Below, one piece after another: positions 1 to 64,000 of a stretch of DNA of 64,000 bases. Origin of the DNA: Candidatus Magasanikiibacteriota bacterium. Its GTDB lineage: Bacteria > Patescibacteriota > Patescibacteriia > Magasanikbacterales > GWA2-37-8. The position numbers were made by a program, and so were the translations under genes. The stretch is from the NCBI GenBank assembly GCA_023246655.1, contig JAHFHX010000001.1, positions 28,648 to 92,647 of the forward strand. Direction: 5' to 3'. The notes beneath the pieces were generated by a model that was not told the origin of the DNA, ran no database searches, and saw nothing but the letters and a program-made list of their open reading frames with translations. Numbering within the stretch: the stretch's first letter is position 1; every line of letters starts with the position of its first letter.

Positions 1-94
1 ATAAAGAGGAGGTATTCGCGAACGGGGTTTTTTGTTTGACGACTATTTAGGGAAAGCATATACTAGTAGTACTTTTGTTAAGTTTACCATTGAT

Positions 95-1543
95 ATGCCT
101 TTGTCTGATCTTGGTCTTATTGGCCTTGCAGTGATGGGTTCTAATTTGGCTCGCAATTTTGCGAGTCGTGGGTTTACTGTTTCTGTTTATAACCGCAGCC
201 CTGAACGTACCAATGAGTTTATTAAAGAGTTTGGTAATGAAAAATTAGTGGGCACATTTGATTATGTTCAATTTGTCCGCTCACTCAAACGTCCGCGCAA
301 GATTATGGTAATGGTAAAAGCTGGCGCGGCCGTCGATGGCGTTATCGCCGATCTTTTACCGTATCTCCAAGCCGGCGACATCATCATCGACGGTGGTAAT
401 TCACACTATCGTGATACTCAGCGGCGCTCTAAAGAATTGGTTGCCTCCGCCACAGGCGGAAAAAAAATTCACTTTGTTGGCTGCGGTGTTTCTGGTGGGG
501 AAGAGGGGGCTTTGCATGGCCCCAGCCTTATGCCGGGCGGAAGTAAAGAAGCGTGGCAACAAATTAAAGTGTATTACCAAGCGATTGCGGCCAAAGATTT
601 TTCTGGGCGGCCGTGCATCACCTATGTTGGGGACAATGGCGCTGGGCATTATGTGAAAATGGTGCACAATGGTATTGAGTATGCCGTGATGCAACTTATG
701 GCCGAGGCCTATCAAATGTTGCGCGTGGTGTATAAGCAAACTCCCCAGCAAATTGGCGAATTATTCAAAAAATATAATGCCGGAAAATTAAATTCATTTT
801 TATTTCAAATTGCCGTGCCGGTTTTAACGCGCCAAGATGAATTAAAAAAAGGATTTTTGATTGATGCCATCCTCGACCGTGCTGGCGCTAAAGGCACTGG
901 CCAATGGGCGAGTGTGGACGCCTTGGAGCGGGGGATGAGCATCTCGTCTGTTACCGAAGCAGTATTCGCGCGCTCCACTTCGGCCGCGAAAAATGATCGG
1001 CTAAAACTCTCAAAACTCTATCGAATGCTCCCCACCAAAGGCGGGTCCACCTTGGGTGGAAAAAAATTTCAGACCATTCTGGAAAATGCTTTGTACGCCG
1101 CAATGATTTCGTGTTATGCGCAAGGGTATGAGCTCATCCGTAAAGCTGCAGCAGAGGAAAAATGGGAAGTCAATTTGGCGGAAATATCCCGCATTTGGGA
1201 AGGTGGCTGCATTATTCGCGCTAAACTCCTCAATGTGCTTCATTCCGCCTATCAAAAAGGCAATTCAAAAAATAGTCCGCTCTTGGCCGTGCCCGGCATC
1301 GTCACCTTAATTAAAAAACATCTTCCCGAGCTGCGCGCGCTCGTTTCGTTTGCTGGCACCACCGGCGTTTCCACTCCCAGTTTTTCCACGGCGCTGTTTT
1401 ACGTGCAAGACATGACGACTGAGCGTCTCCCCGCCAACCTCATCCAAGGCCTCCGCGATTTTTTCGGCGCCCACACCTATGAACGTACCGATCGGCCGGG
1501 GAGTTTTCATACGGAGTGGAATCAACGAACAATTAACAATTAA
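95..1543 (+). CDS. gnd: 6-phosphogluconate dehydrogenase (decarboxylating)
   Basis: N-terminal Rossmann motif GLIGLAVMGSNLARNF and length ~480 aa are typical of 6PGDH. Start chosen at ATG 95 (MPLSDLGLIG...). The listed ORF extends to 32 through a non-ATG start. An AAGGAGG-like SD sits at 4-13. Confidence 0.85.
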   Translation: MPLSDLGLIGLAVMGSNLARNFASRGFTVSVYNRSPERTNEFIKEFGNEKLVGTFDYVQFVRSLKRPRKIMVMVKAGAAVDGVIADLLPYLQAGDIIIDGGNSHYRDTQRRSKELVASATGGKKIHFVGCGVSGGEEGALHGPSLMPGGSKEAWQQIKVYYQAIAAKDFSGRPCITYVGDNGAGHYVKMVHNGIEYAVMQLMAEAYQMLRVVYKQTPQQIGELFKKYNAGKLNSFLFQIAVPVLTRQDELKKGFLIDAILDRAGAKGTGQWASVDALERGMSISSVTEAVFARSTSAAKNDRLKLSKLYRMLPTKGGSTLGGKKFQTILENALYAAMISCYAQGYELIRKAAAEEKWEVNLAEISRIWEGGCIIRAKLLNVLHSAYQKGNSKNSPLLAVPGIVTLIKKHLPELRALVSFAGTTGVSTPSFSTALFYVQDMTTERLPANLIQGLRDFFGAHTYERTDRPGSFHTEWNQRTINN

Positions 1544-1580
1544 CAATTCAATTTGTTATTTGTTCATTGTTAATTTTTTT

Positions 1581-2999
1581 ATGTCACCTCTCATCGCCCC
1601 ACAACCATTTCTTCTCACCATCTTTGGCGCTTCGGGCGACCTGGCTAAGCTTAAAATTTTTCCCAATCTCTATCGCTTGGCCGAATTTAAACGGTTGCCA
1701 AAGCAATATTATATTATTGGTTTTTCCCGTACTCCAAAAACCCGCGAAGAATTTCATCGGGATTTTTCTGCGAGTATCAGTGCAGCGGTTGGCAGTGAAC
1801 TTAAAACCGAGGTACTGACGGAACTTTTGAATCATGTCTATTATTTTTCCGGTCAGTATTCAGAGATTCAGAGTTTCCAGGCTTATCGAACGTTTTTTGA
1901 GCATGTGGCCGGTACGAAGAAAATAACGCACCTGGCTTATTTTTCCGTGCCTTCGGCAATTTATAAAGATATTATTAGCAACCTGGCGGCCATTCGCCAA
2001 AACAGCGATGATCTTCGTTTAATTTTGGAAAAGCCGTTTGGGCAAAGCCGCGCTAGCGCGGAAGAGCTCTTTCATTTTGCTTTGCAACATTTTAATGAGC
2101 AGCAATTTTATTTGCTGGATCATTACTTGGGTAAAACTGCTGTCCGTAGCATGCTGCGTCTCCGCGAGTCCAATCGAATTTTGAGTCATATGATGCGTGG
2201 CTACGAAATTGCCAATATCCAAATTTCTGCGTTTGAAAATTTTGGCGTTAAAGAACGGGCTAGTTATTTTGATCAGGTTGGTACAATGAAAGATTTTTTG
2301 CAGTCTCACTTGCTCCAAATGTTGGCGCTGCTTACCATGTCTATCCCTATTGAACAAAATGCGGCCAGTTTGCAGCGGGAACGTTATGCCATGCTTTCAG
2401 CTATTGCCTGTCCGTGTAGCGAACGTAATGTAGTGATGGGCCAGTATGCCAGCTATCTTAAAGAAAATGGCATTCCTAAAAGTTCGCGAACGGAAACCTT
2501 TGCGGCGGTACGTTTGTTGGTGGATCGATTAGATTGGCACGGCGTTCCGATGTATATTCGTACCGGCAAACAACTGAGCAAAAAACATACCTACGCAGTG
2601 GTTGAACTCAAGAAGTTCCCTTTTCAGCGCCCGGGCGAAGCTCCCAACCGTCTTATTTTTGAACTGTATCCGGTGGAGCGTCTTACGATAACGCTGGTTA
2701 ATCGCCTTGGTGAAATTGATAGCTTTCAAGAATTGAGTTTGAGTCAATCCATTGGTTGTAGTATTGAAGAAGGTTGCTTGCCAGAGTACGCGACCCTTAT
2801 GCTTGATGTTTTACGCGGCGAGAAGAAATATTTCCTGAGTTTCCCCGAGATTATTGCCCAGTGGAATGTAGCGGATCAGATCGTGCGTTTAGTTGAGGAA
2901 CAAAAAGTAAAATTAGAAAAATATGCCGATGGCTCCGAAGGTCCAAAGTCCCAGCATGCCCTTCCGGCGATGGATGGTTTTGCCTGGTTTAATCTATAA
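1581..2999 (+). CDS. zwf: glucose-6-phosphate 1-dehydrogenase
   Basis: G6PD NADP-binding motif FGASGDLAKLKIFP near the N-terminus, ~470 aa. ATG at 1581 gives MSPLIAPQPFLLTIFGASGDL. Confidence 0.88.
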   Translation: MSPLIAPQPFLLTIFGASGDLAKLKIFPNLYRLAEFKRLPKQYYIIGFSRTPKTREEFHRDFSASISAAVGSELKTEVLTELLNHVYYFSGQYSEIQSFQAYRTFFEHVAGTKKITHLAYFSVPSAIYKDIISNLAAIRQNSDDLRLILEKPFGQSRASAEELFHFALQHFNEQQFYLLDHYLGKTAVRSMLRLRESNRILSHMMRGYEIANIQISAFENFGVKERASYFDQVGTMKDFLQSHLLQMLALLTMSIPIEQNAASLQRERYAMLSAIACPCSERNVVMGQYASYLKENGIPKSSRTETFAAVRLLVDRLDWHGVPMYIRTGKQLSKKHTYAVVELKKFPFQRPGEAPNRLIFELYPVERLTITLVNRLGEIDSFQELSLSQSIGCSIEEGCLPEYATLMLDVLRGEKKYFLSFPEIIAQWNVADQIVRLVEEQKVKLEKYADGSEGPKSQHALPAMDGFAWFNL

Positions 3000-3022
3000 T
3001 TATTTCTTATCTCATAGCATCT

Positions 3023-4279
3023 ATGGAATCTACCAATGCTTTTACAAATGCTTTGGCACAACTCACCAAAGCCGCCGCGGTTATTAAACTAGAGCCGGCT
3101 ATGTATCAACGTTTGGCGTTGCCGCAGCGTTTTTTGGCAGTAGCAATTCCCGTCACCATGGATGATGGTTCCGTACGAGTATTCCACGGTTTTCGCAGCC
3201 AGTACAATAATGCGCGCGGGCCGTTTAAAGGCGGCATTCGTTTTCATCCGGCTGTTTCCGAAGATGAAGTGAAAGCACTCTCCCTGTGGATGACTATGAA
3301 ATGCGCCGTTGTGGGGTTGCCGCTGGGCGGTGGTAAGGGGGGTATTATTGTTAATCCAAAAGAACTATCAACGGGGGAATTGGAACGATTGTCGCGTGGC
3401 TATATCCGGGCGTTGTATAGATACTTAGGTCCAGACCAAGATGTGCCGGCGCCCGATGTGTATACCACCCCGCAAATTATGGCCTGGATATTGGATGAGT
3501 ACGAACATTTGGTTGGCCACCATGCACCGGGGCTTATTACCGGTAAGCCTTTGGCCATTGGTGGGTCGGCCGGGCGCGGAACGGCCACGGCGCAGGGTGG
3601 ATTCTTTGTGCTTGATGAAGCAATGAAAAAAATGGGAAAAAAAGTAGCCGGTACCACCGTTGCGGTGCAAGGATTTGGGAATGCCGGAAGCAATATGGTT
3701 GATCTGTTGGCTGCTCACGGGTATAAAGTTGTTGCCATTAGTGATTCACGGGGCGGCGTGTATCATGAGGCAGGAATTGATTCTAAACAATTACAGGAAT
3801 TAAAAAATAATGGGATGTCTCTTGAGTCGTATTGTTCTGGTAAGGCTGGCGCCTGCCGAGCTATTACTAATCAAGAATTATTGGAACTGCCTGTTGATGT
3901 ATTGGTTCCGGCCGCGCTGGAAAACCAAATTACAGCCGAGAATGCCCCGCGTATTAAAGCTTCCCTGGTGCTGGAACTTGCCAATGGCCCTACAACACCA
4001 GAAGCAGACGAAATATTATTTACGAATGGAACGAAAGTTGTGCCCGATATTTTAGCTAATGCCGGTGGCGTTACCGTATCTTATTTCGAACAAGTTCAGA
4101 ATGCAGCCAATTATTATTGGCCGGAGGCAGAGGTGATGAGTAAACTTAAAGCCATTATGGTTGAATCGTGTTCAGCGGTGTGGAAAGTACAGGAAGAACA
4201 CAACATAACCCTGCGAACCGCGGCGCACGTGGTGGCACTTCGTCGCGTCACCGAAGCGATGGCGGTGCGCGGGATTTAA
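3023..4279 (+). CDS. gdhA: Glu/Leu/Phe/Val dehydrogenase family, probable glutamate dehydrogenase
   Basis: GPFKGGIRFHP and LGGGKGGIIVNP signature motifs, plus a C-terminal NAD(P) domain GFGNAGS. Confidence 0.88.
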   Translation: MESTNAFTNALAQLTKAAAVIKLEPAMYQRLALPQRFLAVAIPVTMDDGSVRVFHGFRSQYNNARGPFKGGIRFHPAVSEDEVKALSLWMTMKCAVVGLPLGGGKGGIIVNPKELSTGELERLSRGYIRALYRYLGPDQDVPAPDVYTTPQIMAWILDEYEHLVGHHAPGLITGKPLAIGGSAGRGTATAQGGFFVLDEAMKKMGKKVAGTTVAVQGFGNAGSNMVDLLAAHGYKVVAISDSRGGVYHEAGIDSKQLQELKNNGMSLESYCSGKAGACRAITNQELLELPVDVLVPAALENQITAENAPRIKASLVLELANGPTTPEADEILFTNGTKVVPDILANAGGVTVSYFEQVQNAANYYWPEAEVMSKLKAIMVESCSAVWKVQEEHNITLRTAAHVVALRRVTEAMAVRGI

Positions 4280-4286
4280 AAAAGTT

Positions 4287-4970
4287 ATGAACGTTAGTAA
4301 ATTTAATTCGTCAACTCAGTTCATAGCCGCGACTGAGGCAGTTATTGTTGCACTCTGTAATGCCACTACCGGAGTGAAACACATTGCCTTAAGCGGCGGC
4401 AAAACTCCGCGGCCAATTTACGAAGCCTTGGCGACAAATGCGGCTATACATTTTGACGATATTGAGTGGTACTTGGTTGATGAACGTTATGTTCCACTGG
4501 ATCACCCGGACTCAAATTATAAAATGATTGTGGAAGCATTTAGCGCGGCCCAGCCAACATTTTCCGAGCATTTTCATTATTTTGATACCAGTTTGCCGCT
4601 TAAGGAATCTGCTCACCGTTACGAAACTGAGCTTAAAAATATTCCGGGGTTACAGTTTGATCTTTGTGTTCTTGGCATCGGTAGCGACGGCCACACCGCT
4701 TCACTTTTTCCGGGGAGCTCCGCACTTTATGAACGCGAACGCCTGGTCGTACCTGCCATTAACGAATTTGTTCCACACCCCCCGGTGCATGAGAGACTAA
4801 CGCTTACGTGGCCAATGATTTTAAAAAGTAAGGAAGTGCTTTTGTTAGCTTCAGGACAGGAAAAACAGGCGATAATTGCGGAATTGCAATTTTCTCACAA
4901 ACAATTTACAGAATTGCCAGCAAAAAAATTGTTGGAGCACCACAATTTTAAAATTTATTTTTTTTCATAA
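4287..4970 (+). CDS. pgl: 6-phosphogluconolactonase (glucosamine-6-P isomerase/6PGL family)
   Basis: LSGGKTPRPIYEAL and GIGSDGHTASLFPG motifs. Its position inside the zwf/gnd cluster favours 6PGL. Confidence 0.8.
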   Translation: MNVSKFNSSTQFIAATEAVIVALCNATTGVKHIALSGGKTPRPIYEALATNAAIHFDDIEWYLVDERYVPLDHPDSNYKMIVEAFSAAQPTFSEHFHYFDTSLPLKESAHRYETELKNIPGLQFDLCVLGIGSDGHTASLFPGSSALYERERLVVPAINEFVPHPPVHERLTLTWPMILKSKEVLLLASGQEKQAIIAELQFSHKQFTELPAKKLLEHHNFKIYFFS

Positions 4971-5133
4971 CAATACTATTGTCGGAAGGCAATTTTTTTA
5001 GTAGTATAAATGTCGTGAGGAAAGGCGGAGAGGAGATAGGCTGCGTGGGCAACATGCAAAACCTATCTTCCTCTCCCAACCTCACATTGCAAGATACTCG
5101 GTAGAAGCCCGAGTTTTTTGTTTGCTCGGTTTT

Positions 5134-6393
5134 CTAATCCGTGAACACCACGCCCATGTTGAGGGCATCCTTGGCGCCGTGCACGAGTCTTCCGCGGCAG
5201 GCTGTCACCACCGCCTCGGCCGGGGAACGCTCGATGAAGTACACCACGAGGCGCGTGAAGCGCTCGTCCGTCGTGAGCTCCCCGTTCGCGTTGTAGTGCC
5301 GGAATTCCCGCTGGCGCCCCTTGAGCTCCCGCTGGAGGATGTAACGCCCACTGGAGCGCTGCGCTGCGTGGAGCGTGTCCTCAAACCTCGAATCATCCGA
5401 GAAGGCCACCCCCTTCGTCCCCGCCGAGATGGTCTCCTTGAGTACGTAGCGCTCCGTCAGGTTCGGGAGGGCGCCGTGCCGGGTCACGAGGTGGGTTTCC
5501 GGGAGATGCTGCCGGATCGTCTGGAGGGACTGCCCGCTCATCTGGGAACGGAGAATCGCTTCGATGTCGGCGTCATTCCCCGGGTTGCTGAGGATGGCGA
5601 GCAGGTTTTTCGAGCCCATGAAGGGCTTCGGCGGCATGAGGAACTTGATCTCGCCCTTCCGGTAGAGGTCGGCGAGGGCGTCGGTGAGGCGCGGGTTCTC
5701 GGTCATCACGGGGAAGTTCACGAGGGTACGCGTCGTCTCGCGCTCGCCGCGGATGATGAGATTCTGTCCGTCGACCGCCGTCTCGATCTCGTCGGCGACG
5801 ATGAGCTCGACCCCAGCGCTTCGGAGCGCCTGCCGGAGGATGTGAAACTCCGGGAGGTAGAAGCGCTCGCGGTGGCCGTAGAGGAAGACGAGCTGATCGA
5901 GGCCGCGCTTTTTGATCGCCGTCCCGAGACTCGTCCTGATCCCCGGGAGCGTGCTCGCGCCCGGGTTCACGGCCTCACGGATGGCGGCAAAGAGGGTCGC
6001 GTAGCCCATGGCCCGCCGGTTCATCGCGTCGATCTCGGCGATCCACAGGTGTCCCGCGGCGTCTTCCACGAAGTCAACCTTCACGATGAGCGGCGTCGTC
6101 GAGGGCTTCAGGAGCTGGAGCTCCCGGTGCGGCCGCGGCACCTCCATCGCGACAGCGTTCTTCAGGAGATCCCAGGTCTTGCCCGGGGCCAGCTCCCGCT
6201 GGTGGGCGATGGTCGCGATCCGCCCGAGGCCAGCGAGGCTCTCGGTGATCGCGGGGCCCAGGTGCTCGAGCTCCGTCCTCGCGCTCATGGGGAGCGGGAA
6301 GACATCCGGGGTGAGCAGGAAACCGTGCGTTTCCCGCCGTCCGCCGTCCCAGATACCCGATTCAATGACGATCTGTTCAATGAGCCTGTACAT
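5134..6393 (-). CDS. GC-rich (approx 62-65% GC) hypothetical enzyme, possibly ATP-grasp / glutathionylspermidine-synthase-like amidoligase; likely horizontally acquired
   Basis: 419-aa ORF with protein-like composition. The opposite-strand ORF 5122..6531 is an R/E/L-rich shadow. AAGGA sits ~6 nt before the ATG at 6393. The segment SKNLLAILSNPGN resembles the SNKxxLxxLW segment of GspS-like ATP-grasp proteins, but family assignment is tentative. A terminator hairpin follows at 5100-5130. Composition differs strongly from the AT-rich flanks. Confidence 0.55.
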   Translation of the reverse strand: MYRLIEQIVIESGIWDGGRRETHGFLLTPDVFPLPMSARTELEHLGPAITESLAGLGRIATIAHQRELAPGKTWDLLKNAVAMEVPRPHRELQLLKPSTTPLIVKVDFVEDAAGHLWIAEIDAMNRRAMGYATLFAAIREAVNPGASTLPGIRTSLGTAIKKRGLDQLVFLYGHRERFYLPEFHILRQALRSAGVELIVADEIETAVDGQNLIIRGERETTRTLVNFPVMTENPRLTDALADLYRKGEIKFLMPPKPFMGSKNLLAILSNPGNDADIEAILRSQMSGQSLQTIRQHLPETHLVTRHGALPNLTERYVLKETISAGTKGVAFSDDSRFEDTLHAAQRSSGRYILQRELKGRQREFRHYNANGELTTDERFTRLVVYFIERSPAEAVVTACRGRLVHGAKDALNMGVVFTD

Positions 6394-7053
6394 GGTTGTG
6401 TCCTTGCAGTGAGTTGTGGAAACGATTGTCGCTCGTTTCCTTGTTCGTCAGGTTTATACCCTGAAAGGTGTTCTCGTCACATTTCAAAGTACAAAAAACC
6501 CTGCGGTGGGCGCAGGGTAGAGTACAAATAAAGTGTACGCTAATAGTACCCGGCGCCAGTGGTGAGCCAGTTCCAGGCAAAATAATAAGTTGTGGGCAGT
6601 TGTGAGAACATACGTTATATAATAATACTGAGGATTGCAGATAGGTATTCTATGATAAATGTTGGTTGTTCATGAGGGCATTGCGGTTTTGTTATAAAAA
6701 ATAAACCGCCCGATGACTCGGGCGGTTGGTTTAGTAATTTTGTTATCAATTACAAAATTCACCACTCGAGCAAAGAGGGCAGGTGGTACGACCAAAACAG
6801 TGTAATAGAGTGGTGAGAAAATTTCATACAGTTTAAGAATAGTAGTATCGTAATGTTATTTATTTTTTCAGTCAAGCTAGAGTTGTTGATAACTTTATTT
6901 TAAGTATCAATAATGCCGTGGCGTTGAGAACCAATATTTTTTTGTGCCACCTGCTGCCAGTTGTTGGATATTTTATTTTTCCTTCGCAACATCACCAATA
7001 ATCTTGGCGATGTAGTAGAAGGGGAGAGGCGAAATTTTTTCACCTCTCCGCGG

Positions 7054-7127
7054 GGCCCCAGGGCGGATTTGAACCGCCGACTCGCAGATTTTCAGTCCGC
7101 TGCTCTGCCAGGCTGAGCTACCGGGGC
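7054..7127 (-). tRNA. tRNA-Phe (anticodon GAA)
   Basis: The reverse complement folds as a cloverleaf: acceptor GCCCCGG/CTGGGGC, D-arm GCTC-AGCCTGGCA-GAGC, anticodon stem GCGGA/TCTGC with loop CTGAAAA (anticodon GAA), T-arm GGCGG-TTCAAAT-CCGCC. CCA is not encoded. A hairpin at 7021-7050 follows the 3' end. Confidence 0.9.
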
Positions 7128-7187
7128 GGGAGACTTGGGGAGTCAGGGCCGCACGCGTTGCACGCGCGGCGCTGACATCCCGGGGGG

Positions 7188-7337
7188 TCACCGATCGGCG
7201 GCAGGAGGGGGCGCGACCGGACTCTTGCGCCGCCGCGGGGGCGGCAGTTCGAAGGGGTCCACGTGGAATTGTGGATCCTTCTTGATAGGGGGGTTCCCAG
7301 CGGGGGGCTGGGACGGGGGTGCCGGGGTGCGTTCCAT
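7188..7337 (-). CDS. small proline-rich ORF (49 aa) in GC-rich patch
   Basis: ATG 7337..7335 is preceded by AAGGAGA at a 7-nt spacing. Encodes MERTPAPPSQPPAGNPPIKKDPQFHVDPFELPPPRRRKSPVAPPPAADR. The listed 91/100-aa ORFs in other frames lack ribosome-binding sites. Speculative. Confidence 0.3.
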   Translation of the reverse strand: MERTPAPPSQPPAGNPPIKKDPQFHVDPFELPPPRRRKSPVAPPPAADR

Positions 7338-7914
7338 GCGCGTTTCTCCTTACCCCCTTGTAAGCGGGGGTTTGCCAAAGAGTCTCTCAGCACGAGAGGC
7401 GATTGACGCTAGTGCATCGCACGCTATCTCTTGCTGATTATTCTATTTGTCAAAATGAGTAATACGATATCCCGAGTGAGTCGGGATTGTTAACGTCGGC
7501 ATCGAGCTTCGTCCGCCTTTGGCGCACTCGCTCTCCGCTCGTCGTTAACAAAAAAACCGCCCGAAGCTCGGGCGGTTTGGAAATTTGTGTTATTTAGCAA
7601 CCACAAGTTCCACCGCCTGAGCCAGGGGAGGTAAAGTAGAAAAAGAAAACTTGATTTAAGCGGTTGGAATTCATAATATTTAAATGGTAGCACAGGTTGT
7701 TTCGGTAGTCAAATGGAACCTTGTGGATAAATAAAAATTGCGTTATACTGTAGGGTATGGAACTGGTACTAAGTTATTGTAATAAAGCCTCGTAGAGAGT
7801 GGTTTTCTTGCACCCAAACCCCGCTGTGGCGGGTCGTAATGGGCGCCGCGAAAATCACTCTCTATTTCGGCCCAAATTAGATAAAAATTAATGATAATTT
7901 AATACCTACCTTAT

Positions 7915-9075
7915 ATGCAATTTTCTTCCTCAATACCTATTGAACCCTCCGCCACCCTTACCATCAATAGTAAGGCTTTGGAAAAAAAAGCTCGGGGGGA
8001 GCGGGTGTACAACCTTAGTGCAGGCGAACCGATGTTAGCACCACACCCAGCAATTGTAGAGGGGGCACTTCAAGCGATGCACGCTGGCAAAACCTTATAC
8101 CCGCCGGTCGCTGGCATACCAGAACTGCGCCAGGCTGCTGCCCAATGGATGCGCACAACGTATGGTACTTGGTTTGAACAAAAAAATACTTTGGTAACGT
8201 GCGGTGGTAAATTTGGTATTTTTGCTTTATTAGAGGCGTATCTACAACCAGGCGATGAGACGTTGATCATTGCGCCGTATTGGGTTTCGTATCCACAACT
8301 TGTCAAATTATTTGGTGGCGTGCCACGAATTATCCAAACCGAAGAAAAGAGTGGTTGGAAAATTTCCATGAGCGAACTTAAAAAGATTGAGACTAAGATT
8401 AAGATTTTGATATTGAATAACGCCGCCAACCCAACTGGTGCTGTGTACACTCGTGAAGAATTAAAGAATATTCTTGGCTGGGCGAAAGAAAAAAATATTA
8501 TCGTCATCTCTGATGAAGTGTATAGCGGCCTGGTGTATGATGGAGCGGAATATGTTTCCTGTGGCTCGTTCCCGGAGCACCAAGACCACGTTATTGTTAT
8601 CCAAAGTTGTTCCAAACATTTTGCCATGACTGGTTGGCGCGTTGGATTTGTATTCGCTCCTGAGGAAGTTATAAAAGTCCTTACCATGCTCCAGAGCCAG
8701 AGCACCACGGGTACGTCATCCATTAGTCAATGGGCAGCATTGGCGGCTTTGGAGCATGCTACGGAGATTATTCCAACTGTTCGCCAAGCTATGGAGCAGA
8801 GGCGTGATATTTTTATTAAGACATTCGCGCAATTATTTGGCATTACTCTATCTGTTCCAGCCTCCGCATTATATATTTTTATTGCTATGCGTCATTTGCA
8901 GTTAACTCATTCCGACTCAGTGCAATTTTGTAGGGAATTGATTGAAAAAGCCAACATTGCCCTGGTACCGGGTGCCGCGTTTGGAGCCGAAGGGTATGTG
9001 CGAGCGTCATTTGGGGCAGATGCGAACGAGCTTTGCGAATCACTGCAGGCCGTGGCAGTTTATTTACAGAAATAA
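7915..9075 (+). CDS. pyridoxal-phosphate-dependent aminotransferase, class I/II (aspartate aminotransferase-like)
   Basis: NAANPTGAVYTREEL and the PLP-lysine region SCSKHFAMTGWRVGF, ~386 aa. Confidence 0.85.
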   Translation: MQFSSSIPIEPSATLTINSKALEKKARGERVYNLSAGEPMLAPHPAIVEGALQAMHAGKTLYPPVAGIPELRQAAAQWMRTTYGTWFEQKNTLVTCGGKFGIFALLEAYLQPGDETLIIAPYWVSYPQLVKLFGGVPRIIQTEEKSGWKISMSELKKIETKIKILILNNAANPTGAVYTREELKNILGWAKEKNIIVISDEVYSGLVYDGAEYVSCGSFPEHQDHVIVIQSCSKHFAMTGWRVGFVFAPEEVIKVLTMLQSQSTTGTSSISQWAALAALEHATEIIPTVRQAMEQRRDIFIKTFAQLFGITLSVPASALYIFIAMRHLQLTHSDSVQFCRELIEKANIALVPGAAFGAEGYVRASFGADANELCESLQAVAVYLQK

Positions 9076-9214
9076 ATTTGAGGAAAAAAATATCCCGACT
9101 CAGTCGGGATATTTTTTGTTCCTTTATTGGCAGAAGGATACCAACAAAGGAACGGACGGAACGACGGACTCCGCGCCGAGTTGCGCGGTGTCTGCCGTTC
9201 CGTAGGTGGCGGGG

Positions 9215-9556
9215 CTATGCCCGCAAGCGGTTGCGGCGGCGATACTCCTGCGTGCGCCGCCGAGAATCAATTCGCGCCCAAAGCGACCGGATGGCTTCGA
9301 GCTCCTGCTCTTCGCGCCTGGCGCGCTCAATGCCCTTCCAAATCCTCTCGCGGCGACCGTTGTCGCTCGTCCGCCGGAGCAGGTCGACGAGGTGCATCCG
9401 TCGGCGGTGCACCGCGACGGAGCCGTTGTGCAGGAGATGCTCAATCTCCTGGCGATGTCCAAGACGCAGCGCCGCATGGAGCGGTCTGTGCCCGGGATAG
9501 AGCAACTGGGCGCTACGTATTAGCCGCCCGTAGCGTACGTCATCAAGGACAGGCAT
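9215..9556 (-). CDS. GC-rich small protein (113 aa) with a single ankyrin-like repeat and Arg-rich tail
   Basis: The ATG at 9556 is preceded by AAGGAGAAGG at a 7-nt spacing. The segment YPGHRPLHAALRLGHRQEIEHLLHNGSV fits the ankyrin consensus G-TPLH-AA--GH---V--LL--GA. It lies in a GC-rich patch at 9120-9560. The opposite-strand Arg-rich ORFs are shadows. Confidence 0.4.
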   Translation of the reverse strand: MPVLDDVRYGRLIRSAQLLYPGHRPLHAALRLGHRQEIEHLLHNGSVAVHRRRMHLVDLLRRTSDNGRRERIWKGIERARREEQELEAIRSLWARIDSRRRTQEYRRRNRLRA

Positions 9557-9818
9557 TCGCCTTCTCCTTGTTCAATTTTTGTTGTGTGCTCCGCGCACTT
9601 TTTACATCCCTAGGTTCCCAGGATGGCTAGCTGTTCTACACGGGGTAGACACGGAGTTGGCTAGCAAAGCAAAACACGCCACTCTACTAGTCCTTCAAAG
9701 TACTATTAGGGTAGTTTGTCTTAACCTTGGCCTAGCTTAGCAGAAAGTAGTTGGCTTTGTCAATAAAACGCCAATATGTTAGGATAACTCTTACTAAACC
9801 TTACGTAAGGTACATTTT

Positions 9819-10922
9819 GTGTTTAAACCATTTTCTTATCAATTTTACCGCACCACTAAAGAAGCTTGGGATGCTATGTATCAGGCTATTTTGGATGCGA
9901 CTAAATCTATTTATTGGGAAATTTATATTTTTATTGATGACGAGGCTGGAGGTAGGTTTATTGATGCGTTGTGTGACAAAGCTCGGGCTGGGGTTGAGGT
10001 AAAAATTGTGGTCGATGCTTTGGGTAGTTGGGGGTTGTCGAGCTTAGCGGAAGCGCGCCTAACCGGGGCGGGGGTAGAGGTACTTAAATATAATCGTTTG
10101 CACCCAGAATTAGCTTTGGGTCGTTGGTTTAATCGTCTGTGGCGGCGTAATCATCGTAAACTGCTTATTCTTGATGAAGAGGTCGCTTTTATTGGCGGAG
10201 TGAATGTCGAATCAAAATCTTTACTATGGAATGATTTATTTCTTAAACTTACGGGAGTCGTTGTTTGGCCACTCTTAAAGAGTTTTGCCAAAACATACGT
10301 GGCCGCGGGAGGTGATCGTCGCCGTGTGCGTCATTTGCGTCGATCACGTTTGCCGGAAGGGTTAGAAACGTTGCAGCGAAAAATTGAGTTTATTATTCAT
10401 TCGCCGTTTGGGAATAATCGTTCGCTGGTACGTAAGATGTATTACCGGAGTATTGCGGTGGCCAAAGAAAGTATTAATGTGTTGACGCCTTATTTTGTTC
10501 CAGATCGAGCCCTGATTCGATTGTTGACTCAAGCGCGTCGGCGGGGTGTAAAAATTAATTTGTTTTTACCGCAACGGCCGGATCACCAAATTATGGAATG
10601 GATTGCGCGCGCTTATTATGGCATTGTCCACCGTGCCGGAGTAAACATTTTTTTATCCAAAAAAATGAACCATGGCAAGGCCATGACCATTGATAATAAA
10701 TCCGGTTTTGTAGGGAGCTCTAACATAACCCCGCGAAGCTGGTTTATTAACGAAGAGGCTGGGGTATATTTTGACGATGCGGAGATGGCTGAGGAGTTGA
10801 ATACACTTTTTGCTCAATGGCAAACCGAAGCCGAGCCGCTTAATTTGGAACGCTGGAAAAAACGGGGGTGGCGGAGCAAAGCAAAGGAATGGTGGGCGAA
10901 GAAGATTGAGAAATATGTTTGA
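9819..10922 (+). CDS. cls: phospholipase D family protein / cardiolipin synthase-like
   Basis: Two HKD motifs: HRKLLILDEEVAFIGGVN and HGKAMTIDNKSGFVGSSN. The start is uncertain: GTG at 9819 or a downstream ATG giving MYQAIL. Confidence 0.85.
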   Translation: MFKPFSYQFYRTTKEAWDAMYQAILDATKSIYWEIYIFIDDEAGGRFIDALCDKARAGVEVKIVVDALGSWGLSSLAEARLTGAGVEVLKYNRLHPELALGRWFNRLWRRNHRKLLILDEEVAFIGGVNVESKSLLWNDLFLKLTGVVVWPLLKSFAKTYVAAGGDRRRVRHLRRSRLPEGLETLQRKIEFIIHSPFGNNRSLVRKMYYRSIAVAKESINVLTPYFVPDRALIRLLTQARRRGVKINLFLPQRPDHQIMEWIARAYYGIVHRAGVNIFLSKKMNHGKAMTIDNKSGFVGSSNITPRSWFINEEAGVYFDDAEMAEELNTLFAQWQTEAEPLNLERWKKRGWRSKAKEWWAKKIEKYV

Positions 10923-11044
10923 CGGGATAGCACGAATTCCCGACCCAGTCGGGACACGAATAACACAAATCAATTCGTGATATTCGTGGACCCGCCTCCC
11001 ACGCTAGCGCTAGCGTGGGAGGCGGGCCTCGAGCCCATTCATGT

Positions 11045-12349
11045 ATGTTAGAAGAAAAAAGATTACAATCAAATACTCCTTTAGCCGAGCGAATGAGACC
11101 TTGTTCATTTAACGAGTTTGTTGGTCAAGTCGATATAGTTGGGGAAGGGAAGCTCTTGCGCAAACTCATTGAGAATGATGAATTGTCCTCAATTATTTTT
11201 TGGGGTCCGCCGGGAGTAGGAAAGACTACGCTAGCGCGTATTATTGCAGAAGAGACGAAGGCGCGGTTTGTGGCGTTGTCCGGAGTGATGAGTGGGAAAG
11301 ATGATTTGCGGAAAGTGATTGAAGAAGCGCAAAGTGGAAAATCACAAATCCCAATTTCCAATGACCAAATAAATTCCAAATTCCGAGTTCCAAATCAAAC
11401 CCGGACCATTCTCTTTATTGATGAAATTCACCGCTGGAATAAGGCGCAGCAAGATGCACTGCTCCCCTATGTGGAACAGGGAATTGTGACGCTTATTGGC
11501 GCTACGACCGAGAATCCGTCGTTTGAGATTATTGGCGCGTTATTATCTCGATCGCGAGTGTTTATTTTGAAGTATTTGACGACCGAGAATATTGTTGTGC
11601 TCTTGAAGCGGGCGCTCGCCGATAAAGAAAGGGGATTAGGAAATTATAAGATTGAGATTGAGAATGAGACTTTGGAAATACTCGCGGAGCTTGCGGGTGG
11701 GGATGCGCGGGTGGCTTTGAATGGGCTCGAGTTGGCATTTAAATCGAAAGTCGGAAAGTCCGTAAAGTCTCTAAAGTCACCAATTGTAATTACAAATCAG
11801 GAAATAAAACAAGCGTTGCAGCGAACACATTTAGTGTTCGATAAAAAAGGTGAAGAATTTTATAACCTCATCTCCGCACTCCACAAATCCATGCGGGGGA
11901 GTGATCCCAATGCCTCGCTTTATTGGCTCGCACGAATGCTCGAGGGTGGTGCTGATCCTTTGTACGTCGCTCGTCGTATCCTGCGGTTTGCGAGTGAAGA
12001 TATTGGTATGGCCAATAGCGAAGCTATGATACAAGCGAATGCAGCGTATGATGCTTGCCACAAAATTGGGATGCCAGAGTGCACGGTGCATTTGGCTCAG
12101 GCAGTGGTATACTGTGCCAAATCCGCAAAATCAAATTTGTTATATAAAGCCTATCAGGCAGCAGCGAAGGATGCTCGAGAAACTTCTCAACTTGGGGTGC
12201 CAATTCATTTGCGCAACGCACCGGCAAAATTTATGGAGGAGATTGGATATGGAAAAGACTATAAGTATAATCCGGATTATGATGAACCGATAGAACAGGA
12301 TTATATGCCGGAGGAGTTGAGAGGAAGAAACTATCTTAAGAAGAAATAA
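11045..12349 (+). CDS. rarA: replication-associated recombination protein A (AAA+ ATPase RarA/MgsA)
   Basis: Walker A GPPGVGKTTLARIIA and Walker B ILFIDEIHR, plus the C-terminal MgsA helical domain. Start taken at ATG 11045 (MLEEKRLQSNTPLAERMRP). Confidence 0.88.
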   Translation: MLEEKRLQSNTPLAERMRPCSFNEFVGQVDIVGEGKLLRKLIENDELSSIIFWGPPGVGKTTLARIIAEETKARFVALSGVMSGKDDLRKVIEEAQSGKSQIPISNDQINSKFRVPNQTRTILFIDEIHRWNKAQQDALLPYVEQGIVTLIGATTENPSFEIIGALLSRSRVFILKYLTTENIVVLLKRALADKERGLGNYKIEIENETLEILAELAGGDARVALNGLELAFKSKVGKSVKSLKSPIVITNQEIKQALQRTHLVFDKKGEEFYNLISALHKSMRGSDPNASLYWLARMLEGGADPLYVARRILRFASEDIGMANSEAMIQANAAYDACHKIGMPECTVHLAQAVVYCAKSAKSNLLYKAYQAAAKDARETSQLGVPIHLRNAPAKFMEEIGYGKDYKYNPDYDEPIEQDYMPEELRGRNYLKKK

Positions 12350-12409
12350 CAAAATTCTAATGTACGAGTTATGCTAATTAACCTCTTTCATTTTAGCCAA
12401 AAAACACTT

Positions 12410-12546
12410 GTCATTCCGAATCCCCGTCGCAGGGGTGAGGAATCTCTGTCTCAATCAACCAACGACGGACAGAGAGATCCCTCCCGCCAGAGGCGGGCAG
12501 GCCTCGCGCTGTGTCCGCCTTTGGCGGAAGGCTTGCTCGGGATGAC
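12410..12546. repeat. GC-rich palindromic structured element with termini GTCATTCCGA...TCGGGATGAC, possibly a MITE-like repeat or ncRNA
   Basis: The outer inverted repeat encloses three internal hairpins (ATCTCTGTC/GACAGAGAT; CCCGCC-AGAG-GCGGG; CCGCC-TTTG-GCGG). It lies between convergent rarA and tsaE. Its termini resemble the GTCATTGCGAGG repeat family. The listed ORF 12371..12571 is probably not coding. Confidence 0.5.
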
Positions 12547-12640
12547 AAAACGGTATTTGAGCCAAATTTAGGGAAAATTAATTAGCACAACTCGTGCATT
12601 GGGGTTTAAACATTTTATTAGATATTAGGAATTAGGTGAA

Positions 12641-13657
12641 TTAGAAATCTTTAACGCTAATTTTTCTCTCCTCCCTCTCCCCATGCTCCAACGCAATCTT
12701 AATCACCCGTTTCCTTTTTAACAATCCCTCAATTTTCTCCGGCCATTCTACAATCGTCACGGTGTCTAACTGGCCCAAGTAGTCTTCTACGCCAATATTG
12801 AGCAATTCCTGCTCGTTTTTTAACCGGTACGTGTCGATATGTACCAACCTGTTAATTGTTAATTGTTTATTATTAATTTGGTACACATTCATTAGCGTAA
12901 ACGTCGGACTGGTAATTTCTTCTTGCACTCCTAACCCTGCCGCAATTCCTTTCACCAGGGTCGTTTTTCCCGCACCCAGTTCGCCGTAGAGACAGACAAC
13001 ATCCCCGGCTCGTAATTCGGTAGCGATTTTGGTTCCAACATTTCTAGTCTCTTGATCGGAGTGAGTGGTAAAAATTCTGCCATTTTTTTTCCGCTCTGAC
13101 CTTAAAACAAGTATAGCGATAGTGCCACTGATGCCAACCATTGCGAGAGGATAGATAGCGACAGCAAAATTCCATTGATTAATGGCAGCAAGGTTAAGCA
13201 AATTACCCAAGAAGAATAATGCCCAGGGCAAACGCCTCTCTCCTGTTGGATTGAGATATACTTTTTTTACCGTGGGGAGAGCTCCTAAACAATCAATGAA
13301 TAGATTCACCAGGAGCGCGGATAACGGTGAGCGAGTCGCTGCCCAGAGAGGGATACTTAGGGCACTCCCGGCAAGGCACCAGCGATCTAATCGTGCCCAG
13401 CCACCTTCACCATACCACAGTGACGCCAGAAACACAGCGCCGATACCAATGACATCTCCAAGCGGAACCCAAATGGTTTCATGTTGCGGTGTGGAGTAAT
13501 AATAACTGGAGAGTAAGAGTAATGATTCTAACATCCAAATTCCCCACCCTGCCCGATTCGGTCGCATTTGTTGGCGTACGGTAGCAAAAAAATAGGTGCT
13601 AAGCGCTATGAGATTCAAAATACCAGCTGCGATACCAATAATTGTTTTTGTTTCCAT
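12641..13657 (-). CDS. tsaE: tRNA threonylcarbamoyladenosine biosynthesis protein TsaE fused to an N-terminal ~190-aa multi-pass membrane domain
   Basis: The C-terminal half has the P-loop LYGELGAGKTTLVKGIAAGLGV, SPTFTLMNVY and HIDTYRL, all typical of TsaE/YjeE. The N-terminal half is hydrophobic with about six predicted TM segments. Confidence 0.75.
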   Translation of the reverse strand: METKTIIGIAAGILNLIALSTYFFATVRQQMRPNRAGWGIWMLESLLLLSSYYYSTPQHETIWVPLGDVIGIGAVFLASLWYGEGGWARLDRWCLAGSALSIPLWAATRSPLSALLVNLFIDCLGALPTVKKVYLNPTGERRLPWALFFLGNLLNLAAINQWNFAVAIYPLAMVGISGTIAILVLRSERKKNGRIFTTHSDQETRNVGTKIATELRAGDVVCLYGELGAGKTTLVKGIAAGLGVQEEITSPTFTLMNVYQINNKQLTINRLVHIDTYRLKNEQELLNIGVEDYLGQLDTVTIVEWPEKIEGLLKRKRVIKIALEHGEREERKISVKDF

Positions 13658-13742
13658 GCAAATTTTTGTAAAAGAATAAGAAATTTGTACCTTTTTAATA
13701 CAGAAAAGTCAAGTTTTAAATTTAATACTAGATAGCCGCAAT

Positions 13743-13836
13743 AAAAACATCCCGACTTAGTCGGGATGTTTTTAATTTTTTTCTCCTCGACTCTCCAGAA
13801 TCGTCCATTGCACAACTCTGGAGATTGGTCGAGGAG
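13743..13836. repeat. direct repeat copy A (terminator hairpin plus 55-bp hairpin unit)
   Basis: AAAAACATCCCGACTTAGTCGGGATGTTTTT followed by TTCTCCTCGACTCTCCAGAATCGTCCATTGCACAACTCTGGAGATTGGTCGAGGA. The 55-bp part is identical to the copy at 14672-14726. Confidence 0.85.
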
Positions 13837-13865
13837 AAGCAGAGGTGCCCGCGGCGCGGTTGCGT

Positions 13866-14147
13866 TCAGAGGATGATGATGTAGAAGGTTGTGGTGCGGG
13901 GCGGCACATCGCAGTCCCTTGCGTCCGCTGCTGTGCGGGACAAGAGCAGGACGACATTTGCTAGTTCCGTCAGCGCCCAGCTTGCGGGGGAGAACACCGT
14001 GTCGCGGCATCCTCCATCATTTTCCCGCCAGCCAATGCCGGGGCCATCTGTGTTTGAGCCACTGTATTCCACTTTGCCGATGACCCTGCGGCCATCGGCG
14101 TGAATTTCGATGATCATGCAGCCGGGCAGAACCTTGCCGAGTTCCAT
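13866..14147 (-). CDS. GC-rich hypothetical small protein (93 aa)
   Basis: The ATG at 14147 is preceded by AAAGGAG at a 9-nt spacing. It lies in a GC-rich patch between the two direct repeats. The C-terminal extent is uncertain because the ORF runs toward the repeat. Confidence 0.4.
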   Translation of the reverse strand: MELGKVLPGCMIIEIHADGRRVIGKVEYSGSNTDGPGIGWRENDGGCRDTVFSPASWALTELANVVLLLSRTAADARDCDVPPRTTTFYIIIL

Positions 14148-14219
14148 TTTTGGAATCTCCTTTCATCTCGCACCATAGCAAAGAGAGAAAGATTTGTAAA
14201 GGGTTAATCAAGTGGACCA

Positions 14220-14621
14220 TTGACAGTCATCAGAATAGCCGGGTATACTACTACCATGAATAAATCAGATTTTAAAAAAGAAGATTTGGACAAAGTGGTA
14301 ACGCTCGGCGTACTTTTGGAATACACCGACGAGTTTTTAATTCCTCGTTTTGCCGATGTTGTGAAAGAAATTGTTCCTTCGATTATTAAAGAATTAGTTC
14401 CACCAATGATTAAAGAAGCTAATGGCCAACTTACCCATGAGTTAAAAGTCTATATTGATGAAAAACTGGCTGATTATAGCTCCGATATTTTTAAACGCCT
14501 TGATAAAAAATACGAGAAAGAAAAACAGTTTAAAGAAAAAGTGGTTCAATTATTTAAGAAACATAAAATCGGTTCACCGGAAGACGTGGCCTTCTTAGAA
14601 GGGTTAGTGCAGGGAAGCTGA
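14220..14621 (+). CDS. hypothetical protein (133 aa, K/E-rich, coiled-coil-like)
   Basis: AT-rich ORF whose terminator belongs to direct repeat copy B. No recognisable domain. Confidence 0.45.
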   Translation: MTVIRIAGYTTTMNKSDFKKEDLDKVVTLGVLLEYTDEFLIPRFADVVKEIVPSIIKELVPPMIKEANGQLTHELKVYIDEKLADYSSDIFKRLDKKYEKEKQFKEKVVQLFKKHKIGSPEDVAFLEGLVQGS

Positions 14622-14640
14622 TGATAATTTCAGAAGAACA

Positions 14641-14726
14641 AAAAACATCCCCATTGAATCGGGATGTTTTTTTCTCCTCGACTCTCCAGAATCGTCCATT
14701 GCACAACTCTGGAGATTGGTCGAGGA
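14641..14726. repeat. direct repeat copy B
   Basis: AAAAACATCCCCATTGAATCGGGATGTTTTTTT plus the same 55-bp unit as copy A. Confidence 0.85.
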
Positions 14727-14764
14727 AGGGGGTGAGGGGGGGGCACGAGACACGTGCTGGCTTG

Positions 14765-15073
14765 CTAAAAAAACTCAGCCGCCTCGAGCCCGAAAATGGC
14801 ATCCACGAGCCAGGCCCAGCCGGTGGGTTCGGGCGGGAGCCAAACAGCCATCATCCGCCCTGTGCGGCTTAGCCGGAATTCCGTCCCGGCGGTGCCTCCC
14901 TGATAGACCTCGATGAGCGCCGCCTGCATCAGCTTGTAGCTGACTTTAGCGGCGCGCCGTTTACCCACGGCTTGCGTCGTGCGGCGGATGAACTCCGCCG
15001 TGTCGAGGCTGTCGTCGGGTGGGATAGTGAGCAGATCCCGCAGGATCGCTCGGTGCGGTTTTCTCAGTTTCAT
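14765..15073 (-). CDS. GC-rich hypothetical small protein (102 aa), weak resemblance to RelE/ParE-type toxins
   Basis: The ATG at 15073 is preceded by GGAGG at a 7-nt spacing. The C-terminal segment EFRLSRTGRMMAVWLPPEPTGWAWLVDAI loosely resembles the RelE/ParE core YRLRVGDYRIIY...LVVL.IGHR. No adjacent antitoxin is evident, so this is a low-confidence call. Confidence 0.35.
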   Translation of the reverse strand: MKLRKPHRAILRDLLTIPPDDSLDTAEFIRRTTQAVGKRRAAKVSYKLMQAALIEVYQGGTAGTEFRLSRTGRMMAVWLPPEPTGWAWLVDAIFGLEAAEFF

Positions 15074-15159
15074 TGCAAGACCTCCAATAGGTAGTCAAGA
15101 GGATTATCGAATTATTGTCAATAGTTGATTTAACTAGTCTTTTTCTGTATACTATTTTT

Positions 15160-15447
15160 ATGACTCTATCAATTGAAGAAGTTCGTAAAATTGCTCAATT
15201 GGCCCGAATCGAGCTTACGCCGGAGGAACTTGCTCGCCACGCCGAAACTATGTCGGCGGTTTTAGATTATATGAACATTTTAAATGAGGTGGATACTACA
15301 GGTGTTGAACCTACGTTTCAGGTTACGGGTCTTGAGAACGTGTATCGAGACGACGAAGTGGTTGAATGTAAACTGCGTGATAGACTCCTCAAGCAGATGC
15401 CAGAGGTGGAGATGGAGGAATTGGTTGTTCCCGGTGTTTTTGATTAG
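15160..15447 (+). CDS. gatC: aspartyl/glutamyl-tRNA(Asn/Gln) amidotransferase subunit C
   Basis: MTLSIEEVRKIAQLARIELTPEELARHAETMSAVLDYMNILNEVDTTGVEPT, ~95 aa, immediately upstream of gatA. Confidence 0.85.
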   Translation: MTLSIEEVRKIAQLARIELTPEELARHAETMSAVLDYMNILNEVDTTGVEPTFQVTGLENVYRDDEVVECKLRDRLLKQMPEVEMEELVVPGVFD

Positions 15448-15451
15448 CACT

Positions 15452-15563
15452 GTCATTGCGAGGAGTGAACTTCGCAGTGAACGACGAAGCAATCCCCCTT
15501 TTTGTGAGAAAGTTGGTGGCGCAATAAGGGGGATTGCCGCGTCGCTTCGCTCCTCGCAATGAC
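15452..15563. repeat. palindromic MITE/REP-like element, copy 1
   Basis: GTCATTGCGAGGAG...CGACGAAGCAATCCCCC / GGGGGATTGCCGCGTCG...CTCCTCGCAATGAC, a long imperfect hairpin between gatC and gatA. Copies occur at 59169-59283 (full) and 21746-21793 (partial). Confidence 0.85.
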
Positions 15564-15570
15564 AAATACT

Positions 15571-17013
15571 ATGAATCTGAACGAACTGACAGTTACCCAA
15601 GCCGCTGAAGGCTTGCGAAAAAAAGAATTTACCTCGGTTAAACTCACCGAGGCTTGTTTGGCACGCATCAACAAGCGTAACAAAGATATTAACGCCTTTA
15701 TTACCGTATGTGATGAGTCGGCAATCAGCGAAGCTAAAAAAGCAGACGAAATGATCGCCCGCGGCGAAGCAAGGCCGCTCACCGGTATTCCATTTGCCGT
15801 CAAAGACGCTATTTGTACTGCCGACGTTCGCTCGACTGGCTCGGCCAAGATTTTAGATAATTACACACCACCCTACGACGCCACGGTCATTAAGAAAATT
15901 CGCGATCAGGGTGGCGTATTAATTGGCAAAAATAATTGCGATGCGTTTGGCCATGGGGCGAGTAATGAAAATAGCATGTACGGGCCGGTGAGGAATCCTC
16001 ACGACCTGACCAAAGTGGCGGGCGGCTCCAGCGGTGGATCGGCTGCGGCAGTAGCAGATAATATGTGCGTCTACGCCATCGCGGAAGATACCGGCGGTTC
16101 AATTCGTTACCCGGCAAGTTTTTGCGGGGTCGTTGGCATGCGTCCTAGCTACGGCCGCAATTCACGCTACGGCATTATGCCGATGGCTTCGTCGCTCGAT
16201 ACCGTAGGCCCTATGACGAAGACCGTTGAAGATATGGCCCTGGTTATGGAATGTATAGCTGGTTCTGATCCGCTCGACGCCACCACAGTACCAGATGCTG
16301 TTCCCGCGTATCATACGGGAATTAAGAATGAAGAATTAAGAATGAAGAATTTGCGAATTGGTGTCCCACGAGAGTACTTTGAAATCGAAGGGATGGATGA
16401 GGAAGTGAGGACGATCACGGATGAAAAGATTGAAAGATTAAAAGATTTGGGGTGTAAAATTGTTGATGTGAGTTTGCCGCATACGAAATACGCGATTGCG
16501 GTCTATTATATTATTGTCCCGAGCGAAGATAGCTCAAATTTAGCGCGGCTTGATGGAATTCGCTATGGCGTGCGCAACACCGAAGGGCGAACGCTGTATG
16601 ATATGTATGCCAAGTCACGTCGCTTTGGGTTTCCAGAAGAAGTAAAACGCCGCATCCTTATTGGTACCTATGCTTTGTCAGCCGGGTATTATGATGCTTA
16701 TTATAAAAAAGCCCAACAAGTGCGCACCCTTATTAAAAAAGATTTTGATGAAGTCTTTCAAAAAGTCGACGTACTCATTACACCAACGTCGCCATTTCCT
16801 CCCTTTGCCATTGGTGACAAAGTGAGCGATCCTTTAGCGATGTATTTAGCCGATGTTATGGTTGGCCCAGCCGCGGTGGCAGGGATTCCGGCAATTTCAG
16901 TTCCCGGAGGGAAAACAAAAACCGGACTTCCAATTGGTGTGCAGATTATTGGAGCAAGGATGAGCGAAGGGACAGTGATGAATATTGGGTACTGGTTGGA
17001 AAAATCCAAATAA
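15571..17013 (+). CDS. gatA: Glu-tRNA(Gln)/Asp-tRNA(Asn) amidotransferase subunit A
   Basis: Amidase signature GGSSGGSAAAVA. The N-terminus MNLNELTVTQAAEGLRKKEF aligns with GatA starts. The listed ORF start at 15559 lies inside the repeat terminus, so 15571 is preferred. Confidence 0.9.
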   Translation: MNLNELTVTQAAEGLRKKEFTSVKLTEACLARINKRNKDINAFITVCDESAISEAKKADEMIARGEARPLTGIPFAVKDAICTADVRSTGSAKILDNYTPPYDATVIKKIRDQGGVLIGKNNCDAFGHGASNENSMYGPVRNPHDLTKVAGGSSGGSAAAVADNMCVYAIAEDTGGSIRYPASFCGVVGMRPSYGRNSRYGIMPMASSLDTVGPMTKTVEDMALVMECIAGSDPLDATTVPDAVPAYHTGIKNEELRMKNLRIGVPREYFEIEGMDEEVRTITDEKIERLKDLGCKIVDVSLPHTKYAIAVYYIIVPSEDSSNLARLDGIRYGVRNTEGRTLYDMYAKSRRFGFPEEVKRRILIGTYALSAGYYDAYYKKAQQVRTLIKKDFDEVFQKVDVLITPTSPFPPFAIGDKVSDPLAMYLADVMVGPAAVAGIPAISVPGGKTKTGLPIGVQIIGARMSEGTVMNIGYWLEKSK

Positions 17014-17077
17014 CAAATTTGATACTGTGATTTTGAATTTGATTTGATATTTGTAATTTGAGTTTTGTAATTTTTTT

Positions 17078-18448
17078 ATGTCTCCAAAATCCAAATCCAA
17101 ACCCGAACCCGAACCAGCCGTTGCCCCAGCATCCCCGATTCCTGAGCATCACCACCTCGAAACCGCTGGAGCGGCTGTTAATTATCGTGATAGTTGGCGG
17201 ATTTTTAGAATTATTGCCGAAATGGTAGATGGTTACCAGTTTTTGGCTGATCTTACAAAAGAAGTCATCGTGCTTGGTTCAGCGCGCATCCCACCGAATA
17301 ATAAATATTATAAGATTGCAGAAGAATTGGGCAGGCTTTTGGGTAAACATGGCTTTACCACTGTTACCGGCGGCGGACCGGGCATTATGGAAGCAGCCAA
17401 TAAAGGTGCGTTTGAAGCTGGCGGTGAATCGGTAGGGCTTAATATTCAACTGCCTTTTGAACAACGCATTAACCCCTATGTTAAGAAGGCTACAGCGTTT
17501 TATTATTTTTTTACGCGAAAAGTAATGTTAACTTCACCGGGTAATGCCTTCGTTTTTTTCCCCGGCGGGTTTGGCACGTTTGATGAATTTTTTGAAGTGG
17601 TAGATTATATGGAACTGGGGTTTATGGAAAAAGCCCCCATTGTTCTTGTTGGAAAAGAGTTTTGGCAACCGGTTGTTAACTTTCTCCGAAAAAAATCTAT
17701 CGACGAAGTGCACGCCATTACTGAAGCTCATATCGCCAATTGGCATATTGTTGATACTGCTGAGGAGGCATATGAACTTGTTAAAGATGCACCTGACCAC
17801 CCCAACAGCTATCATGATGACCCTAAAAATCCGCTGTATCAGGCCGGCAGTGCCGATTGGCGTGTGTTCCGAATTATGGCGGAACTCGTAGATGGATTTG
17901 AATTCCTTACTAATATTCAAAATGATGTAACGGTGCTTGGCACGAAGAGCGTGACGCCAGGATCGCCGTATTACCAGGCGGCCTATGAGCTAGGAAAAAT
18001 ATTAGCAAAAAACCAACACGCTGTACTCACGGGCGGCGGCCCTGGTATCATGGAAGCTGCCAACAAGGGTGCGTTTGAGGGCAATGGTAAAAGTGTTGGT
18101 ATTAATGTAAATTTTGCTGGTAAAGAACGAATTAATAATTATATTACCAATTCAATTAGCTTCTTTTTCCCGTTTGTTCGCAAGCTCATTATTACCGCCC
18201 CGTCGGAAGCGTTTGTTTTCTTCCCCGGCGGGTTTGGCACGCTCCATCAGCTATTTGAGCTCTTAACGCTCCAAGAAACTAAAAAAATGGAACCGTTTCC
18301 CATTATGCTTTACGATAAACCATTTTGGCAGCCGCTGCTTGATATTGTGCATAATTTGTATGCTGAATTTAAAACTATCAGCCACATGGATGAACTTTTT
18401 ATTAAGACCATTAATAAGCCGGAAGAAGTGATGGTGTACCTGAAATAA
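17078..18448 (+). CDS. tandem-duplicated LOG family (TIGR00730 / cytokinin riboside 5'-monophosphate phosphoribohydrolase-like) protein
   Basis: Two complete LOG-like domains, each with GGGPGIMEAANKGAFE and PGGFGT(F/L) motifs. Preceded by a low-complexity P/E-rich N-terminus. Confidence 0.8.
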   Translation: MSPKSKSKPEPEPAVAPASPIPEHHHLETAGAAVNYRDSWRIFRIIAEMVDGYQFLADLTKEVIVLGSARIPPNNKYYKIAEELGRLLGKHGFTTVTGGGPGIMEAANKGAFEAGGESVGLNIQLPFEQRINPYVKKATAFYYFFTRKVMLTSPGNAFVFFPGGFGTFDEFFEVVDYMELGFMEKAPIVLVGKEFWQPVVNFLRKKSIDEVHAITEAHIANWHIVDTAEEAYELVKDAPDHPNSYHDDPKNPLYQAGSADWRVFRIMAELVDGFEFLTNIQNDVTVLGTKSVTPGSPYYQAAYELGKILAKNQHAVLTGGGPGIMEAANKGAFEGNGKSVGINVNFAGKERINNYITNSISFFFPFVRKLIITAPSEAFVFFPGGFGTLHQLFELLTLQETKKMEPFPIMLYDKPFWQPLLDIVHNLYAEFKTISHMDELFIKTINKPEEVMVYLK

Positions 18449-18539
18449 AAGTTTGTAGCTGGTAGGAAGTAGCTTGTAGGAACGCGACTACACCACATCA
18501 TCGCTTACAAGCTACGAGCTTACTCCTCATTCCTCGTCA

Positions 18540-19334
18540 ATGATTCCTTTTTTTCAATCCAACACCATTCTCATTGGCCCCCTGACTATTCAAGTTTGGG
18601 GTTTAATGGTATCGCTGGGTATTATTGCGGGAGTGTTGGTTATGACTCGGCTTGCCAAAAAATTTTTTCTTTCTCAAGAGGTTGTGTTGGATCTGGCGAT
18701 GTGGAGTATTGTGGGTGGGTTTCTGGGAGCGCGTTTATTCCATGTTATTTTTTATCATCTTGATTATTATCTCTTGCATCCAAGTGAGGTGCTTAAATTT
18801 TGGCATGGTGGGGCGTCATCACTAGGTGGTTTTTTTGGGGCAGTAGTAGCAGTGTGGGTATTTGCCAAATGCCGCCATTTTACGTGGGCAGAACTTTTTC
18901 CCTATTTTGATATTGGTTCAGTTAGTTTTTGGCTCAGCTGGGGTATTGGAAGAATTGGATGTTTCTTAATTCATGATCATCCAGGAACGTTGTCGCATTT
19001 CATGTTGAGCGTACAGTTTCCCGCCGGCGCTCGGCATGATTTAGGATTGTACGATTCAATTCTTGGATTTGCATTGTTTGGCATTTTCATTTTGCTATTT
19101 AAACGATTCATTAAAACAGGTTGGGGATTTGTTGCTGGTTATTCCTGGATCGCATATGCAGTAGCTCGTTTTTTTCTTGATTTTTTTCGGGCGACTGATT
19201 TGGCCCAGAGTGATGTACGTTATGGCCACTTAACGCCAGCGCAGTGGGGGATGATAACACTTGTAATAGCATTGACCACCATACTTATTTTTGTTAAAGT
19301 TAAGCAGCCTAAGGAAAATAATGGGATAAAATAA
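18540..19334 (+). CDS. lgt: prolipoprotein diacylglyceryl transferase
   Basis: Multi-pass membrane protein with the Lgt-like HGGASSLGGFFGA region and an N-terminal GPLTIQVWGLMVSLGI helix. Confidence 0.8.
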   Translation: MIPFFQSNTILIGPLTIQVWGLMVSLGIIAGVLVMTRLAKKFFLSQEVVLDLAMWSIVGGFLGARLFHVIFYHLDYYLLHPSEVLKFWHGGASSLGGFFGAVVAVWVFAKCRHFTWAELFPYFDIGSVSFWLSWGIGRIGCFLIHDHPGTLSHFMLSVQFPAGARHDLGLYDSILGFALFGIFILLFKRFIKTGWGFVAGYSWIAYAVARFFLDFFRATDLAQSDVRYGHLTPAQWGMITLVIALTTILIFVKVKQPKENNGIK

Positions 19335-19343
19335 TTTTTTTCT

Positions 19344-19429
19344 GGAGAGTTCGCATAGTTGGTCTAGTGCGCACGCTTGGAAAGCGTGTATACCGAAAGG
19401 TATCGAGGGTTCGAATCCCTCACTCTCCG
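19344..19429 (+). tRNA. tRNA-Ser (anticodon GGA)
   Basis: Acceptor GGAGAGT/ACTCTCC+G, anticodon stem CACGC/GCGTG with loop TTGGAAA (GGA). Long variable arm TATACC-GAAA-GGTATC (class II) and T-arm GAGGG-TTCGAAT-CCCTC. Confidence 0.9.
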
Positions 19430-19483
19430 CTTTCACCTCGCCGTAGCTTGAGCGAAGGTGGGTAAGCAATTCTAAATTGATGT

Positions 19484-20200
19484 ATGTTAGCTTCCATTTG
19501 GCACACCATACTCTATCAGCCACTTTTTAATGCTTTAATTTTTATTTATAATTCTATTGCCAACCACAACCTTGGTTGGGCGGTGATTTGGCTTACTATT
19601 TTATTGCGTATTGTTCTGTTGCCACTTTCTATTATTTCGGAATTAGCCGCTTTGCGCCAGCAGAAAGCGAATGCCGAGGCTGCTAAAGCGCTGGAAGCCT
19701 TTAAAGGTGATCGGGTTGCCCAACAAGAAGCGGTTCGCAAAATTATAAAGAAATTTCATATCTCACCTTGGGCGAAAGTTATATCGCTGGGAATCCAGGT
19801 GTTGGTATTAATAGTATTGTACCAAGTTTTTATCAATGGTATTGGTGGACAAAAAATTTTTAAAACCCTCTATCCATCTATTGATTTTCCCGGTAAAATT
19901 AATACTAGTTTTTATGGTTTTGAAATCGGTCACCGGCACGATTATCTTTGGGCTGGCATCGCAGCAATCTATTTACTCATCTCAATTCTTATAGAGAAGC
20001 GCCAAATTCAGAGTTGGCAAAAATCGGAAATGTACTTTTTGTTGTTTTTCCCCCTTTTTACCTTCGTAGCCTTGTGGTATCTGCCAATGGTAAAGTCGCT
20101 TTTTATTTTGACAACCATGATTTTTTCTGATATAGTTAGTATCATGTGGGCGCTTGTTGTGTGGATGTTTAAATCAAAGCCAGCTGGGGCACACCATTAG
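19484..20200 (+). CDS. yidC: YidC/Oxa1 family membrane protein insertase (short form)
   Basis: NLGWAVIWLTILLRIVLLPL motif typical of YidC, followed by further TM helices. Confidence 0.8.
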   Translation: MLASIWHTILYQPLFNALIFIYNSIANHNLGWAVIWLTILLRIVLLPLSIISELAALRQQKANAEAAKALEAFKGDRVAQQEAVRKIIKKFHISPWAKVISLGIQVLVLIVLYQVFINGIGGQKIFKTLYPSIDFPGKINTSFYGFEIGHRHDYLWAGIAAIYLLISILIEKRQIQSWQKSEMYFLLFFPLFTFVALWYLPMVKSLFILTTMIFSDIVSIMWALVVWMFKSKPAGAHH

Positions 20201-20283
20201 TGTTTTAAAGTTTTTAGCAAGGAATCTTCTTCTCTCGCGACCTGCTCGCTCAGAAGTGAATTTCCTTGCGAAAGGAAATTCAT

Positions 20284-20856
20284 ATGTCTTCCGAATCCCT
20301 CGACAAGTTAATGTACTCCTTCGTCGTCGATGACGTTTTAAAGGGGCTTTTTATTTATGTCCCCCCCGGCTACGTAGCGTGTGTGTATGATCTTGGCCGC
20401 GGCGTCCTCAAGAAAGTTTTGACCCCTGGGCTTCATTTTAAAATTCCTTTTTGGCAAAAAGCCAAATTATTTAATGTCCAAACCCTTGAGTATAGCATCT
20501 CTCGTCAATTCAACCTGGAACATGAACGGTCACTTGGTGATATCCCGATTGCCGCGGTTACCCAAGATGGTAAACGCGTAGGGGTAGAAGGGACGGTGCT
20601 CCTGCGCTTAGATATTCATCAGGTACCCTCTATCTGGCAAACTATTGGCGAAGATTTTGTTGCCAAAATTATTCGTCCCGCCATTCGTAGTCGTGTGCGC
20701 ATGGTCTTTAGTCATTATGATTATCAAGATATTATTGGTCCACAGCGTGATGCGGTTGAGATGGAGTTAAAGAATGAACTGGAACGCATTTTCTATGCGC
20801 GCGGAATTTATGTGGAAAATATTTTGCTAAGTGAGATATCGCCGATAAACCAGTAA
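20284..20856 (+). CDS. SPFH/band-7 (prohibitin/HflC-like) domain protein
   Basis: GLHFKIPFWQKAKLFNVQT and the downstream core are SPFH-like. Start taken at ATG 20284. A perfect 24-bp palindrome abuts the start. Confidence 0.65.
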   Translation: MSSESLDKLMYSFVVDDVLKGLFIYVPPGYVACVYDLGRGVLKKVLTPGLHFKIPFWQKAKLFNVQTLEYSISRQFNLEHERSLGDIPIAAVTQDGKRVGVEGTVLLRLDIHQVPSIWQTIGEDFVAKIIRPAIRSRVRMVFSHYDYQDIIGPQRDAVEMELKNELERIFYARGIYVENILLSEISPINQ

Positions 20857-21022
20857 AACAAAATCCCAAATTTCAAGTATCAAATTTCAAATAAGCACCA
20901 AATCCAAAATTTTAAATTTTGAGATTTGAAAATGGTGATTTATTTTGGATTTGGAATTTGTTATTTGGGATTTTTTAGTTGTGTATAATTTCTCTCTTGA
21001 CAGTATTGGTAGCCGTGGTATA

Positions 21023-21049
21023 TTATCACTCAGATAGTTCGAGTGCTAA
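21023..21049 (+). promoter_or_regulatory. CIRCE-like HrcA operator (TTATCACTC-N9-GAGTGCTAA)
   Basis: One mismatch to the CIRCE consensus TTAGCACTC-N9-GAGTGCTAA. It lies directly upstream of hrcA and downstream of a TATAAT -10 element at ~20986. Confidence 0.8.
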
Positions 21050-21054
21050 TTTTT

Positions 21055-21741
21055 ATGGAGCAACGTCAACAACAGCTTCTTGGCTTAGTTATAAATAATT
21101 ACGTGGCGACCGCCGAGCCAGTGGGGTCACGTTTTTTGGTAGAAAAAGCTGGACTCGATTGGAGTGAAGCAACAGTTCGCAACGAATTACGGGAACTTGA
21201 AGAGGAAGGGTATTTAACTCATCCTCATACTTCAGCGGGGCGCTTGCCAACCCTCAAAGGGTATCAGTATTATTTAAGTACGATTAATTTTAGTGAACTG
21301 AAATTGCCAAGACAAGAAAGCGCGTTGCTCGAGAAGTCGGTGCAGGCAGGAGGAGATTATGAAGGAGCGCGTAAGAATCTGGCCAAGGCGATTGTAGAAC
21401 TATCGCATGAGATGGTCCTGGTAGCTTTTTCCGCGGATTTCGTGTACTATACTGGCCTGTCAAACTTATTTCAAAAGCCGGATTTTTTTGATCGAGCGAT
21501 TGTAGCTAATATTTCTGAAGTCTTTGATCGTTGTGAGGAAGTGATCCCCGATTTTTTTGAAGACGTTCCCGAAGAGCCAAAGTTTTTCTTAGGGGATGAG
21601 CATCCGTTTGGTGAAATGCTGAGTGTTGTTTCCATGCGGTTTGGGAAAAATGGAGAGTCGCTGATCGCGCTCCTAGGGCCCCAGCGGATGGACTATAAGC
21701 ATAACTGGGAATTAATGAGTAAAGCGAAGGAATTGATTTGA
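21055..21741 (+). CDS. hrcA: heat-inducible transcription repressor HrcA
   Basis: N-terminal winged helix LLGLVINNYVATAEPVGSRFLVEKAGLDWSEATVRNELRELEEEGYL. Short (~230 aa) relative to canonical HrcA. Confidence 0.8.
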   Translation: MEQRQQQLLGLVINNYVATAEPVGSRFLVEKAGLDWSEATVRNELRELEEEGYLTHPHTSAGRLPTLKGYQYYLSTINFSELKLPRQESALLEKSVQAGGDYEGARKNLAKAIVELSHEMVLVAFSADFVYYTGLSNLFQKPDFFDRAIVANISEVFDRCEEVIPDFFEDVPEEPKFFLGDEHPFGEMLSVVSMRFGKNGESLIALLGPQRMDYKHNWELMSKAKELI

Positions 21742-21745
21742 TTGC

Positions 21746-21793
21746 GTCATTGCGAGGAAGACGATTCGCATCGGCTGACTTGGCAATCCCCCT
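21746..21793. repeat. partial (left-arm) copy of the GTCATTGCGAGGA palindromic element
   Basis: GTCATTGCGAGGAAGACGATTCGCATCG...GCAATCCCCC with no right arm. It sits between hrcA and grpE. Confidence 0.7.
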
Positions 21794-21846
21794 GCTTTCA
21801 GAACCAAGATTGAAAGATTAGAAGATTAAAAGATTGATATATTATT

Positions 21847-22386
21847 ATGCCCAACGATCAACAAAATATAAATCAAGATGAAGCGGAATTGAGCGAAGCG
21901 CCTGTTGCTCCTGTGGAAGAATCAGCATCTGAATGCCCCAATTGCGCAGTCGTTAAAGCCGAAGCCGCTGAATACAAACAAGGCTGGCAACGGGCGATAG
22001 CAGATTATCAAAATCTCCAAAAAGAAACTCGCGAGCGTCGTCAGGAATGGTTAGAAATGAGCGAGTTGCAGATTTTGGAAGAGTTTATTCCGGTGTATGA
22101 TAATTTTCGTAAAGCGTGGAACGTGGAACGTGGAACGTTTGGCCCCGAGGTGCAGAATTGGATAAAAGGCGTTGAATATATTAAAAAACAATTTGGGGAT
22201 ATTTTAAAAACACATAAGATTGAAGAAATTAAAACCGTGGGAGAAAAGTTTGATCCGAAGTTTCATGAAACTATCGGCGAAGAAGAAGACGAACAGGAGT
22301 CAGGGACGATATTGCGAGAGATTGATGGTGGGTACACCATGGGTGGACGGGTGATAAAGGCAGCTAAGGTAGTGATAGCGAAGTAA
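21847..22386 (+). CDS. grpE: nucleotide exchange factor GrpE
   Basis: The C-terminal FDPKFHETIGEE matches the GrpE signature FDP..H.A. Position is between hrcA and dnaK. Confidence 0.8.
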   Translation: MPNDQQNINQDEAELSEAPVAPVEESASECPNCAVVKAEAAEYKQGWQRAIADYQNLQKETRERRQEWLEMSELQILEEFIPVYDNFRKAWNVERGTFGPEVQNWIKGVEYIKKQFGDILKTHKIEEIKTVGEKFDPKFHETIGEEEDEQESGTILREIDGGYTMGGRVIKAAKVVIAK

Positions 22387-22510
22387 TTTTCAATGATCAT
22401 TGAAATATTGTAAATTGATTGAAAATTAAAAATTGTAAATTGAAAATTTTAAACTTACTTTTAATACAGCAGTTGGTCAAACGGCCATCGGCTGGTCTAA
22501 GGAGAAAAGT

Positions 22511-22960
22511 ATGTCGTTAATCCGTTGGTCTCCTCTGTTCGACCCATTCCAGGACATGGACGAAATGTTTAATTGTCTCCAAGGCGTAATGCCAATGGGG
22601 CAACAAATGAAAGCGTTTGTTCCAGCTATTAATATGTATGAGACAGATCAAGCGGTTGTTATCGAAACGCCGCTCGCTGGTGTTAATCCCGAAGATGTTG
22701 AGGTGAGTGTGCAAAAAGGCGTTTTAATTCTTAAGGGTGAAAGCAAGAAAGAGCACGAAGTGGACGAGAAGAATTACTATCGCAAAGAAGTGCGGAGCGG
22801 TTCATTCTATCGTGAAGTTGCTTTACCGAGCCCGGTGATGGAAGATAAAGTCAGTGCCGAGTTTGAGAATGGTATGCTTAAGGTGACTTGTCCAAAAGCC
22901 GCATCGGCGGTAATGAAGAAGGTGAATGTAAAATTTATTAAGAAGGAAAATAAAAAGTAG
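22511..22960 (+). CDS. Hsp20/alpha-crystallin family small heat shock protein
   Basis: Alpha-crystallin domain PAINMYETDQAVVIETPLAGVNPEDVEVSVQKGVLILKGE...FYREVALP. SD AAGGAGAA before the ATG. Confidence 0.85.
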   Translation: MSLIRWSPLFDPFQDMDEMFNCLQGVMPMGQQMKAFVPAINMYETDQAVVIETPLAGVNPEDVEVSVQKGVLILKGESKKEHEVDEKNYYRKEVRSGSFYREVALPSPVMEDKVSAEFENGMLKVTCPKAASAVMKKVNVKFIKKENKK

Positions 22961-22974
22961 ACATTGTAAGCAAT

Positions 22975-23577
22975 ATGGCCGAAGGACCACCACGAAGGGA
23001 TTCAAAAAAAGGTATTGCAGCCCTTGTCGCTGGGGGAGTTGCTCTTGGCGCTGCTGGGGTTTGGTTGGCCAATGAAGCCCATCAAGAAGTCGCGCAACCG
23101 TCCAGGCAGGTAGCGCCCAGACAACCACGAGAACGAAGAGCACCAGCGCCAGCAGCAACGCCGTCACCAGATTTTAGTATTTTGCCACCTGGTGAACGAG
23201 CAGTGCGCCGAGGTTCTGAAGACGACCCGGATGCATCGGATCGCCCACTGACCGAAGCGGAAGTTTTGGCGGTACTTGCAGAAGGGGACACGGCAGAACA
23301 GGCGGACAAAATTTTTGAGTATCTAAAGCCTCCCAGGATTCATAATTTAGAAAAGATTCAGTATAGCGAAGAAGGACACGTTTTTGAAGTCTATAGCAAT
23401 ACCCAACCAAGCGGCCCGCCGATTGCTCAATTTAAAATTCATGAAGCTTCCGGCGGATCATTATCATTTTTGTACCGGCCAATTGTGAGTGTTGCAGAGG
23501 TAACGCCTGAGGAAAAAGAATGTCATAATTTGGGAGAATTAGAGAGCGCTCTTGTATCAACTATTGTAGGTAGATAA
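22975..23577 (+). CDS. hypothetical protein with GC-rich, Pro/Ala/Arg-rich N-terminal half and AT-rich C-terminal half
   Basis: 200-aa ORF. The N-terminal segment GIAALVAGGVALGAAGVWL is TM-like. No recognisable domain. Confidence 0.45.
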   Translation: MAEGPPRRDSKKGIAALVAGGVALGAAGVWLANEAHQEVAQPSRQVAPRQPRERRAPAPAATPSPDFSILPPGERAVRRGSEDDPDASDRPLTEAEVLAVLAEGDTAEQADKIFEYLKPPRIHNLEKIQYSEEGHVFEVYSNTQPSGPPIAQFKIHEASGGSLSFLYRPIVSVAEVTPEEKECHNLGELESALVSTIVGR

Positions 23578-23624
23578 TTAATAACTTTAGTTATTGTAGT
23601 GGGTTGTTATTTGCTTATTGTTAG

Positions 23625-24038
23625 TTGTTCATTATTACTATGCCAACATCCAAATCTGATCTAGCCAAACTTACCAAACTCGGTAAACCGTCCAAGGCCT
23701 CCCGTACGCTCGAAGTATTCCCGAATCACGCTCCTAAAGGTAGCATGGAAGTGACACTCTACTGTACCGAGTTTACTTGTCGTTGTCCGCTGACTAATCA
23801 ACCGGATTATGCCGAAATTGAAATTGTATATGTGCCCGATAAGTATGTGGTGGAGTCTAAGTCTATGAAATTATATTTGGAAACGTATCGCGAGGAAGGC
23901 GTGTTTCATGAACATTTGGCAATGGATATTGGGAAGGATTTTGTACAGTTTGTAAGGCCAAAAGAAAGTATAGTAAAGGTTCGTTTTAATTCTCGAGGCG
24001 GAATTGCTATAACTGCTGAATGGAAATACAAAAAGTAA
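23625..24038 (+). CDS. queF: NADPH-dependent 7-cyano-7-deazaguanine reductase (type I QueF)
   Basis: EFTCRCPLTNQPDYAEIEIVYVPDKYVVESKSMKLYLETYR matches the QueF Cys and E(S/L)K(S/A)hK(L/Y)(Y/F/W) motifs. Confidence 0.85.
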   Translation: MFIITMPTSKSDLAKLTKLGKPSKASRTLEVFPNHAPKGSMEVTLYCTEFTCRCPLTNQPDYAEIEIVYVPDKYVVESKSMKLYLETYREEGVFHEHLAMDIGKDFVQFVRPKESIVKVRFNSRGGIAITAEWKYKK

Positions 24039-24048
24039 CTAAATTTAT

Positions 24049-24483
24049 ATGAGAAACTTAAAACCCGGAGAGCTTGTCGCTGGCTTGGTAGTAGCCGCTG
24101 GGTTAGGTGGGCTCGCTGGAAAAGAAATGTTTTCTGCAACACAGCAACCAGGTATACATACCGAAGTTCGTAATGGAGATCAGGAAAAGATAATCCAAGG
24201 TTTAGAGAAAAAACTCAAAATGAGTTTTCCAGGCACCACGGTTGTTCATACTAGAGATACGCTGCAGATTCTACCGCCAGGATTGCACGGTGAGGTGTAT
24301 ACGAGCTACGTAATTGAATTAACTATTGATACTCATGGTGGAAAAGTTGAGATTAGCGATAGTAGTCCAGCCTCTGTTGCTGAGGAACAATTAGTTGATG
24401 ATTTTGCTGCTATACAAAGGGTGGTTGCAGAAAGATTAACAAAACTTGATGAGTGGAGGAAATCGTTACAAGCGGTTGATTAG
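24049..24483 (+). CDS. hypothetical protein (144 aa, N-terminal TM segment)
   Basis: ORF only; no recognisable motif. Confidence 0.4.
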   Translation: MRNLKPGELVAGLVVAAGLGGLAGKEMFSATQQPGIHTEVRNGDQEKIIQGLEKKLKMSFPGTTVVHTRDTLQILPPGLHGEVYTSYVIELTIDTHGGKVEISDSSPASVAEEQLVDDFAAIQRVVAERLTKLDEWRKSLQAVD

Positions 24484-24516
24484 CTAACATTAAAAGATTT
24501 TGTTTATGGAGTAATA

Positions 24517-25218
24517 GTGTATAGTATGAGTTGGTTAGAAGGAAAGAAAAAGTATATGTTGGGTTTGGCGGCTGGTTTATCTCTGTGGGGAATAACCAGA
24601 GATGAACCAGAAAAATCGATGCCGAAAGATAAGCCAGTAAAGACTGTTCAGACCAAGCAAGACAACAGCGAAATTCAGCAAGCTTTTTGGCGCCAACGAG
24701 CCGAGGAACTAGCACAGGAACAAGCTGCAGCGCAACTAACAAAAGCAGGAGAACAAATTAGTCCTCGTGTTGATTCCTCGCTAGAAGACGATGAAGAAGC
24801 TGACGAAATTTCACCAGCTGATGTTACCGAGATATTTAAGAGACTCGAGAAAGCTCGGGTTACCAAACAGTTCTTAGAACAAAATGTTCCTGGCCTTAAA
24901 GCTAAAATGTCAGATGACGGCGAAGAATTATTAGTGGCCTTTCCTAATGAAAAAGGAGAAGCTATAGAAACAGATATTCTTTCTTTAGATCTAACTGAAT
25001 CAGAAACAGTTGGAGTGGGGACGTTAACTGATTTTGATGCTTTGGTAAGCGTTCCGGCCAACAATTTAAGAAGACTTGCAGAGGTGGTAAGAAAAAAATT
25101 TATTGTTTTAGCTAAAAATAAAGAATTATTCGAAGGCAAAGACCATGATGATATAGAAGCGCAGAATCAGATTATTAACGTGATAAGAGAACAAGGCCTG
25201 CCGATGAGAGACCAGTGA
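24517..25218 (+). CDS. hypothetical protein (233 aa, acidic, N-terminal TM segment)
   Basis: ORF only. Antisense ORF 24675..25139 is a shadow. Confidence 0.45.
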   Translation: MYSMSWLEGKKKYMLGLAAGLSLWGITRDEPEKSMPKDKPVKTVQTKQDNSEIQQAFWRQRAEELAQEQAAAQLTKAGEQISPRVDSSLEDDEEADEISPADVTEIFKRLEKARVTKQFLEQNVPGLKAKMSDDGEELLVAFPNEKGEAIETDILSLDLTESETVGVGTLTDFDALVSVPANNLRRLAEVVRKKFIVLAKNKELFEGKDHDDIEAQNQIINVIREQGLPMRDQ

Positions 25219-25260
25219 GCAAATTGATTAATTTATTTAATTTTTTTTATTTATAATTTT

Positions 25261-27177
25261 ATGTCCAAGGTTTTAGGTATAGATTTGGGCACCACTAACT
25301 CTTGTGTTGCCATCATTGAAGGTGGTCAACCGAAAGTATTAGAAAATAAAGAAGGCGCGCGCACCACGCCCAGTATTGTCGCGATCTCCAAATCGGGTGA
25401 ACGGCTTGTGGGTCAGCTTGCGAAGCGCCAAGCGGTCACGAACGCGGAAAATACGTTGTATTCTATTAAGCGTTTAATTGGTCGCAAATGGGATGATGCG
25501 GAAGTTCAGCGCGACCTTAAACTCATGCCGTATAAAATCGTCAAAAGCGGCGAAGGCGTGAAAGTTGTTATGCAGGGGAAAGAATATAGCCCTCAAGAAA
25601 TTTCCGCGATGATACTCGGCAAAATAAAAGCGGACGCGGAAGAGCGGTTGGGCGAAAAAATTACCGAAGCTGTCATCACCGTGCCGGCCTACTTTGACGA
25701 CGCGCAACGCCAAGCCACGAAAGATGCCGGTGAAATTGCTGGCCTCAAAGTACTCCGCATTATTAATGAACCAACTGCTGCTGCGCTCGCGTACGGATTT
25801 GATAAGAAGAAGGATGAAAAAATTGTGGTGTACGATTTGGGTGGTGGTACGTTTGATGTCTCGATTCTCGAAGTGAGCGCCGATTCCGTGCAAGTGTTGT
25901 CAACAAATGGCGACACACACCTCGGTGGTGATGATTTTGATCAGATCCTCATCCGCTGGATTATTGATGAATTCAAGCGTAGTGAGGGAATTGATTTAGG
26001 CAAAGATAATTTAGCTCTCCAGCGCATTAAAGAAGCTGCCGAAAAAGCGAAGATTGAATTGTCCACCGCGCAAGATACTGAAATCAATCAGCCCTTCATC
26101 ACCAGCGATGCCAACGGCCCCAAACATTTGGTAATGAAACTCACACGTTCAAAATTGGAAGAACTCGTCGGTGAATTGGTGGAGAAAACCCTCGGCCCCG
26201 TGCGCCAGGCGCTTACGGACGCCAAACTTTCGGCGAGCGACCTTAACGAAGTGGTGATGGTCGGCGGAATGACCCGCATGCCGCTCGTGCTCGCCACGGT
26301 CGAAAAATTTTTCAACAAAAAACCAAACATTAGCGTGAACCCGGATGAAGTGGTCGCAGTTGGTGCAGCCGTGCAAGGTGGCGTGCTCCGTGGCGATGTT
26401 AAGGATGTGCTCCTCCTCGATGTTACTCCGCTTTCCTTTGGTATTGAAACCATGGGTAGCGTAATGACCAAACTTATTGAGAGGAATACCACCATCCCGA
26501 CCTCAAAGTCTCAAGTTTTCTCAACAGCCGCCGATAGTCAGCCGAGCGTGGAAATTCATGTGCTCCAAGGGGAAAGACCTATGGCCGCGGACAACAAAAC
26601 ACTCGGTCGGTTCATTCTCGATGGCATTCCGCCAGCCCCACGCGGCGTGCCGCAAATTGAGGTGAGCTTTGACATTGACGCCAACGGCATTCTCCATGTG
26701 AAGGCCAAAGACAAAGCCACCAACAAAGAACAATCCATCCGTATTGAGTCATCTTCTGGTCTTTCCAAAGAAGAAATTGAGAAGATGAAAAAAGATGCGG
26801 AAATGCACGCTGAGGAAGATAAAAAGAAACAGGAACTTATCGAAGCTCGCAACATTGCTGACACGATGATGTATACTACGGAGAAGATGATGAAAGAAAT
26901 TGAGGAGAAGAAAGTCGCGAGCGTTACCGATGACGAAAAGAAAGCGGTGACTGATAACCTTGCCAAAGTGAAGGAAGTAAAAGATAAAGATGATGTGGAA
27001 GCGATTAAAAAAGCGGCCGATGAGTTGTCCAAAGCCGCGCAAGCGGTGGGGATGAAGATGTATTCTGCTACGCAGAGCGCAGATAAGGGCGCTGATGGCA
27101 ACGCCGCTGATAACGCTGATAAAAAATCTGACGACAAAGGGCCAATTGAAGGGGAAGTGGTTGATGATAAAAAGTAA
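25261..27177 (+). CDS. dnaK: molecular chaperone DnaK (Hsp70)
   Basis: [24 protein letters not shown] and [11 protein letters not shown] Hsp70 signatures, 638 aa. Confidence 0.95.
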
Positions 27178-27254
27178 AATTGCACACGATACAATAGACA
27201 TGGAAAAAGATACAATTTGTATCTTGCTACGTGTATTTTGTATCGTGTTTCTCT

Positions 27255-28358
27255 ATGTCCAAAGATTACTACAAAATTCTCGGTGTTGATAAAAATGCTT
27301 CCACTGATGATATCAAAAAAGCTTTCAAAAAGCTCGCTATGACTCACCACCCTGATCGCCAGGGTGGTAATGAAGCCAAGTTTAAAGAAATCAACGAAGC
27401 CTACCAAGTTTTGGGCGACGCGGAGAAGCGCAAGAAGTTTGATCAGTTTGGTTCGGATTTTGAACAGCAAGGCGGCTTTGGGCAAGGCGCTGGTTGGGAG
27501 GATTTTATGCGCGCGGCGCGCGGCCAGGGTGGCGGCGGAAATTTTTCATTTGATTTCGGTGGCATGGATTTAGGCGATATTTTTGGTGATATGTTCGGCG
27601 GTGGTGGCAGAGGGCGTGGTGGTTCTCGGCAGGCCCGCGGTCGCGATATACAAGTTGATGTGGAACTAGATTTTAAAGAAGCGGCTTTTGGGGTGGAGCG
27701 AGAATTATCACTGCGCAAACAATCCAAATGCGATGTCTGTAGCGGAAGTGGAGCCGAACCAGGAAGTAAAATGGAAAAATGTGGCACCTGTCATGGCCAG
27801 GGCCAAGTCACGCAGGTGCAGCGAACATTTTTGGGTGCCATGCAAACGGTAGCGACGTGTCCAACGTGCCAAGGGCGTGGGGAATCGGCTTCTAAAAAAT
27901 GTAAACACTGCGGCGGTAACGGCGTGATGACAAAATCAACAACGGTGAAAGTAAAACTTCCGGCTGGCATCGACAATGGCCAATCCATCCGTCTTTCCGG
28001 TCACGGTGAAGCCGCGCCGCACGGCGGGCAAAGCGGGGATTTGTATGTTGCCGTCCACATTAAACACTCCAAAATTTTTGAGCGTGATAATTTTGACGTT
28101 TATACCAATGCCGAGATCAGTTTTGTCCAGGCCACACTTGGCGACCATATCTCCGTTGAAACCATTGACGGTGAGTTGAAGGTCGCGGTGCCCGAAGGCA
28201 CAGAGTCTGGTCAGCTCATTCGGCTCCGCGGTAAAGGTGTTCCGCATCTCCAAGGTAGTGGGCGAGGGGATCATTACGTGCGTGTAAAAATTCGGGTGCC
28301 GAAGAAGGTGAGTAAGCAAGCTAAAAAACTTCTTGAAGAATTGAAAAGGGAAATTTAG
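27255..28358 (+). CDS. dnaJ: molecular chaperone DnaJ
   Basis: J-domain KDYYKILGV...HPDR, a G/F-rich linker, and four CxxCxGxG zinc-finger repeats. Confidence 0.93.
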
Positions 28359-28413
28359 CTATTGACAGCATTGTAGTCTAGCGATATAGTAACTACAGAA
28401 GTAAAATTTTTCT

Positions 28414-28728
28414 ATGGAACAAAAAATTAATGAAATCCAACAAACCCTGCATGAAGTTCTCGACGCCGTGAATGATTTGGCGACGAACAATGAGAATAGT
28501 TTCCAAAAATTGGAAACCGACATGACCACAATAAAAGCAACCATGGTAACCAAGGATTATATGGATGTCAAACTGGCTGATCTCAAAGGCGACCTAGTTT
28601 TACTCATGCGCAAAGAAGACACCAAGCTCAAAGCGTTGGTAGATATTTTGCATCAGAAAAAAGTTATTTCCCAAACTGACGCCCAGCATATTTTTGGCAT
28701 GGACCCGTTTCCCCAGGCGGCGTTGTAA
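28414..28728 (+). CDS. hypothetical protein (104 aa, coiled-coil-like)
   Basis: ORF followed by a terminator-like hairpin at ~28765-28790. Confidence 0.4.
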   Translation: MEQKINEIQQTLHEVLDAVNDLATNNENSFQKLETDMTTIKATMVTKDYMDVKLADLKGDLVLLMRKEDTKLKALVDILHQKKVISQTDAQHIFGMDPFPQAAL

Positions 28729-28891
28729 ATTTAAGATTAGCCACAATTTTAGAAAAATCCCTTCCCCACAGGGCTTTTTTATTTTATTCACACCCAAGCC
28801 TTGCAATCAAGAGAGAGAGAGTACTATTGGAATATCACCTCTTAGCTTAATTACTAATTTAAGCCATTTAATTCGTTTAATCATTACAATT

Positions 28892-29437
28892 ATGAAAGAA
28901 GGAACAAAAAAAGGCTTGGTTGCAGCGGGGATTCTTGCCGCTGGTCTTGAAGGGGCGCATGTAAATAGCAAACTTGACGATATAGCACAGGCTGCTGACA
29001 AAACTCACCAGCTTGCTGAGGAAACCCACGATATTGCTGGCGCGCCAGAGGCTGAACAGAGCGATTATCGTTTTTTGCTAGGAGTGCTTCAGCGTATACA
29101 GGACACTGACAATAACGATCATTACTCCCATAAAAAAAGCGTAGACGCCCAGGGGAGTGCGTTTGTAATTTTAGAGTATAAAGATGGCTTAACAGCAACA
29201 TTGGGTCGCATTTCGAAATGGCCGAGCCTATTCTATGGCGCTGACTTTGCAAAAAGGAGTGTGATTCAGAAAGACAACCTGCAGAAATTGACAGCAGGTG
29301 TCGTAAAAGAATTAAGCCATCGGCTTCAAGAAGTACAGGATTCTTGGTTTCCCGGCGGATTTCCCAATCACGCTAAAGATATAGCAGACTTATCGAAATT
29401 AACAGCAAGCGTTGACAGGCAACTCAGTGAAAAATAA
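28892..29437 (+). CDS. hypothetical protein (N-terminal TM segment)
   Basis: ORF starting MKEGTKKGLVAAGILAAGL. The listed ORF 28694 extends upstream through the terminator region. Confidence 0.4.
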   Translation: MKEGTKKGLVAAGILAAGLEGAHVNSKLDDIAQAADKTHQLAEETHDIAGAPEAEQSDYRFLLGVLQRIQDTDNNDHYSHKKSVDAQGSAFVILEYKDGLTATLGRISKWPSLFYGADFAKRSVIQKDNLQKLTAGVVKELSHRLQEVQDSWFPGGFPNHAKDIADLSKLTASVDRQLSEK

Positions 29438-29876
29438 AAATGAAAATTATTTACTACATCACCATATGATGCCTGAAGCCGGCCCAATAAGTGCGGAGCA
29501 AGAAGTCAAAAATTTAGTGTTGGAAAACGAAATTTTTAAAGATATAATTCAGCAAGTTTGTTTTGATTTTGATAATTCATTGACCGAGTTACAACGAGGA
29601 GAAGAATTGCATGAGAAAGGCAATTGGAAAACGCAATCAACCGAAGAATTAAAAATGTTAAAAATGTTATTGACGCGTAACCCGGTGACCAGACGAGAGA
29701 TTGGGATATTATTAAAACGGATAAGCGGCGCCGATGACGTGGTAGCCAGCGAAGCGCGGCAAGAGTTAAAAAAAATAGCGTGGGATACCCTTGAGCGAGG
29801 TAGAAAATCCAATATGTTTAATCGCGCGGGAGTTAGCAATGATGACGTAGACAAGTTTACGGGCAAAACAGCTTAA
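29412..29876 (+). CDS. hypothetical protein
   Basis: ORF only. The start is uncertain (an alternative is MMPEAG at ~29466). Confidence 0.35.
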   Translation: MTGNSVKNKNENYLLHHHMMPEAGPISAEQEVKNLVLENEIFKDIIQQVCFDFDNSLTELQRGEELHEKGNWKTQSTEELKMLKMLLTRNPVTRREIGILLKRISGADDVVASEARQELKKIAWDTLERGRKSNMFNRAGVSNDDVDKFTGKTA

Positions 29877-29962
29877 ATTGCCAAAGCAATTTGAATTCTT
29901 TAATAGGCGCAATCATTATTTCAACCTTGAAAACAGCCTGCCATCTATGGTATGCTGTTTTT

Positions 29963-30471
29963 ATGTCCAAGCGCGAGTTTGAGAAATTTTATAATAACCA
30001 TTTGGACAAAGTTTACCGCTTTGTTTTTTTTCGTTGTAATGGCAATCGTGAGTTGACCGAGGATCTGGTTTCGGAAATTTTTATGAAAGCCCTGGAGCAT
30101 TTTGATAGTTATGATGAGAAGGTGAGTAAAAGCGCTTGGATTATGACGATCACGCGCAATCACCTGGCCAATTATTGGCGTGATAGCAAAAAAACCTCTT
30201 TACTGCCTGAGGACGAAGATCGCGAAGATCAGGAGGGAACCGGTGACGGTTTTGGCTAGCCGCAGCCAAACATATTTTTGAAAAAGAGAAAAGTCAGAGC
30301 GAGGTATATGAACTTTTGGCTAAAATTGAGCCTGCTGAGGCTGAATTAGTAACTTTTCACTATATTTTAGGGTATAGTTATGCAGAAATTGGTGAGTTGA
30401 AGGGGCAAACTGAGGGAGCTGTCAAAGTGGCGGCTCATCGCGCGTTGAAGAAATTAAGGTCGTTATTATAA
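29963..30471 (+). pseudogene. ECF-type sigma-70 factor interrupted by a -1 frameshift between region 2 and region 4
   Basis: Frame A (29963..30259) encodes region 2: LDKVYRFVFFRCNGNRELTEDLVSEIFMKALEHFDSYD...WIMTITRNHLANYWRD. Frame B (30247..30471) encodes region 4: EVYELLAKIEPAEAELVTFHYILGYSYAEIGELKGQTEGAVKVAAHRALKKL. The frames join at the T4 run in GGTTTTGGC (30248-30256), where one extra T would give a single ~169-aa ORF. Confidence 0.7.
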
Positions 30472-30592
30472 TTTTGGATTGTCCCCTCCTTGCGAAGGAG
30501 GGGCGAGGGGTGGTCCAAGTTGCGTCGACACAGAGCGTTGACCCCTCCCTGTCCTCCCCTTCGTAAGGAGAGGACAACGAAAAACAAACAGT

Positions 30593-31531
30593 ATGATTCG
30601 CAATATCAGATACAACTTATGGAAAATGAAATGCTCGCTCAAACCCGGGCGTGCTTTTAATAGAACACTTTGGCGAAAGTTAGATGATGCGTGGTCTGAT
30701 TATCATCATGTACCGCGGACATGGTATCAGCGGCATGTGATGCGTTTGGCCACGGCCGCGGTGAGCGGTTTTGTGGTGTGCGCGAGCGCTGCGACGGGCG
30801 CGTATGCCTACACTAGTCCGGATGTTACTGAGGGCAACATTCTTTATCCAATTAAGCAGACACTCGAGCAGGTTGAAGAGAAAACTAAGCATACGCCCGA
30901 AGCGAAAGCGCAATTTTATTTAAAGCAATTATCACGGCGGGAAGCTGAGAAAAAGACGCTCGAGCACAGGCAAGAGCGCACGGAGCGGCTGGAAGCACAG
31001 ATAAATCAAATTGAGGTCAAGCTCGAAGCAACCGAACATGAACTTACTACCAGCACCCTTGTTAATAATACCGAACTGCGCGAGAAAATGTATAATCGAT
31101 TGGAAAAACGGAAGAATCGTTTAGAAAAACAAAAAAAGAAATTGGACGAGCGGTTATTGAAGTTGAATCTTCAAGCTCATATTCTTGTCACGAGTTCGTC
31201 TACTAACCTTGAACCCGAGTCTGAGAATAAAGAGTCTACCGAAATAGGCGCCTCCTTTAGTGTTTCTGTGGAGAAACGCAGAGATACCTCGAATGCGACT
31301 CGTCGCGCTGAGCGTCTCAAACGATTGGAACAACACCCTGAGCGTTTAGAAGAAGGATCGCAGCAGTTTGATACGGTTTCAGCCTCAACCACTGAAACAA
31401 TTCAAGAAGGTGGTGGTACTGAAGCGTCTCGACCTGGTAAAGATAATTTTAGACAGAGGCTTGAACGGCGACGCGATCAAATAATCCAAAATAAATTGAT
31501 TCACTTGATTCCGCAACCGAGGGGGCGGTAA
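30593..31531 (+). CDS. putative anti-sigma factor-like membrane protein (single TM, long coiled-coil/charged region)
   Basis: It lies immediately downstream of the ECF sigma factor. It has one hydrophobic segment, VMRLATAAVSGFVVCASAATGAYA, followed by a K/E/R-rich helical region. The functional call is by context only. Confidence 0.4.
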   Translation: MIRNIRYNLWKMKCSLKPGRAFNRTLWRKLDDAWSDYHHVPRTWYQRHVMRLATAAVSGFVVCASAATGAYAYTSPDVTEGNILYPIKQTLEQVEEKTKHTPEAKAQFYLKQLSRREAEKKTLEHRQERTERLEAQINQIEVKLEATEHELTTSTLVNNTELREKMYNRLEKRKNRLEKQKKKLDERLLKLNLQAHILVTSSSTNLEPESENKESTEIGASFSVSVEKRRDTSNATRRAERLKRLEQHPERLEEGSQQFDTVSASTTETIQEGGGTEASRPGKDNFRQRLERRRDQIIQNKLIHLIPQPRGR

Positions 31532-31638
31532 CTTTTTTTCTCGTCATGGGTATAGTAATCTGCTTCTGATGCTTCTGTCATAGTCGAGACAGGAGTTGTC
31601 CAGGGCTCATACATAATTAATTATTAATTTTAAAATAT

Positions 31639-32586
31639 ATGAAAAGAATTTTTACCACCGTAACCATCATTGCGCTATCACTTTTTCAAGCTTTACCAGC
31701 TCTAGCCATGGAAGCGTCAAGCACGGTTTCGGTAACTACAACTAATCGTGGTCAGGTCATGAAGGATTTGCGCCATGATATTAATGAGAAGCGTAAAGAA
31801 GTTCGCGACGAATTGAAAGATAAAATGAAAGCGGTGCGGAATGAAATTAAAGACAAGATGAAAGAAGTTCAGGATGAGTTTAGAGGCAAAATGAAAGATG
31901 TTCGTGACGAATTTAAGGAGAAGCGAGATGAAATGAAACACAAACTTATCCGTCGTGAACTCATGCTGCACGGAGAACTTACCGCCATGAGTGGGGTAAC
32001 TGCTCCCGCCACGCTGACGGTTAAAGTGAGTGATGTGCGGCCAGATTTTCATAAACAATGGGAATTGGTCTCCAGCTCAACGTTCCCCGGCAAAGATAAA
32101 ATAGTCACTGTAAAAGTTGATGCGAAAACTAAAGTTGTTCGCCGTTTCAATGGCAAGAGCGGCCTTGATGAATTGACGGTGGGGGACACGATGCAGATTG
32201 TGGGGCGTTTGAACGAAGATGGTAGCGTATCGGCGCGTGTGGTGAAGGATGATTCTATCCAAATGACACATCGCGTGTATCACGGGACGATTGGTTCGCT
32301 GGACGCTACAGCGAAATCATTCAGCCTGACCCTCATGAGTTCATCGTCCGTTGCCTTTATGGTCAAGACTGACAGTAATACCAAATTCATGATCCCGGGT
32401 GTGACCAGTACCTCGTTTGCTAATTTGAAGGTCGGCGACAAGGTATGGATACGCGGTATAGTGAACACACGCACGAAGATTATTGATGCTAATGTAGTGA
32501 AAGTAAAACTTCCAGTGGTAGCCCCTGCTCCAGCCCCGACCCCAACGTCAACTCCAACACCAACTTCAACCGCGTCTTCGACTTAA
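31639..32586 (+). CDS. secreted repeat protein (signal peptide, tandem KDKMKxVRxE repeats, C-terminal PT-rich tail)
   Basis: Signal peptide MKRIFTTVTIIALSLFQALPALA. Repeats EVRDELKDKMKAVRNEIKDKMKEVQDEFRGKMKDVRDEFKEKRDEMK. Tail PAPAPTPTSTPTPTSTASST. Confidence 0.5.
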   Translation: MKRIFTTVTIIALSLFQALPALAMEASSTVSVTTTNRGQVMKDLRHDINEKRKEVRDELKDKMKAVRNEIKDKMKEVQDEFRGKMKDVRDEFKEKRDEMKHKLIRRELMLHGELTAMSGVTAPATLTVKVSDVRPDFHKQWELVSSSTFPGKDKIVTVKVDAKTKVVRRFNGKSGLDELTVGDTMQIVGRLNEDGSVSARVVKDDSIQMTHRVYHGTIGSLDATAKSFSLTLMSSSSVAFMVKTDSNTKFMIPGVTSTSFANLKVGDKVWIRGIVNTRTKIIDANVVKVKLPVVAPAPAPTPTSTPTPTSTASST

Positions 32587-32613
32587 ATAATCAGTAGAAA
32601 AAAACATCCCGAC

Positions 32614-33024
32614 TTAGTCGGGATGTTTTTGATTATCTAAAATTTTATTCACCTCCGCATCCGCCTCTTTGTTCCCGGCACGCATGGTGTGGCGATACGT
32701 TACTTTTTTAAATTGCGTGGCAGTGTTGTAGACCTGCATAAATAATTTTTGGAGTGTTGGCTCTTTCACTTTGTACTCTCCTCGCATTTGTTTTACGATC
32801 AGTTCGCTATCGAGTACGCAGTGAACTTCGGTCGCACCAAGCTCTTTAGCTTTTTTGAGAGCAGAAATAAGGGCCGAGTACTCAGCAAAGTTATTAGTTT
32901 GGTGCCCCAAATATTCGCCATAGTGCGCCAGCACAACGCCCGCCTCATTTTTGATAACAATGCCAGCGGCAGCTGGCCCCGGGTTGCCACGCGCTCCGCC
33001 ATCGGTGTGGGTGATTAATTTCAT
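32614..33024 (-). CDS. rnhA: ribonuclease HI
   Basis: THTDGGARGNPGPAAAGIVIK and the catalytic E/D/D/H pattern (EYSALISAL, HCVLDSELIVKQ, GNKEADAEVNKIL), ~136 aa. Confidence 0.88.
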   Translation of the reverse strand: MKLITHTDGGARGNPGPAAAGIVIKNEAGVVLAHYGEYLGHQTNNFAEYSALISALKKAKELGATEVHCVLDSELIVKQMRGEYKVKEPTLQKLFMQVYNTATQFKKVTYRHTMRAGNKEADAEVNKILDNQKHPD

Positions 33025-33131
33025 AACACAGATTACGCAGATTAATAAATTGGATTACGCAGATTAGTGATAGTGATTACAGAGATTTCCAAATCCGTGT
33101 AATCCTCACCGTTAATCCGCGTAATCGGTGT
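33025..33131. promoter_or_regulatory. cluster of five GATTACRCRG / TGYRTAATC repeats upstream of rnhA
   Basis: Read on the minus strand, the copy proximal to rnhA is TAATCTGCGTAATCTGTGTTATG with ATG as the start codon. This matches the motifs at 47891-47928 and 56952-56990. Confidence 0.6.
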
Positions 33132-34472
33132 TTAATATGGTAGTTTCCAAAGTCCCTGGTTATCTACAAAGTAGAGTATACGCCTCGATGTATCTACGGT
33201 AAAGGCAGAAATTGATTGTGGGGCCAGTTCTTGTTCAATATTATAGCTAGAAAAAAGAATAGCAAGTTTATTGCCTCGGAGGAGTGCTAGAGTAGCTTCA
33301 TCGAGTGGTAACACCTGGGCAAGAGTATCACTAAAACGGTTAATTAGATATGGTTCACCTTCTTCCGGAAAGTCCCAAAGTTCCCACGGTGTCCAGATGA
33401 TCCACTCACCTGATTTTAATGAACGAACAAATTGTCCCTGGCTGAATTGTCGGTATTTATTTGGAGTCACCAGAAGCAATTCGTTAGAATGCAATTGTTT
33501 AAGCCACACAACGGCTTTATGAGCGGCTGCTATTCTCCATCCAGACGTAGTTGCGTTGGTTGGTAGTGTGATAGTGGTCCAGGGAGTCATAAAACCAAGT
33601 ACATCTTTGATAATCCGGAGTTGCCCAGTGGTGGTACTGTTTTCAAGAGCCCACAATTCTCCGTCATCTATATGCCAATCCATAAAGGTATGGGTGGCAA
33701 CAGGAAGCTGGTGTTGAAGGCGTGGGAAGAGTACGTTAAGGGTTGTGCTGGTATTATAATAGAGTTCTGGTTCAGTAGTATTTCGCCACTCAAAAGAGAT
33801 AATCGGTGCTGAAGTTGTTGATTGTATATCAAATTGATGTTCTATATTTTCACTATCAATTACCACCAGTGTTGGTGAAGAGTTTGAATTATCTGTGAGG
33901 GCCAAGAAATTCGTGCGAGGTGCCCAGATCAAACGAACTGGTTTTAAGGAAGCGATGCTCCGAATGTGGAGAAAGATTTTCTTTTGAGTATTATATAGCC
34001 AGAGTTCAGTGCTACTCGCTGAAGAGGCTTTAGTATAGGCCAGATATTGACCATCAGTTGAAAGAGCAATTTTAGGGATCGTGCCTGTAGCTATTTGTTC
34101 AGGTGATGCCTTTTTTAGTAAATGAATATTATTAATATAGGTAGTTTGTTCATTCGTAACTACAATTTGTTTTTCCCAATCATAATAATTGGGGGCGCTG
34201 ATACGCAATCGGTATGTCTGGGGCTTAATGTTTGTTAAGCGAATCGGTATATCTTTATGGATAAGCAGATCATTCAAGTACACCACAGCATTTTTAGGAA
34301 GTATATCAATATTAACGCTCCCCGTTGCCTTGAGTAGACCGTTTTTTATGTCGTAGCGAAATCCAGCAGTATAGAGGAGTACAGCTGGTACCAGTACACA
34401 AAATAAGAAGATAAAAATACCCAGTACGAATAATCGCCAGGGACGGGTAAACACAGCGCCAGGATACTCCAT
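33132..34472 (-). CDS. hypothetical membrane-anchored protein (446 aa)
   Basis: N-terminal TM segment WRLFVLGIFIFLFCVLVPAVLLY followed by a large extracytoplasmic domain. No recognisable motif. Confidence 0.5.
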   Translation of the reverse strand: MEYPGAVFTRPWRLFVLGIFIFLFCVLVPAVLLYTAGFRYDIKNGLLKATGSVNIDILPKNAVVYLNDLLIHKDIPIRLTNIKPQTYRLRISAPNYYDWEKQIVVTNEQTTYINNIHLLKKASPEQIATGTIPKIALSTDGQYLAYTKASSASSTELWLYNTQKKIFLHIRSIASLKPVRLIWAPRTNFLALTDNSNSSPTLVVIDSENIEHQFDIQSTTSAPIISFEWRNTTEPELYYNTSTTLNVLFPRLQHQLPVATHTFMDWHIDDGELWALENSTTTGQLRIIKDVLGFMTPWTTITLPTNATTSGWRIAAAHKAVVWLKQLHSNELLLVTPNKYRQFSQGQFVRSLKSGEWIIWTPWELWDFPEEGEPYLINRFSDTLAQVLPLDEATLALLRGNKLAILFSSYNIEQELAPQSISAFTVDTSRRILYFVDNQGLWKLPY

Positions 34473-34583
34473 AGTGTGGTTATTGAAGAGCTAAGTGAGA
34501 CTGTTGCCAGGTACGTTTAATTATAGTATACTCAATCATACGTGAAAAAATCGTCGCCGTCAAAGATGAAAACTGTTTGTAGT

Positions 34584-35891
34584 ATGTCATATCTTATCAT
34601 TGAAGGAAGAAGAAAATTACAGGGCGCCATTGCGACCCAGTCGAATAAAAATTCGGCTTTAGCAATTTTATTTGCCTCCCTCATGATTAAAGGAAAAACC
34701 ACGCTCGTTGATCTTCCAGCGATTGATGACGTAGAGCAAGTGCTCGCGCTCTTTATCAGTATCGGAGTCAAAGTTAAACGCCCAGCGTCCGGGGAAGTTG
34801 TCATCGACGCTACTCATCCATTAGCGCTCGAACACATGGATCCGGCGGTAACCAAACGCATTCGCGCTTCCCTGTTGTTGTGGGGCGCGCTCGCCGCACG
34901 TGCTCAAAATTATAAAGTGTACAAATCAGGTGGCTGCCATTTAGGTGAACGCACGGTTCGCCCTCATTTTTATGCCCTTCAAAAATTTGGTGTCACCGTC
35001 ACCTCACACGAAAAATATTACGCCGTTCAAAATGCCCCACTTAAAGCCGCGGCTGTGACCATGTATGAATCGGGCGATACCACGACAGAAAATGTCATCA
35101 TGGCTGCTGTATTGTCTCCCGGAACCACCACTATTAAGATGGCATCCGCCAATTACATGGTTCAGGATCTCTGTTATTTTCTCAATCGTGCTGGTGCCAA
35201 GATTATTGGCATTGGGTCCACTACTCTCGTCATCACCGGAGTAAAAAAATTACGACCAGTTACCCAGTATCCTATTATGCCGGATCCAATTGCTGCCATG
35301 ACGTTTATTGCTGCCGCGATTGTTACCGGCTCGCACCTGCTTATTAAAAATTGCCCACTGGAATTTTTAGAATTGGAACTGTGTAAATTAGAGGTGATGG
35401 GACAGAAGTATAAGTTAAAAAATAAACGCCAATCAAAAAACGGTGCTTTCCAAATTGTTGATGTTGAAATTTTTCCAAGCACGCTCACCGCGCTCCCTGA
35501 TAAAATTTATGGCCGCCCGTTTCCCGGTTTAAATATTGATAATTTACCTTTATTTATTCCTATTTTGCTTACTGCCCATGGCCGCACGTTAGTCCATGAT
35601 TGGGCCTATGAAAATAGAGCGGTGTATAGTTTGGATCTTCAGAAGTTAGGAGCTCATATTACCCTGCTTGATCCTCATCGGTTGTGGGTGGAAGGCCCAA
35701 CGAAATTTGTTCCAGCTGAACTCACCTGCCCTCCGGCTCTTCGTCCGGCAGTGAATGTGCTCATTGCCATGCTGGCAGCGCCTGGCACATCAATTTTACG
35801 TGGTACTGATACTATTGATCGTGGTTATGAAAATATATATGCACTTTTAAATAAAGCTGGGGCACATATTGAAATCCGATCAGAAAAATAG
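34584..35891 (+). CDS. murA: UDP-N-acetylglucosamine 1-carboxyvinyltransferase
   Basis: The N-terminus LIIEGRRKLQGAIATQSNKNSALAILFASLM aligns with MurA [25 protein letters not shown]. The active-site region is KSGGCHLGERTVRPH. Overall EPSP-synthase fold. Confidence 0.8.
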   Translation: MSYLIIEGRRKLQGAIATQSNKNSALAILFASLMIKGKTTLVDLPAIDDVEQVLALFISIGVKVKRPASGEVVIDATHPLALEHMDPAVTKRIRASLLLWGALAARAQNYKVYKSGGCHLGERTVRPHFYALQKFGVTVTSHEKYYAVQNAPLKAAAVTMYESGDTTTENVIMAAVLSPGTTTIKMASANYMVQDLCYFLNRAGAKIIGIGSTTLVITGVKKLRPVTQYPIMPDPIAAMTFIAAAIVTGSHLLIKNCPLEFLELELCKLEVMGQKYKLKNKRQSKNGAFQIVDVEIFPSTLTALPDKIYGRPFPGLNIDNLPLFIPILLTAHGRTLVHDWAYENRAVYSLDLQKLGAHITLLDPHRLWVEGPTKFVPAELTCPPALRPAVNVLIAMLAAPGTSILRGTDTIDRGYENIYALLNKAGAHIEIRSEK

Positions 35892-35916
35892 ATTCATCAG
35901 AATTAATTATTTTTTT

Positions 35917-37188
35917 ATGCCTTCATCTCCATCGGCAAATTCGCTTCGTAGTTATCGATATATTGGGCTCTATCTGGGGGTGGTCATTGCCCTGGTAGCT
36001 TTTGGGAGCGGTATTTTAGTTGGACGTAACTCCACCCTTATCAAATCAAATCCAGCAGTTTCCAATCAGTCAGAAATTTCCCAAATTATTAATGTCGATC
36101 GCTCGATAAACCATGTCACGACGGTTGATTTTAATCAGTTTTGGCAGATTTGGGACCGAGTGAAACAAAAATATGTCCGACAACCAGTGAAAGAAACGGA
36201 AGTGTTTTATGGTGCTCTTCAGGGAATGGTAGCAGGTCTTGGTGATCCTTATTCTGCTTATTTTCCACCCAAAGCGGCTGAAGATTTTGTTAAAAGCCTC
36301 TCAGGGGAATTTAGCGGTATCGGAGCGGAAATTGGAGTTAAAAATAGTCAGCTTATGATTATTGCTCCTTTACCTGATTCGCCAGCCCAGCGAGCCGATT
36401 TACGTCCAGGAGATAAAATTTTAGCGATTGATAAACAAATCACTGCGGGGATGGATGTGACGACAGCAGTTATTAAAATTAGAGGACCGGCTGGTACTAC
36501 TACTACATTAACGATTAGTCGAGATGGAATCGCTAAGGCAAAAGAGGTGATTATTACTCGTGCTACTATTAATGTGCCTCCTGTTATCATGACGATCGTA
36601 CCGGGGAATGTTGCCCATCTGCGAGTCATGCAATTTAATGAGCGTACGATACCAGAATTTACCAAGAAAATACGAGAATTAAAAAATAAACAGGTTGCTG
36701 GTTTAGTGTTGGATTTGCGTAATAATCCGGGCGGACTCCTTGAGAGCGCAGTAGCAATGGCAAGTAAGTGGATTCCTGAAGGAGTGATTGTAAAAGAGCG
36801 CTTAAATAATAACCAAGAGCGAATTCACGAAACTATGGGGAGGCATGAGCTTGAGGGATTCAAAACCGTTGTGCTTGTCAATGGTGGCTCGGCATCTGCT
36901 TCCGAGATAGTGGCGGGGGCATTGCACGATTATGGAGCCGCAACGGTGGTAGGAGAAAAAACGTTTGGAAAGGGATCGGTCCAGGATTTAGAAGAATTTC
37001 CTGATGGTTCAGCTTTAAAAATTACCATTGCCGAATGGTTTACTCCCAAAGGAGTTAATATTAATGAGAAGGGCATTATGCCTGATATTGAGGTTAAAGA
37101 AGATTTTGAGAAAGAGAAGATCGGGGAGGATGTAATGCTTGATAAAGCACTACACATACTTGGGCAAAAAGAATCAAGCGGACAGTAA
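35917..37188 (+). CDS. ctpA: carboxyl-terminal processing protease (S41 family)
   Basis: PDZ region followed by LDLRNNPGGLL and GGSASASEIVAGAL S41 motifs, after an N-terminal TM anchor. Confidence 0.85.
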   Translation: MPSSPSANSLRSYRYIGLYLGVVIALVAFGSGILVGRNSTLIKSNPAVSNQSEISQIINVDRSINHVTTVDFNQFWQIWDRVKQKYVRQPVKETEVFYGALQGMVAGLGDPYSAYFPPKAAEDFVKSLSGEFSGIGAEIGVKNSQLMIIAPLPDSPAQRADLRPGDKILAIDKQITAGMDVTTAVIKIRGPAGTTTTLTISRDGIAKAKEVIITRATINVPPVIMTIVPGNVAHLRVMQFNERTIPEFTKKIRELKNKQVAGLVLDLRNNPGGLLESAVAMASKWIPEGVIVKERLNNNQERIHETMGRHELEGFKTVVLVNGGSASASEIVAGALHDYGAATVVGEKTFGKGSVQDLEEFPDGSALKITIAEWFTPKGVNINEKGIMPDIEVKEDFEKEKIGEDVMLDKALHILGQKESSGQ

Positions 37189-37202
37189 GGTGGTTTTTAT
37201 GT

Positions 37203-38108
37203 TTAGATACGTTCTATCCAATGGTGGTCAATAGCGACATCTAATTCAAGAAAAATTTTTTTGTTTAACGCCTGCTCGAGTTCGCGGCGGGCGGCACTGC
37301 CGATTTCTTTAATGGCACGCCCGCCAGCACCAATGATCATTTGTTTATATCGTCGTTCGGAGGTAAAAATTGTTGCGGTAATAACGAATACATCCGGTTT
37401 AGCTTCGATGTTCGTTACTTCCACGTGGGTGGAATAAGGCACTTCTTGCCGCAGGGCTAAAAAGATTTTTTCGCGAATAATTTCGGCAACCCACATTTCT
37501 TTATTCATGTTAGTTATCTGTTCCGGTGGGTAGAGGGGTTCGCCGGGCGGGAGTAGTTCAAACACTTTGGCAATGAGTGGCTGAATATGGCGATTTCGCA
37601 GTGCCGAGAGTTCAAAGACATCAGTAAATTCATTAGCCAAAGCTCGGTAATCGTCTCGGTATGATTGTTGAATTTCGGGGACATCACATTTGTTAATAAC
37701 TAAGAGCTTAGGAATAGTAAGTTGACGGAGCAGTGATAAAGTAAAGCGCTCTTCTGGGCCCACTGGTTTTCCCGGGTCAACTACATAGAGCACCAGATCA
37801 ATATCACGAAGTGCTTCAGTAACATTTTCCAGTAGTTTCCCGGTGAGCGGGCGGCGATTCCCTTTAAGAACACCGGGAGTATCAATAAAAACTGCTTGTC
37901 CTTCTGGACGATTCAAAACTCCGTGAATGGCACTGCGCGTGGTCTGTGGTTTATGAGTTACGGCCGCAAGCTTAGTACCGATTAAAGTATTAAGGAGAGT
38001 AGATTTACCCACATTGGAACGGCCAACCAAAGTAATTAAGCCAGATTTTAATGCTTGCTGAGGAAGAGCGTTAGAAGTTTTTTCTGATTTCTTTGTCATA
38101 GTAAACAA
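37203..38108 (-). CDS. era: GTPase Era
   Basis: G1 GRSNVGKSTLLN, G3 DTPG, G4 NKCD, and a C-terminal KH domain. Confidence 0.88.
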   Translation of the reverse strand: MFTMTKKSEKTSNALPQQALKSGLITLVGRSNVGKSTLLNTLIGTKLAAVTHKPQTTRSAIHGVLNRPEGQAVFIDTPGVLKGNRRPLTGKLLENVTEALRDIDLVLYVVDPGKPVGPEERFTLSLLRQLTIPKLLVINKCDVPEIQQSYRDDYRALANEFTDVFELSALRNRHIQPLIAKVFELLPPGEPLYPPEQITNMNKEMWVAEIIREKIFLALRQEVPYSTHVEVTNIEAKPDVFVITATIFTSERRYKQMIIGAGGRAIKEIGSAARRELEQALNKKIFLELDVAIDHHWIERI

Positions 38109-38219
38109 TGTAGTGAATATTCTATATGCGAAAGTTCAATAATGATAATCTTAGATCTTTACCTCTTAGGCAAGGATGTTGTATAATAGTACCCGAAAGC
38201 TAATTGCAAGGCAAGTTTT

Positions 38220-38678
38220 ATGAAAGTGATTTTACTTCAAAAAACCCCTGGGTTGGGGGATGTTGATGATATAAAAGAGGTCGCGGACGGTTATGCGCGT
38301 AATTTTTTGTTTCCTCGGCACCTGGCAGTACAAGCCTCAACCAAAGCTTTGGACCAACGGGAAGCCCATCACCGAAAACAAGCTAAGGAAGCGGAGCGTG
38401 ACTTGCATGAAAGTGAACAATTAGCCGCCAAAATTGATGGTCTAGAAATTGAGCTAGTGGAGAAAGCTACCGAGAAAGGCGTACTCTACGCGGCGGTGAC
38501 ACCTCAGAAGGTGAGCATGGCGCTGCAAAAGATTGGTTTTAGTATTGAGCCAGACCAGATTAAAATGAAACCGATGAAGGAATTAGGTGCTATGGAAGTT
38601 CCCGTCAAATTTGGTCACGGGCTTGAAGTGCAGATTAACCTGACCGTGAATCCGCAAAAAGAAAAACATACAGTATGA
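38220..38678 (+). CDS. rplI: 50S ribosomal protein L9
   Basis: MKVILLQKTPGLGDVDDIKEVADGYARNFLFPRHLA is a typical L9 N-domain. Preceded by a promoter-like TTGTATAAT. Confidence 0.88.
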   Translation: MKVILLQKTPGLGDVDDIKEVADGYARNFLFPRHLAVQASTKALDQREAHHRKQAKEAERDLHESEQLAAKIDGLEIELVEKATEKGVLYAAVTPQKVSMALQKIGFSIEPDQIKMKPMKELGAMEVPVKFGHGLEVQINLTVNPQKEKHTV

Positions 38679-40312
38679 CTAATACTAAATACATTTTTGT
38701 CGTTGGTGGCGTGATGAGCAGCGTTGGAAAAGGGGTAACGGCTTCTTCCATCGGAGCGATTTTGCAGGGCCGTGGGTATAAAGTCACGAATATTAAGTGT
38801 GACATGTACGTTAATATTGATGCGGGGACAATTCGCCCGACTGAGCATGGCGAGGTCTTTATTGGCGAAGACGGCATTGAGGCTGATCAAGACTTGGGTA
38901 ACTACGAACGTTTTACTGGCAACCCCATGAGTTCGCTTAATTACATTACCACGGGCCAGGTGTATCAAGAAGTTATTCGTCGCGAGCGTAATTTAGAATA
39001 CGGAGGTGAGGATGTGGAAGTAGTACCCGATGTACCAAATGAAATTATTCGACGTATTAAAATGGCCGCCAAGAAGAATGAAGCGGAGATTGCCGTTGTT
39101 GAATTTGGTGGTACCGTTGGTGAGTATCAGGTGCTATTATTTTTGGAAGCAGCGCGTATTATGAAAGTAAAACATCAGCGCGATGTTGCTTTTGTGCTCG
39201 TAAGTTATTTACCTTTGCCCAAGCATGTTGGTGAGATGAAAACAAAGCCAACCCAATATGCGGTCCGAACGTTGAACGCGGCCGGAATCATGGCAGATTT
39301 TATTGTTGCGCGCGGTGAGCGTGCTCTTGATAATCGTCGTCGCGATATCCTTGCTAACGTCTGCAATTTACTGGACGGTACCGTGATTGCAGCTCCGGAT
39401 GTTGATTCAATTTACGATGTCCCACTCCAATTTCACGCGCAAAATTTTGATGGCCGCCTTTTGCGGACATTGCATCTTCGGGCGCGCAAGAATGATCTGC
39501 AAGCCTGGAAGACCTTCTCGAAGAAGATTCGTGGACTTAAAAAATCCATGAAAATTGCTATTGTTGGAAAGTATTTTGGTACTGGTGATTTTACGCTCGC
39601 TGACTCCTACATTTCTGTCATTGAAGCAATCAAACATGGCGCCTGGGATCGAGGAGTTAAACCAGAGTTGACTTGGATCGATTCAGAAACCTATGAACAA
39701 ACACCAAATCGATTGCAAGAATTAAGCACATTCGATGCCATTATTGTGCCCGGTGGGTTTGGCACGCGTGGCATTGAAGGCATTATTAGTGCCATTCGTT
39801 TTGTGCGCGAGCACAATATTCCCTATTTAGGGTTGTGCTATGGAATGCAACTCGCTAGTATTGAGTTCGCTCGCACTGTCTTACACCTCGCCGGGGCCAA
39901 TACCGTGGAGTGTGACCCGCAGTCTCCCTATCCAATAATTCATGTTAACCCACAGCAAGCCAAAAATATTCGCGAAAATCGCTATGGGGCGACCATGCGG
40001 CTTGGTGCTTATCGCTGCGTGTTAAAAAAGGGAAGCCAAACACAGAAATTATACAAAGCAGATGAGATCAGCGAACGCCATCGCCATCGTTATGAATTTA
40101 ATAATGAGTATCGCGAACGAATGGAGCAGGCTGGATTCGAAATTGTGGGAGTGAACCCGGAGACAAATTTAGCAGAAATCATTGAGCTAAAAAATCATCC
40201 TTATTTTATCGGCACACAATTTCATCCGGAATTTAAATCTCGACCATTACGACCACACCCACTGTTTGTTGGTCTGGTTGCCGCCGCGTTAGAACAACAA
40301 AAGAAGCGTTAA
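38675..40312 (+). CDS. pyrG: CTP synthase
   Basis: N-terminal KYIFVVGGVMSSVGKGVTASSIGAIL and a glutamine amidotransferase domain (GLCYGMQ, HPEF). ATGA overlap with rplI. Confidence 0.93.
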   Translation: MTNTKYIFVVGGVMSSVGKGVTASSIGAILQGRGYKVTNIKCDMYVNIDAGTIRPTEHGEVFIGEDGIEADQDLGNYERFTGNPMSSLNYITTGQVYQEVIRRERNLEYGGEDVEVVPDVPNEIIRRIKMAAKKNEAEIAVVEFGGTVGEYQVLLFLEAARIMKVKHQRDVAFVLVSYLPLPKHVGEMKTKPTQYAVRTLNAAGIMADFIVARGERALDNRRRDILANVCNLLDGTVIAAPDVDSIYDVPLQFHAQNFDGRLLRTLHLRARKNDLQAWKTFSKKIRGLKKSMKIAIVGKYFGTGDFTLADSYISVIEAIKHGAWDRGVKPELTWIDSETYEQTPNRLQELSTFDAIIVPGGFGTRGIEGIISAIRFVREHNIPYLGLCYGMQLASIEFARTVLHLAGANTVECDPQSPYPIIHVNPQQAKNIRENRYGATMRLGAYRCVLKKGSQTQKLYKADEISERHRHRYEFNNEYRERMEQAGFEIVGVNPETNLAEIIELKNHPYFIGTQFHPEFKSRPLRPHPLFVGLVAAALEQQKKR

Positions 40313-40319
40313 AAAAGTA

Positions 40320-41702
40320 TTATCTACCCGCCATGGCACCAAGGATGGTGATGGTACGAAGCAGAATTGCAAGATCAAGAATTAAACCGCGATGTTTAAG
40401 ATAAAAGAGATCATATTCAAGCTTGTATAAATTTTCGTCAATCGTTCCATAATAAGACTTGTGAAGTTGTGCCCAGCCGGTAAGCCCTGGTTTAATGAGA
40501 TGTCGGAGTGTATAAAAAGGCATGCGGGTCGTTAATTGTTCTACAAACTCTGGTCGCTCTGGTCGGGGGCCAATTATGCTCATATGTCCTTGGAGGATAT
40601 TCAGACATTGTGGAACTTCATCAAGACGAGTCTGACGTAAAAATTTTCCGAATCTGGTAATGCGGGCATCATTGAATTTTGCAAATTGTGGGCCAGCAAC
40701 TTCGGCACTGCCGTCGATTGCTAGGGAGTGCATGGTGCGAAATTTGTAAATGGTAAAAGGTCGACCAGCGCGGCCGATTCTTTTTTGTTTAAAGAGAATT
40801 GGACCAGGGGAAGTTAGTTTGATTATGGTGGCAATGAGTGGAAAAGTTCCAATAAAAAAAAGTGCCATCGCGAGTGCCACGCTATAGTCAAGGAGAATAC
40901 GAAAGCGATCATATACTTTTTTCTGTTGTTCTCGTAGATTCGTAAGAAACCACGCTTCGGAAAAAGTGCTCGTTGGAATTCGTCCGAGGAGTTCTTCATA
41001 AAAACGGCTGAGGTCAAGCACTTCGATTTGACGAAAGAGGTGTTGATAGAGTTCTTGCAAAATGAGGTTATTATTAGCAAATTCCGGTGTGATGATAATG
41101 AGTTGTGGGGGAGGTGTTGTCGGAAGGTTGAGAAGTTCGTGGAGAGTTTTCGCGATCGGAAATTTACTGATGGTAGCGGGCGGCTGAACGGTTATTATTG
41201 GAGAGATTACGCCAATTACATTAAATCCGCGCTGTGGTTCCGTTTGTAACAAGGTAATAAGTTCCACCACCTCTGGTGTAAGCCCAACAAAGACCACGTT
41301 GTTACGCAGCAGGACAGGGGAGAGAAAACGATTATGGAGGTATCGCCAGAGTGCAATAAATCCGAAACCAACCAAGGCAGTGAATAAGAGAATCGTTTTG
41401 GGGGTTAAATACGTTCCCGGATGGAGATAGAAAAAGATAATGCCAATGACGACCCACACGATGCTGATAATGATTAATTTTTGAAAAAGGGGCCAACTGT
41501 TTTTTGCTTGGTTAAGATCGTAGAGACCAGCGATAAATAAAATCAGTCCTGCAATAACAAATAGGGCACTAAATGGAGAAAGTAGGGCCAATAACGTGGC
41601 CGAGGGGAGTTCAAGATGACGTAGCGTTAGGGCACTATAGAGACCAATGTAGAGAAGCACCAAGTCGCCACCCAGGAGAATCAATTGTTTGAGACGATAC
41701 AT
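40320..41702 (-). CDS. undecaprenyl-phosphate sugar phosphotransferase (bacterial sugar transferase, WbaP/EpsL-like)
   Basis: N-terminal TM helices and C-terminal LFKQKRIGRAGRPFTIYKFRTM...SIIGPRPERPEF. Confidence 0.82.
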   Translation of the reverse strand: MYRLKQLILLGGDLVLLYIGLYSALTLRHLELPSATLLALLSPFSALFVIAGLILFIAGLYDLNQAKNSWPLFQKLIIISIVWVVIGIIFFYLHPGTYLTPKTILLFTALVGFGFIALWRYLHNRFLSPVLLRNNVVFVGLTPEVVELITLLQTEPQRGFNVIGVISPIITVQPPATISKFPIAKTLHELLNLPTTPPPQLIIITPEFANNNLILQELYQHLFRQIEVLDLSRFYEELLGRIPTSTFSEAWFLTNLREQQKKVYDRFRILLDYSVALAMALFFIGTFPLIATIIKLTSPGPILFKQKRIGRAGRPFTIYKFRTMHSLAIDGSAEVAGPQFAKFNDARITRFGKFLRQTRLDEVPQCLNILQGHMSIIGPRPERPEFVEQLTTRMPFYTLRHLIKPGLTGWAQLHKSYYGTIDENLYKLEYDLFYLKHRGLILDLAILLRTITILGAMAGR

Positions 41703-41759
41703 AGAGACTGTCTTTCTTTTCCAAAATAAGTTATACTAAAAGACAATGTAATAACAACT

Positions 41760-43745
41760 ATGCTTTCATTTTATCATTCTTTAGCGCAAAAAGCAATACT
41801 CGTACTCTTGTTGGGTGCGGTTTTGTATACGTCTGATGCGGCCTGGGCTCGGGTTCCAACCGATCCAGAGTATGCAGCACAACAGATGATATGGGAACAA
41901 ATTGGTGCTCCCACTGCTTGGGATATCACTACCGGATCAAGTGATGTGGTTGTAGCAGTTATTGATACTGGTGTTGATACTTGGCATGATGATCTTAAGG
42001 GAAATATTTGGACTAATCCTTATGAGATTCCCGATAATGGCCGTGATGATGATCATAACGGTTATATTGATGATCTCCATGGTTGGAATTTTGTAGAAAA
42101 TAATAACGATGTACGTACCTCGGTATTTGAACATGCTGATGATCCTGAGGCGGTTCGTCACGGCACATTGATTGCTGGTCTTATTGGCGCCGAAGGTAAT
42201 AATAACGAGAGCGGAGTAGGACTTAATTGGCGTATTAAGCTTATGCCTATTCGGGCGATTCAGAGCAGTGGTGCAGGTGATTACGCCACCGTCAGTAGGG
42301 CGATAGACTATGCCGTAGCGAATGGCGCTCATATTATTACCATGAGTTTTGTTGGCGACATTAATGATACGGTCCTTAAAGACCATCTTAAGGCTGCCTA
42401 TGATCATGGGGTATTAATTGTCGCCGCCGCTGGTAACCATTCCCGCAATAGTTCTGGTAATCTTAATGATCACCCACTCTATCCAGCCTGTTATGATCAA
42501 GGGGATACTGTTAATTGGTTTTTAACAGTGGGATCAGTGAATACACTAGATCAGTTGAGTAGATTCAGTAATTATGGTACGTGTCTTGATCTCGTGGCAC
42601 CAGGGGAAAATATTTTTAGTACCGAACGTTATGCCCCGCAATTCGGTTATCAAAAAAAATTTAATGGTCCCTGGAAAGGGACATCCTTTTCTGCACCGTT
42701 GGTGGCCGGGGCGGCTGCCCTCCTTAAGTCAATTCATCCAGAATGGGGTCCAGTTGAACTTATCCAAACCCTTCGTAATACCGCTGATCCTATTGAAGCG
42801 CAGAATCTTAGCTTAGCTAGCAGTAGTTTGGGGCGTGGACGGTTAAATATTGGTAAAGCCGTCGCCGTGGCTATGCAGCTTAAGCGGGGTGGGCCGGCTG
42901 GCGGCTATTATTACTTTTTTAATGGACCAGTTATTAATCGTTTGAATTTTACGAGTAGTTCAGTGGAAACAGTAGCTCATGTCGGTGATAACATTATCAA
43001 GAGTGTTGCTATTTATAATCCCAATATAAGTACCAAAACACAGGTGGCAGCGCTCTTAGAGGGAAAACCATTTTATCATGTGCGATTAGTGCGTGATACC
43101 GGTGAATTAATTCAGGATTTTTCCCTTGAACTCAGTATTCGCAAAGACGCCGTGGTGAAGCGTTTAGCGGTAACTACGGCACCGGGGGCTCCTAGTCCCT
43201 TTATCGTGGAGGTTTACTATCCTCAAAAAAAGCAAACGGTATTTAAAGCTTTTGATGTTCGAGGAGAATTAGCGCAGGAGGCTGCTGTCCCTGGCGAAGT
43301 ATCAGGTTGGGCGATTGGGCGTAATAATCCAGAGATTTTGCTTGCTCAACGGGTTGGTAAGAAAACTGAGGTGCGCCGGATCTCGTGGAATGGTGGCGCA
43401 GTGCAATCATGGAAAATAAGCGAAGATAGTGCAGCACGAATTGAAGCTGTCCGGGTCGGACAAGTGCTACCGGGAAAAAATGAGCAGGGAATAATTTTGT
43501 TGCGCCGCGGCCGACGCGTGGAACAACTCATCCTAGAGACTAATATAGGAACGATTACTACACGGCTCATAGATGTTACCGCCGATCCAGCACCATGGCG
43601 TCTTTTGTTAGCGCAATCAACTGCTACCGATAGCATGCTTATTTTTCCGTTTACTACTGGTGGGGGCATTTTTAGGCTCGCAACCGGGGCGGGGGAACCA
43701 GTGGCTGAAATTAAACTTCCGCGCCTTAACGGGCTAACCAATTGA
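41760..43745 (+). CDS. secreted S8 family serine peptidase (subtilase)
   Basis: Signal peptide plus catalytic triad motifs VAVIDTGVDTWHDDL (Asp), HGTLIAGLIGA (His) and GTSFSAPLVAGAAALL (Ser). Confidence 0.85.
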   Translation: MLSFYHSLAQKAILVLLLGAVLYTSDAAWARVPTDPEYAAQQMIWEQIGAPTAWDITTGSSDVVVAVIDTGVDTWHDDLKGNIWTNPYEIPDNGRDDDHNGYIDDLHGWNFVENNNDVRTSVFEHADDPEAVRHGTLIAGLIGAEGNNNESGVGLNWRIKLMPIRAIQSSGAGDYATVSRAIDYAVANGAHIITMSFVGDINDTVLKDHLKAAYDHGVLIVAAAGNHSRNSSGNLNDHPLYPACYDQGDTVNWFLTVGSVNTLDQLSRFSNYGTCLDLVAPGENIFSTERYAPQFGYQKKFNGPWKGTSFSAPLVAGAAALLKSIHPEWGPVELIQTLRNTADPIEAQNLSLASSSLGRGRLNIGKAVAVAMQLKRGGPAGGYYYFFNGPVINRLNFTSSSVETVAHVGDNIIKSVAIYNPNISTKTQVAALLEGKPFYHVRLVRDTGELIQDFSLELSIRKDAVVKRLAVTTAPGAPSPFIVEVYYPQKKQTVFKAFDVRGELAQEAAVPGEVSGWAIGRNNPEILLAQRVGKKTEVRRISWNGGAVQSWKISEDSAARIEAVRVGQVLPGKNEQGIILLRRGRRVEQLILETNIGTITTRLIDVTADPAPWRLLLAQSTATDSMLIFPFTTGGGIFRLATGAGEPVAEIKLPRLNGLTN

Positions 43746-43805
43746 CCCTGTTAGCAGAACCATGATACTATAAGGTCATGATTGTTTTTAGTATTTAGTC
43801 TTCTT

Positions 43806-44837
43806 ATGGAATCTCCTATTTTTGAGAAAAAAAATGTCTTGGTAATTGGTGGCGCTGGATTTATTGGTTCTCACTTGTGTGAGCGTCTTTTGAAAGACGC
43901 AAATGTTATTTGTATTGATAATTTCTCTAATTCTCGTCCTGATAATATCAACCACCTCCTTCAGTATGCCGATTTTGAGTTTATTAATCACGATATTAAT
44001 CAGCCCTTAAATGTAGAGCAGTTTGATGAACTCGATAAATTTAAGGTTAAATTTCAAGGTATCCAGGAAATATATCACTTGGCCTGCCCTACGAGTCCTA
44101 AAGATTTTGAAAAAAATAAAATTTTGACTCTGTTGGCTAATTCTGGGGCTATGATTAATACCTTAGAATTAGCGGTGCAATATCGCGCTAAATATATTTT
44201 TACATCAAGTGCGGTTGTTTATGGTGATCAGGCGGATACCACCCGCCCGCTTAAAGAAACAAATTTTGGGCCAGTGAATCAATTATCACCCCGGGCTTGT
44301 TTTGATGAAGGGAAGCGTTTTGCTGAGACGTGTGTTGCCACCTATGCACAGACGCAAGGAATCGATGCCAAGATTGCTCGTGTTTTTACAACCTACGGAC
44401 CACATATGCGATTATTTGAGCAACAGTTGATTCCTGATTTTATTATTAACGCTTTGGAAGGACGAGATTTAATGGTATATGGTGATGAAAATTTTTCAAC
44501 TACCTTGTGTTATGTCACTGATATGGTTGATGGCTTAGTTCGTCTTATGGGGAGTGGTCCTGAAGTTAAGGTCGTTAATGTCGGCGGCGATCACGTTATT
44601 AAATATACCGAAGTTGCCCAAATGATTTTGGATATTACCAGTTCGAGTTCTGCAATTCGTTTTGAACAACCATTATTATTTTTAACCAAAAAAGGAGCAC
44701 CCGACCTTAGCTATGCCAAAGAAGTGCTCGGTTGGTTGCCGCTTGTTCGTTTGGAAGATGGATTACGCAAAACTATTGATTATGTCATTTCTCATAAAGA
44801 AGAGCTTCTGTTTGGAAATAGTGGCGCTTCACGCTAG
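43806..44837 (+). CDS. NAD-dependent epimerase/dehydratase, UDP-glucuronate decarboxylase (UXS)-like
   Basis: VLVIGGAGFIGSHLCERLL Rossmann motif. YGPHMR resembles the UXS YGPRM region. Confidence 0.75.
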   Translation: MESPIFEKKNVLVIGGAGFIGSHLCERLLKDANVICIDNFSNSRPDNINHLLQYADFEFINHDINQPLNVEQFDELDKFKVKFQGIQEIYHLACPTSPKDFEKNKILTLLANSGAMINTLELAVQYRAKYIFTSSAVVYGDQADTTRPLKETNFGPVNQLSPRACFDEGKRFAETCVATYAQTQGIDAKIARVFTTYGPHMRLFEQQLIPDFIINALEGRDLMVYGDENFSTTLCYVTDMVDGLVRLMGSGPEVKVVNVGGDHVIKYTEVAQMILDITSSSSAIRFEQPLLFLTKKGAPDLSYAKEVLGWLPLVRLEDGLRKTIDYVISHKEELLFGNSGASR

Positions 44838-44846
44838 TACTACAAT

Positions 44847-45509
44847 ATGGTCTTTATAATCGTTCCTGCTTATAATGAAGAGGAAGCAATAGGTCGCGTT
44901 GTCCGCGACCTTTTTCAACAGGGTTTTCAGAATGTTGTTGTGATTGATGACGGTTCCATAGATGAGACAGGGGCCTTAGCCCGCTCAGCAGGCGCAACTG
45001 TTCTACGTCATTCTATTAATCGTGGACAAGGGGCTGCGCTGCAAACTGGTAATCAATATGCACTTGAGAGCGGGGCAGAAATTGTAGTACATTTTGATGG
45101 CGACGGGCAGTTGAATGCAAAAGATATTGCCCTAGCAATTAATCGTCTTAATACAGAAAAGCTTGATATTATTCTCGGTTCGCGTTTTTTAGATAGCCGC
45201 ACTCATATGCCCTGGTCTAAACGCCATATTCTTTTGCCCATAAGCCGTTGGATAAATTTTGTATTCACCGGATTACAACTATCCGATGTGCATAATGGTT
45301 TTAGAATACTGAGCCGATCAGCCCTCAAAGCAATTGTTATTACCCAAGATGGTATGGCTCATAATACCGAAATTGTAGCACAGATTAAGATTCATAATCT
45401 TACATTTGCCGAGCACCCAGTTGAAGTTCGTTATTATGAATATGGGCAGGGGGTTCGGGGCGGACTTAAAATACTGAGTGATTTTTTGTTTGGTCATTTT
45501 GTAAATTAA
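44847..45509 (+). CDS. family 2 glycosyltransferase (polyprenyl-phosphate sugar synthase-like)
   Basis: MVFIIVPAYNEEEAIGRVV, a DDGSID-type DXD motif, and LGSRF. Confidence 0.8.
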   Translation: MVFIIVPAYNEEEAIGRVVRDLFQQGFQNVVVIDDGSIDETGALARSAGATVLRHSINRGQGAALQTGNQYALESGAEIVVHFDGDGQLNAKDIALAINRLNTEKLDIILGSRFLDSRTHMPWSKRHILLPISRWINFVFTGLQLSDVHNGFRILSRSALKAIVITQDGMAHNTEIVAQIKIHNLTFAEHPVEVRYYEYGQGVRGGLKILSDFLFGHFVN

Positions 45510-45516
45510 AATTTCT

Positions 45517-45864
45517 ATGACGCTCATTCAAGTCATACTGATTATTTTCTTTCTTTTTGCTTCCTTTAAAGTGCTCGGGCGATGGCGGACAGGGGAGCTC
45601 TCCGGCGGGGTGGTAGTTATGTGGCTATTATTTTGGATCGTGGCCACGATTGTGGCACTGATTCCCGATATTACCTTTCGCGTAGCGCATCTGGTAGGAA
45701 TTGGTCGGGGGGCAGATTTGGTAGTATATCTGTCGCTCGCGATACTATTTTTTATGGTTTTTCGTCTCATGGTAAAAGTTGAACGAATCAATCGTGATAT
45801 TACTAAGTTGACACGCCAATTAGCTTTAATGCAGCCTGATGGAAAAAGAGAAATTAATTTATGA
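45517..45864 (+). CDS. DUF2304-like small membrane protein
   Basis: Three-TM ~115-aa protein directly after a GT2 gene, which is the common arrangement for this family. Confidence 0.55.
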   Translation: MTLIQVILIIFFLFASFKVLGRWRTGELSGGVVVMWLLFWIVATIVALIPDITFRVAHLVGIGRGADLVVYLSLAILFFMVFRLMVKVERINRDITKLTRQLALMQPDGKREINL

Positions 45865-47003
45865 AGATTGCTCACGTTATTGCTACATTTCCACCTCATA
45901 TTGGCGGGATGGGTAACGTTGCTTTTCATGAGTGTAATGAATTGGTTCAGCACGGCCACCAGGTGACTGTTTTTACCCTACACTATGGTAGTTTGGAAAA
46001 TCATGATGACGCACTGCCGTTTAAAGTGGTACGATTAAAGCCATTCATTAGGGCTGGGGATGCGGGTTGGATTCCCCAACTATTCAATCGTCTCAAAAAT
46101 TTTGATCTCGTCCACCTGCATTATCCTTTTTATGGTGGGGCCGAGTGGATCTGGTTAGCACACAAGTTGTATAATCAGAAATACCTGGTGACGTATCACA
46201 TGGAGGCACATCCCCGTGGTGTGGTGAAAAGGCTTATCCATTTTTTTTATAACTTATTTTTAACAAAAATAATTCTTCGTGGCGCCAAGAAGATTCTAGT
46301 TGTTGATAAGGATTATTTTTTTAAAAATCCACATGGTGGGGTTGTCCCCTTCCAGAACATAATAGAATTACCCAACGCCGTAAATACCAATGTTTTTCAG
46401 CCGCGCGCGGTAACCGTGAATGACTGTGGTTGGTTAGAGTGGGAGAACAAAAAAATAGTGTTGTTTGTTGGTAACCTCATGCCCGTGAAGCGGCTCGATT
46501 TATTATTGCAAACATTCAGCCAACTAAAAGATGATGTGGTTTTGGTGGTGGTCGGTGGAGGTTATGAAGAAGCCAAATACAAAAAAATGGTAGTGGATCT
46601 GGAGCTCGGTTCCCGCGTTAAATTCGTCGGACGCTGTTTTGATCAAATCCAGCTAGCTCGCTATTATAATATAGCAACTGCCGTTGTGGTGCCTTCAGAC
46701 GCTGAATCGTTTTCCCTCGTCGTCGTCGAAGCGTTAAGCTCCGGTTGCCCGGTCGTGGCGAGCGATATCCCTGGCATTCGTAGCCGCATCGTAGATGGTC
46801 GCGATGGGTATCTTTTTCAGTCAGGCTCCAGTAATGATCTCAAGGAAAAATTAGAGAAAGTTTTATTGCTATCTCCCGAACAACGAAACGCTATGGGGGA
46901 ACGGGGAAGGGCCAAGATGAAGGCGGCATATGGAATCGAAGAACATATAAAAAAGTTAGAAGAAATATATCAAGGAATAGTGACAAGTAAGTCCGATAAT
47001 TAA
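45861..47003 (+). CDS. family 4 (GT-B) glycosyltransferase
   Basis: The C-terminal EX7E region ESFSLVVVEALSSGCPVVASDIPG. Confidence 0.8.
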   Translation: MKIAHVIATFPPHIGGMGNVAFHECNELVQHGHQVTVFTLHYGSLENHDDALPFKVVRLKPFIRAGDAGWIPQLFNRLKNFDLVHLHYPFYGGAEWIWLAHKLYNQKYLVTYHMEAHPRGVVKRLIHFFYNLFLTKIILRGAKKILVVDKDYFFKNPHGGVVPFQNIIELPNAVNTNVFQPRAVTVNDCGWLEWENKKIVLFVGNLMPVKRLDLLLQTFSQLKDDVVLVVVGGGYEEAKYKKMVVDLELGSRVKFVGRCFDQIQLARYYNIATAVVVPSDAESFSLVVVEALSSGCPVVASDIPGIRSRIVDGRDGYLFQSGSSNDLKEKLEKVLLLSPEQRNAMGERGRAKMKAAYGIEEHIKKLEEIYQGIVTSKSDN

Positions 47004-47060
47004 ACCGTTAAACGGTCAAATTACTTTTCACGAGTGAGCAACAATGTAATAATATAACAT

Positions 47061-47897
47061 TTGAATAATTTTACAATGTCCTTCAGCTACGAACAATCTA
47101 TTTGGGGAAAAGGGAAAGCGAGTTTACAGTGGTCGAGTCCCACCAGTTTTCGTCTCCGGCAGGCTTGTGAGGCGATCGCTTCGCTTAAAGCGGGAGCAAA
47201 AGTTTTAGAAATTGGCTGTGGAGCCGGGCAGTTTATTCGAGCTATACAAAAAATTCATCCGGAATTTGAATGTTATGGTGTTGATATCAGTCGGCAGGCA
47301 ATTGAGTTTGCCAAGACAAACAATGATGGGGTGACGTATGCTCTTAATGAGCCGTACCAATTCTCCTATGAGGACGCCACGTTTGATGCAGTTCTTATTT
47401 TTGATGTTTTAGAACATGTTGCTGATCCCGGTAAGCTCCTCACTGAAGTGCGGCGCGTGCTTAAAAATAACGGCATTTTGTATGCCTTTGTTCCTTGTGA
47501 GGGCGATTGGTTGTCGCTGTGGCAGATGCTTGACACAGTACATCTGAAAAGAGACCTTACTCAAAAGTACGCCGGTCATATTCAGTTTTTTTCCAGAAAA
47601 CAACTACAAAATTTATTTATTCAAAAAAAATTTGAAATTAGTAAATTACGTTATAGCGAACACCTTCTCGGGCAATTCCTGGGTGTGGTTGTATTTAGTT
47701 TGATGGATCGTGCTGCTCATCAGCAGGGAATTAAACAGCTCAATAACGAAACTTATTTTGAAAAACAATCACCACGTCGCTTCGTAAAAGTAATCAAAAA
47801 TATTGTGAATAGTCTCGTATATCTGGAATCTACGTTGTTCTCGCGTCTGCCATCACCAAATGTACATCTGGTGGCGAGGAAGTCAGCATCCACATAA
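47061..47897 (+). CDS. class I SAM-dependent methyltransferase
   Basis: Motif I VLEIGCGAGQF and motif II/post-I DAVLIFDVLEHVADP. Confidence 0.8.
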   Translation: MNNFTMSFSYEQSIWGKGKASLQWSSPTSFRLRQACEAIASLKAGAKVLEIGCGAGQFIRAIQKIHPEFECYGVDISRQAIEFAKTNNDGVTYALNEPYQFSYEDATFDAVLIFDVLEHVADPGKLLTEVRRVLKNNGILYAFVPCEGDWLSLWQMLDTVHLKRDLTQKYAGHIQFFSRKQLQNLFIQKKFEISKLRYSEHLLGQFLGVVVFSLMDRAAHQQGIKQLNNETYFEKQSPRRFVKVIKNIVNSLVYLESTLFSRLPSPNVHLVARKSAST

Positions 47898-47925
47898 TCC
47901 TCACAAAATCTGCATAATCTGTGTT

Positions 47926-48540
47926 ATGAAAGTCATTCATATTATTCCCTCAGCCTTTAGTTATTTTGATGATATTCGTTCCAATGCGTTTTATGTGGTA
48001 GATAATCTCAGCAAGATTGGGGTAGAAACAGAGGCTATTACTATTGAGTTTGGGATGACGGTACCCACTGCTGTTCGTGAAGCGATTGGGGAAGAAGCAC
48101 CTTCCCAAAAATATCAGGGACTGGCTCCCATGTCTCAGGTTATGGCATCGCTCGATCAGTTTGATATTATTCACGTCCATTGTCCGCTGTTTGGTGCCGC
48201 GGGAAAAATTCTTAGTTGGAAGCGCCAGCATCCTAACCGCTGTTTAGTAGTAACCTACTATCGCCGGGTAATGATACCAGATTTTTTTAGCTTACTCATC
48301 GTTGCCTATAATTTTTATTATCTACCACGTTTGCTGGCCGCGGCGGAAGTAGTAATAACCCCGGCATTACGTAGTATGCCTTGGAGCTTACAACGCCGGA
48401 ATCAACGGATAATTGAAATTGATGAATCTCCTAGTTTTAACGGCGTTGATGTGACAGTTAACCCGGATGGAGAAGTGTTATCTCCCGGAGAGCAGCTTGC
48501 CATGAAATATGCCATGGTGTATACTACTATCGTTAATTAA
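47926..48540 (+). CDS. hypothetical protein resembling the N-terminal domain of GT4 glycosyltransferases
   Basis: MKVIHIIPSAFSYFDD...FDIIHVHCPLFGAAG is GT4-N-like. The start codon is embedded in the conserved TAATCTGTGTTATG motif. Confidence 0.5.
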   Translation: MKVIHIIPSAFSYFDDIRSNAFYVVDNLSKIGVETEAITIEFGMTVPTAVREAIGEEAPSQKYQGLAPMSQVMASLDQFDIIHVHCPLFGAAGKILSWKRQHPNRCLVVTYYRRVMIPDFFSLLIVAYNFYYLPRLLAAAEVVITPALRSMPWSLQRRNQRIIEIDESPSFNGVDVTVNPDGEVLSPGEQLAMKYAMVYTTIVN

Positions 48541-48572
48541 AATTTGTATTTTCTATTAATTAATATTAATTT

Positions 48573-49424
48573 ATGGAAGAAAAGAAATCATTTTTTGAAT
48601 TACTCGATCCTAAAAATGCTCTTATTGTTGGCGTAATTGGAGGGTTGCTTACATTGGGAACACTTGGTTTTATTGTACTTGGAATTTTGTTCCTTAAGGG
48701 TGACGTTAAATTTTCAGCAATATCACTGGCGCCAACGGTAGCCCCAGTCGCCAATCAATTAGCGGCGCAACCAGCACCAACACCACCAGCCAATATTCCT
48801 AAAACCGATCGACCGAAAGTGGAGCTTTTTGTGATGTCGTATTGTCCGTTTGGTCTCCAGATGCAAAAAGCTTATGCACCAGCGTGGGAACTTCTTGAAG
48901 GCAAAGCTGATATTGATGTGAAATTTGTTTCCTATGCTATGCATGAATTGAAAGAAGTTGAGGAAAATACTCGCCAGTATTGTATTGAACAGGAAGAGCC
49001 GAGCAAATACATTGCTTATCTGAAATGTTTTACGACCAGCGGTGATTATAAATCTTGTATGAGCACCGCGGCTATTAACACATCGAAAATCGATCGGTGT
49101 TATACTGCTACCGATAAAAAATTTGGTGTGATGGCTGAATATAATAACAAAAGTAAGTGGCTTTCCGGACGTTTCCCGGTGTACCCAATTCATCAGAAAT
49201 TAAATGATACGTATGGCGTGCAAGGATCGCCAACCTTGATAATTAATGGTGTATTGGCAGAAGTTGGACGAACCCCCGAAGCAGTTAAACAAGCAATTTG
49301 TGCCGCCTTTACCAACCCGCCCGTGGAGTGTGGACAGCCCTTAAGTAACTTGGCATTCCAACCAGGATTTGGTGCTGGTCAAGCTGCGGCGGCAGGAGCG
49401 ACGCAGCCAGGGTGCGGAACCTAA
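48573..49424 (+). CDS. membrane-anchored thioredoxin-fold protein (DsbA-like thiol-disulfide oxidoreductase)
   Basis: N-terminal TM segment, then a thioredoxin-like domain (VELFVMSYCPFGLQMQKAYAP...VQGSPTLIINGV) containing the CPFG motif. Confidence 0.65.
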   Translation: MEEKKSFFELLDPKNALIVGVIGGLLTLGTLGFIVLGILFLKGDVKFSAISLAPTVAPVANQLAAQPAPTPPANIPKTDRPKVELFVMSYCPFGLQMQKAYAPAWELLEGKADIDVKFVSYAMHELKEVEENTRQYCIEQEEPSKYIAYLKCFTTSGDYKSCMSTAAINTSKIDRCYTATDKKFGVMAEYNNKSKWLSGRFPVYPIHQKLNDTYGVQGSPTLIINGVLAEVGRTPEAVKQAICAAFTNPPVECGQPLSNLAFQPGFGAGQAAAAGATQPGCGT

Positions 49425-49458
49425 TTTTAAGAGCAGTAAGTACTTAAAACTCACTAGT

Positions 49459-49770
49459 ATGGGAAACTTTAAAAAAGGGCTTTTTCTTGGTGGTCTTGTT
49501 GGGGCAGCACTTATGTGGCTCAATGCCACGCCGAAGGGAAAAGAAATGCGAGCTAAACTTGTGTTGCATCTTGAACCTCTTTATGTTGAGCTTAAAGCTA
49601 GTCTTAAACAGCTTGAGGGGCCAACCAAAGAAATGTATGATGCTTTGGTGGAGCGAGCGGTTGAAGAGTATGGCGCTAAAAAGCAATTAGCGGGAGAAAT
49701 GAGAAATGTTCTCATGCGCGAATTAAAGAAGAAATGGCATGAGCTCGAAAAAGAACTGAATCAATCCTAA
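49459..49770 (+). CDS. YtxH-like small protein
   Basis: MGNFKKGLFLGGLVGAALMWL N-terminus, then a helical K/E-rich region. Confidence 0.45.
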   Translation: MGNFKKGLFLGGLVGAALMWLNATPKGKEMRAKLVLHLEPLYVELKASLKQLEGPTKEMYDALVERAVEEYGAKKQLAGEMRNVLMRELKKKWHELEKELNQS

Positions 49771-49785
49771 GTATACAACCCCCGA

Positions 49786-51630
49786 TTATTTCGGGGGATT
49801 TTTTTCTATATCCTCTACTACCAGTTGCAATTCTCGGTTTCCGTTCCATTCGTTTACTCCAACGGTAAAGGCTATATTAATTATATCGCCTGGTTTCAAA
49901 TTCACTTTCCAATTAGCCGGATGGCGTTCTGCATCTCCAAAACCAAACGCGATAGTTTTACGGACTACGTGAGAATTATGTTTTACCATAAGACGTAGGT
50001 GTTTGCCATCTTGTCCAACGGGTTCTACACCCATAACGGTGAGCCTATATGCAGCATACATTGGTTCTTCGTTGGCTTGGCCAAAGGGCGCAAATTTTTC
50101 TAAGAGATCATAGAGCTTCCAATTTATTTCATCCAAATCGATTTTAGCATCAATGTGAATTTGTGGGGTAAGATCGAGGTCAGCGCAACCAGCCGTGGCT
50201 TTTTCTAGCATCGTTTTTTTAAAATTCTCCAATATTTCTGGACTCTTTAACGAAAATCCACAGGCCTGCGGATGGCCGCCGAATTTTTGAAAAAATTCCG
50301 GAATAGTTTTGAGCGTTTCAATCATATTAAATCCAGGAACCGAGCGTCCCGAGCCGGTAATAATCTCATTATTTAACCCCATCACCAGAGTTGGTTTGTA
50401 GAATTCTTCTTTAAGACGACTGGCGATTAATCCTAAAATTCCAGTGCTCCACCCTTCGCCTAGAACAAACAAGATCGGATTCTTTTCTTGTTGCTGTTTC
50501 ACAATCTGATAACGTGCTTGGAGCACCAACTGTTCGGTTAATTTTTGACGGTCAACATTGCTCTTGGAGAGTTGCTCGGCGAGCTCCGTAGCTTCGGCTT
50601 CAGTTTCCGCCATAAGAAGCTTAAAGGCAGCGTTAGCGTGGTCCATGCGCCCGGCAGCATTAATACGGGGAGCAATTTGGAACCCAATCGTATGGGTATC
50701 AAACGTTCGTTTTGATTCACCATTCTCATTCACGAGCCCAGCAGAGATAAGTAGTTGTTTAAGTCCTCGATTGCGCGTTTTGTTAAGTACCATTAGGCCA
50801 TAGCTTACCATGGTTCGTGATTCCCCGGTGAGTGGCACCATGTCGGCAACGGTTGAGATTGCTACTAGATCTAGCAACCATTTTTCAAATGATTCATGTG
50901 ATTGACCGTCTGGAAACAATGGCGTAGTACTTATTTCTTGATGTCGTTTCAGTAGTGCCTGGACTAATTTAAATGCCACCCCACCGCCAGCCAAAGTTTT
51001 ATCGGGATATTTTTCTTTTGGAACCAAAGGGTGAATAATAGCATGAGCTGGAGGAAATACGGCCGGCATTGCGTGGTGATCGGTTACAATTACCTGCATT
51101 CCAAGATTTTTTGCCAAAGTAATTTCTTCTGTGTTGCTAATGCCACAGTCGCACGTTATAATAAGATCGGTTCCGCCATCTTTTAAAAATTGGACCGTGC
51201 GACTGTTGAGTCCGTAGCCATCAATTTCGCGATGGGGAAGAAAAATGTCGGTATTAGTGGCTCCTAATTTTTTAAGACATAACATGATCACAGCGGCGGC
51301 GCATACCCCATCAGCATCATAATCACCGTGCACGACAATTTTTTTATCATTCTTAATGCAATCAAAAATAATGGCCACGGCCTTTTCCATGTCATTAAAA
51401 AGAAACGGGTCATGGAGATCCGTCAAATAATCTGGATTCAAGAATTCATCAATTTGTTCCTGTGTTCTGAGCCCTCGATTCCAGAGGAGTTGAGCGATAT
51501 TCGCCAAGAGTTCCGGGTGTTCATTGAGGAATTCTTGAGGCGGTGGAGGTGCGATAATCCATTTTTTAGACACAAATGTAGGTAAGTAAGTTATTTCCCC
51601 ATTTCTTTTTTGGTAAATAATTTTTTCCAT
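49786..51630 (-). CDS. recJ: single-stranded-DNA-specific exonuclease RecJ
   Basis: DHH motifs VHGDYDADGVCAAAVIM and ITCDCG, and a DHHA1 domain with the GGH motif. Confidence 0.85.
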   Translation of the reverse strand: MEKIIYQKRNGEITYLPTFVSKKWIIAPPPPQEFLNEHPELLANIAQLLWNRGLRTQEQIDEFLNPDYLTDLHDPFLFNDMEKAVAIIFDCIKNDKKIVVHGDYDADGVCAAAVIMLCLKKLGATNTDIFLPHREIDGYGLNSRTVQFLKDGGTDLIITCDCGISNTEEITLAKNLGMQVIVTDHHAMPAVFPPAHAIIHPLVPKEKYPDKTLAGGGVAFKLVQALLKRHQEISTTPLFPDGQSHESFEKWLLDLVAISTVADMVPLTGESRTMVSYGLMVLNKTRNRGLKQLLISAGLVNENGESKRTFDTHTIGFQIAPRINAAGRMDHANAAFKLLMAETEAEATELAEQLSKSNVDRQKLTEQLVLQARYQIVKQQQEKNPILFVLGEGWSTGILGLIASRLKEEFYKPTLVMGLNNEIITGSGRSVPGFNMIETLKTIPEFFQKFGGHPQACGFSLKSPEILENFKKTMLEKATAGCADLDLTPQIHIDAKIDLDEINWKLYDLLEKFAPFGQANEEPMYAAYRLTVMGVEPVGQDGKHLRLMVKHNSHVVRKTIAFGFGDAERHPANWKVNLKPGDIINIAFTVGVNEWNGNRELQLVVEDIEKNPPK

Positions 51631-51998
51631 CTTAACTCCCGGAAGTCCCAGTACGAATCAGCTAAAAAACAGGTAAAGAGAATGAACATTAATTCCAGTG
51701 ACCAATACTCGGCAGCTGGGAGCGGGGTCTGGTAGCTCGCAAACAGCAGTATTCCAAATATAATCCAATAAACAACAGTTTTGGTTGTTAGATGGCGGAA
51801 TTCCTGTTTTTTTATGTGGCTCCGAATATGCCACAACATAATTCCATAGAGCATAATCACCGGTCCGGCAATGAACCATTCGTATTCATGGGGGTCAGCT
51901 CCCCACTGCTTCATGAGTGCGAATGCCGACCAGAGAATAGCGGACAAGGCAAAAAATAGAAATACGATATCGAGCTGGTATTTTCGGAGTAAGACCAT
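51591..51998 (-). CDS. hypothetical small membrane protein (135 aa, 4 TM)
   Basis: ORF with hydrophobic segments. Overlaps the recJ start by 40 nt. Confidence 0.4.
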   Translation of the reverse strand: MVLLRKYQLDIVFLFFALSAILWSAFALMKQWGADPHEYEWFIAGPVIMLYGIMLWHIRSHIKKQEFRHLTTKTVVYWIIFGILLFASYQTPLPAAEYWSLELMFILFTCFLADSYWDFRELRWKKLFTKKEMGK

Positions 51999-52104
51999 AC
52001 AACAATGCTAATCTACAAATTTTTATCCGAATTTACTAATGTCCTAGTAATGGCGAATATTAATTTGTCTTATTAGGATATTCGTAGATTCGGATTATAT
52101 ATGT

Positions 52105-52200
52105 TTATTGGAACGCCGGAGCAATAGTAAAAAAGAGCATCGCCACGATGCCAATAATAGCAATTAATATCCACAGAGCTTTGCGAGTTTTTCGTTTCAT
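52105..52200 (-). CDS. putative 31-aa single-TM small protein (MKRKTRKALWILIAIIGIVAMLFFTIAPAFQ)
   Basis: Not in the ORF track. Its ATG overlaps the stop of the upstream gene as ATGA (52197-52200), which suggests translational coupling. The peptide has a basic N-terminus followed by a hydrophobic helix. Confidence 0.3.
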   Translation of the reverse strand: MKRKTRKALWILIAIIGIVAMLFFTIAPAFQ

Positions 52201-52544
52201 ATACTAGTGGTTTTGTTTTTTAGACTGTAGCGAAAAGTGAGTCGCCATGTTCTATCTTGTTTTTGTTGTAACTCAATTTTAGATGTCTTAGCATCTTTTA
52301 GAGCAATATGATTGTTACTTGTATATCCTAAACCAACTAAGGTATCAAAAACTATTCCACCAGGGTGGTTCATTAATAAATCGACCTGGTCCTCGGAAGG
52401 GCGGCCGTCAAAATCAATTACAAACAGTGTATCTGTATTTGTGGTTGAAATTCTAACGTCGGTAATTCTTTTCAGCTCAAGATTACCCTCTCGACGTTGG
52501 GGGTTATAGCCAACTTCTTCTGTAAAGGGAGGTCGCCTGCGCAT
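52197..52544 (-). CDS. hypothetical protein (115 aa)
   Basis: ORF only. Confidence 0.4.
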   Translation of the reverse strand: MRRRPPFTEEVGYNPQRREGNLELKRITDVRISTTNTDTLFVIDFDGRPSEDQVDLLMNHPGGIVFDTLVGLGYTSNNHIALKDAKTSKIELQQKQDRTWRLTFRYSLKNKTTSI

Positions 52545-52559
52545 AGGTGAAAAATTTAA

Positions 52560-54449
52560 TTATCTTTTTAAAACTGCTAAATACGCTTCTGAAGGGATGT
52601 CTACTTTTCCGTGCGCTTTCATTCGTTCCTTGCCTTTCTTTTGTTTTTTCAGGAGTTTCATTTTTCGGGTCACGTCACCACCACTCATTTTAGCAAGCAC
52701 ATCTTTGCGCAAGGCAGAGAGTCGTTCGGCGGCAATTATTTTACCACCAATCGCAGCTTGAATTTTAAGTTCAAACTGTTGTTTTGGCAGACTCTCTTTG
52801 AGCGATTCCACAATTTTTTTACCTGTCGCATAAGCCGCATCTTTCCAAACCAGCGTGGTAAGTGCCTCGACCAGCTCTTCCGCAACCAGAATCTCCAACT
52901 TTACGACCTCGGTTGGCTCGTATTGTTTCAATTCATAATTCATGGAGGCATACCCGGACGTGACTGTCTTTAGCTTATCATAAAAATCAGTCACGAGCGA
53001 GGCTAGTGGGATTTCGTAATGCAAGAGTGCGCGTTGGTCTACGCCTGTGCTTAAGTACTCGGTATTGATATAGCGACCTTTACGTTCGGCAATGAGCCCC
53101 ATTACACTGCCAACGTAATCTTTAGGGGTAATGATATCAAGGGTCATCCAGGGTTCTTCGACCGTCATAATATAATTGGAGTCAGGCATTTCTTGTGGAC
53201 TCCGAACCAAGAGTTTATCCTCGTTCATTTTTTTTACACGGTACGCTACACTTGGTACGGTAATAATTATCTCCAAGTCGTGTTCGCGCTTCAAGCGTTC
53301 TTGAAAAATATCCAGGTGGAGCATTCCAAGGAAACCACATCGGAAACCAAACCCGAGCGCTTGGGAGTGTTCTGGTTCATACATCAAGGAAGAATCGCTT
53401 AATTTAAGTTTATCAATCGCGTCCCGGAGTTCCTGGTAGGCACTACCTTCTTTCGGAAAAATGCCAGCAAAAACCATGGGTTTGACTTCTTTATAGCCAG
53501 GGAGTGATTCGCGGGCAGTTGGATTGCTATCCTCATCAAGTGTCGTAATTGTATCACCCACACGACAATCCTGTACCTCTTTAAGGCCAGTTACGACATA
53601 ACCAATTTCACCATTCATGAGCCGTTCAGCCGGAACAAATTTAGGTGAGTAATAGCCAAGTTCTAGAATTTCCACCTCCGCATGCGTAGACATAAAATAA
53701 ATTTTGTCTCCCTTCTTGAGAGCCCCATCAACAATCCTCACGGAAGTAACCACTCCCTTATATTCATTAAATTGCGAATCAAAAATGAGTGCTCGGGCCG
53801 GTTTTATAGAGTTATCTGGTGGGGGAGGAATACGTTCCACGATCGCTGTAAGGATTTCGGCGACTCCGTGTCCAGTTTTTCCCGAAGCCAGGAGAATTTC
53901 ATTTTCTCGACATCCTAATAAATGTATAATTTCGGCTTTCGTTTTTTCTACATTCGCAATCGGCATGTCGATTTTGTTGATGACTGGAATAATGGTCAAA
54001 TTTTGTTCCAAAGCAAGATACAGGTTTCCAATCGTCTGTGCTTGTACGCCTTGGGTGGCGTCCACCAGGAGAATGGCGCCTTCCACAGCAGCGAGGGAAC
54101 GAGAAACTTCGTAATTAAAGTCGACGTGACCGGGAGTGTCAATGAGATTGAGGACTACGGTCGATGGACTACGGACTACGGCCTGATCACGCTGGTTGTC
54201 TGTGGTCTGTGGTCTGTGGTCTGTGGTCTCGTACAACATACGCACCGGCGCCAGCTTAATCGTTATCCCTCGTTCTCGCTCTAAATCCATACTATCAAGC
54301 AGTTGGCTTTTCATGTCACGTTTGGATACCGTTCCGGTTAATTCTAAAAAGCGATCAGCGAGTGTTGATTTGCCATGATCAATGTGAGCGATGATACAAA
54401 AATTTCTAATCCGAGTATTCATATTTTTACCTAGGCACCACCATATCAA
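52560..54449 (-). CDS. lepA: translation elongation factor 4 (LepA)
   Basis: G1 AHIDHGKSTLADR, G3 DTPGHVDF, and the C-terminal LepA domain. The G-domain contains an insertion encoded by short tandem repeats. Confidence 0.93.
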   Translation of the reverse strand: MIWWCLGKNMNTRIRNFCIIAHIDHGKSTLADRFLELTGTVSKRDMKSQLLDSMDLERERGITIKLAPVRMLYETTDHRPQTTDNQRDQAVVRSPSTVVLNLIDTPGHVDFNYEVSRSLAAVEGAILLVDATQGVQAQTIGNLYLALEQNLTIIPVINKIDMPIANVEKTKAEIIHLLGCRENEILLASGKTGHGVAEILTAIVERIPPPPDNSIKPARALIFDSQFNEYKGVVTSVRIVDGALKKGDKIYFMSTHAEVEILELGYYSPKFVPAERLMNGEIGYVVTGLKEVQDCRVGDTITTLDEDSNPTARESLPGYKEVKPMVFAGIFPKEGSAYQELRDAIDKLKLSDSSLMYEPEHSQALGFGFRCGFLGMLHLDIFQERLKREHDLEIIITVPSVAYRVKKMNEDKLLVRSPQEMPDSNYIMTVEEPWMTLDIITPKDYVGSVMGLIAERKGRYINTEYLSTGVDQRALLHYEIPLASLVTDFYDKLKTVTSGYASMNYELKQYEPTEVVKLEILVAEELVEALTTLVWKDAAYATGKKIVESLKESLPKQQFELKIQAAIGGKIIAAERLSALRKDVLAKMSGGDVTRKMKLLKKQKKGKERMKAHGKVDIPSEAYLAVLKR

Positions 54450-54476
54450 ATTTGATACCTTTATATCGTATTCTGT

Positions 54477-56099
54477 TTATAACCCTTCAGCCTCATCAAT
54501 CCCTGCCGGTACATTCCAGAGCCGAAGCCAACGGCGCTTGAGGCTGGCGTGCAGATGTATCATTTCATGTACCTTTAGGCAGTAACAAATTATTCCGTAC
54601 ACCAAAAGCCCTACCGTACCAGAAATAAACCCTTGCAACAGAATACCCCAAAAGCGGTTAAGATCAAGTACCCCAGCGAGTGGAAATTTGAGGAATTGGA
54701 TAGTGAGCCCCATCGCGCAGGCGGCGATAGCAACCCTATAGAACATGTGGAATAATTTTCCTTCCTCAATCGAACCTGATTCTATCCGCAGAGCAATAAT
54801 GAGCATGAGAGCGTTAAGTATTGCGCCAATTGAACTCGCGAGAGCAAGCCCGGCCACGCCAAGCGGTCTCATTAGGATGAGGGCAGCAATAATTGCTATC
54901 AGTTCAGCAATGACGCCAAGAGTAAAGGGAGTTTTGGTATTGGAAAGAGCGTAGAACGCTCGGGCGTAGAGTGGAACAAGAGACTGGGCAAAGAGTCCGA
55001 GCGCAAAGAATGCTAGTGTGTTGGCAGTGGCGATGGTAGCTCGCCAATCAAAGGCGCCAGTACCATAAAAAACACGTACAATTTGTGCACGCAAGAGCAG
55101 AATAATTATTGCAATTGGAATAATAAGAAACAGGATTTGCCGTGTCGTGGCGCTGAGGTGTTCAATAAAACCAGCTCCATTTTTTTTTGCTACCATGGTT
55201 GAAAGTACTGGAAATACTGCCAACGCAAATGGTATGCCAATAATACCAATTGGCACGCCCTGTAAATTGTTCGCTAAATTATAAACTGTTATGCTCCCCG
55301 CCGGCAGGAAGGATGCTAATATGGTAACCACCACGACATTCAGTTGGGTGATAGCAAGGCCAAGCGTGCGTGGAATCATCAATTTACCAATGGTGAGCGT
55401 GTTGGTGTCTTTAAGATTAAATGACCAGTGCCAGCGAAAACCGCTGGCATAGGCCCCATAACATTGAATCCCAGCGTGGAGGAGAGCTCCCAGTACTACC
55501 CCGGCTGCAAGACCTTGAATCCCGAGGGCTGATTTTGTAAGGAGGGTGGCTCCGAGAATAATTCCAATGTTATAAAAGATTGGTGCAATGGAATAGAGAA
55601 TAAATTGTTTCAGGGATTGTAAAATGCCCCCTAGCACCATGGAGATTCCTAAGAGAACCGGAGAGAGGAACATGATGCGAGTGAAGGAAAGTACGAGTTG
55701 TTGGTTGGCGCCCGAGAATCCTGGTGCAATAATTTTGGATAATGGTGCGGTAAAAATTATGCCGAGTCCGAATAAAACCACTAGGGCTAAACCAACAATA
55801 TTAATAATATTATTAGCTAACCGCCATGCTGGAGCTTTATTATCATTGGTATAAAAAAGTTTGGTGAAGGTAGGAATAAACCCTGCGGTTAGTGCTCCTA
55901 CAATGAGTAAATTATAAATTAAGTCAGGAATTTTAAATGCCGCGTAGTAAGCATCCAGTACTGCTCCGGCCCCAAAATAATGTGCAAAAACACGATCGCG
56001 GACTACACCAACCAGGCGACTCGTCAACGTCGCCACTGCAATAACGATCGCAGCGCCGGTAATTGATTTAGATTCAGCAGTTAATAAGCGTGAAATCAT
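54477..56099 (-). CDS. murJ: lipid II flippase MurJ (MviN family)
   Basis: N-terminus AAIVIAVATLTSRLVGVVRDRVFAHYFGAGAVLDAYYAAFKIPDL is a MurJ signature. About 14 TM segments. Confidence 0.88.
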   Translation of the reverse strand: MISRLLTAESKSITGAAIVIAVATLTSRLVGVVRDRVFAHYFGAGAVLDAYYAAFKIPDLIYNLLIVGALTAGFIPTFTKLFYTNDNKAPAWRLANNIINIVGLALVVLFGLGIIFTAPLSKIIAPGFSGANQQLVLSFTRIMFLSPVLLGISMVLGGILQSLKQFILYSIAPIFYNIGIILGATLLTKSALGIQGLAAGVVLGALLHAGIQCYGAYASGFRWHWSFNLKDTNTLTIGKLMIPRTLGLAITQLNVVVVTILASFLPAGSITVYNLANNLQGVPIGIIGIPFALAVFPVLSTMVAKKNGAGFIEHLSATTRQILFLIIPIAIIILLLRAQIVRVFYGTGAFDWRATIATANTLAFFALGLFAQSLVPLYARAFYALSNTKTPFTLGVIAELIAIIAALILMRPLGVAGLALASSIGAILNALMLIIALRIESGSIEEGKLFHMFYRVAIAACAMGLTIQFLKFPLAGVLDLNRFWGILLQGFISGTVGLLVYGIICYCLKVHEMIHLHASLKRRWLRLWNVPAGIDEAEGL

Positions 56100-56839
56100 G
56101 GTGATGGTGGGGCAAAATTGAGTGTGAGTAACGCATACGCCGTACCAATTTTTTGCTCTTCGGTGCGGGCAATGGTGAGTGTCCCCGCAGTGTCATTCTT
56201 GTTAAAGGTAATTTGTCTGCTGTTGCTATTTTGATTCTCTTCGGAAATTGTATATCCTGCTTTGCGCAACTCCTTTTTATAGTACGACATAATAAACCCT
56301 GGCTCAGCATCAAGATTTTTCCATTCAATTTCTATACTATCACGCGGGTCACCAACCGGTGTTTGAATTAACTGCCAGATTCGTTTAAGGTAGTGAGATT
56401 GCTCTTCTGATGGCGTTGGTTCTGGTTCGGACGCTGTGCTGTAGTTGGAATTAGTACGTAGTAATAGTGGTGATAAAATAATTTTTGGGAAGAAAGCGGC
56501 TAATTCAAGACCGCGGCTTTTATATTTTCCCGAGATAAATGTTATTTGTTCAATATTGTCTTTATCATAGAGTGGAATATCGATTGGAAAATGAGCGGGA
56601 AGTGTTTTTATGGTTTTTGGACCTGGGCCAATAGCCAACCACACAGCGATAATGATTGCAATTACAAAAAGTATCACACTACTGCAACCAGTGAGACAGG
56701 TGCGACGGAAGCCAGAATGATGTTTGCTTAATTCTTCAATTGGTGGTTCAACAATTTCGATTTTGTCGATATTCGGACGACGCATAGATATAATATAAAT
56801 CGACGGAATTACAGATACAAAAAAATTACCTCCGTACAC
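56096..56839 (-). CDS. hypothetical membrane-anchored protein (247 aa)
   Basis: One TM segment then an extracytoplasmic domain. ATGA overlap with murJ suggests the same operon. Confidence 0.45.
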   Translation of the reverse strand: MYGGNFFVSVIPSIYIISMRRPNIDKIEIVEPPIEELSKHHSGFRRTCLTGCSSVILFVIAIIIAVWLAIGPGPKTIKTLPAHFPIDIPLYDKDNIEQITFISGKYKSRGLELAAFFPKIILSPLLLRTNSNYSTASEPEPTPSEEQSHYLKRIWQLIQTPVGDPRDSIEIEWKNLDAEPGFIMSYYKKELRKAGYTISEENQNSNSRQITFNKNDTAGTLTIARTEEQKIGTAYALLTLNFAPPSP

Positions 56840-56987
56840 CCGGCTTGTTTCTTGTAGTATAGCAATAAAGTTCGTTTTTGCCTAGCCTAGACTATATTGC
56901 TCTTTTGTTAAGCGACTGATATACTTAACACAGATTATGCGGATTACAATCTGTGTAATCCTCACAAAAATGTGTGTAATCTGTGTT

Positions 56988-58457
56988 ATGCGTATTACTT
57001 TTTTCGGTGCCGCCGGTGAGGTAACTGGTTCTTGTAGTCTGCTTGAAGTCGGTCCCTATAGAATTCTAATTGATTGCGGGATGTTTCAGGGCAGCCTTGA
57101 AATGGAAGCTATGAATCATCAGGCATTACCTTTTGATCCTAAGAGTTTGACCCATGTTTTTATTACCCATGCGCATCTTGACCATACCGGCCGGCTGCCG
57201 CTCTTGGTTAAGCAGGGGTATGTTGGCTATTTTTATGCCACTGCCCCCACCATGGAGCTCGCGGAATTGGTCATGCGGGACGCTCATGGCATCATGTTAT
57301 ATGATCATCAACATTTTGGTCGGCCAATTCTATATGGCGAAGAAGATATTGCTGGTGTAATGACCCAGTTTAAGACGGTGGAGTATGGGGAAGAGATGGA
57401 ATTCCCCGCTTGGGCGGGGAAGGCCTCGCAGCCAGGGGTGGGTGAGACCATTGAGTCGCCACTTGCCACTGCCACGCAACGACCTCACCCACCCCTACCC
57501 CGCCCAAGCGGGGAATCGAACGTTGCCGAAAGTGTCACCGTCACCTTCCACGACGTCGGCCACATTTTTGGTTCGGCCTTTATTGAGATCAGAGCCGAAG
57601 GCAAAAAAATTGTTTTCTCCGGAGATGTCGGCAACGTTCATGTGCCAATTTTACGCGATACAGAACCACTCCCGTCTAACCTTGATCTCTTGGTGTGTGA
57701 GTCCACGTACGGCGATCGCCTGCATGAAGTGCAGGCCACGCGTGAAGAAATGATTGAACAAGCGATCCTTAACGCCGTTAAAGGTGGGGGAGTGCTTATG
57801 ATTCCGTCATTTGCTTTGGAACGGACCCAAGAACTTATTTATGAACTTAACAAACTCATTGATCACAAACATAAACTAACCAACGTCCCCATTTATCTGG
57901 ACAGCCCGCTCGCCATTGATGCTACCAAAGTGTATCGCAAGTACCCACAATATTATGACGAAAAAGCCGCCGAATATTTTAAAGAGGGTGATGATATTTT
58001 TACCTTTCCTAATCTCATTACCACTTATTCTCGGGAAGAGTCAATGAAAATTAATCACACGCCGGGCCCCAAAGTTATTATCGCTGGCGCCGGCATGATG
58101 AACGGCGGCCGCATCCTCCATCACGCTCTTCATTATTTATCTGATGCCCGTAACACCATTCTTTTCATCGGCTATCAATCACCCAGCACCCTCGGCCGAC
58201 AAATTATGGAAGGCCACTCTCCGGTCACGGTGCACGGTGAACGCGTAGTCGTTAAATGCCAAATAAAAGTTATGGGCGCGCTCTCGGCGCACGGCGATCA
58301 AAATAAACTGGTGAGTTGGATTAGCGCCGGTCGGCCCAAAAGAGTTATCTTCAATCATGGGGAACCCGGGCCCTCTGCGGCGGTGGCGAAAAGGTTGCAG
58401 CAAGAATGCGGTGTTGAAGCTGCTCCAGCAGTGCTCAATTCAACCGTTATTGTTTGA
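56988..58457 (+). CDS. MBL-fold metallo-hydrolase, RNA-metabolising beta-CASP nuclease (RNase J-like)
   Basis: MRITFFGAAGEVTGSC and HAHLDHTGRLP (HxHxDH), plus beta-CASP motifs. Contains an in-frame 38-codon GC-rich insert at 57402-57515. The start codon is embedded in the conserved upstream motif. Confidence 0.8.
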   Translation: MRITFFGAAGEVTGSCSLLEVGPYRILIDCGMFQGSLEMEAMNHQALPFDPKSLTHVFITHAHLDHTGRLPLLVKQGYVGYFYATAPTMELAELVMRDAHGIMLYDHQHFGRPILYGEEDIAGVMTQFKTVEYGEEMEFPAWAGKASQPGVGETIESPLATATQRPHPPLPRPSGESNVAESVTVTFHDVGHIFGSAFIEIRAEGKKIVFSGDVGNVHVPILRDTEPLPSNLDLLVCESTYGDRLHEVQATREEMIEQAILNAVKGGGVLMIPSFALERTQELIYELNKLIDHKHKLTNVPIYLDSPLAIDATKVYRKYPQYYDEKAAEYFKEGDDIFTFPNLITTYSREESMKINHTPGPKVIIAGAGMMNGGRILHHALHYLSDARNTILFIGYQSPSTLGRQIMEGHSPVTVHGERVVVKCQIKVMGALSAHGDQNKLVSWISAGRPKRVIFNHGEPGPSAAVAKRLQQECGVEAAPAVLNSTVIV

Positions 58458-58649
58458 TTCAATTTCTGGTATGTATTTCACAAAGCTTAAAAATATTTTG
58501 CAGAAAAATAAACTATTTTTTATTTTGGTGATCGCTAAGCATTTTAGATAATAAACGTTTTTAAAATAACTTATCCACAATCCCGACTCAGTCGGGATTT
58601 TTTGTTGTACATTAGCCAAAATTACGTAGATATTTTTTGGTGTAAAGTG

Positions 58650-58678
58650 TTGACCAATGTAGTTAAGTGGTGTAAAAT
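58650..58678 (+). promoter_or_regulatory. sigma-70-like promoter of the dcw cluster (TTGACC-N17-TAAAAT)
   Basis: -35 TTGACC at 58650-58655, a 17-bp spacer, and -10 TAAAAT at 58673-58678. GTGG(T/G)G direct repeats at 58667, 58687 and 58697 resemble MraZ operator repeats. Confidence 0.6.
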
Positions 58679-58734
58679 GGAAGTAGGTGGGGAAAGGTGG
58701 TGAAAATGCTTGTCCCACTTTTTCTTCCCTCAGT

Positions 58735-59166
58735 ATGTTTATCGGTGAATACAGTCACAATCTTGACGACAAAGGCCGCTTGGCCATCCCCATTAAATTC
58801 CGTCAGGCTTTAAAAAAAGGGGCGGTAGTAACGCGGGGACTTGATAGTTGCCTTTTTTTATACACGTGTGATGAGTGGCAAAAACTCGCCGAGAAATTAG
58901 CCGCGCTTCCAATTAGCCAAGCCAACAGTCGAGCGTTTGCCCGCCTCATGCTTGCGGGTGCTATGGATGTGGAAGTTGATAAACAAGGTCGCGTTATCCT
59001 CCCGGAATACTTACGGCATTTTGCTGGGTTAAAAAAGGGCGTGATTGTCGCCGGTCTCTATAGTCGCTTAGAAATTTGGGATGAAACCAAGTGGGGGATG
59101 TATAAAGGTCAGACTGAGGCCGAGAGTGGAAATATTGCTGAGCGGATGGGGGAGTTGGGTGTGTAG
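58735..59166 (+). CDS. mraZ: transcriptional regulator MraZ
   Basis: MFIGEYSHNLDDKGRLAIPIKFR, and a second DxxxR-type repeat VDKQGRVILP. Confidence 0.88.
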   Translation: MFIGEYSHNLDDKGRLAIPIKFRQALKKGAVVTRGLDSCLFLYTCDEWQKLAEKLAALPISQANSRAFARLMLAGAMDVEVDKQGRVILPEYLRHFAGLKKGVIVAGLYSRLEIWDETKWGMYKGQTEAESGNIAERMGELGV

Positions 59167-59168
59167 CT

Positions 59169-59283
59169 GTCATTGCGAGGAGGAGCTTGGCAGCGACGAC
59201 GAAGCAATCTCCCCGTTTAAGAAATTTTTAGACAGGGGGATTGCCGCGTCGTCCCGATGCGAATCGGGACTCCTCGCAATGAC
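59169..59283. repeat. palindromic MITE/REP-like element, copy 3 (full length)
   Basis: GTCATTGCGAGGAGGAGC...CGACGAAGCAATCTCCCC ... GGGGGATTGCCGCGTCG...GGACTCCTCGCAATGAC. It sits between mraZ and rsmH. Confidence 0.85.
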
Positions 59284-59292
59284 ACAAAAAAT

Positions 59293-60228
59293 ATGCGCCA
59301 TATTCCAGTCTTACCGAATGAAATTACTGACCTTTTACAACCAAAACCAAACCAGAATTTTATCGACTGCACTCTGGGTGATGCCGGGCACGCGGAAATG
59401 ATTCTTGGAAAAACCTCACCCAACGGAAAGTTGTTAGGAATCGACGCTGATCCAGAATCGCTCCTGCGCGCCAAGCAATATCTCTACCAATTTGGTGAGC
59501 GTGTAGTCTACGCGCGTGATAATTTTGTTAACCTGACAAAAATTGTTGCCGAAAATAATTTTGGTCCGGTCAACGGAATTTTGCTGGATCTGGGTTGGTC
59601 TAGTCCGCAGTTTAGTGAGCGGGGAAGAGGGTTTAGTTTTGAGAAGGATGAACCACTTGATATGCGATATCAAGGAAAATCCGAATCACAAAATCCAAAA
59701 TCAGAAACGACAATTGAAACCGCGAGTGAAATTGTTAACCACTATCACGAAGAAGAGTTAGCTCGGATTTTTAAAACCTATGGCGAAGAAAATTTGAGTA
59801 AAGAAATTGCTGCCGCAATTGTTGCGAGTCGAAAGAAACAGCCGATCGAACGTACCAGTCAACTCGTTGAAATTATTCTTGAAGTCTACCAAAAAAAATT
59901 ACATAGCACTAAACAAATTCCTTGGATTGGCGGGCTCCACCCCGCTACCAAAGTTTTTCAAGCTCTGCGAATTGAAGTCAACCACGAACTTGAGATATTA
60001 CAACAAGCATTGCCTCAAGCCGTGGAGATCCTTTGCTCTGGTGGGCACTTAGCTGTTATCAGCTTTCATTCTTTGGAAGATCGAATAGTAAAGCATTATT
60101 TTACATCAATCCAGAATAAATTAATTAAGTTGGTAAACAAAAAACCAATCACAGCGAGTGAAGAAGAGATTAAGCGTAATCCCCGGGCCAGAAGCGCGAA
60201 GTTGCGAGTGGTGGAAAAGATGATGTAG
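59293..60228 (+). CDS. rsmH: 16S rRNA (cytosine1402-N4)-methyltransferase RsmH (MraW)
   Basis: HIPVLPNEITDLL...FIDCTLGDAGHAE and DLGWSSPQF motifs. Confidence 0.9.
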   Translation: MRHIPVLPNEITDLLQPKPNQNFIDCTLGDAGHAEMILGKTSPNGKLLGIDADPESLLRAKQYLYQFGERVVYARDNFVNLTKIVAENNFGPVNGILLDLGWSSPQFSERGRGFSFEKDEPLDMRYQGKSESQNPKSETTIETASEIVNHYHEEELARIFKTYGEENLSKEIAAAIVASRKKQPIERTSQLVEIILEVYQKKLHSTKQIPWIGGLHPATKVFQALRIEVNHELEILQQALPQAVEILCSGGHLAVISFHSLEDRIVKHYFTSIQNKLIKLVNKKPITASEEEIKRNPRARSAKLRVVEKMM

Positions 60229-60292
60229 AAAGTAGAGAGTAGAGAGTAGTAAGAAACGTTACCACTCTTTACTCCTTACTTACTACTCACTC

Positions 60293-60661
60293 ATGCAAAT
60301 TATGTCTCTTCGTCTTCGCCTGAAATACAAAATGAATTCAATTCGCCATTTTACCTCTTCTTTTTATTTGCCGTCTTGGATGACCGGTACCGCGATGCGG
60401 GTTATGCTGAGTTTAGTAGTTGTTGTATTAGGTGCTGCCTACGTTATGGAGACTAATACGCTCGCAACCAGTGGCTATGAAATTCATTCATTAGAGCAAC
60501 GGATTAGTTTTTTACATAGTGAGCTGCAGCGTTTGCATACTACCGTGGCCGAGGCTCAATCTATGGCCAGTATTCAGAAGCGTTTGCCAGAGATACAGAT
60601 GGTGGCGGTGACCGATATTATATATCTTAAACTCAATAATGAAGTGGCGGTAGCGAAATGA
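60293..60661 (+). CDS. FtsL-like cell division protein
   Basis: Position after rsmH in the dcw cluster. Single TM segment MRVMLSLVVVVLGAAYVM followed by a coiled-coil. Call is by context. Confidence 0.5.
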   Translation: MQIMSLRLRLKYKMNSIRHFTSSFYLPSWMTGTAMRVMLSLVVVVLGAAYVMETNTLATSGYEIHSLEQRISFLHSELQRLHTTVAEAQSMASIQKRLPEIQMVAVTDIIYLKLNNEVAVAK

Positions 60662-60721
60662 TGCCTGTTGACCTTGCAAGAATAATTATGTACCGTAGAT
60701 TTGAGGAGTAAAATTTGACGT

Positions 60722-61099
60722 ATGGAATTATCTGCCCATGAAAAAGCTGCACAACTTGGCCAAAGAAGATCAAAAGAGTTTCAAGAAAGAGAAACAACAA
60801 CAATAGAATTAAGCCCAGCTGTACGAGCACTACAAAAAATTGTGGGGTGGGTAGATTTGTTGCATGAGACCGAGTTCTCTGAATTAGATGGAGATTTTAA
60901 AAACCGAATTAAATTTTTATTTGAAAAAGTTGACGAGTTTAATTCTCAATTTAGTGGTACACTTCCAGAAATATCTCCAGTCATGATTAGCATCATGGTC
61001 GGGGATCAACGTGTTGGGGTAACTTTAAGGACAGATACACGCCAATTATTTCTTCAAATTGATCCAGTGACAATACTCGGTCAATTGTCCTTGGAATAG
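60722..61099 (+). CDS. hypothetical protein (125 aa)
   Basis: ORF only. Confidence 0.35.
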   Translation: MELSAHEKAAQLGQRRSKEFQERETTTIELSPAVRALQKIVGWVDLLHETEFSELDGDFKNRIKFLFEKVDEFNSQFSGTLPEISPVMISIMVGDQRVGVTLRTDTRQLFLQIDPVTILGQLSLE

Positions 61100-61209
61100 G
61101 GGCACTAAGGCGCTCATTATTATCGCGATTACGACGCGTTTTTTTTATTTTTTTTATGTGCTATAATAGAAACGTGAATCAATAAGCACGAATTGTCAGG
61201 AATGGAGTC

Positions 61210-61620
61210 ATGTATTCGTGTAGATTCCTAAACAAAATCGGTATTTCTATTGGTTTCTTTATGTATCTCGTTATTCTCCAACGTCTGTTGCTGGAGGCAG
61301 TATTAGATATTTTCTATTTCCCACTCTGGTGGTATACCGGAGGCGTTAAACACGCTTTATTTTGGTGTTTTAATTTATTTAAAGATGGCAACCGAACTTT
61401 AGCACCCGGACTGTGGTTCCGCAATATTTTTGTTCCCATGTACGGACAATATGATTGGCAAGGGAGAATTATTAGTTTCTTTATCCGTTTAGCCAATGTT
61501 ATTGGACGCATGATGGCGCTTGGTTTTTGGTTTGGTATTTGTATAACCTTATTCGCTGTGTGGTTTATTTTTCCAGTAATAATTATATATGGATTGATTT
61601 CATCATTTATGAAAATATAG
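61210..61620 (+). CDS. hypothetical membrane protein (136 aa)
   Basis: Hydrophobic ORF. An extended -10 TGCTATAAT lies upstream at ~61158-61166. Confidence 0.4.
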   Translation: MYSCRFLNKIGISIGFFMYLVILQRLLLEAVLDIFYFPLWWYTGGVKHALFWCFNLFKDGNRTLAPGLWFRNIFVPMYGQYDWQGRIISFFIRLANVIGRMMALGFWFGICITLFAVWFIFPVIIIYGLISSFMKI

Positions 61621-61638
61621 AGTCCATGTTGTAGCGAT

Positions 61639-64000
61639 ATGTTATTTGAACCTATTCAATCACTTCCACTTTTGATGTGTTCGTATTGTAACGCGAGCGG
61701 TTTTTTGCTGTGGCGACGGTGCAAAGAATGCGGTGGAATGGCCATGGGATATTTTTGGCATAACCGCTGGCTGTATTGGCGCTATCCTTTGACGCGTTAT
61801 AATTTACAACTGGAACGCAGTCGGCGAATATTTAACCGTCTTCGAAGAATTATCGTTTTTCTCTTGGGGGTTAATTTTTTGTTATGGGCGGGGTGGTCTG
61901 GCTATCGCGGAGTGCTCCGCGGTGACCCTACCAGTTTGCTTAATGGCAAAGATTTTTACCGAGGTGTCTTTATGTTATTCCTTGGGGTCGTATGTTTTAG
62001 TTATTTTTTCTATCGTCGATTTCACGATAAGCGGTTGGTTGATTTGGTTGAGCATTATGATTATCGTGATAACGCCGCCTTATATTCTCCGGTAGTCGCC
62101 ATACCGAGCTGGACTCAAGCAAAAAAGATACCACGCCGTCAGCGCCATAATGTCGCCGAAACTTTTACCGACGAGGCACTCTTAATTTTAAGTGATACGT
62201 ATCGTTTGGCCGATAAATTAGGGAGCATCACACTGACGCCGCTTCACTTGTTTTATAGTTTACTTACCCTCAATCAAATTAGTGGTATTTTTATCCGCTT
62301 GGGAATTCCCATTTCCAGTATTCAGCAAAAAATTGGTCCAGCTCTGAAGCAGGCAGGAGGCACCGGTGGGAGGGCGCTCGCCATTACTGACGATGTGCGC
62401 CAAATTCTGTTTCATGCTTACGAAGAAGCGTATCAGGCCCACCAAGAGTACGTCAGTGTTACAGATTTACTGTTAGCGACTGTACGACAGGCGCCAGCGC
62501 TTCAGGACCTTTTATATGATTTTGGTATTGATAAACAAAAACTCACTAATGTGGTTGAATGGGTGAGGATTCGTGAGCGATTGTACCGAAGTTATCGTAA
62601 ATTCCAGCAAGCAGCTCGTCATCGTTCTAAACATGGTATGGACCGTGCCATGACAGCAGTCGCCACACCGTATCTCAATCAATTTAGCGACGATGTAACA
62701 CTCTTGGCACAGTTAGGACACACTAGTCCTTGTGTTGCACGTGATAAAGAAATGGCCGAAGTCTTTCGAATTGTAGAAGGTGGTCAGCAGAATGTAATTC
62801 TCGTGGGGGATTATGGCGTTGGAAAAAAGAGTATCATCGAAGGAATTGCTGATCGTATGGTACAGGATGATGTTCCTGATCGTTTAAAAGATAAGCGTTT
62901 AATTCGGTTAAGCGTGTCATCTCTTCTTGCTGGCACAACGCCATCAGGGGCAGTAGAGCGTCTCATCAATATCATGCGCGAGATTGCTCGGGCGGGGAAT
63001 ATTATTCTCCTCATTCATAATATCCATGAACTCATTGGCGTCTCGGCTGGTGGACAGAGCGAAAGCCTTGATGTGGCGGGGACCCTGGCTGATTACCTCA
63101 CGGGTGGGCGATTTATGACGATTGCCACAACCACCACGGAGGCACACGCTCGCTATATTGCCAATTCTAAACTGAGCACCGTGTTTACTAAGGTAGAAAT
63201 TCTCGAAATGAGCGAAGATCAGGCTATTCAAGTGCTTGAATCAAAAGTGGGGTATATTGAATATAAAAATCACATCTTTTTCTCCTATGAGTCCATTGCC
63301 AAAGCGGTGCAGCTTGCCAAACGTTTTGTACATGATGTGCTGCTTCCGGGGAGCGCTTTGGAAATTATGAGTGAAGCAGCTAGTTTTACTCATAACAAAA
63401 AAGGGAAAGATACACTTGTCACCGGCGAAGAAGTGGCGGTAGTAGTGGCTGAAAAAACTAAAATTCCAGTTACTACTGTGTCGGCCGATGAAACTACTAA
63501 GCTCTTACATCTTGAAGAAACCATGCACCAAAGGGTCATTGGCCAGGATGAAGCGGTAAGTTTGGTTGCCAATTCACTCCGGCGCGCTCGCGCTCAGATT
63601 CGTGCTACCACCAAACCAATTGCCAACTTTTTATTTCTGGGGCCAACGGGTGTTGGTAAAACCGAACTTACCAAGACAATCGCGGAGGTCTATTTTGGCG
63701 GAGAAAATCGCATGGTACGGCTTGACATGAGTGAGTATCAGGATAAGACCAGTATTTATCGTCTGATTGGCGCACCAGGAGAGAAAGGGACGGGAATTTT
63801 AACCGAAGCTATTCGTCGTAATCCATTCGCCCTTCTTTTGCTTGATGAAATTGAAAAGGCTGATAAAGATGTCCTTAATCTTTTTTTACAAGTGATGGAT
63901 GATGGCCGCCTAACGGATAGCACCGGTCGCGTGGTAGACTTTACTAATATAATTTTGATTGCGACATCCAATGCTGGCACCAGCTACGTGCAGGAACAAC
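61639..64000 (+). CDS. ClpC/ClpB-like AAA+ ATPase (partial, continues past window end) with N-terminal Cys4 zinc-ribbon and TM extension
   Basis: Open frame from ATG 61639 to the window end, not in the ORF track. Clp-N repeats: ALLILSDTYRLADKLGSITLTPLHLFYSLL and ILFHAYEEAYQAHQEYVSVTDLLLA. D1 has a degenerate Walker A GDYGVGKKS. D2 has canonical GPTGVGKTELTK and the sensor LLLDEIEKA. N-terminal CSYCNASGF...CKECGG precedes two hydrophobic segments. Confidence 0.8.
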   Translation, partial: MLFEPIQSLPLLMCSYCNASGFLLWRRCKECGGMAMGYFWHNRWLYWRYPLTRYNLQLERSRRIFNRLRRIIVFLLGVNFLLWAGWSGYRGVLRGDPTSLLNGKDFYRGVFMLFLGVVCFSYFFYRRFHDKRLVDLVEHYDYRDNAALYSPVVAIPSWTQAKKIPRRQRHNVAETFTDEALLILSDTYRLADKLGSITLTPLHLFYSLLTLNQISGIFIRLGIPISSIQQKIGPALKQAGGTGGRALAITDDVRQILFHAYEEAYQAHQEYVSVTDLLLATVRQAPALQDLLYDFGIDKQKLTNVVEWVRIRERLYRSYRKFQQAARHRSKHGMDRAMTAVATPYLNQFSDDVTLLAQLGHTSPCVARDKEMAEVFRIVEGGQQNVILVGDYGVGKKSIIEGIADRMVQDDVPDRLKDKRLIRLSVSSLLAGTTPSGAVERLINIMREIARAGNIILLIHNIHELIGVSAGGQSESLDVAGTLADYLTGGRFMTIATTTTEAHARYIANSKLSTVFTKVEILEMSEDQAIQVLESKVGYIEYKNHIFFSYESIAKAVQLAKRFVHDVLLPGSALEIMSEAASFTHNKKGKDTLVTGEEVAVVVAEKTKIPVTTVSADETTKLLHLEETMHQRVIGQDEAVSLVANSLRRARAQIRATTKPIANFLFLGPTGVGKTELTKTIAEVYFGGENRMVRLDMSEYQDKTSIYRLIGAPGEKGTGILTEAIRRNPFALLLLDEIEKADKDVLNLFLQVMDDGRLTDSTGRVVDFTNIILIATSNAGTSYVQEQ

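Follow-up and report, generated by a model that had tools for sequence, protein, structure and literature searches.

What a short block of GC-rich DNA is doing among the housekeeping genes of a low-GC Patescibacteria genome, and whether it encodes a protein, is the question raised by positions 9120-9560 of the window (the whole 64,000-nt stretch analysed, from a Candidatus Magasanikiibacteriota contig). The GC content of this patch is 0.642 (64%), compared to a window mean of 45%, and the peak-GC segment at 9153-9496 reaches 0.68. Relative to 441-nt windows (mean GC 0.447, sd 0.051), the patch lies ~3.8 sd higher, in agreement with the ~65% GC given in a preliminary description of this DNA. 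The segment at 9154..9570 extends from a GC-rich 3' hairpin through an ORF to its ribosome-binding site and is flanked by DNA of 33-42% GC. The patch occupies an intergenic gap with an aminotransferase terminator on one side and a divergent cardiolipin-synthase gene on the other; its start adjoins the aminotransferase gene and the hairpin at 9085-9117, so that its placement directly after the terminator was correctly described. We read the patch as a ~420 bp horizontally acquired orphan gene cassette encoding a minus-strand product, orf113, with a probability of about 0.5. The locus comprises the following features:

7915..9075, convergent with orf113: aminotransferase gene (Pfam Aminotran_1_2, E = 9e-69)
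9085..9117, no strand assigned: bidirectional intrinsic terminator, common to the orf113 side and the convergent aminotransferase gene
9118..9153, no strand assigned: second hairpin with a 15-bp stem and 42% GC, separating the GC-rich hairpin from the host terminator
9154..9570, no strand assigned: GC-rich segment, the candidate cassette proper, 65.7% GC (0.657), ~420 bp
9156..9203, minus strand: GC-rich 19-bp imperfect hairpin, 12 nt past the orf113 stop codon and followed by UCCGUUCCUUUGUU on the minus strand
9215..9556, minus strand: orf113, ATG start, TAG stop, 113 aa
9564..9569, minus strand: Shine-Dalgarno AAGGAG, 7 nt 5' of the orf113 ATG
9584..9598, no strand assigned: 5'-leader element of orf113, a short imperfect palindrome (GTGTGCTCCGCGCAC) with T5 after it and a plus-strand terminator-like shape

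The patch is carried by four contigs (ERZ27276474, ERZ27280021, SRR14366783 and SRR14366787) from four samples, assembled independently through two pipelines. Both junctions are crossed by three of these, which are 99.9-100% identical, whereas the fourth begins within the 3' hairpins of the patch and supports the cardiolipin-synthase side only. No differences across the patch were present among the four contigs, so pN/pS is not computable. Because the same sequence recurs in four independent assemblies, three of them with both junctions, the patch is not a chimera. It is compositionally foreign to its host, and both its junctions are genuine.

Five of the six frames of the patch are open, and an open stretch of 100 aa or longer occurs in 72% of its dinucleotide shuffles. 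ORF length, no better than chance in the shuffles, was therefore dropped as evidence of coding. The GC contents at codon positions 1/2/3 are.74/.47/.75 for orf113 and.70/.67/.51 for the plus-strand frame 9127..9630; the minimum at position 2 of orf113 excludes the latter and leaves orf113 or its exact antisense as candidates. Codon-usage correlation did not discriminate between these two (r = 0.60 for orf113 versus 0.57 for the antisense frame) and was not used for the choice. Pro and Gly together make up 8% of orf113 versus 15.9 +/- 2.6% in random ORFs from the patch DNA (p ~0.001), while the antisense frame is null-like at 17%. The antisense frame starts with GTG, lacks a ribosome-binding site and is modelled by AlphaFold as disordered (pLDDT 39, pTM 0.24), whereas orf113 has an ATG with AAGGAG at -7; the ankyrin-like motif described below is also confined to the orf113 frame. 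Minus-strand orf113 is thus the best-supported coding frame of the patch. The preliminary description had given this ORF with exactly these coordinates, length and start codon, together with a canonical ribosome-binding site, which was located as AAGGAG inside AAGGAGAAGG (9569-9560, minus strand). It had also considered that the opposite-strand frame might prove to be the conserved one. As orf113 has no full-length relative and the patch is absent from the related loci fetched and from the DNA collections searched, no frame is demonstrably conserved. In the NCBI record of the 159,913-bp contig, a 167-aa TTG ORF on the opposite strand (9127..9630) is annotated instead, and this deposited plus-strand call is probably wrong.

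The orf113 product contains 27 Arg and 1 Lys, with a pI of 11.7 and a mass of 13.75 kDa. Its arginine content of 24%, compared to a null of 16% for ORFs in GC-rich DNA, is an enrichment partly expected from composition. The protein is predicted to be all-helical (helices 4-19, 24-32, 35-62 and 66-112). AlphaFold run on the single sequence returned a generic helical bundle with a pLDDT of 82 and a pTM of 0.64, although little weight attaches to a high pLDDT when one sequence alone is modelled as a long helical hairpin. Among the closest known systems are small basic proteins that form four-helix bundles or helical hairpins, such as Rop and Avd, a DGR accessory protein. Most likely, orf113 is a small, very arginine-rich helical protein. 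Two regions can be delimited within it:

9416..9499, minus strand: ankyrin-like repeat, residues 20-47 (YPGHRPLHAALRLGHRQEIEHLLHNGSV), the sole part of orf113 similar to known proteins
9221..9361, minus strand: C-terminal long Arg/Glu-rich helix, residues 66-112, from structure prediction

The preliminary description had identified an ankyrin repeat in orf113, from the motif HRPLHAALRLGHRQEIEHLLHNGSV (residues 23-47), and had proposed HMMER against Pfam Ank as the check. The outcome was divided. Pfam Ank (PF00023) matched at 13.0 bits (E = 0.14), below its gathering cut-off of 21.1, and none of Ank_2, Ank_3, Ank_4 and Ank_5 was reported at E <= 1. In a search of 1.84 billion representative proteins, with non-self matches counted at E <= 0.001, 74 of the 75 matches aligned via residues 20-47, and all eight matches scanned against Pfam were genuine multi-ankyrin proteins; matches in the PDB were DARPins and ankyrin. 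Shuffled controls (n = 300) gave no match in 297 cases, with a top score of 21 bits versus 68 bits for the real orf113. The resemblance of residues 20-47 to an ankyrin repeat, not reproduced by shuffles, therefore stands, while an above-threshold family match and more than one clear repeat do not. BLASTP alignments to natural ankyrin proteins reach ~residue 70 (39% identity over 49 aa), with spacing beyond the motif that suits the start of a second repeat. In some BLASTP or phmmer alignments, residues 53-85 align to a next-repeat start or C-cap, without the signature residues.

Residues 22-46 (GHRPLHAALRLGHRQEIEHLLHNGS) bear the signature G-x-(T)PLH-x-A-x-x-x-GH-x-x-(I/V)-x-x-LL-x-x-G shared with ankyrin-repeat proteins (PF00023, DARPins and bacterial Ank effectors). 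The repeat signature TPLH..A...GH..V..LL..GA, for which one 33-residue unit is required, is present in residues 20-47, and in the orf113 model the motif likewise forms two helices joined by a tight turn. In contrast to ankyrin proteins, which stack at least two repeats, orf113 has one clear repeat, its second helix is predicted to extend to residue 62, and an unrelated arginine-rich helix accounts for the other 60% of its length. The L-shaped stack of helix-turn-helix and beta-hairpin was not predicted for orf113. An ankyrin repeat cannot fold singly, the minimum being two (PMC8229355). orf113 has one ankyrin-like motif and is not a demonstrable ankyrin-repeat protein. The earlier remark that such repeats are typical of host-associated lineages fits the host, a Candidate Phyla Radiation bacterium related to Magasanikbacteria. 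The Candidate Phyla Radiation is generally viewed as symbiotic.

Downstream of orf113, three stacked hairpins at 9085-9203 (fold z = -11.4) end in a terminator with a U-run. The hairpin at 9156..9203 probably either terminates transcription of the cassette or stabilises its mRNA, and no further copies of it or of the hairpin at 9118-9153 were found in the window. The terminator at 9085..9117 belongs to a palindrome family, ATCCCGACTNAGTCGGGAT, with five copies in the window. Upstream, the preliminary description had placed a palindromic motif and promoter-like signals at 9585-9640. The motif GTGCTCCGCGCAC exists (9586-9598) but pairs only as 4+4, or as a 6-bp stem with G-T pairs, and was scored by the scan as a plus-strand terminator-like hairpin, not an operator. 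The promoter signals were not borne out: a consensus scan found no minus-strand sigma-70-like promoter in 9557-9813, the nearest being at 9842-9814.

No full-length relative of orf113 was found among the 1.84 billion representatives, and a search of 5.8 billion proteins returned the query itself only; by sequence comparison, orf113 is therefore an orphan protein. Among protein families, NCBIfam gave no match, PADLOC none and PHROGs only E = 0.25. No DNA match to the patch was found in plasmid and phage collections by blastn in distant mode, and in viral-contig collections orf113, orf102 and orf93 all lacked relatives and neither hairpin was matched exactly. A tblastn match of a 117-aa minus-strand frame to Magasanikbacteria GW2011_GWA2_56_11 (35%, 48 aa) was rejected as compositional. 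Related loci were located by their aminotransferase (39 in genomes and 36 in metagenomes), the nearest being 72% identical in genomes and 62% in metagenomes. In the closest relative (72%) the contig stops with the last codon of the aminotransferase gene. The other 74 are at most 62% identical and not syntenic, and a cardiolipin-synthase gene lies near the aminotransferase gene in only one of them. orf113 is absent from all the related loci fetched, none of which spans an informative junction. At the locus itself, no flanking direct repeats or target-site duplications were found in 9040-9700, and the neighbours from 0 to 19 kb are all housekeeping genes, with no integrase, transposase or other mobility gene. 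Nor is there a tRNA-flank insertion, tRNA-Phe being 2 kb away with the aminotransferase gene between.

orf113 is one of four GC3-outlier genes that lie between housekeeping genes at 5-15 kb (5134..6393, 9215..9556, 13866..14147 and 14765..15073), all on the minus strand. GC3 is 0.75 for orf113, 0.26 to 0.52 for host genes and 0.89 for the GC-rich gene orf419. The codon usage (RSCU) of orf113 is uncorrelated with that of host genes (r = -0.03) and correlates with that of the other GC-rich genes (r = 0.44-0.60). Strong Shine-Dalgarno sites precede three of the four GC-rich ORFs versus 5 of 57 host-composition ORFs (Fisher p = 0.006). The anti-SD motif has been reported absent from about half of Parcubacteria 16S rRNAs (PMC9297842); if the host ribosome lacks it, the Shine-Dalgarno site of orf113 would be no help to translation. 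The genes at 13866..14147 and 14765..15073 share the layout of orf113, with a terminator palindrome, a long hairpin, a small GC-rich minus-strand ORF and a Shine-Dalgarno site. A homology search found no relative of 14765..15073; 13866..14147, checked by exact look-up and the viral scan only, is a one-member cluster by look-up. We also considered that an aminotransferase unit at 7467-9112, with two copies of the terminator palindrome at its ends, had split one larger GC-rich element. This idea was dropped because the palindrome belongs to the five-copy family, which is genome-wide, and because patch 2 and L005 are conserved in part.

Several other explanations of the patch were weighed against the gene cassette. 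A chimeric assembly, or contaminating DNA from a GC-rich organism, would suit the abrupt jump in composition and a segment without relatives; the concordance of four samples and two pipelines, with both junctions recovered in three contigs, and the coincidence of the junctions with gene-signal boundaries (terminator and ribosome-binding site) make its probability negligible. It is highly unlikely that the true gene lies on the plus strand, as either the 167-aa TTG ORF or a 105-aa GTG ORF at 9206..9523. The NCBI annotation holds exactly the former product, the terminator-like hairpin with T5 at 9584-9598 is on the plus strand, and the 105-aa frame has the same position-2 GC minimum as orf113. 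However, the 167-aa frame has its GC minimum at codon position 3, the reverse of the expectation for a GC-rich gene, as well as a TTG start; the 105-aa frame combines a GTG start with 17% Pro+Gly and a pLDDT of 39. Neither frame has a ribosome-binding site or a Pfam match, and a plus-strand start would fall within or just past the aminotransferase terminator. We judge a structured non-coding RNA or cis-regulatory element in place of a protein gene very unlikely, even though 9118-9603 as a whole folds with z ~ -5 on either strand and the neighbouring GC-rich patch at 7128-7450, which lacks coding periodicity, has a z of -6.2. The signal is due to the three 3' hairpins. The ORF body folds no better than shuffles on the sense strand (z = -0.73), with z = -1.9 on the antisense strand, and is not read as an RNA gene. 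No Rfam family reached its gathering score, relaxing the limit to E <= 5 added no meaningful match, and the ORF has clear codon periodicity and protein-like features.

The remaining alternative, which we find doubtful though with some weight, is that the patch is a non-functional remnant, a decaying piece of GC-rich DNA of foreign origin that may have been the tail end of some larger ankyrin-repeat gene and whose frame is open since stops are few in GC-rich DNA. The openness of five frames and of most shuffles, a single clear copy of a repeat that cannot fold alone, the absence of homologues and of a detected promoter, and a GC3 below that of the bona fide GC-rich orf419, as if partly ameliorated or degraded, are all consistent with decay. 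Against it, an optimally spaced AAGGAG and ATG at one patch edge and a hairpin and terminator at the other make up a full set of gene signals, unlike a random fragment. The strong Pro/Gly depletion and helical prediction, neither of which is seen in the antisense frame, and the persistence of codon-position periodicity also argue for a gene.

The gene cassette can be compared with known systems. Horizontal transfer and small islands have been documented in groundwater Patescibacteria from New Zealand (PMC12455944). Similar to these islands, the patch is atypical in GC and codon usage, and orf113 is an orphan surrounded by core genes. Patch and islands probably share an environment too, as the window's samples belong to the SRR143667xx series, like that of the nzgw350 Magasanikiibacteriota contig. 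Typical islands are far larger than this one gene of ~420 bp. Also unlike them, the patch has no mobility genes, tRNA-flank integration or direct repeats, and it bears a Shine-Dalgarno site mostly missing from host genes. Like integron gene cassettes, the patch pairs a small orphan ORF, apparently promoterless, with a long imperfect hairpin directly behind it, and siblings of the same layout lie nearby. An integron cassette was nonetheless rejected: reading by eye revealed no RYYYAAC / GTTRRRY core sites at the bases of the hairpins, the cassettes lie scattered among housekeeping genes rather than arrayed, and no integrase is present among neighbours up to 19 kb.

As a working model, the acquired cassette would consist of the ribosome-binding site, the 113-codon minus-strand ORF and its own GC-rich 3' hairpin. 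Transcription of orf113 would start in the host-side intergenic region and stop at the stacked hairpins. The N-terminal half of the product would form one ankyrin-like helix-turn-helix, perhaps with a second, degenerate repeat after it, and the C-terminal half the long Arg/Glu-rich helix. orf113 may then act as a small binder, with the ankyrin-like face directed to a protein partner or self-association and the arginine-rich helix to nucleic acid or another polyanionic surface. A bolder proposal, which we regard as improbable, is that the GC-rich Shine-Dalgarno orphan minigenes, a set slotted beside terminator palindromes into a low-GC, Shine-Dalgarno-poor CPR genome, reflect repeated gene capture from a GC-rich partner (the episymbiont's host bacterium or a mobile element). 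orf113 would then be an oligomerising minimal ankyrin-like, arginine-rich effector or anti-defence protein, with single repeats stacking.

Taken alone, orf113 is one more lineage-specific orphan of foreign composition in Patescibacteria, a kind already known. The NCBI call at this locus, apparently on the wrong strand, illustrates concretely how GC-rich inserts are mishandled by gene finders whose training came from a low-GC, Shine-Dalgarno-poor genome. If orf113 is real and folded, a 113-residue single-unit protein would test the rule that at least two ankyrin repeats must stack. The donor of the GC3-outlier minigene cluster, if identified, could indicate the host or the mobile elements of an uncultured episymbiont lineage.

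GC content next to the aminotransferase gene departs sharply from its surroundings, as the preliminary description had stated. It is 64.2% at 9120-9560 compared to a window average of 44.7%, about 3.8 s.d. over the mean of 441-nt windows (mean 0.447, s.d. 0.051), and rises to 65.7% for 9154-9570 and 68% in the maximal GC segment (9153-9496). The patch abuts the aminotransferase gene and its terminator hairpin at its start, and 250 nt separate its end from a cardiolipin-synthase-like gene. The features of this region are as follows:

7915..9075, plus strand, aminotransferase gene (Aminotran_1_2, E = 9e-69)
9085-9117, aminotransferase terminator hairpin
9203-9156, 9153-9118 and 9117-9085, three stacked hairpins after the orf113 stop
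9215..9556, minus strand, orf113 (113 aa, ATG start)
9819..10922, plus strand, cardiolipin-synthase-like gene (PLDc_2), transcribed away from the patch

Four short contigs, each from a different sample (two ENA and two Logan assemblies), encode the exact orf113 protein. They are 99.9-100% identical to the window, with two mismatches in total, both in the aminotransferase gene. Three of them reach from within the aminotransferase gene into the cardiolipin-synthase gene, and the fourth starts within the 3' hairpins of the patch. An assembly chimera is thereby excluded, its probability being practically nil. The source organism is related to Candidatus Magasanikbacteria (Patescibacteria/CPR); the nearest aminotransferase match is from the Magasanikbacteria genome Baikal-deep-G194 (72% identical), followed by Uhrbacteria and Magasanikbacteria genomes at 50-62%.

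The coordinates, length and ATG of orf113 proved exactly as first described, as did the ribosome-binding site, AAGGAGAAGG at 9569-9560, where AAGGAG stands 7 nt before the ATG. The length of an ORF says nothing about coding here: 72% of dinucleotide shuffles of the patch contain an open run of 100 aa or more, and five of its six real frames are open. Low GC at the second codon position is typical of coding DNA; orf113 has this pattern (GC1/2/3 of.74/.47/.75), and position 2 is otherwise low only in its exact antisense (9206..9523, plus strand,.76/.48/.74). Everything testable favors orf113 over this antisense ORF, which has a GTG start and no ribosome-binding site compared to the ATG and optimally spaced AAGGAG of orf113. 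Pro and Gly make up 8% of orf113 versus 15.9 ± 2.6% of null ORFs (8% or less in a fraction of 0.0009 of these) and 17% of the antisense product. AlphaFold2 without an alignment gave a pLDDT of 82.4 and a pTM of 0.64 for orf113 (39.1 and 0.24 for the antisense), and similarity to known proteins was confined to the orf113 frame.

Existing annotations conflict, as ENA and Logan gene calls give orf113, whereas in the NCBI record the parent contig of 159,913 bp carries a plus-strand 167-aa ORF with a TTG start at 9127-9630. The latter is probably a mis-call on the wrong strand, because its codon-position GC (.70/.67/.51) has its minimum at position 3, the opposite of the pattern in GC-rich genes; we consider it highly improbable that the real gene is the plus-strand one. 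A non-coding RNA is also very unlikely. This reading is unsupported for the ORF body, which in the mRNA sense folds no more strongly than shuffles (z = -0.73), because the structure sits in the 135 nt 3' of the stop, where the three contiguous hairpins give z = -11.4; an Rfam search of the patch returned nothing. The final hairpin (9117-9085) is an intrinsic terminator with a U-run. On the 5' side, the palindrome noted in the preliminary description is present at 9586-9598 but weak, with complementary bases of only 4+4, or 6 bp counting G-T pairs. The promoter-like signals reported with it were not recovered, as a consensus scan of 9557-9813 yielded no minus-strand promoter.

The product of orf113 is an orphan, basic, predicted helical protein with one ankyrin-like unit. 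Its 113 residues (13.75 kDa, pI 11.7) include 27 Arg (24%; null 16.2 ± 3.1%), 15 Leu, nine Glu and a single Lys. NCBIfam and PADLOC gave no match, the best PHROGs match was non-significant (E = 0.25) and no relative was found in the viral contigs, plasmids and phages searched. When 1.84 billion representatives were searched exhaustively with phmmer, the single full-length match was orf113 itself.

The ankyrin-like repeat proposed from the sequence stood as one genuine-looking motif, but not as established family membership. Pfam Ank scored residues 22-47 at 13.0 bits (E = 0.14), below the cut-off of 21.1 bits, and no match was reported for other ankyrin models. In the phmmer search, 75 large proteins were matched at E ≤ 0.001, 74 of them through orf113 residues ~20-47 and mostly several times each; all eight matches scanned were textbook multi-ankyrin proteins (Ank and Ank_2 E-values of 1e-38 to 1e-159). 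A PDB search retrieved DARPins and ankyrin-R at ~10 bits per single repeat (per-stretch E-value ~6). When residue-shuffled versions of orf113 were searched against the same ankyrin set, itself chosen by the real query, 297 of 300 had no match and the top shuffle reached 21 bits versus 68 for the real protein; the signal is therefore not compositional. Some alignments run on to about residue 70 with the spacing of a next repeat (for example, P0063, 39% identity over 49 aa), and the signature residues of an ankyrin repeat are absent from this extension. The predicted structure lends no support to an ankyrin domain: modeled helices span residues 4-19, 24-32, 35-62 and 66-112, with a helix-turn-helix at the motif whose second helix continues into a long hairpin, and Foldseek gave no match at E ≤ 0.001. 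An ankyrin repeat on its own does not form a folding unit, which takes two or more (PMC8229355).

Among the 61 window ORFs taken as genes, four are GC3 outliers, all on the minus strand and within 5-15 kb; GC3 of every other ORF is 0.26-0.52.

5134..6393, minus strand, 419 aa, GC3 0.89 (first GC-rich patch)
9215..9556, minus strand, orf113, 113 aa, GC3 0.75
13866..14147, minus strand, 93 aa, GC3 0.70
14765..15073, minus strand, 102 aa, GC3 0.76
13743-13835 and 14641-14726, copies of a 95-nt composite repeat
7467-7489, 9090-9112, 13747-13769, 32604-32626 and 58578-58600, copies of a terminator palindrome

Interleaved with the outliers are housekeeping genes (6PGD, G6PD, GDH, 6-phosphogluconolactonase, aminotransferase, cardiolipin synthase, MgsA, a TsaE fusion, GatC and GatA), on the plus strand except for the TsaE fusion. 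In that gene (12641-13657, minus strand), an N-terminal extension of ~190 residues precedes TsaE (Pfam residues 199-333) and, in the translation read by eye, resembles a multi-pass membrane domain. Strong Shine-Dalgarno sites accompany three of the four outliers (AAGGAG, AAGGAG and GGAGG), whereas only 5 of 57 host-composition ORFs, with the first in-frame start codon taken as the start, have a GGAG or GAGG core (Fisher p = 0.006). A detectable anti-SD motif is reported to be missing from about half of the 16S rRNAs of Parcubacteria (PMC9297842); Shine-Dalgarno scarcity in host genes is consistent with anti-SD loss in many Parcubacteria, the window itself having no 16S gene.

The 93-aa and 102-aa ORFs both carry Shine-Dalgarno sites and have no Pfam or PADLOC match. 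Viral-contig scans found no relative of either, nor did a homology search for the 102-aa ORF; the 93-aa ORF was otherwise covered by an exact look-up, which returned a one-member cluster. Just 3' of each lies the 95-nt repeat, composed of the terminator palindrome and a 60-nt hairpin that is 100% identical between the copies; the repeat has no exact copy in viral contigs. This order of terminator, hairpin(s) and small GC-rich, Shine-Dalgarno-bearing ORF thus parallels the one at orf113. The palindrome, ATCCCGACTNAGTCGGGAT, occurs in five near-identical copies in the window versus zero expected, and three of these adjoin GC-rich patches.

The 419-aa gene belongs to a family found only in Patescibacteria (33-52% identity); Pfam, NCBIfam and PADLOC gave no match for it. 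In each of the five contexts examined the gene is GC-richer than the genome around it, and in three a HAD-like hydrolase gene adjoins it; this is odd for simple recent transfer. Another patch, at 7128-7450 (68% GC), lies directly 5' of tRNA-Phe (7052-7127, minus strand). It shows no coding periodicity and has no Rfam match, and strong RNA structure is predicted for it (z = -6.2 on the minus strand and -4.2 on the plus strand). In the closest related locus, L005, DNA upstream of the aminotransferase gene matches the right-hand part of the patch, as well as 7543-7754, at 72-76% identity. This patch could represent a conserved leader or non-coding RNA. Related loci, fetched through their aminotransferase matches, also contain GC-rich patches (300-1800 bp), some with small ORFs of GC3 0.86-0.91.

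L006, 4692-5102, minus strand, small ORF, GC3 0.91, no Pfam match
L034, 9159-9506, plus strand, small ORF, GC3 0.86, no Pfam match
L016, 11338-12258, minus strand, 306-aa Cys-rich ORF, GC3 0.72, convergent with the aminotransferase gene

These three loci are Magasanikbacteria/Uhrbacteria-like, and compositional mosaicism seems common in this clade.

The patch is a self-contained cassette of foreign composition, comprising an ORF with its Shine-Dalgarno site and a GC-rich hairpin of its own, located between the host terminator and the host divergent intergenic region, with its coding-like frame on the minus strand. We put the probability that this cassette carries a gene, orf113, at about 0.5. 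The main rival, that it is dead cargo in which the frame would persist since GC-rich DNA seldom forms stop codons, is possible at roughly one chance in four. If orf113 is a gene, transcription would begin in the host-side spacer of 250 nt, in which the scan showed no consensus promoter, and end at the stacked hairpins, which would also shield the mRNA 3' end. The protein could be a small binder that uses the ankyrin-like helix-turn-helix to contact a protein or to self-associate, and the Arg-rich helix to bind nucleic acid or another polyanion; this specific mechanism is doubtful, and much less likely than the existence of the gene.

CPR genomes are already known to contain orphan genes of atypical composition, and horizontal transfer and small islands have been documented in New Zealand groundwater Patescibacteria (PMC12455944). 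Mildly new are the likely wrong-strand annotation at 9127-9630, the cassette layout common to the GC-rich minigenes and the link of these minigenes with Shine-Dalgarno sites inside a Shine-Dalgarno-poor genome.

What the first reader, a model, noticed from the sequence alone, without database searches (positions are those of the whole stretch)
12410..12546. GC-rich, highly structured 137-bp element between convergent rarA and tsaE
The outer inverted repeat GTCATTCCGA/TCGGGATGAC encloses three hairpins. Its termini resemble the GTCATTGCGAGG/CCTCGCAATGAC family found at 15452, 21746 and 59169. A 14-mer, GTCCGCCTTTGGCG, is shared with the region at 7511-7524. It could be a decayed family member or a small structured RNA. 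The overlapping 66-aa ORF (12371..12571) is probably spurious.
Basis: seen in the sequence. Interest (0 to 1): 0.5.

Follow-up and report, generated by a model that had tools for sequence, protein, structure and literature searches.

The report
Hairpin-repeat pair inside a palindromic repeat
The GC-rich structured element is real, but it is a non-coding palindromic repeat of a family already known from Neisseria and Rickettsia, here found in an ultra-small groundwater-type bacterium, and not a new RNA gene or protein.

Summary
A 137-bp GC-rich core at 12410-12546 has the stated inverted termini and three hairpins, and folds far better than shuffles.

- **Extent.** The real unit is larger: about 260-300 bp (12352-12648) with AT-rich inverted arms.
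- **Copy number.** A second, about 98% identical copy lies 53 kb away in the same genome, so the element is a dispersed repeat.
- **Not a gene.** The 66-aa ORF has no homolog except that second copy. Rfam finds nothing. Relatives that keep rarA and tsaE adjacent lack the element.
- **Anatomy.** The core is a head-to-head pair of hairpin modules with the signature (C/T)GTC-AT-xyz-GA...x'y'z'-AT-C. The window holds seven such modules against 0.25 expected. The xyz triplet covaries with its partner across eight types.
- **Family.** This is the signature of CGTC-tagged REPs (Neisseria dRS3/NTS, Rickettsia RPE-4/6), now called Ssn-related motifs. Small GIY-YIG Ssn nucleases bind these as single-stranded DNA and cut beside them.
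- **Support from relatives.** In related CPR genomes I found Ssn-like genes flanked on both sides by such modules.
- **Gaps.** No Ssn gene occurs in the about 66 kb of this genome available. The published SRM search pattern does not match these enlarged modules.

Verdict: a new variant of a known repeat kind, of modest interest.

The parts
12352..12648 (.). Copy 1 of the full composite palindromic repeat (about 297 bp). It fills the rarA-tsaE spacer and overlaps the tsaE stop codon.
   Evidence: Copy 2 lies at L003 9873-10131, equivalent to window position 65421 onward. It is 97.95% identical over 244 nt without gaps. The whole region folds as one long hairpin, z = -9.4.
12352..12381 (.). Left AT-rich arm of the composite.
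   Evidence: Inverted repeat I3, 30 nt and 83% complementary to 12578-12607. It is conserved in copy 2.
12578..12607 (.). Right AT-rich arm of the composite.
12636..12648 (.). Outermost 13-nt terminal repeat GTGAATTAGAAAT. It overlaps the last two codons and the stop codon of tsaE.
   Evidence: The same 13-mer is present at both ends of copy 2 (inverted at the left end) and at this end of copy 1. There is only one occurrence in the window.
12409..12444 (+). Left hairpin module, type TCC: T-GTC tag, ATTCC-GA-[CCCC hairpin]-GA-GGAAT stem, then C.
   Evidence: Signature scan. A module flanking a GIY-YIG gene in L043 has the same architecture.
12443..12475 (.). Central hairpin (CTCTGTCTC...GACAGAGAG) between the two modules.
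   Evidence: The centre is variable in sequence across family members.
12476..12547 (-). Right hairpin module, type CCC, read on the minus strand: T-GTC tag, ATCCC...GGGAT stem, then C. Its interior is enlarged.
12484..12527 (.). Nested GC-rich hairpin inside the right module. It contains the 14-mer shared with 7511-7524.
12371..12571 (+). 66-aa ORF, judged spurious.
   Evidence: No Pfam family. No homolog other than the repeat's second copy. Not found in 185,579 species genomes.
11015..12349 (+). rarA/mgsA. The composite starts 2 nt after its stop codon.
   Evidence: Pfam MgsA_C 3e-58.
12641..13657 (-). tsaE with an N-terminal membrane extension, convergent with rarA.
   Evidence: Pfam TsaE 7e-41 on residues 199-333.
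15451..15564 (.). Related head-to-head pair, type TGC/TGC. It starts 3 nt after a stop codon.
21745..21788 (+). Related single module, type TGC, with a CGTC tag. It starts 3 nt after a stop codon.
59168..59284 (.). Related head-to-head pair, type TGC/TGC, filling the mraZ-rsmH spacer.

Best explanation
**What it is.** The 137-bp GC-rich element is a head-to-head pair of two hairpin modules of the (C/T)GTC-tagged palindromic repeat superfamily. That superfamily comprises the CGTC-REPs: Neisseria dRS3/NTS and Rickettsia RPE-4/6, recently renamed Ssn-related motifs. A variable central hairpin separates the two modules. The pair forms the core of a non-coding palindromic repeat of about 260-300 bp with AT-rich inverted ends, present at least twice in this Candidatus Magasanikbacteria (CPR/Patescibacteria) genome. 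It is a selfish, miniature-transposon-like repeat, not a protein gene or a dedicated small-RNA gene.

**How it most likely works.** When the DNA is single-stranded (during replication, repair or DNA uptake), each module folds into its own hairpin.
- Shown in the literature for other species: small single-domain GIY-YIG nucleases of the Ssn family bind exactly this kind of hairpin. Binding depends on the C just 3' of the stem and cutting on the GTC just 5' of it. They cut the single strand a few nucleotides upstream and do not act on double-stranded DNA or RNA.
- Read from the sequence: in the pair the two tags point outward on opposite strands. This is the geometry of the ends of the repeat-ssn-repeat unit with the gene left out.
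- Inferred, not shown: this genome has a cognate Ssn nuclease, that nuclease (or another enzyme) copies the element to new sites, and the element also serves as an RNA hairpin at the 3' ends of rarA and tsaE.
For: **A dispersed repeat.**
- A second copy lies in the same genome. L003 1-8452 equals window 55549-64000 at 99.98%. The repeat at L003 9873-10116 is 97.95% identical to window 12352-12595.
- A metagenome contig of the same strain breaks 6 nt into the core.

**Absent from relatives.** It is missing from the rarA-tsaE spacer of relatives that keep the synteny: L006, L014 and L016 have spacers of 72-165 bp at 19-30% GC.

**Signature.** Exactly seven modules with the full signature Y-GTC-AT-xyz-SR...rc(xyz)-AT-C occur in the window, against 0.25 expected.

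**Covariation.**
- Across 1.48 Mb of fetched loci, the triplet after GTCAT has its exact complement followed by ATC within 70 nt at 27% of sites, against 1.3% for wrong triplets.
- The 8x8 type table is diagonal. The non-TCC rows are independent of my search pattern.

**Same architecture elsewhere.**
- L016 7602-7697 and L005 4785-4873 share the termini GTCATTCCGA...CTCGGGATGAC.

**Literature.**
- PMC3733652 defines CGTC/TGTC-tagged REPs: stems starting with A-T and T-A pairs, mostly head-to-head dimers, including dRS3 and RPE-4/6, and with no known transposase.
- PMC11893778 shows that Ssn GIY-YIG nucleases bind and cut these motifs as single-stranded DNA and that ssn genes are flanked by them.

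**Ssn-like genes in CPR loci.**
- In CPR loci fetched only through RarA, two 96-97-aa GIY-YIG genes (Pfam E = 5e-15) are each flanked within 70 nt on both sides by inverted modules (L043, L056).
- The L043 module has the same nested-hairpin build as the window's left module.
- Four more Ssn-like genes sit within 300 nt of modules in the metagenome loci.
Against: - No Ssn/GIY-YIG homolog occurs in the about 66 kb of this genome that I could read, that is the window plus L003 (HMM search). The rest of the genome was not available.
- The published degenerate SRM pattern has 0 hits in the window. It does not match these modules, nor the module flanking the L043 gene.
- The modules are larger (36 and 72 nt, with nested hairpins) than the 8-9-bp-stem, 4-5-nt-loop CGTC-REPs described in 2013.
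- Only two copies of the composite are known, and no clear target-site duplication was seen.
- Transposition by Ssn has not been demonstrated in any organism. The Ssn paper offers it only as a hypothesis.
- Folded alone, the full strand prefers the outer stem over the two local hairpins by 9 kcal/mol (RNA parameters) or 5.6 kcal/mol (DNA parameters).
- No Ssn-like gene was found in 879 kb of IMG/VR loci carrying the module.
Confidence: 0.7

Rival explanations
1. Its selected role is at the RNA level. It would act as a two-way transcription terminator, insulator or 3'-end mRNA stabiliser between the convergent rarA and tsaE genes.
For: - It starts 2 nt after the rarA stop codon and overlaps the tsaE stop codon.
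- All five family elements seen in this genome begin 0-3 nt after the stop codon of an upstream gene.
- The predicted RNA hairpin is very stable.
- A T-rich stretch follows the long hairpin in copy 1.
- The 2013 REP paper notes that such repeats lie mostly downstream of genes and may act as RNA elements.
Against: - The consensus terminator scan finds no terminator formed by the GC-rich core. The only site it reports in the spacer is a 5-bp stem in the right AT-rich arm (12585-12597, minus strand), and the count for the whole region is at chance level.
- Relatives with the same gene pair manage with 72-165-bp AT-rich spacers and no such element.
- Copy 2 lies between co-directional genes.
- The conserved features (GTC tag, C after the stem, strand-specific orientation) are the ones recognised on single-stranded DNA, not features of terminators.
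- This role is compatible with the main explanation as a side effect.
Confidence: 0.15
2. It is a target or attachment site for a site-specific recombinase or an IS110-type element rather than a unit that moves itself. Neisseria dRS3 repeats serve this way for filamentous prophage integration (own knowledge, not tested here).
For: The family relation to dRS3 is supported by the literature. Head-to-head hairpin pairs are typical targets of such enzymes (own knowledge).
Against: - No recombinase, prophage or IS lies next to either copy.
- The whole 244-nt unit, including its AT-rich arms, is duplicated. That is expected of something copied, not of a site that is merely used.
Confidence: 0.07
3. 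It is a small structured non-coding RNA gene.
For: Strong fold z-scores on the + strand. The GC content is far above the 44.7% background.
Against: - No Rfam family, even at E <= 10.
- The promoter scan of 11800-13200 found four consensus matches, about the chance number (2.4 +/- 1.5). None lies just upstream of the element on the + strand. The one site inside the spacer (12612-12640) is on the minus strand, downstream of tsaE.
- It is multi-copy within the genome and absent at the syntenic site of relatives.
- Family conservation is confined to module stems and tags.
Confidence: 0.05
4. The 66-aa ORF (12371-12571) encodes a real small protein.
For: The ORF is intact in both copies.
Against: - No Pfam family.
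- No homolog in 5.8 billion proteins other than the second copy, and none in 185,579 species genomes.
- The single difference between the copies is non-synonymous (L45V).
- ORFs of 45 aa are open in two other frames across the same GC-rich DNA.
Confidence: 0.02

Closest known systems
Ssn-related motifs (SRM) / Neisseria NTS with GIY-YIG Ssn nucleases (Chenal et al. 2025, Nat Commun 16:2388, PMC11893778)
   Same: - The tag and stem logic match: (C/T)GTC, then a stem starting AT, then C directly after the stem. NTS is CGTC-ATTCCCGCG-MAV-GCGGGAAT-C, and the window's left module is TGTC-ATTCC-GA-[hairpin]-GA-GGAAT-C.
- The modules are oriented and occur as inverted pairs.
- In CPR loci, Ssn-like 96-97-aa GIY-YIG genes are flanked by such modules. 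The L056 flanks differ from the Neisseria NTS consensus at only 2 of 28 positions.
   Different: - The published SRM search pattern does not match the window modules.
- The modules carry nested hairpins (36 and 72 nt).
- The pair is embedded in AT-rich inverted arms that are copied with it.
- No ssn gene was found in the part of this genome available.
- The host is a Patescibacteria lineage, which the main text of that paper does not mention.
CGTC-tagged REPs, including Neisseria dRS3 and Rickettsia RPE-4/RPE-6 (Di Nocera et al. 2013, BMC Genomics 14:522, PMC3733652)
   Same: - An unpaired CGTC/TGTC tag at one end.
- The first two stem pairs are A-T and T-A.
- Head-to-head dimers predominate, often as heterodimers.
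- They lie mostly just downstream of genes.
- Occasional in-frame intragenic copies occur, as seen here in L016 tsaE.
   Different: - The described families have 8-9-bp stems and 4-5-nt loops. Here the stem is 5 bp, then a GA/GA internal loop, then a second hairpin.
- Copy density is low: 7 modules in 64 kb.
REPINs/BIMEs with RAYT transposases (Bertels and Rainey 2011, PMC3116915)
   Same: - Two inverted short hairpin repeats with a spacer form a larger hairpin that behaves as the replicating unit.
- A single-copy nuclease gene flanked by the same repeats is the presumed mobiliser.
   Different: - The tag is GTC, not GTAG.
- The associated enzyme is a GIY-YIG nuclease, not an IS200-type tyrosine (HUH) transposase.
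Bacterial MITEs (e.g. Correia, Nezha, RUP)
   Same: - The composite is about 260-300 bp, non-coding and multi-copy.
- It has terminal inverted repeats, sits next to genes and folds into a long hairpin.
   Different: - No parent insertion sequence with the same ends was found.
- No clear target-site duplication was seen.
- The core is built from REP-like modules.

Membership tests
Ssn-related motif (SRM/NTS) | GTC tag directly 5' of the palindrome and C directly 3' of it. In the published work the tag is needed for cleavage and the C for binding. | tested here: met
   Both modules of the element, and all seven window modules, carry Y-GTC before and C after the stem.
Ssn-related motif (SRM/NTS) | Matches the published degenerate search pattern HGTCWYN(0-2)YYVSBRHN(0-5)WNVSBRGN(0-2)RNCYNB. 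| tested here: not met
   There are 0 hits in the window. The pattern matches NTS and the L056 module, but not the window modules, the canonical GTCATTCCGAGCGAAGCGAGGAATC form, or the module flanking the L043 GIY-YIG gene.
Ssn-related motif (SRM/NTS) | A cognate ssn (single-domain GIY-YIG, about 94 aa) gene in the same genome, typically flanked by the motif. | tested here: inconclusive
   An HMM built from five Ssn-like proteins finds none in the window or L003, about 66 kb in all. Related CPR genomes do have such genes flanked by modules (L043, L056).
Ssn-related motif (SRM/NTS) | Bound and cut by Ssn as single-stranded DNA only, on one strand only. | not testable with these tools
   This needs purified enzyme and oligonucleotides.
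CGTC-tagged REP superfamily | Terminal CGTC (or TGTC/CCTC) tag not involved in pairing, and a stem whose first two pairs are A-T and T-A. | tested here: met
   There is a TGTC tag at both ends of the element, with stems ATTCC/GGAAT and ATCCC/GGGAT.
CGTC-tagged REP superfamily | Stem of 8-9 bp with a loop of 4-5 nt. | tested here: not met
   The stem is 5 bp, then a GA/GA internal loop, then a further 4-bp (left module) or about 19-bp (right module) hairpin.
CGTC-tagged REP superfamily | Predominantly organised as head-to-head dimers. | tested here: met
   Three of the four window elements are head-to-head pairs. In 62 of 81 metagenome cases where any NNNATGAC terminus lay downstream of a left module, that terminus had its own local partner.
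CGTC-tagged REP superfamily | Compensatory variation that keeps the hairpin. | tested here: met
   The type table is diagonal over 8 triplet types: 27% correct partner against 1.3% wrong partner.
REP/REPIN-RAYT | GTAG tag at the 5' end of the palindrome. | tested here: not met
   The tag is (C/T)GTC.
REP/REPIN-RAYT | Associated IS200-like tyrosine transposase (RAYT). | not tested
   No systematic scan for Y1 transposases was run. The ORFs found between inverted modules were GIY-YIG genes or ordinary genes.
MITE | Terminal inverted repeats, small size, no coding capacity and several copies. | tested here: met
   There are arms of 30 nt at 83% complementarity plus a 13-nt outer repeat, two copies and a spurious ORF.
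MITE | Target-site duplication and a parent IS with the same ends. | tested here: inconclusive
   There is a possible TCT at copy 2 and none at copy 1. No other occurrence of the ends was found in the window.
Intrinsic terminator | GC-rich stem-loop followed directly by a T run. | tested here: not met
   The scan of 11800-13200 reports no site at the GC-rich core, only a weak 5-bp stem in the right AT arm on the minus strand.
Any Rfam RNA family | Covariance-model match at the gathering score. | tested here: not met
   The window yields only two tRNAs. The best sub-threshold hits score 15-18 bits against gathering scores of 35-128.

The most novel reading that the evidence does not exclude
The 260-300-bp composite, an Ssn-motif pair carried inside AT-rich inverted arms, is an active miniature transposon of Patescibacteria. 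A GIY-YIG Ssn nuclease would mobilise it through a single-stranded DNA intermediate. This would be the first case where Ssn acts as a transposase-like enzyme, and it would explain in-frame colonisation of essential genes such as tsaE in a sister lineage (L016).
Probability: 0.15. Interest if true: 0.6.

Novelty: new variant of a known kind. Interest (0 to 1): 0.33.

Why it matters
- **Explains local sequence features.** The result accounts for a class of GC-rich islands, spurious small ORFs and assembly breaks in genomes of ultra-small CPR bacteria.
- **Extends a known system.** It places the recently characterised Ssn-nuclease and hairpin-repeat system in a superphylum with streamlined genomes. 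In the paper library I searched, no paper links these repeats to Patescibacteria.
- **Possible link to DNA uptake.** Ssn modulates natural transformation in Neisseria. Patescibacteria take up DNA (own knowledge). The repeats could therefore bear on how these organisms handle incoming single-stranded DNA.
- **Limits of the published pattern.** That pattern misses a very abundant environmental form of the motif, GTCATTCCGAGCGAAGCGAGGAATC, and its nested-hairpin variants.
- **For the specific finding.** The element is an ordinary member of a repeat superfamily rather than a new RNA or protein gene.

Tried and rejected
**Searches that found nothing.**
- Rfam at the gathering score and at E <= 10.
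- Homology search with the 66-aa ORF: only itself and the second copy.
- The ORF against 185,579 species genomes.
- Exact look-ups of RarA as first delimited and of P0001: not on record.
- A flank-plus-core junction 23-mer in JGI metagenomes: 0 hits.
- A core 24-mer in IMG/VR: 0 hits.
- Literature searches for the sequence strings: only chance primer matches.
- Two general GIY-YIG plus repeat searches: unhelpful.
- NCBIfam and PDB sequence searches with the CPR Ssn-like proteins: no hits. Their assignment to the Ssn family therefore rests on the Pfam GIY-YIG match, their size, their single domain and their flanking repeats.
- Ssn HMM against 100 IMG/VR loci carrying the module: none.

**Leads that stayed inconclusive.**
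- Target-site duplication.
- A 54-nt, 78% match of the left arm in L018, which looks like AT-rich chance similarity.
- A relation between the 14-mer at 7511-7524 and the element, which is not separable from chance.

**A corrected error.** My first module regex was wrong and found almost nothing. I corrected it.

**Caveats.**
- The metagenome and IMG/VR loci were selected by the left TCC-type module, so counts for that type are by construction.
- The statement that relatives lack the element rests on species only 65-74% identical in RarA.

Full report
**1. The observation.** The sequence at 12410-12546 is as described. GTCATTCCGA and TCGGGATGAC form an inverted repeat with one G-T position. They enclose three hairpins. 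As RNA the + strand folds at -78.4 kcal/mol against -50.9 +/- 4.2 for dinucleotide shuffles (z = -6.5). The - strand is weaker (z = -4.3). The 14-mer shared with 7511-7524 is exact but of marginal weight (blastn E = 0.056). rarA and tsaE are confirmed by Pfam. The window is 44.7% G+C and the element is one of its GC-rich islands.

**2. The real unit is larger and is repeated.** AT-rich arms at 12352-12381 and 12578-12607 are 83% complementary over 30 nt. The whole rarA-tsaE spacer folds as one long hairpin (-120.6 kcal/mol, z = -9.4).

- The 66-aa ORF has a single relative in 5.8 billion proteins, a one-residue variant (L45V).
- That variant is encoded at a different locus, downstream of clpB and a glycosyltransferase gene on contig L003.
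- L003 1-8452 is 99.98% identical to window 55549-64000, so it is the same organism. Its repeat copy at 9873-10116 is 97.95% identical to window 12352-12595 without gaps. Copy 2 therefore lies about 1.4 kb beyond the window's end, 53 kb from copy 1.
- A 13-mer, GTGAATTAGAAAT, marks both ends of copy 2 (inverted on the left) and the right end of copy 1 at 12636-12648, where it overlaps the tsaE stop codon. Copy 1 carries about 29 extra nucleotides in its right arm.
- A metagenome contig of the same strain ends 6 nt into the GC-rich core, as expected at a repeat.

**3. What it is not.**

- Rfam gives only two tRNAs for the window and nothing credible for the spacer.
- The ORF has no Pfam family and no relative in 185,579 species genomes.
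- RarA places the organism among Candidatus Magasanikbacteria (65-74% identity to the best MAGs).
- In three relatives that keep rarA and tsaE convergent and adjacent (L006, L014, L016), the spacer is 72-165 bp at 19-30% G+C and has no match to the element.
- The element is therefore lineage-specific DNA, not a conserved regulatory RNA.

**4. Anatomy of the family.** Comparison with other CPR loci shows a module: (C/T)GTC, AT, a variable triplet xyz, GA, a variable interior, the complement of xyz, AT, then C.

- The element is a head-to-head pair of such modules. The left one is 12409-12444 on the + strand (ATTCC/GGAAT). The right one is 12476-12547 on the - strand (ATCCC/GGGAT, with an enlarged interior). 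A central hairpin lies between them.
- The T/C difference between the two termini is explained by each terminus pairing with its own inner partner.
- The GTCATTGCGAGG elements at 15451-15564, 21745-21788 and 59168-59284 are the same module with ATTGC/GCAAT.
- With the full signature there are exactly seven modules in the window, against 0.25 in Markov-shuffled windows.
- Elements with the same termini and build occur in other Magasanikbacteria (L016 7602-7697, L005 4785-4873).
- The commonest environmental form is an 80-125-bp palindrome: GTCATTCCGAGCGAAGCGAGGAATCTC...GAGATTCCTCGCTTCGCTCGGAATGAC.

**5. Covariation.** I tested pairing without assuming it. Over 1.48 Mb of fetched loci, 27% of GTCAT-xyz-SR sites have the exact complement of xyz followed by ATC within 70 nt, against 1.3% for the 63 wrong triplets. 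The table over eight types (TCC, CCC, TGC, CCT, TCT, TTC, GTC, GCC) is strongly diagonal. The TCC row is inflated by my search pattern. The other rows are independent of it.

Of 81 metagenome cases with a left TCC module and some NNNATGAC terminus downstream, 62 have a right-hand module with its own perfect local partner. In 41 of these the right module is of a different type from the left. Selection therefore acts on each terminal hairpin rather than on the outer stem. Thermodynamically, however, the isolated full strand prefers the outer stem by 9 kcal/mol (RNA parameters) or 5.6 kcal/mol (DNA parameters). Both folds are available to a pair.

**6. Link to known systems.**

- Di Nocera et al. 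2013 (PMC3733652) defined CGTC-tagged REPs. The tag is often TGTC. Stems begin with A-T and T-A pairs. They occur mostly as head-to-head dimers and lie downstream of genes, with some intragenic copies. The family includes Neisseria dRS3 and Rickettsia RPE-4/RPE-6. No dedicated transposase was known.
- Chenal et al. 2025 (PMC11893778) showed that the Neisseria form (NTS, CGTCATTCCCGCGMAVGCGGGAATCYRG) and related motifs (SRM) are bound by small single-domain GIY-YIG nucleases (Ssn).
- These nucleases act only on single-stranded DNA and only on one strand, cutting a few nucleotides upstream. The GTC is needed for cutting and the C after the palindrome for binding.
- ssn genes are typically flanked by the motif in an IS-like arrangement. 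The role outside Neisseria is open, and mobility is only a hypothesis.

I found the same association independently, before reading that paper. In CPR loci fetched only through RarA, two 96-97-aa GIY-YIG genes (Pfam E = 5e-15) are each flanked within 70 nt on both sides by inverted modules (L043, L056). The L056 flanks differ from the Neisseria NTS consensus at 2 of 28 positions. The L043 left module (GTCATTTC-GA-CCCGCCCGGGGCGGGG-A-GAAATC) has the same nested build as the window's left module. Four more Ssn-like genes lie within 300 nt of modules in the metagenome loci.

**7. Mechanism, shown and inferred.**

- Shown here: the element is a repeated, non-coding, head-to-head pair of tagged hairpin modules with family-wide compensatory variation.
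- Shown in the literature for other species: such hairpins are substrates of Ssn nucleases on single-stranded DNA.
- Read from the sequence: in the pair, the two tags face outward on opposite strands, like the ends of the repeat-ssn-repeat unit without the gene.
- Inferred: this genome has a cognate Ssn, that enzyme or another copies the composite, and the element also acts as an RNA hairpin at gene ends.
- Against the inference: no Ssn homolog in the about 66 kb of this genome I could read, only two copies known, no clear target-site duplication, and the published SRM pattern does not match these modules.

**8. Rivals.**

- A terminator or mRNA-stabiliser role fits the position. All five family elements seen in this genome start 0-3 nt after a stop codon. 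But it does not explain the tag, the strand logic, the second copy between co-directional genes or the absence in relatives. The terminator scan is negative for the core.
- A small-RNA gene and a real 66-aa protein are both poorly supported (sections 2 and 3).
- A role as a recombinase target, as for dRS3 in Neisseria (own knowledge), cannot be excluded, but no such gene is nearby.

**9. Novelty and weight.**

- The kind is known. This is a variant, with nested-hairpin modules outside the published size range and search pattern, a pair embedded in co-copied AT-rich inverted arms, and a Patescibacteria host.
- A specialist in bacterial repeats would not be very surprised.
- The useful points are the extension to CPR genomes, the evidence that the published pattern misses an abundant environmental form, and the explanation of spurious ORFs and assembly breaks.

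**10. Caveats.**

- Module detection used my own regular expressions.
- The loci from metagenomes and IMG/VR were chosen by the left module.
- The empty-site comparison uses distant relatives.
- Assignment of the CPR GIY-YIG proteins to the Ssn family rests on Pfam, size and flanks. NCBIfam and PDB sequence searches gave nothing.

Noticed in passing
L016 7395-7928 (minus strand), Candidatus Magasanikbacteria RIFOXYC2_FULL_42_28: A module pair (7602-7697) plus a further half-module sits inside the tsaE coding sequence, and the reading frame stays open. It adds about 40 residues (IVIPNERGD...AFGLARND) that seven orthologs lack, at a surface loop of TsaE. This is the behaviour known from Rickettsia palindromic elements, here in a CPR genome and in a conserved tRNA-modification (t6A) gene.
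   Followed up: yes
window 57401-57516, inside ORF 56937-58457 (+): A GC-rich palindrome lies in frame inside a beta-CASP/metallo-beta-lactamase RNase gene (residues 155-194, EFPAWAGK...). It reads ATTCCCCGCTTGGGCGGGGAA...CCCCGCCCAAGCGGGGAAT with 96% complementary 23-nt arms. The Pfam Lactamase_B_6 match stops at residue 156, where the insert begins. There is no GTC tag, so it may belong to another repeat family.
   Followed up: partly
L056 1752-2108 (Candidatus Moraniibacteriota) and L043 3907-4310: These are complete repeat-GIY-YIG-repeat units in CPR genomes. The L056 flanks (TGTCATTCCCGCGTAGGCGGGAATCTAG) are almost the Neisseria NTS consensus. This suggests the unit moves between very distant phyla.
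   Followed up: partly
window 9085-9117, 13742-13774, 32600-32630; variants at 14633-14679 and 7461-7479: A near-identical perfect palindrome, AAAAACATCCCGACT/AGTCGGGATGTTTTT, recurs at gene ends. It looks like a shared two-way terminator. Its stem ATCCCGA/TCGGGAT resembles the CCC-type module stem but lacks the GTC tag.
   Followed up: no
L087 383-640: A JGI metagenome contig holds a tandem array of modules. Five CCT-type modules lie at a 33-bp period, followed by two inverted TCT-type and one TCC-type module: 11 modules in 1.7 kb. This resembles the clustered NIME/BIME arrangement.
   Followed up: no
window 5133-7395: A stretch reaching 78-81% G+C sits in a 44.7% G+C window. It has long ORFs open on both strands (5122-6531 + and 5134-6393 -), and the minus-strand ORF has no Pfam family. 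tRNA-Phe (7052-7127) lies inside the stretch. It may be foreign DNA inserted at the tRNA gene or an assembly chimera. It remains unexplained.
   Followed up: partly
window 7479-7540: A GC-rich segment is bracketed by inverted GTTAACG..CGTTAAC and followed by a terminator-like hairpin (7547-7577). It holds the 14-mer shared with the element. The relation to the element cannot be separated from chance.
   Followed up: partly
window 20860-20974 and L016 7237-7385: Long AT-rich palindromes are built from AAATCC/AAATTTC-like units. One is in the window. A similar one fills the rarA-tsaE spacer of L016. They may form a second, AT-rich repeat family of Magasanikbacteria.
   Followed up: no
window 12641-13657 (-): TsaE here is 338 aa. 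The TsaE domain covers only residues 199-333, and the N-terminal 190 residues or so look like a multi-pass membrane segment. This is an unusual fusion.
   Followed up: no
L204-L283 and further loci (IMG/VR): The TCC-type module occurs in 100 stretches of contigs classed as viral, several with 3-5 copies each. No Ssn-like gene was found in those 879 kb.
   Followed up: partly

What the first reader, a model, noticed from the sequence alone, without database searches (positions are those of the whole stretch)
13743..15110. ~90-bp direct repeats bracketing a cassette of small genes with alternating GC-rich and AT-rich composition
Two copies of a terminator hairpin plus a 55-bp hairpin unit (TTCTCCTCGACTCTCCAGAATCGTCCATTGCACAACTCTGGAGATTGGTCGAGGA; 13743-13836 and 14641-14726, with the 55-bp part identical) flank an 800-bp segment. 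Between them are a GC-rich SD-preceded 93-aa ORF (minus) and an AT-rich 133-aa ORF (plus). Directly after copy B lies a second GC-rich SD-preceded 102-aa ORF (minus) with weak RelE/ParE-like features. The arrangement could reflect duplicated target-site or attachment-like sequences, tandem insertion of small GC-rich modules, or a repeat-mediated recombination hotspot. No recombinase gene is present.
Basis: seen in the sequence. Interest (0 to 1): 0.65.

Follow-up and report, generated by a model that had tools for sequence, protein, structure and literature searches.

The report
Hairpin repeat flanking foreign gene cassette
Two identical 60-base hairpin sequences sit at the tail ends of two small, foreign-looking genes that were inserted between two housekeeping genes of an uncultured ultra-small (CPR) bacterium. 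They probably mark where a roughly 0.9-kb gene cassette was spliced in, which hints at how these tiny genomes pick up new genes.

Summary
An exact 60-nt direct repeat (13776-13835 and 14667-14726) is the longest exact repeat in the window and occurs only twice. Each copy follows a terminator hairpin. Three independent assemblies reproduce it, and in two of them a SNP distinguishes the copies, so it is not an artefact.

The terminator part belongs to a terminator type found at 8 sites in the window. Only the 55-60-nt hairpin (H) is specific to this locus.

H lies between the stop codon and the terminator of two unrelated minus-strand genes, ORF93 and ORF102. Both look foreign: GC3 is 0.70-0.76 against 0.30-0.52 for host genes, and both have strong Shine-Dalgarno (SD) sites in a genome where 41 of 45 genes have none. 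The nearest relative has only 96 bp between tsaE and gatC, an empty site.

ORF93 belongs to a small uncharacterised beta-barrel family. Members in other genomes are also GC-rich islands, and two are likewise bracketed by long, genome-specific hairpin or terminator repeats. ORF102 is an orphan, and no RelE/ParE signal was found.

Best reading (about 45%): H is the duplicated junction of a cassette insertion and also acts as a 3'-UTR stem-loop. No recombinase gene is visible in the window, and the attC consensus is not met.

The parts
12641..13657 (-). Left flank: tsaE (338 aa). The TsaE domain is fused to a roughly 195-aa N-terminal membrane domain that the relative L004 lacks (its TsaE is 142 aa).
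   Evidence: Pfam TsaE E=6.7e-41 on residues 199-333. L004 comparison.
13743..13773 (.). Terminator hairpin T_A. It has an A-tract and a T-tract, so it can act in both directions. It terminates ORF93 before the tsaE promoter and is one of 8 hairpins in the window matching TCCCSA-N(3-8)-TCGGGA, typically TCCCGAC-NNN-GTCGGGA.
   Evidence: It is identical (31/31) to the terminator at 32600-32630.
13776..13835 (-). Copy A of the exact 60-nt repeat: T7 plus the 55-nt hairpin H. The outer stem is 9-11 bp, followed by a 3-nt bulge. The inner stem is 8 bp, or 13 bp with G-U pairs on the minus strand. It lies in the 3'UTR of ORF93.
13866..14147 (-). ORF93: a GC-rich gene (GC 0.59, GC3 0.70) preceded by an AGGAG SD. 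It belongs to an uncharacterised small all-beta protein family.
14172..14249 (.). AT-rich spacer with back-to-back promoters. The minus-strand promoter for ORF93 is TTTACA-17-TG-TATGGT. The plus-strand promoter for ORF121 is TTGACA-18-TATACT, an 11/12 match.
14256..14621 (+). ORF121: an AT-rich gene (GC 0.35) with no SD. It is helical and rich in Lys/Glu, with no family hit.
14641..14671 (.). Terminator hairpin T_B. It is shared by the convergent genes ORF121(+) and ORF102(-) and is a diverged member of the same terminator type (27/31 identical to T_A).
14667..14726 (-). Copy B of the exact 60-nt repeat (H), in the 3'UTR of ORF102. In two other assemblies it carries a C>T change at 14693 that turns a G-U pair into A-U.
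14765..15073 (-). ORF102: a GC-rich gene (GC 0.63, GC3 0.76) preceded by a GGAGG SD. It has no detectable homologue.
15160..15447 (+). Right flank: gatC, followed by gatA at 15559-17013. In relative L004, gatC starts 96 bp from tsaE.

Best explanation
The 1.5 kb between the divergent housekeeping genes tsaE and gatC is an islet of acquired DNA in a CPR (Magasanikbacteria-like) genome. It holds two unrelated foreign genes, ORF102 and ORF93. On the minus strand each is followed by a short GC-rich tail, the same 55-nt stem-loop H, an A-tract and a host-type intrinsic terminator.

I propose that H is the duplicated junction of a cassette insertion (inferred). A segment of about 0.83-0.89 kb carrying ORF93, ORF121 and terminator T_B entered at the H hairpin in the 3'UTR of a resident ORF102 unit. 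This happened either by recombination between an H on the incoming DNA and the resident H, or by staggered cleavage at the two feet of the hairpin. Either route leaves H-insert-H.

Both copies are transcribed as the last structure before the terminator. H therefore very likely also acts as a 3'-end stem-loop that stabilises or insulates the two transcripts (inferred).

Shown: the repeat itself, its position, the foreign character of the genes, the empty site in a relative, and the same bracketing in other members of the ORF93 family.

Inferred: the order of events, the enzyme (none is encoded in the window), and any RNA function.
For: 1. H is identical at 60/60 positions, while the adjoining terminators match at only 27/31 with a 7-nt spacer indel. 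T_A is identical to a terminator 19 kb away. H was therefore copied or recombined recently and separately from the terminators.
2. There are only two copies, 891 bp apart. No others occur in the window, in about 400 kb of related loci, or in three public collections.
3. In both copies H sits exactly where GC-rich foreign DNA meets host-type DNA, 30 and 38 nt after the stop codons.
4. The genes look foreign. GC3 is 0.70 and 0.76 against 0.30-0.52 for host genes. Strong SD sites precede all five GC-rich ORFs but only 4 of 45 host ORFs.
5. The syntenic relative L004 has an empty site, with 96 bp between tsaE and gatC.
6. ORF93-family genes in other low-GC genomes are also GC-rich islands. In L089 the gene is bracketed by 101-nt repeats (98% identical, 1004 bp apart) beside a tRNA-Glu. 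In L093 it is bracketed by a 37-nt terminator repeat (97% identical, 545 bp apart) beside a tRNA-His. The repeats differ in sequence between genomes. This is 2-3 such events in about 15 kb. By comparison, about 3 comparable regulatory-module repeats occur in 1.37 Mb of fetched loci.
7. The hairpin is 9-10 kcal/mol more stable as minus-strand RNA because of G-U pairs. The one population SNP converts a G-U pair to A-U.
Against: - I saw no integrase, transposase or HUH (Rep-type) nuclease gene when reading the translations of ORFs of 70 aa or more in the window. This was not an HMM scan.
- There is no strain-level polymorphism. All three assemblies carry the filled arrangement, and no excised or empty variant was found.
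- The proposed insert is compositionally mixed: a GC-rich ORF93 next to an AT-rich ORF121 and a host-type terminator. It cannot have come directly from a GC-rich donor.
- The bracketing repeats in L089, L093 and the window share no sequence or common fold, so a single dedicated recognition system is not indicated.
- Seven of the ten family loci have no such repeat.
- No third, degenerate copy of H marks the far end of the ORF102 unit.
- A plain duplicated terminator flanks an ordinary-GC small ORF in a Saccharibacteria locus (L015). Duplicated regulatory modules around small genes may therefore be a general habit of CPR genomes and not a sign of a mobile element.
Confidence: 0.45

Rival explanations
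1. H is purely a cis-acting RNA element: a very stable 3'UTR stem-loop just upstream of the terminator. It would protect the two foreign mRNAs from 3'-5' decay, or block read-through toward tsaE and ORF121. It was copied locally because it is useful and has no role in DNA mobility.
For: - Both copies lie in the transcribed 3'UTR, on the sense strand of the GC-rich genes.
- The minus-strand RNA fold is 9-10 kcal/mol better than the plus-strand fold.
- The SNP at 14693 preserves and strengthens pairing.
- Other units in the window have the same layout of ORF, long hairpin and terminator. Examples are ORF113 with hairpin 9119-9154 and terminator 9085-9117, and the host gene ending at 4970 with hairpin about 5017-5087 and terminator 5096-5114.
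- ORF93 homologues elsewhere also end in long hairpins.
Against: - It gives no mechanism for placing an identical 60-nt block after two unrelated genes with no flanking homology.
- It does not explain why ORF93-family genes in other genomes are bracketed by repeats that include sequence upstream of the gene.
- No transcript data are available.
Confidence: 0.25
2. H is a low-copy REP/MITE-like palindromic element of this genome. It landed twice next to terminators, independently of the neighbouring genes.
For: - The genome carries other intergenic palindromic repeat families, for example the GTCATTGCGAGGAG elements at 15451-15564, 21746 and 59168-59284.
- H is an imperfect palindrome lying between a gene end and a terminator, as REP/BIME and Correia elements often do (own knowledge).
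Against: - There are only two copies in 64 kb. They are 891 bp apart, in the same orientation, and both at the 3' end of foreign genes.
- The other palindromic families are about 70% identical between copies, whereas H is 100% identical.
- No copies were found in public collections or in related loci.
- I saw no RAYT/TnpA-like gene in the window (by eye).
Confidence: 0.15
3. H copies are attC-like sites of an integron-type cassette array without a nearby integrase (a CALIN), acted on in trans by an IntI-like tyrosine recombinase that folds the bottom strand.
For: - H is a 55-60-nt imperfect palindrome with two stems separated by an unpaired spacer, placed at the 3' end of short ORFan genes.
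- There are two sites within 1 kb, and they are near-identical to each other, as in chromosomal integrons (comparison from own knowledge of attC and V. cholerae repeats).
- Other family loci carry genome-specific repeats.
Against: - The conserved AAC/GTT triplets of the R boxes are replaced by GAC/GTC (read from the sequence).
- The inner stem has no extrahelical bases.
- I saw no intI in 64 kb (by eye).
- ORF93 has its own promoter, and an oppositely oriented gene with its own promoter and terminator lies between the sites.
- The attC covariance model could not be run.
Confidence: 0.07
4. The two H hairpins are the directly oriented subterminal hairpins (left and right ends) of a non-autonomous IS200/IS605-type element (PATE) carrying ORF93 and ORF121.
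For: Two near-identical imperfect hairpins in direct orientation bound a roughly 0.95-kb segment. Ends of IS200/IS605-family elements look like this (own knowledge).
Against: - I saw no TnpA/TnpB in the window (by eye).
- On this reading the placement of H_B exactly in the 3'UTR of another foreign gene would be coincidence.
- No other copies of the ends were found anywhere.
Confidence: 0.04
5. The repeat is an assembly artefact, such as a collapsed or chimeric join.
For: Short-read unitigs break at the repeat. L003 spans exactly 13806-14723.
Against: An independent 11-kb contig crosses both copies. Its two copies differ by one SNP, and a third assembly shows the same SNP.
Confidence: 0.01

Closest known systems
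Chromosomal integron cassette arrays and CALINs (attC sites, e.g. Vibrio cholerae repeats)
   Same: Short, mostly ORFan genes of atypical composition, each followed at its 3' end by a 55-130-nt imperfect palindrome. The palindrome is nearly identical between neighbouring cassettes and specific to the genome. The sites are in direct orientation and about 0.5-1 kb apart.
   Different: The R-box triplets are GAC/GTC instead of the conserved AAC/GTT. There are no extrahelical bases in the inner stem. I saw no intI in 64 kb. There are only two sites. The segment between them holds two divergent genes with their own promoters and a terminator.
att-flanked integrated elements without their own integrase (cis-mobilizable elements; accretion at one att site)
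   Same: An identical core sequence in direct repeat brackets an inserted segment that is absent from a relative. Other ORF93-family members lie next to tRNA genes (L088, L089, L093).
   Different: The insert is under 1 kb and encodes no recombinase. The repeat is not part of a tRNA or tmRNA gene in this window. No second att-like copy closes the ORF102 unit.
REP/BIME, Correia and similar intergenic palindromic repeats acting as 3' mRNA stem-loops
   Same: An imperfect palindrome between stop codon and terminator, transcribed with the upstream gene and forming a very stable hairpin.
   Different: Those families are dispersed in tens to hundreds of copies. H has two adjacent, identical copies and none elsewhere in the data available.
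Repeat duplication on insertion (CRISPR repeat duplication by Cas1-Cas2; long target-site duplications)
   Same: A pattern of repeat, new DNA, repeat, in which a whole palindromic unit of tens of bases is duplicated on either side of the inserted DNA. The repeat sequence is that of the recipient genome.
   Different: There are no cas genes, no array and no leader. The inserts are whole genes of 0.5-1 kb. The duplicated length varies (37, 60 and 101 nt) between genomes.

Membership tests
Integron attC site / CALIN | Imperfect palindrome of about 55-140 nt with two paired boxes (R and L) separated by an unpaired spacer | tested here: met
   Outer stem of 9-11 bp, a 3-nt bulge, an inner stem of 8 bp and a 17-nt loop.
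Integron attC site / CALIN | Conserved R'' RYYYAAC and R' GTTRRRY (AAC/GTT triplets) | tested here: not met
   The outer stem reads CCTCGAC ... GTCGAGG, so the triplets are GAC/GTC (sequence).
Integron attC site / CALIN | Extrahelical bases in the L box that mark the recombinogenic strand | tested here: not met
   The inner stem TCTCCAGA/TCTGGAGA pairs perfectly. The only unpaired bases are the 3-nt bulge between the stems.
Integron attC site / CALIN | Integron integrase (intI) nearby (complete integron), or at least 2 attC sites within 4 kb (CALIN) | tested here: inconclusive
   The two sites are 891 bp apart. I saw no tyrosine recombinase when reading all ORF translations of the window. No HMM scan was run, and the rest of the genome is not available.
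Integron attC site / CALIN | Score above threshold with the attC covariance model (IntegronFinder) | not testable with these tools
   The model is not in Rfam. The permissive Rfam scan of 13650-15170 gave only sub-threshold chance matches.
REP/MITE-like dispersed palindromic repeat | Many dispersed copies in the genome | tested here: not met
   Two copies in 64 kb score 94-95 bits and the next best scores 13.5 bits. The remainder of the genome could not be searched.
REP/MITE-like dispersed palindromic repeat | Imperfect palindrome in intergenic or 3'UTR position | tested here: met
Intrinsic (Rho-independent) terminator | GC-rich hairpin directly followed by a U-tract | tested here: not met
   This result is for H. 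On the minus strand H is followed by A7, and on the plus strand by GAAG or AGGG. The adjacent T_A and T_B hairpins do meet the criterion.
RelE/ParE toxin (ORF102) | Match to RelE/ParE family profiles or structures | tested here: not met
   No hit at E<=1 in Pfam, NCBIfam, PADLOC or PHROGs. No hit in PDB sequences.
RelE/ParE toxin (ORF102) | Adjacent, co-oriented small antitoxin gene in one operon | tested here: not met
   ORF102 is monocistronic, lying between gatC (divergent) and terminator T_B. The nearest small gene, ORF121, is convergent.
RelE/ParE toxin (ORF102) | Alpha/beta fold with two N-terminal helices and a 3-4-stranded sheet | tested here: inconclusive
   The single-sequence AlphaFold2 model has pLDDT 52.7, which is too low to use. 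Its predicted order is H-H-H-H-E-E-H.
Site-specific integration (attL/attR) | Identical core in direct repeat flanking DNA that is absent from a relative | tested here: met
   The core is identical at 60/60 positions. The empty site in L004 is at the level of the whole islet.
Site-specific integration (attL/attR) | Integrase encoded in or next to the element | tested here: not met
   The insert holds only ORF93 and ORF121. I saw no integrase in the window (by eye).
IS200/IS605-type element (PATE) | Subterminal hairpins in direct orientation at both ends | tested here: met
IS200/IS605-type element (PATE) | TnpA (Y1 HUH transposase) or TnpB in the genome, and a conserved target tetra/pentanucleotide | tested here: inconclusive
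   I saw no such gene in the window (by eye). The target motif cannot be derived from a single insertion.

The most novel reading that the evidence does not exclude
CPR (Patescibacteria) genomes may acquire small, GC-rich, SD-bearing ORFan genes such as the ORF93 beta-barrel family through a hairpin- or terminator-targeted insertion process. This process would duplicate the whole target hairpin (37-101 nt, specific to each genome) on both sides of a 0.5-1-kb cassette. It would be catalysed in trans by an enzyme not encoded in the cassette. In effect it would be an integron-like or long-target-duplication gene-capture route that does not use canonical attC sites.
Probability: 0.15. Interest if true: 0.8.

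Novelty: new variant of a known kind. Interest (0 to 1): 0.5.

Why it matters
CPR bacteria have tiny genomes, and little is known about how they gain genes. This locus shows clearly foreign genes. Their GC content, codon usage and ribosome-binding sites all differ from the host, and they sit between two housekeeping genes that are adjacent in a relative. An identical hairpin lies at each foreign/host junction.

The same repeat-gene-repeat pattern, with genome-specific repeats, recurs around relatives of one of these genes in other uncultured bacteria. If the hairpins are insertion junctions, they point to a cassette-capture route in CPR that needs no cassette-borne recombinase and no canonical attC site. 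That idea can be tested directly with read-level metagenome data.

If H is only a 3' stem-loop, the locus is an ordinary acquired islet. The ORF93 family would still be a new, confidently folded small protein family with unknown function.

Tried and rejected
- **Known RNA family:** nothing in Rfam at gathering or permissive thresholds except tRNAs.
- **Other copies of H:** exact-pattern scans of IMG/VR, GTDB species representatives and JGI metagenomes returned 0 hits. Covariance model R1 found no further copy in the window or in 30 related loci.
- **Phage or plasmid origin:** no nucleotide match for 13743-15110 and no protein match for ORF93 or ORF102 in 50,697 phage and 72,556 plasmid records. 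There was no significant match to viral protein folds.
- **Protein families:** ORF93, ORF121, ORF102, ORF419 and ORF113 have no significant hit in Pfam, PHROGs, PADLOC or NCBIfam.
- **ORF102 structure:** the single-sequence model is unusable.
- **ORF93 and ORF102 as diverged duplicates:** no residual DNA or protein similarity.
- **A third, degenerate repeat copy at the other cassette edges:** none found.
- **Strain variants with an excised or empty site:** exact-protein look-ups returned only the filled arrangement.
- **Terminator motif as a DNA uptake sequence:** TCCCGAC is only modestly enriched (12 occurrences against about 4 expected) and almost always occurs as a hairpin.
- **Diversity-generating retroelement (DGR) as the cause of the SNP cluster at 23.15-23.29 kb:** no template repeat in the window.
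- **Literature:** two full-text searches found nothing describing such hairpin-flanked GC-rich cassettes in CPR.
Full report
**Observation**

The region reads as the first-stage reader described it. An exact 60-nt direct repeat lies at 13776-13835 and 14667-14726. The 55-nt unit has two matches in the 64-kb window at up to 3 mismatches and none in 100 shuffles. It is the longest exact repeat in the window.

Each copy is preceded by a terminator-like hairpin, T_A at 13743-13773 and T_B at 14641-14671. These two match at only 27 of 31 positions, and the spacers differ by 7 nt.

The unit (H) folds into a two-tier stem-loop: an outer stem of 9-11 bp, a 3-nt bulge, an inner stem and a loop. The fold is clearly better as minus-strand RNA. 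For the hairpin alone the energies are -38.2 and -34.1 kcal/mol on the minus strand against -28.9 and -24.4 on the plus strand. For the hairpin plus terminator the z-scores are -11.0 and -6.9. The difference comes from five extra pairs, including two G-U pairs, that extend the inner stem on that strand.

**Not an assembly artefact**

The same arrangement is present in three other assemblies:
- An independent 11,140-bp ENA contig, 99.94% identical, with 7 mismatches.
- A second ENA contig of 1.7 kb.
- A Logan unitig that spans exactly 13806-14723, from repeat to repeat.

In two of these, copy B carries a C>T change at 14693 that copy A lacks. The two copies are therefore separate loci.

**Which part of the repeat is locus-specific**

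The terminator part is not specific to this locus. Hairpins matching TCCCSA-N(3-8)-TCGGGA, typically TCCCGAC-NNN-GTCGGGA, occur at 8 sites in the window: 7470, 9093, 10938, 13750, 14648, 32607, 58581 and 59252. About 0.07 would be expected by chance. T_A is identical over 31 nt to the terminator at 32600, which has no H next to it.

Only H is specific to this locus:
- A covariance model of H scores the two copies at 94-95 bits and nothing else above 13.5 bits in the window.
- It finds nothing in about 400 kb of related loci.
- Exact-pattern scans of IMG/VR, GTDB species representatives and JGI metagenomes found nothing.
- Rfam has no match.

H is therefore not a ubiquitous terminator-associated repeat, as far as the accessible data show.

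**Host and empty site**

GatA is 66-74% identical to proteins of MAGs that include Candidatus Magasanikbacteria, so the window comes from a CPR/Patescibacteria genome.

The closest species representative, L004, is syntenic through PLD-like gene, rarA, tsaE (reverse), gatC, gatA and LOG. In L004, tsaE is 142 aa and its start lies 96 bp from gatC.

In the window the corresponding interval is about 2.1 kb. It holds an extra N-terminal membrane domain on TsaE and the 1.5 kb that carries both repeats and the three small genes. The whole islet is therefore lineage-specific.

**The genes**

ORF93 (13866-14147, minus) and ORF102 (14765-15073, minus) are real coding sequences with foreign signatures:
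- GC3 is 0.70 and 0.76, against 0.30-0.52 for 60 host ORFs.
- Both start 7-9 nt after AGGAG or GGAGG.
- Only 4 of 45 host ORFs of 140 aa or more have any SD-like motif near a possible start. Host genes such as gatC and ORF121 sit directly behind TTGACA/TATACT promoters.

Three further GC-rich, SD-preceded, minus-strand ORFs lie in the same 10 kb: 5134-6393 (GC3 0.89), 7188-7337 and 9215-9556. There are none in the other 49 kb.

ORF121 (14256-14621, plus) is AT-rich (GC 0.35) and has an 11/12 consensus promoter.

ORF102 has no homologue among 5.8 billion clustered proteins other than itself. It has no family or PDB hit. Its single-sequence model is unusable (pLDDT 52.7). Nothing supports a RelE/ParE relationship.

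ORF93 belongs to a small uncharacterised family:
- There are 35 representatives at E<=1e-3, mostly 79-139 aa. A few of the matches are repeat units inside large multidomain proteins.
- W40, R48, W57, P82 and Y89 are invariant.
- The AlphaFold2 model is confident (pLDDT 94.9) and shows a seven-stranded all-beta fold.

**Layout of the two foreign units**

On the minus strand each foreign unit reads: promoter in AT-rich DNA, SD, ORF, a 30- or 38-nt GC-rich tail with a small hairpin, H, an A-tract, a host-type terminator and a T-tract. H therefore lies exactly at the junction between foreign-type and host-type DNA in both units.

The two GC-rich segments share no residual similarity. No third, degenerate copy of H or T lies at the other edges of the units.

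**Evidence from other ORF93-family loci**

In low-GC contigs the homologue is again a GC-rich island:
- L084: 62% GC against about 40% in the flanks.
- L087 and L088: 58% against 43%.
- L089: 61% against 38-45%.
- L091: 55% against 44%.

One all-GC-rich contig, L086 (66% GC), carries a homologue among genes with no family hits. The homologues sit at different places in related genomes. In L084, for example, the gene lies between the hsp20 cluster and dnaK.

In two loci the gene is bracketed as in the window, but by different, genome-specific repeats:
- **L089:** 101-nt repeats, 98% identical and 1004 bp apart. Each consists of a 54-nt hairpin unit plus a terminator, and one abuts the 3' end of a tRNA-Glu gene.
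- **L093:** a 37-nt terminator repeated (97% identical, 545 bp apart) on each side of the gene, with a tRNA-His 89 nt downstream.

I also screened all 1.37 Mb of fetched loci for direct repeats of 30 nt or more spaced 300-1500 bp apart. Apart from L089 and the window, this gave about seven events. Four are tandem repeats inside genes. Three are duplicated regulatory modules: L015 (a terminator on both sides of a 97-aa ORF in a Saccharibacteria MAG), L022, and L094 (a promoter).

Two or three events in about 15 kb around ten family members is far above that background. The L015 case shows, however, that duplicated terminators around small genes are not confined to this family.

**Interpretation**

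H matches at 60/60 positions while the adjoining terminators match at only 27/31. This argues against one duplication that included both. It points instead to a recent event centred on H.

The simplest scheme that places the same sequence after two unrelated genes is insertion of a segment at H with duplication of H. The segment would be 13836-14666, carrying ORF93, the divergent promoters, ORF121 and T_B. The duplication could arise in two ways:
- A single crossover between an H carried by circular incoming DNA and the resident H in the ORF102 3'UTR.
- Staggered cuts at the feet of the hairpin followed by fill-in.

The recurrence of repeat-gene-repeat with genome-specific repeats in other family loci, and their nearness to tRNA genes, fit an insertion-junction reading.

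Independently, H is placed as the last structure before the terminator, is more stable on the sense strand, and carries a structure-preserving SNP. These features make a role as a 3' mRNA stem-loop likely. I put the combined reading at about 0.45.

**Arguments against this reading**

- I saw no recombinase or transposase in the translations of all ORFs of 70 aa or more. This was a check by eye and not an HMM scan.
- All available strains carry the filled arrangement.
- The proposed insert mixes foreign-type and host-type composition.
- The repeats in different genomes share no sequence.
- Seven of ten family loci have no bracketing repeats.

**Rival readings**

| Reading | Confidence |
|---|---|
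| Purely RNA-level stem-loop copied locally | 0.25 |
| Low-copy REP/MITE-like element | 0.15 |
| Integron-type attC sites (CALIN) | 0.07 |
| IS200/IS605-type ends (PATE) | 0.04 |
| Assembly artefact | 0.01 |

The attC reading fails a defining test: the R-box triplets are GAC/GTC, not AAC/GTT, and the inner stem has no extrahelical bases. The locus may work like a cassette array, but it should not be filed as an integron.

**Verdict**

The locus is a small islet of horizontally acquired genes in a CPR genome. A locus-specific hairpin is duplicated at the foreign/host junctions.

It is best classed as a new variant of known kinds: att-like or cassette-type junction repeats, and 3' stem-loops. 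The mechanism is open but testable. The most useful next steps are read-level tests for excision or circle junctions, a whole-genome scan for further H copies and for recombinases, and a family-wide survey of flanking repeats.

Noticed in passing
window 5134-6393 (-), 7188-7337 (-), 9215-9556 (-): Three more GC-rich, SD-preceded, minus-strand ORFs lie in the same 10 kb: 419 aa (GC3 0.89), a 49-aa proline-rich ORF just upstream of tRNA-Phe (GC3 0.74), and 113 aa (GC3 0.75). The other 49 kb have none. Homologues of the 419-aa protein are hypothetical proteins of Patescibacteria MAGs, and the two examined are only mildly GC-elevated there. None has a family hit.
   Followed up: partly
whole window: Host genes almost never have a Shine-Dalgarno motif (4 of 45 ORFs of 140 aa or more). 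Many start a few bases after a TTGACA-17-TATACT promoter, which suggests leaderless or SD-independent initiation. The acquired GC-rich genes all carry strong SD sites.
   Followed up: partly
window 7470, 9093, 10938, 13750, 14648, 32607, 58581, 59252: One terminator hairpin type recurs 8 times in 64 kb, matching TCCCSA-N(3-8)-TCGGGA (typically TCCCGAC-NNN-GTCGGGA) and often flanked by A- and T-tracts. The copies at 13743 and 32600 are identical over 31 nt. A similar hairpin lies just upstream of the ORF93 homologue in L093 (4845-4864).
   Followed up: partly
window 15451-15564, 21746-21793, 59168-59284: A family of long intergenic palindromic elements with GTCATTGCGAGGAG...CTCCTCGCAATGAC ends. 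Copies are about 70% identical. One lies between gatC and gatA and another between mraZ and rsmH.
   Followed up: no
window 57401-57516, inside ORF 56937-58457 (+): A 116-nt GC-rich palindrome (23-nt arms, 96% complementary, plus an inner 26-nt pair) sits in frame inside a beta-CASP/RNase J-like gene. It adds a Pro/Gly-rich loop. This is reminiscent of in-frame palindromic element insertions.
   Followed up: partly
window 23151-23290, inside ORF 22975-23577 (+): Five of the seven differences between the window and an 11-kb contig from another sample cluster in 140 bp of a 200-aa protein with no family. All five are transversions. No template-like repeat occurs in the window, so a diversity-generating retroelement is not indicated here.
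   Followed up: partly
window 12641-13657 (-): TsaE is fused to a roughly 195-aa N-terminal multi-pass membrane domain with no Pfam hit. The closest relative (L004) has a plain 142-aa TsaE.
   Followed up: no
L015 4528-4558 and 4875-4905; L094 9330-9369 and 10517-10556; L091 2080-2346 and 2571-2822: Other CPR loci show duplicated regulatory modules around small or acquired genes. In L015 an identical terminator lies on both sides of a 97-aa ORF. In L094 an identical promoter lies before two GC-elevated aromatic amino-acid genes. In L091 two tandem ORF93-family paralogues each have a related terminator.
   Followed up: partly
L086 (Logan SRR14234141, 6.3 kb, 66% GC): This contig carries an ORF93 homologue at native GC (GC3 0.95). 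Eight other genes surround it, and the six that were scanned have no significant Pfam or PHROG hit. It could represent the donor type (an unknown GC-rich organism or mobile element).
   Followed up: partly
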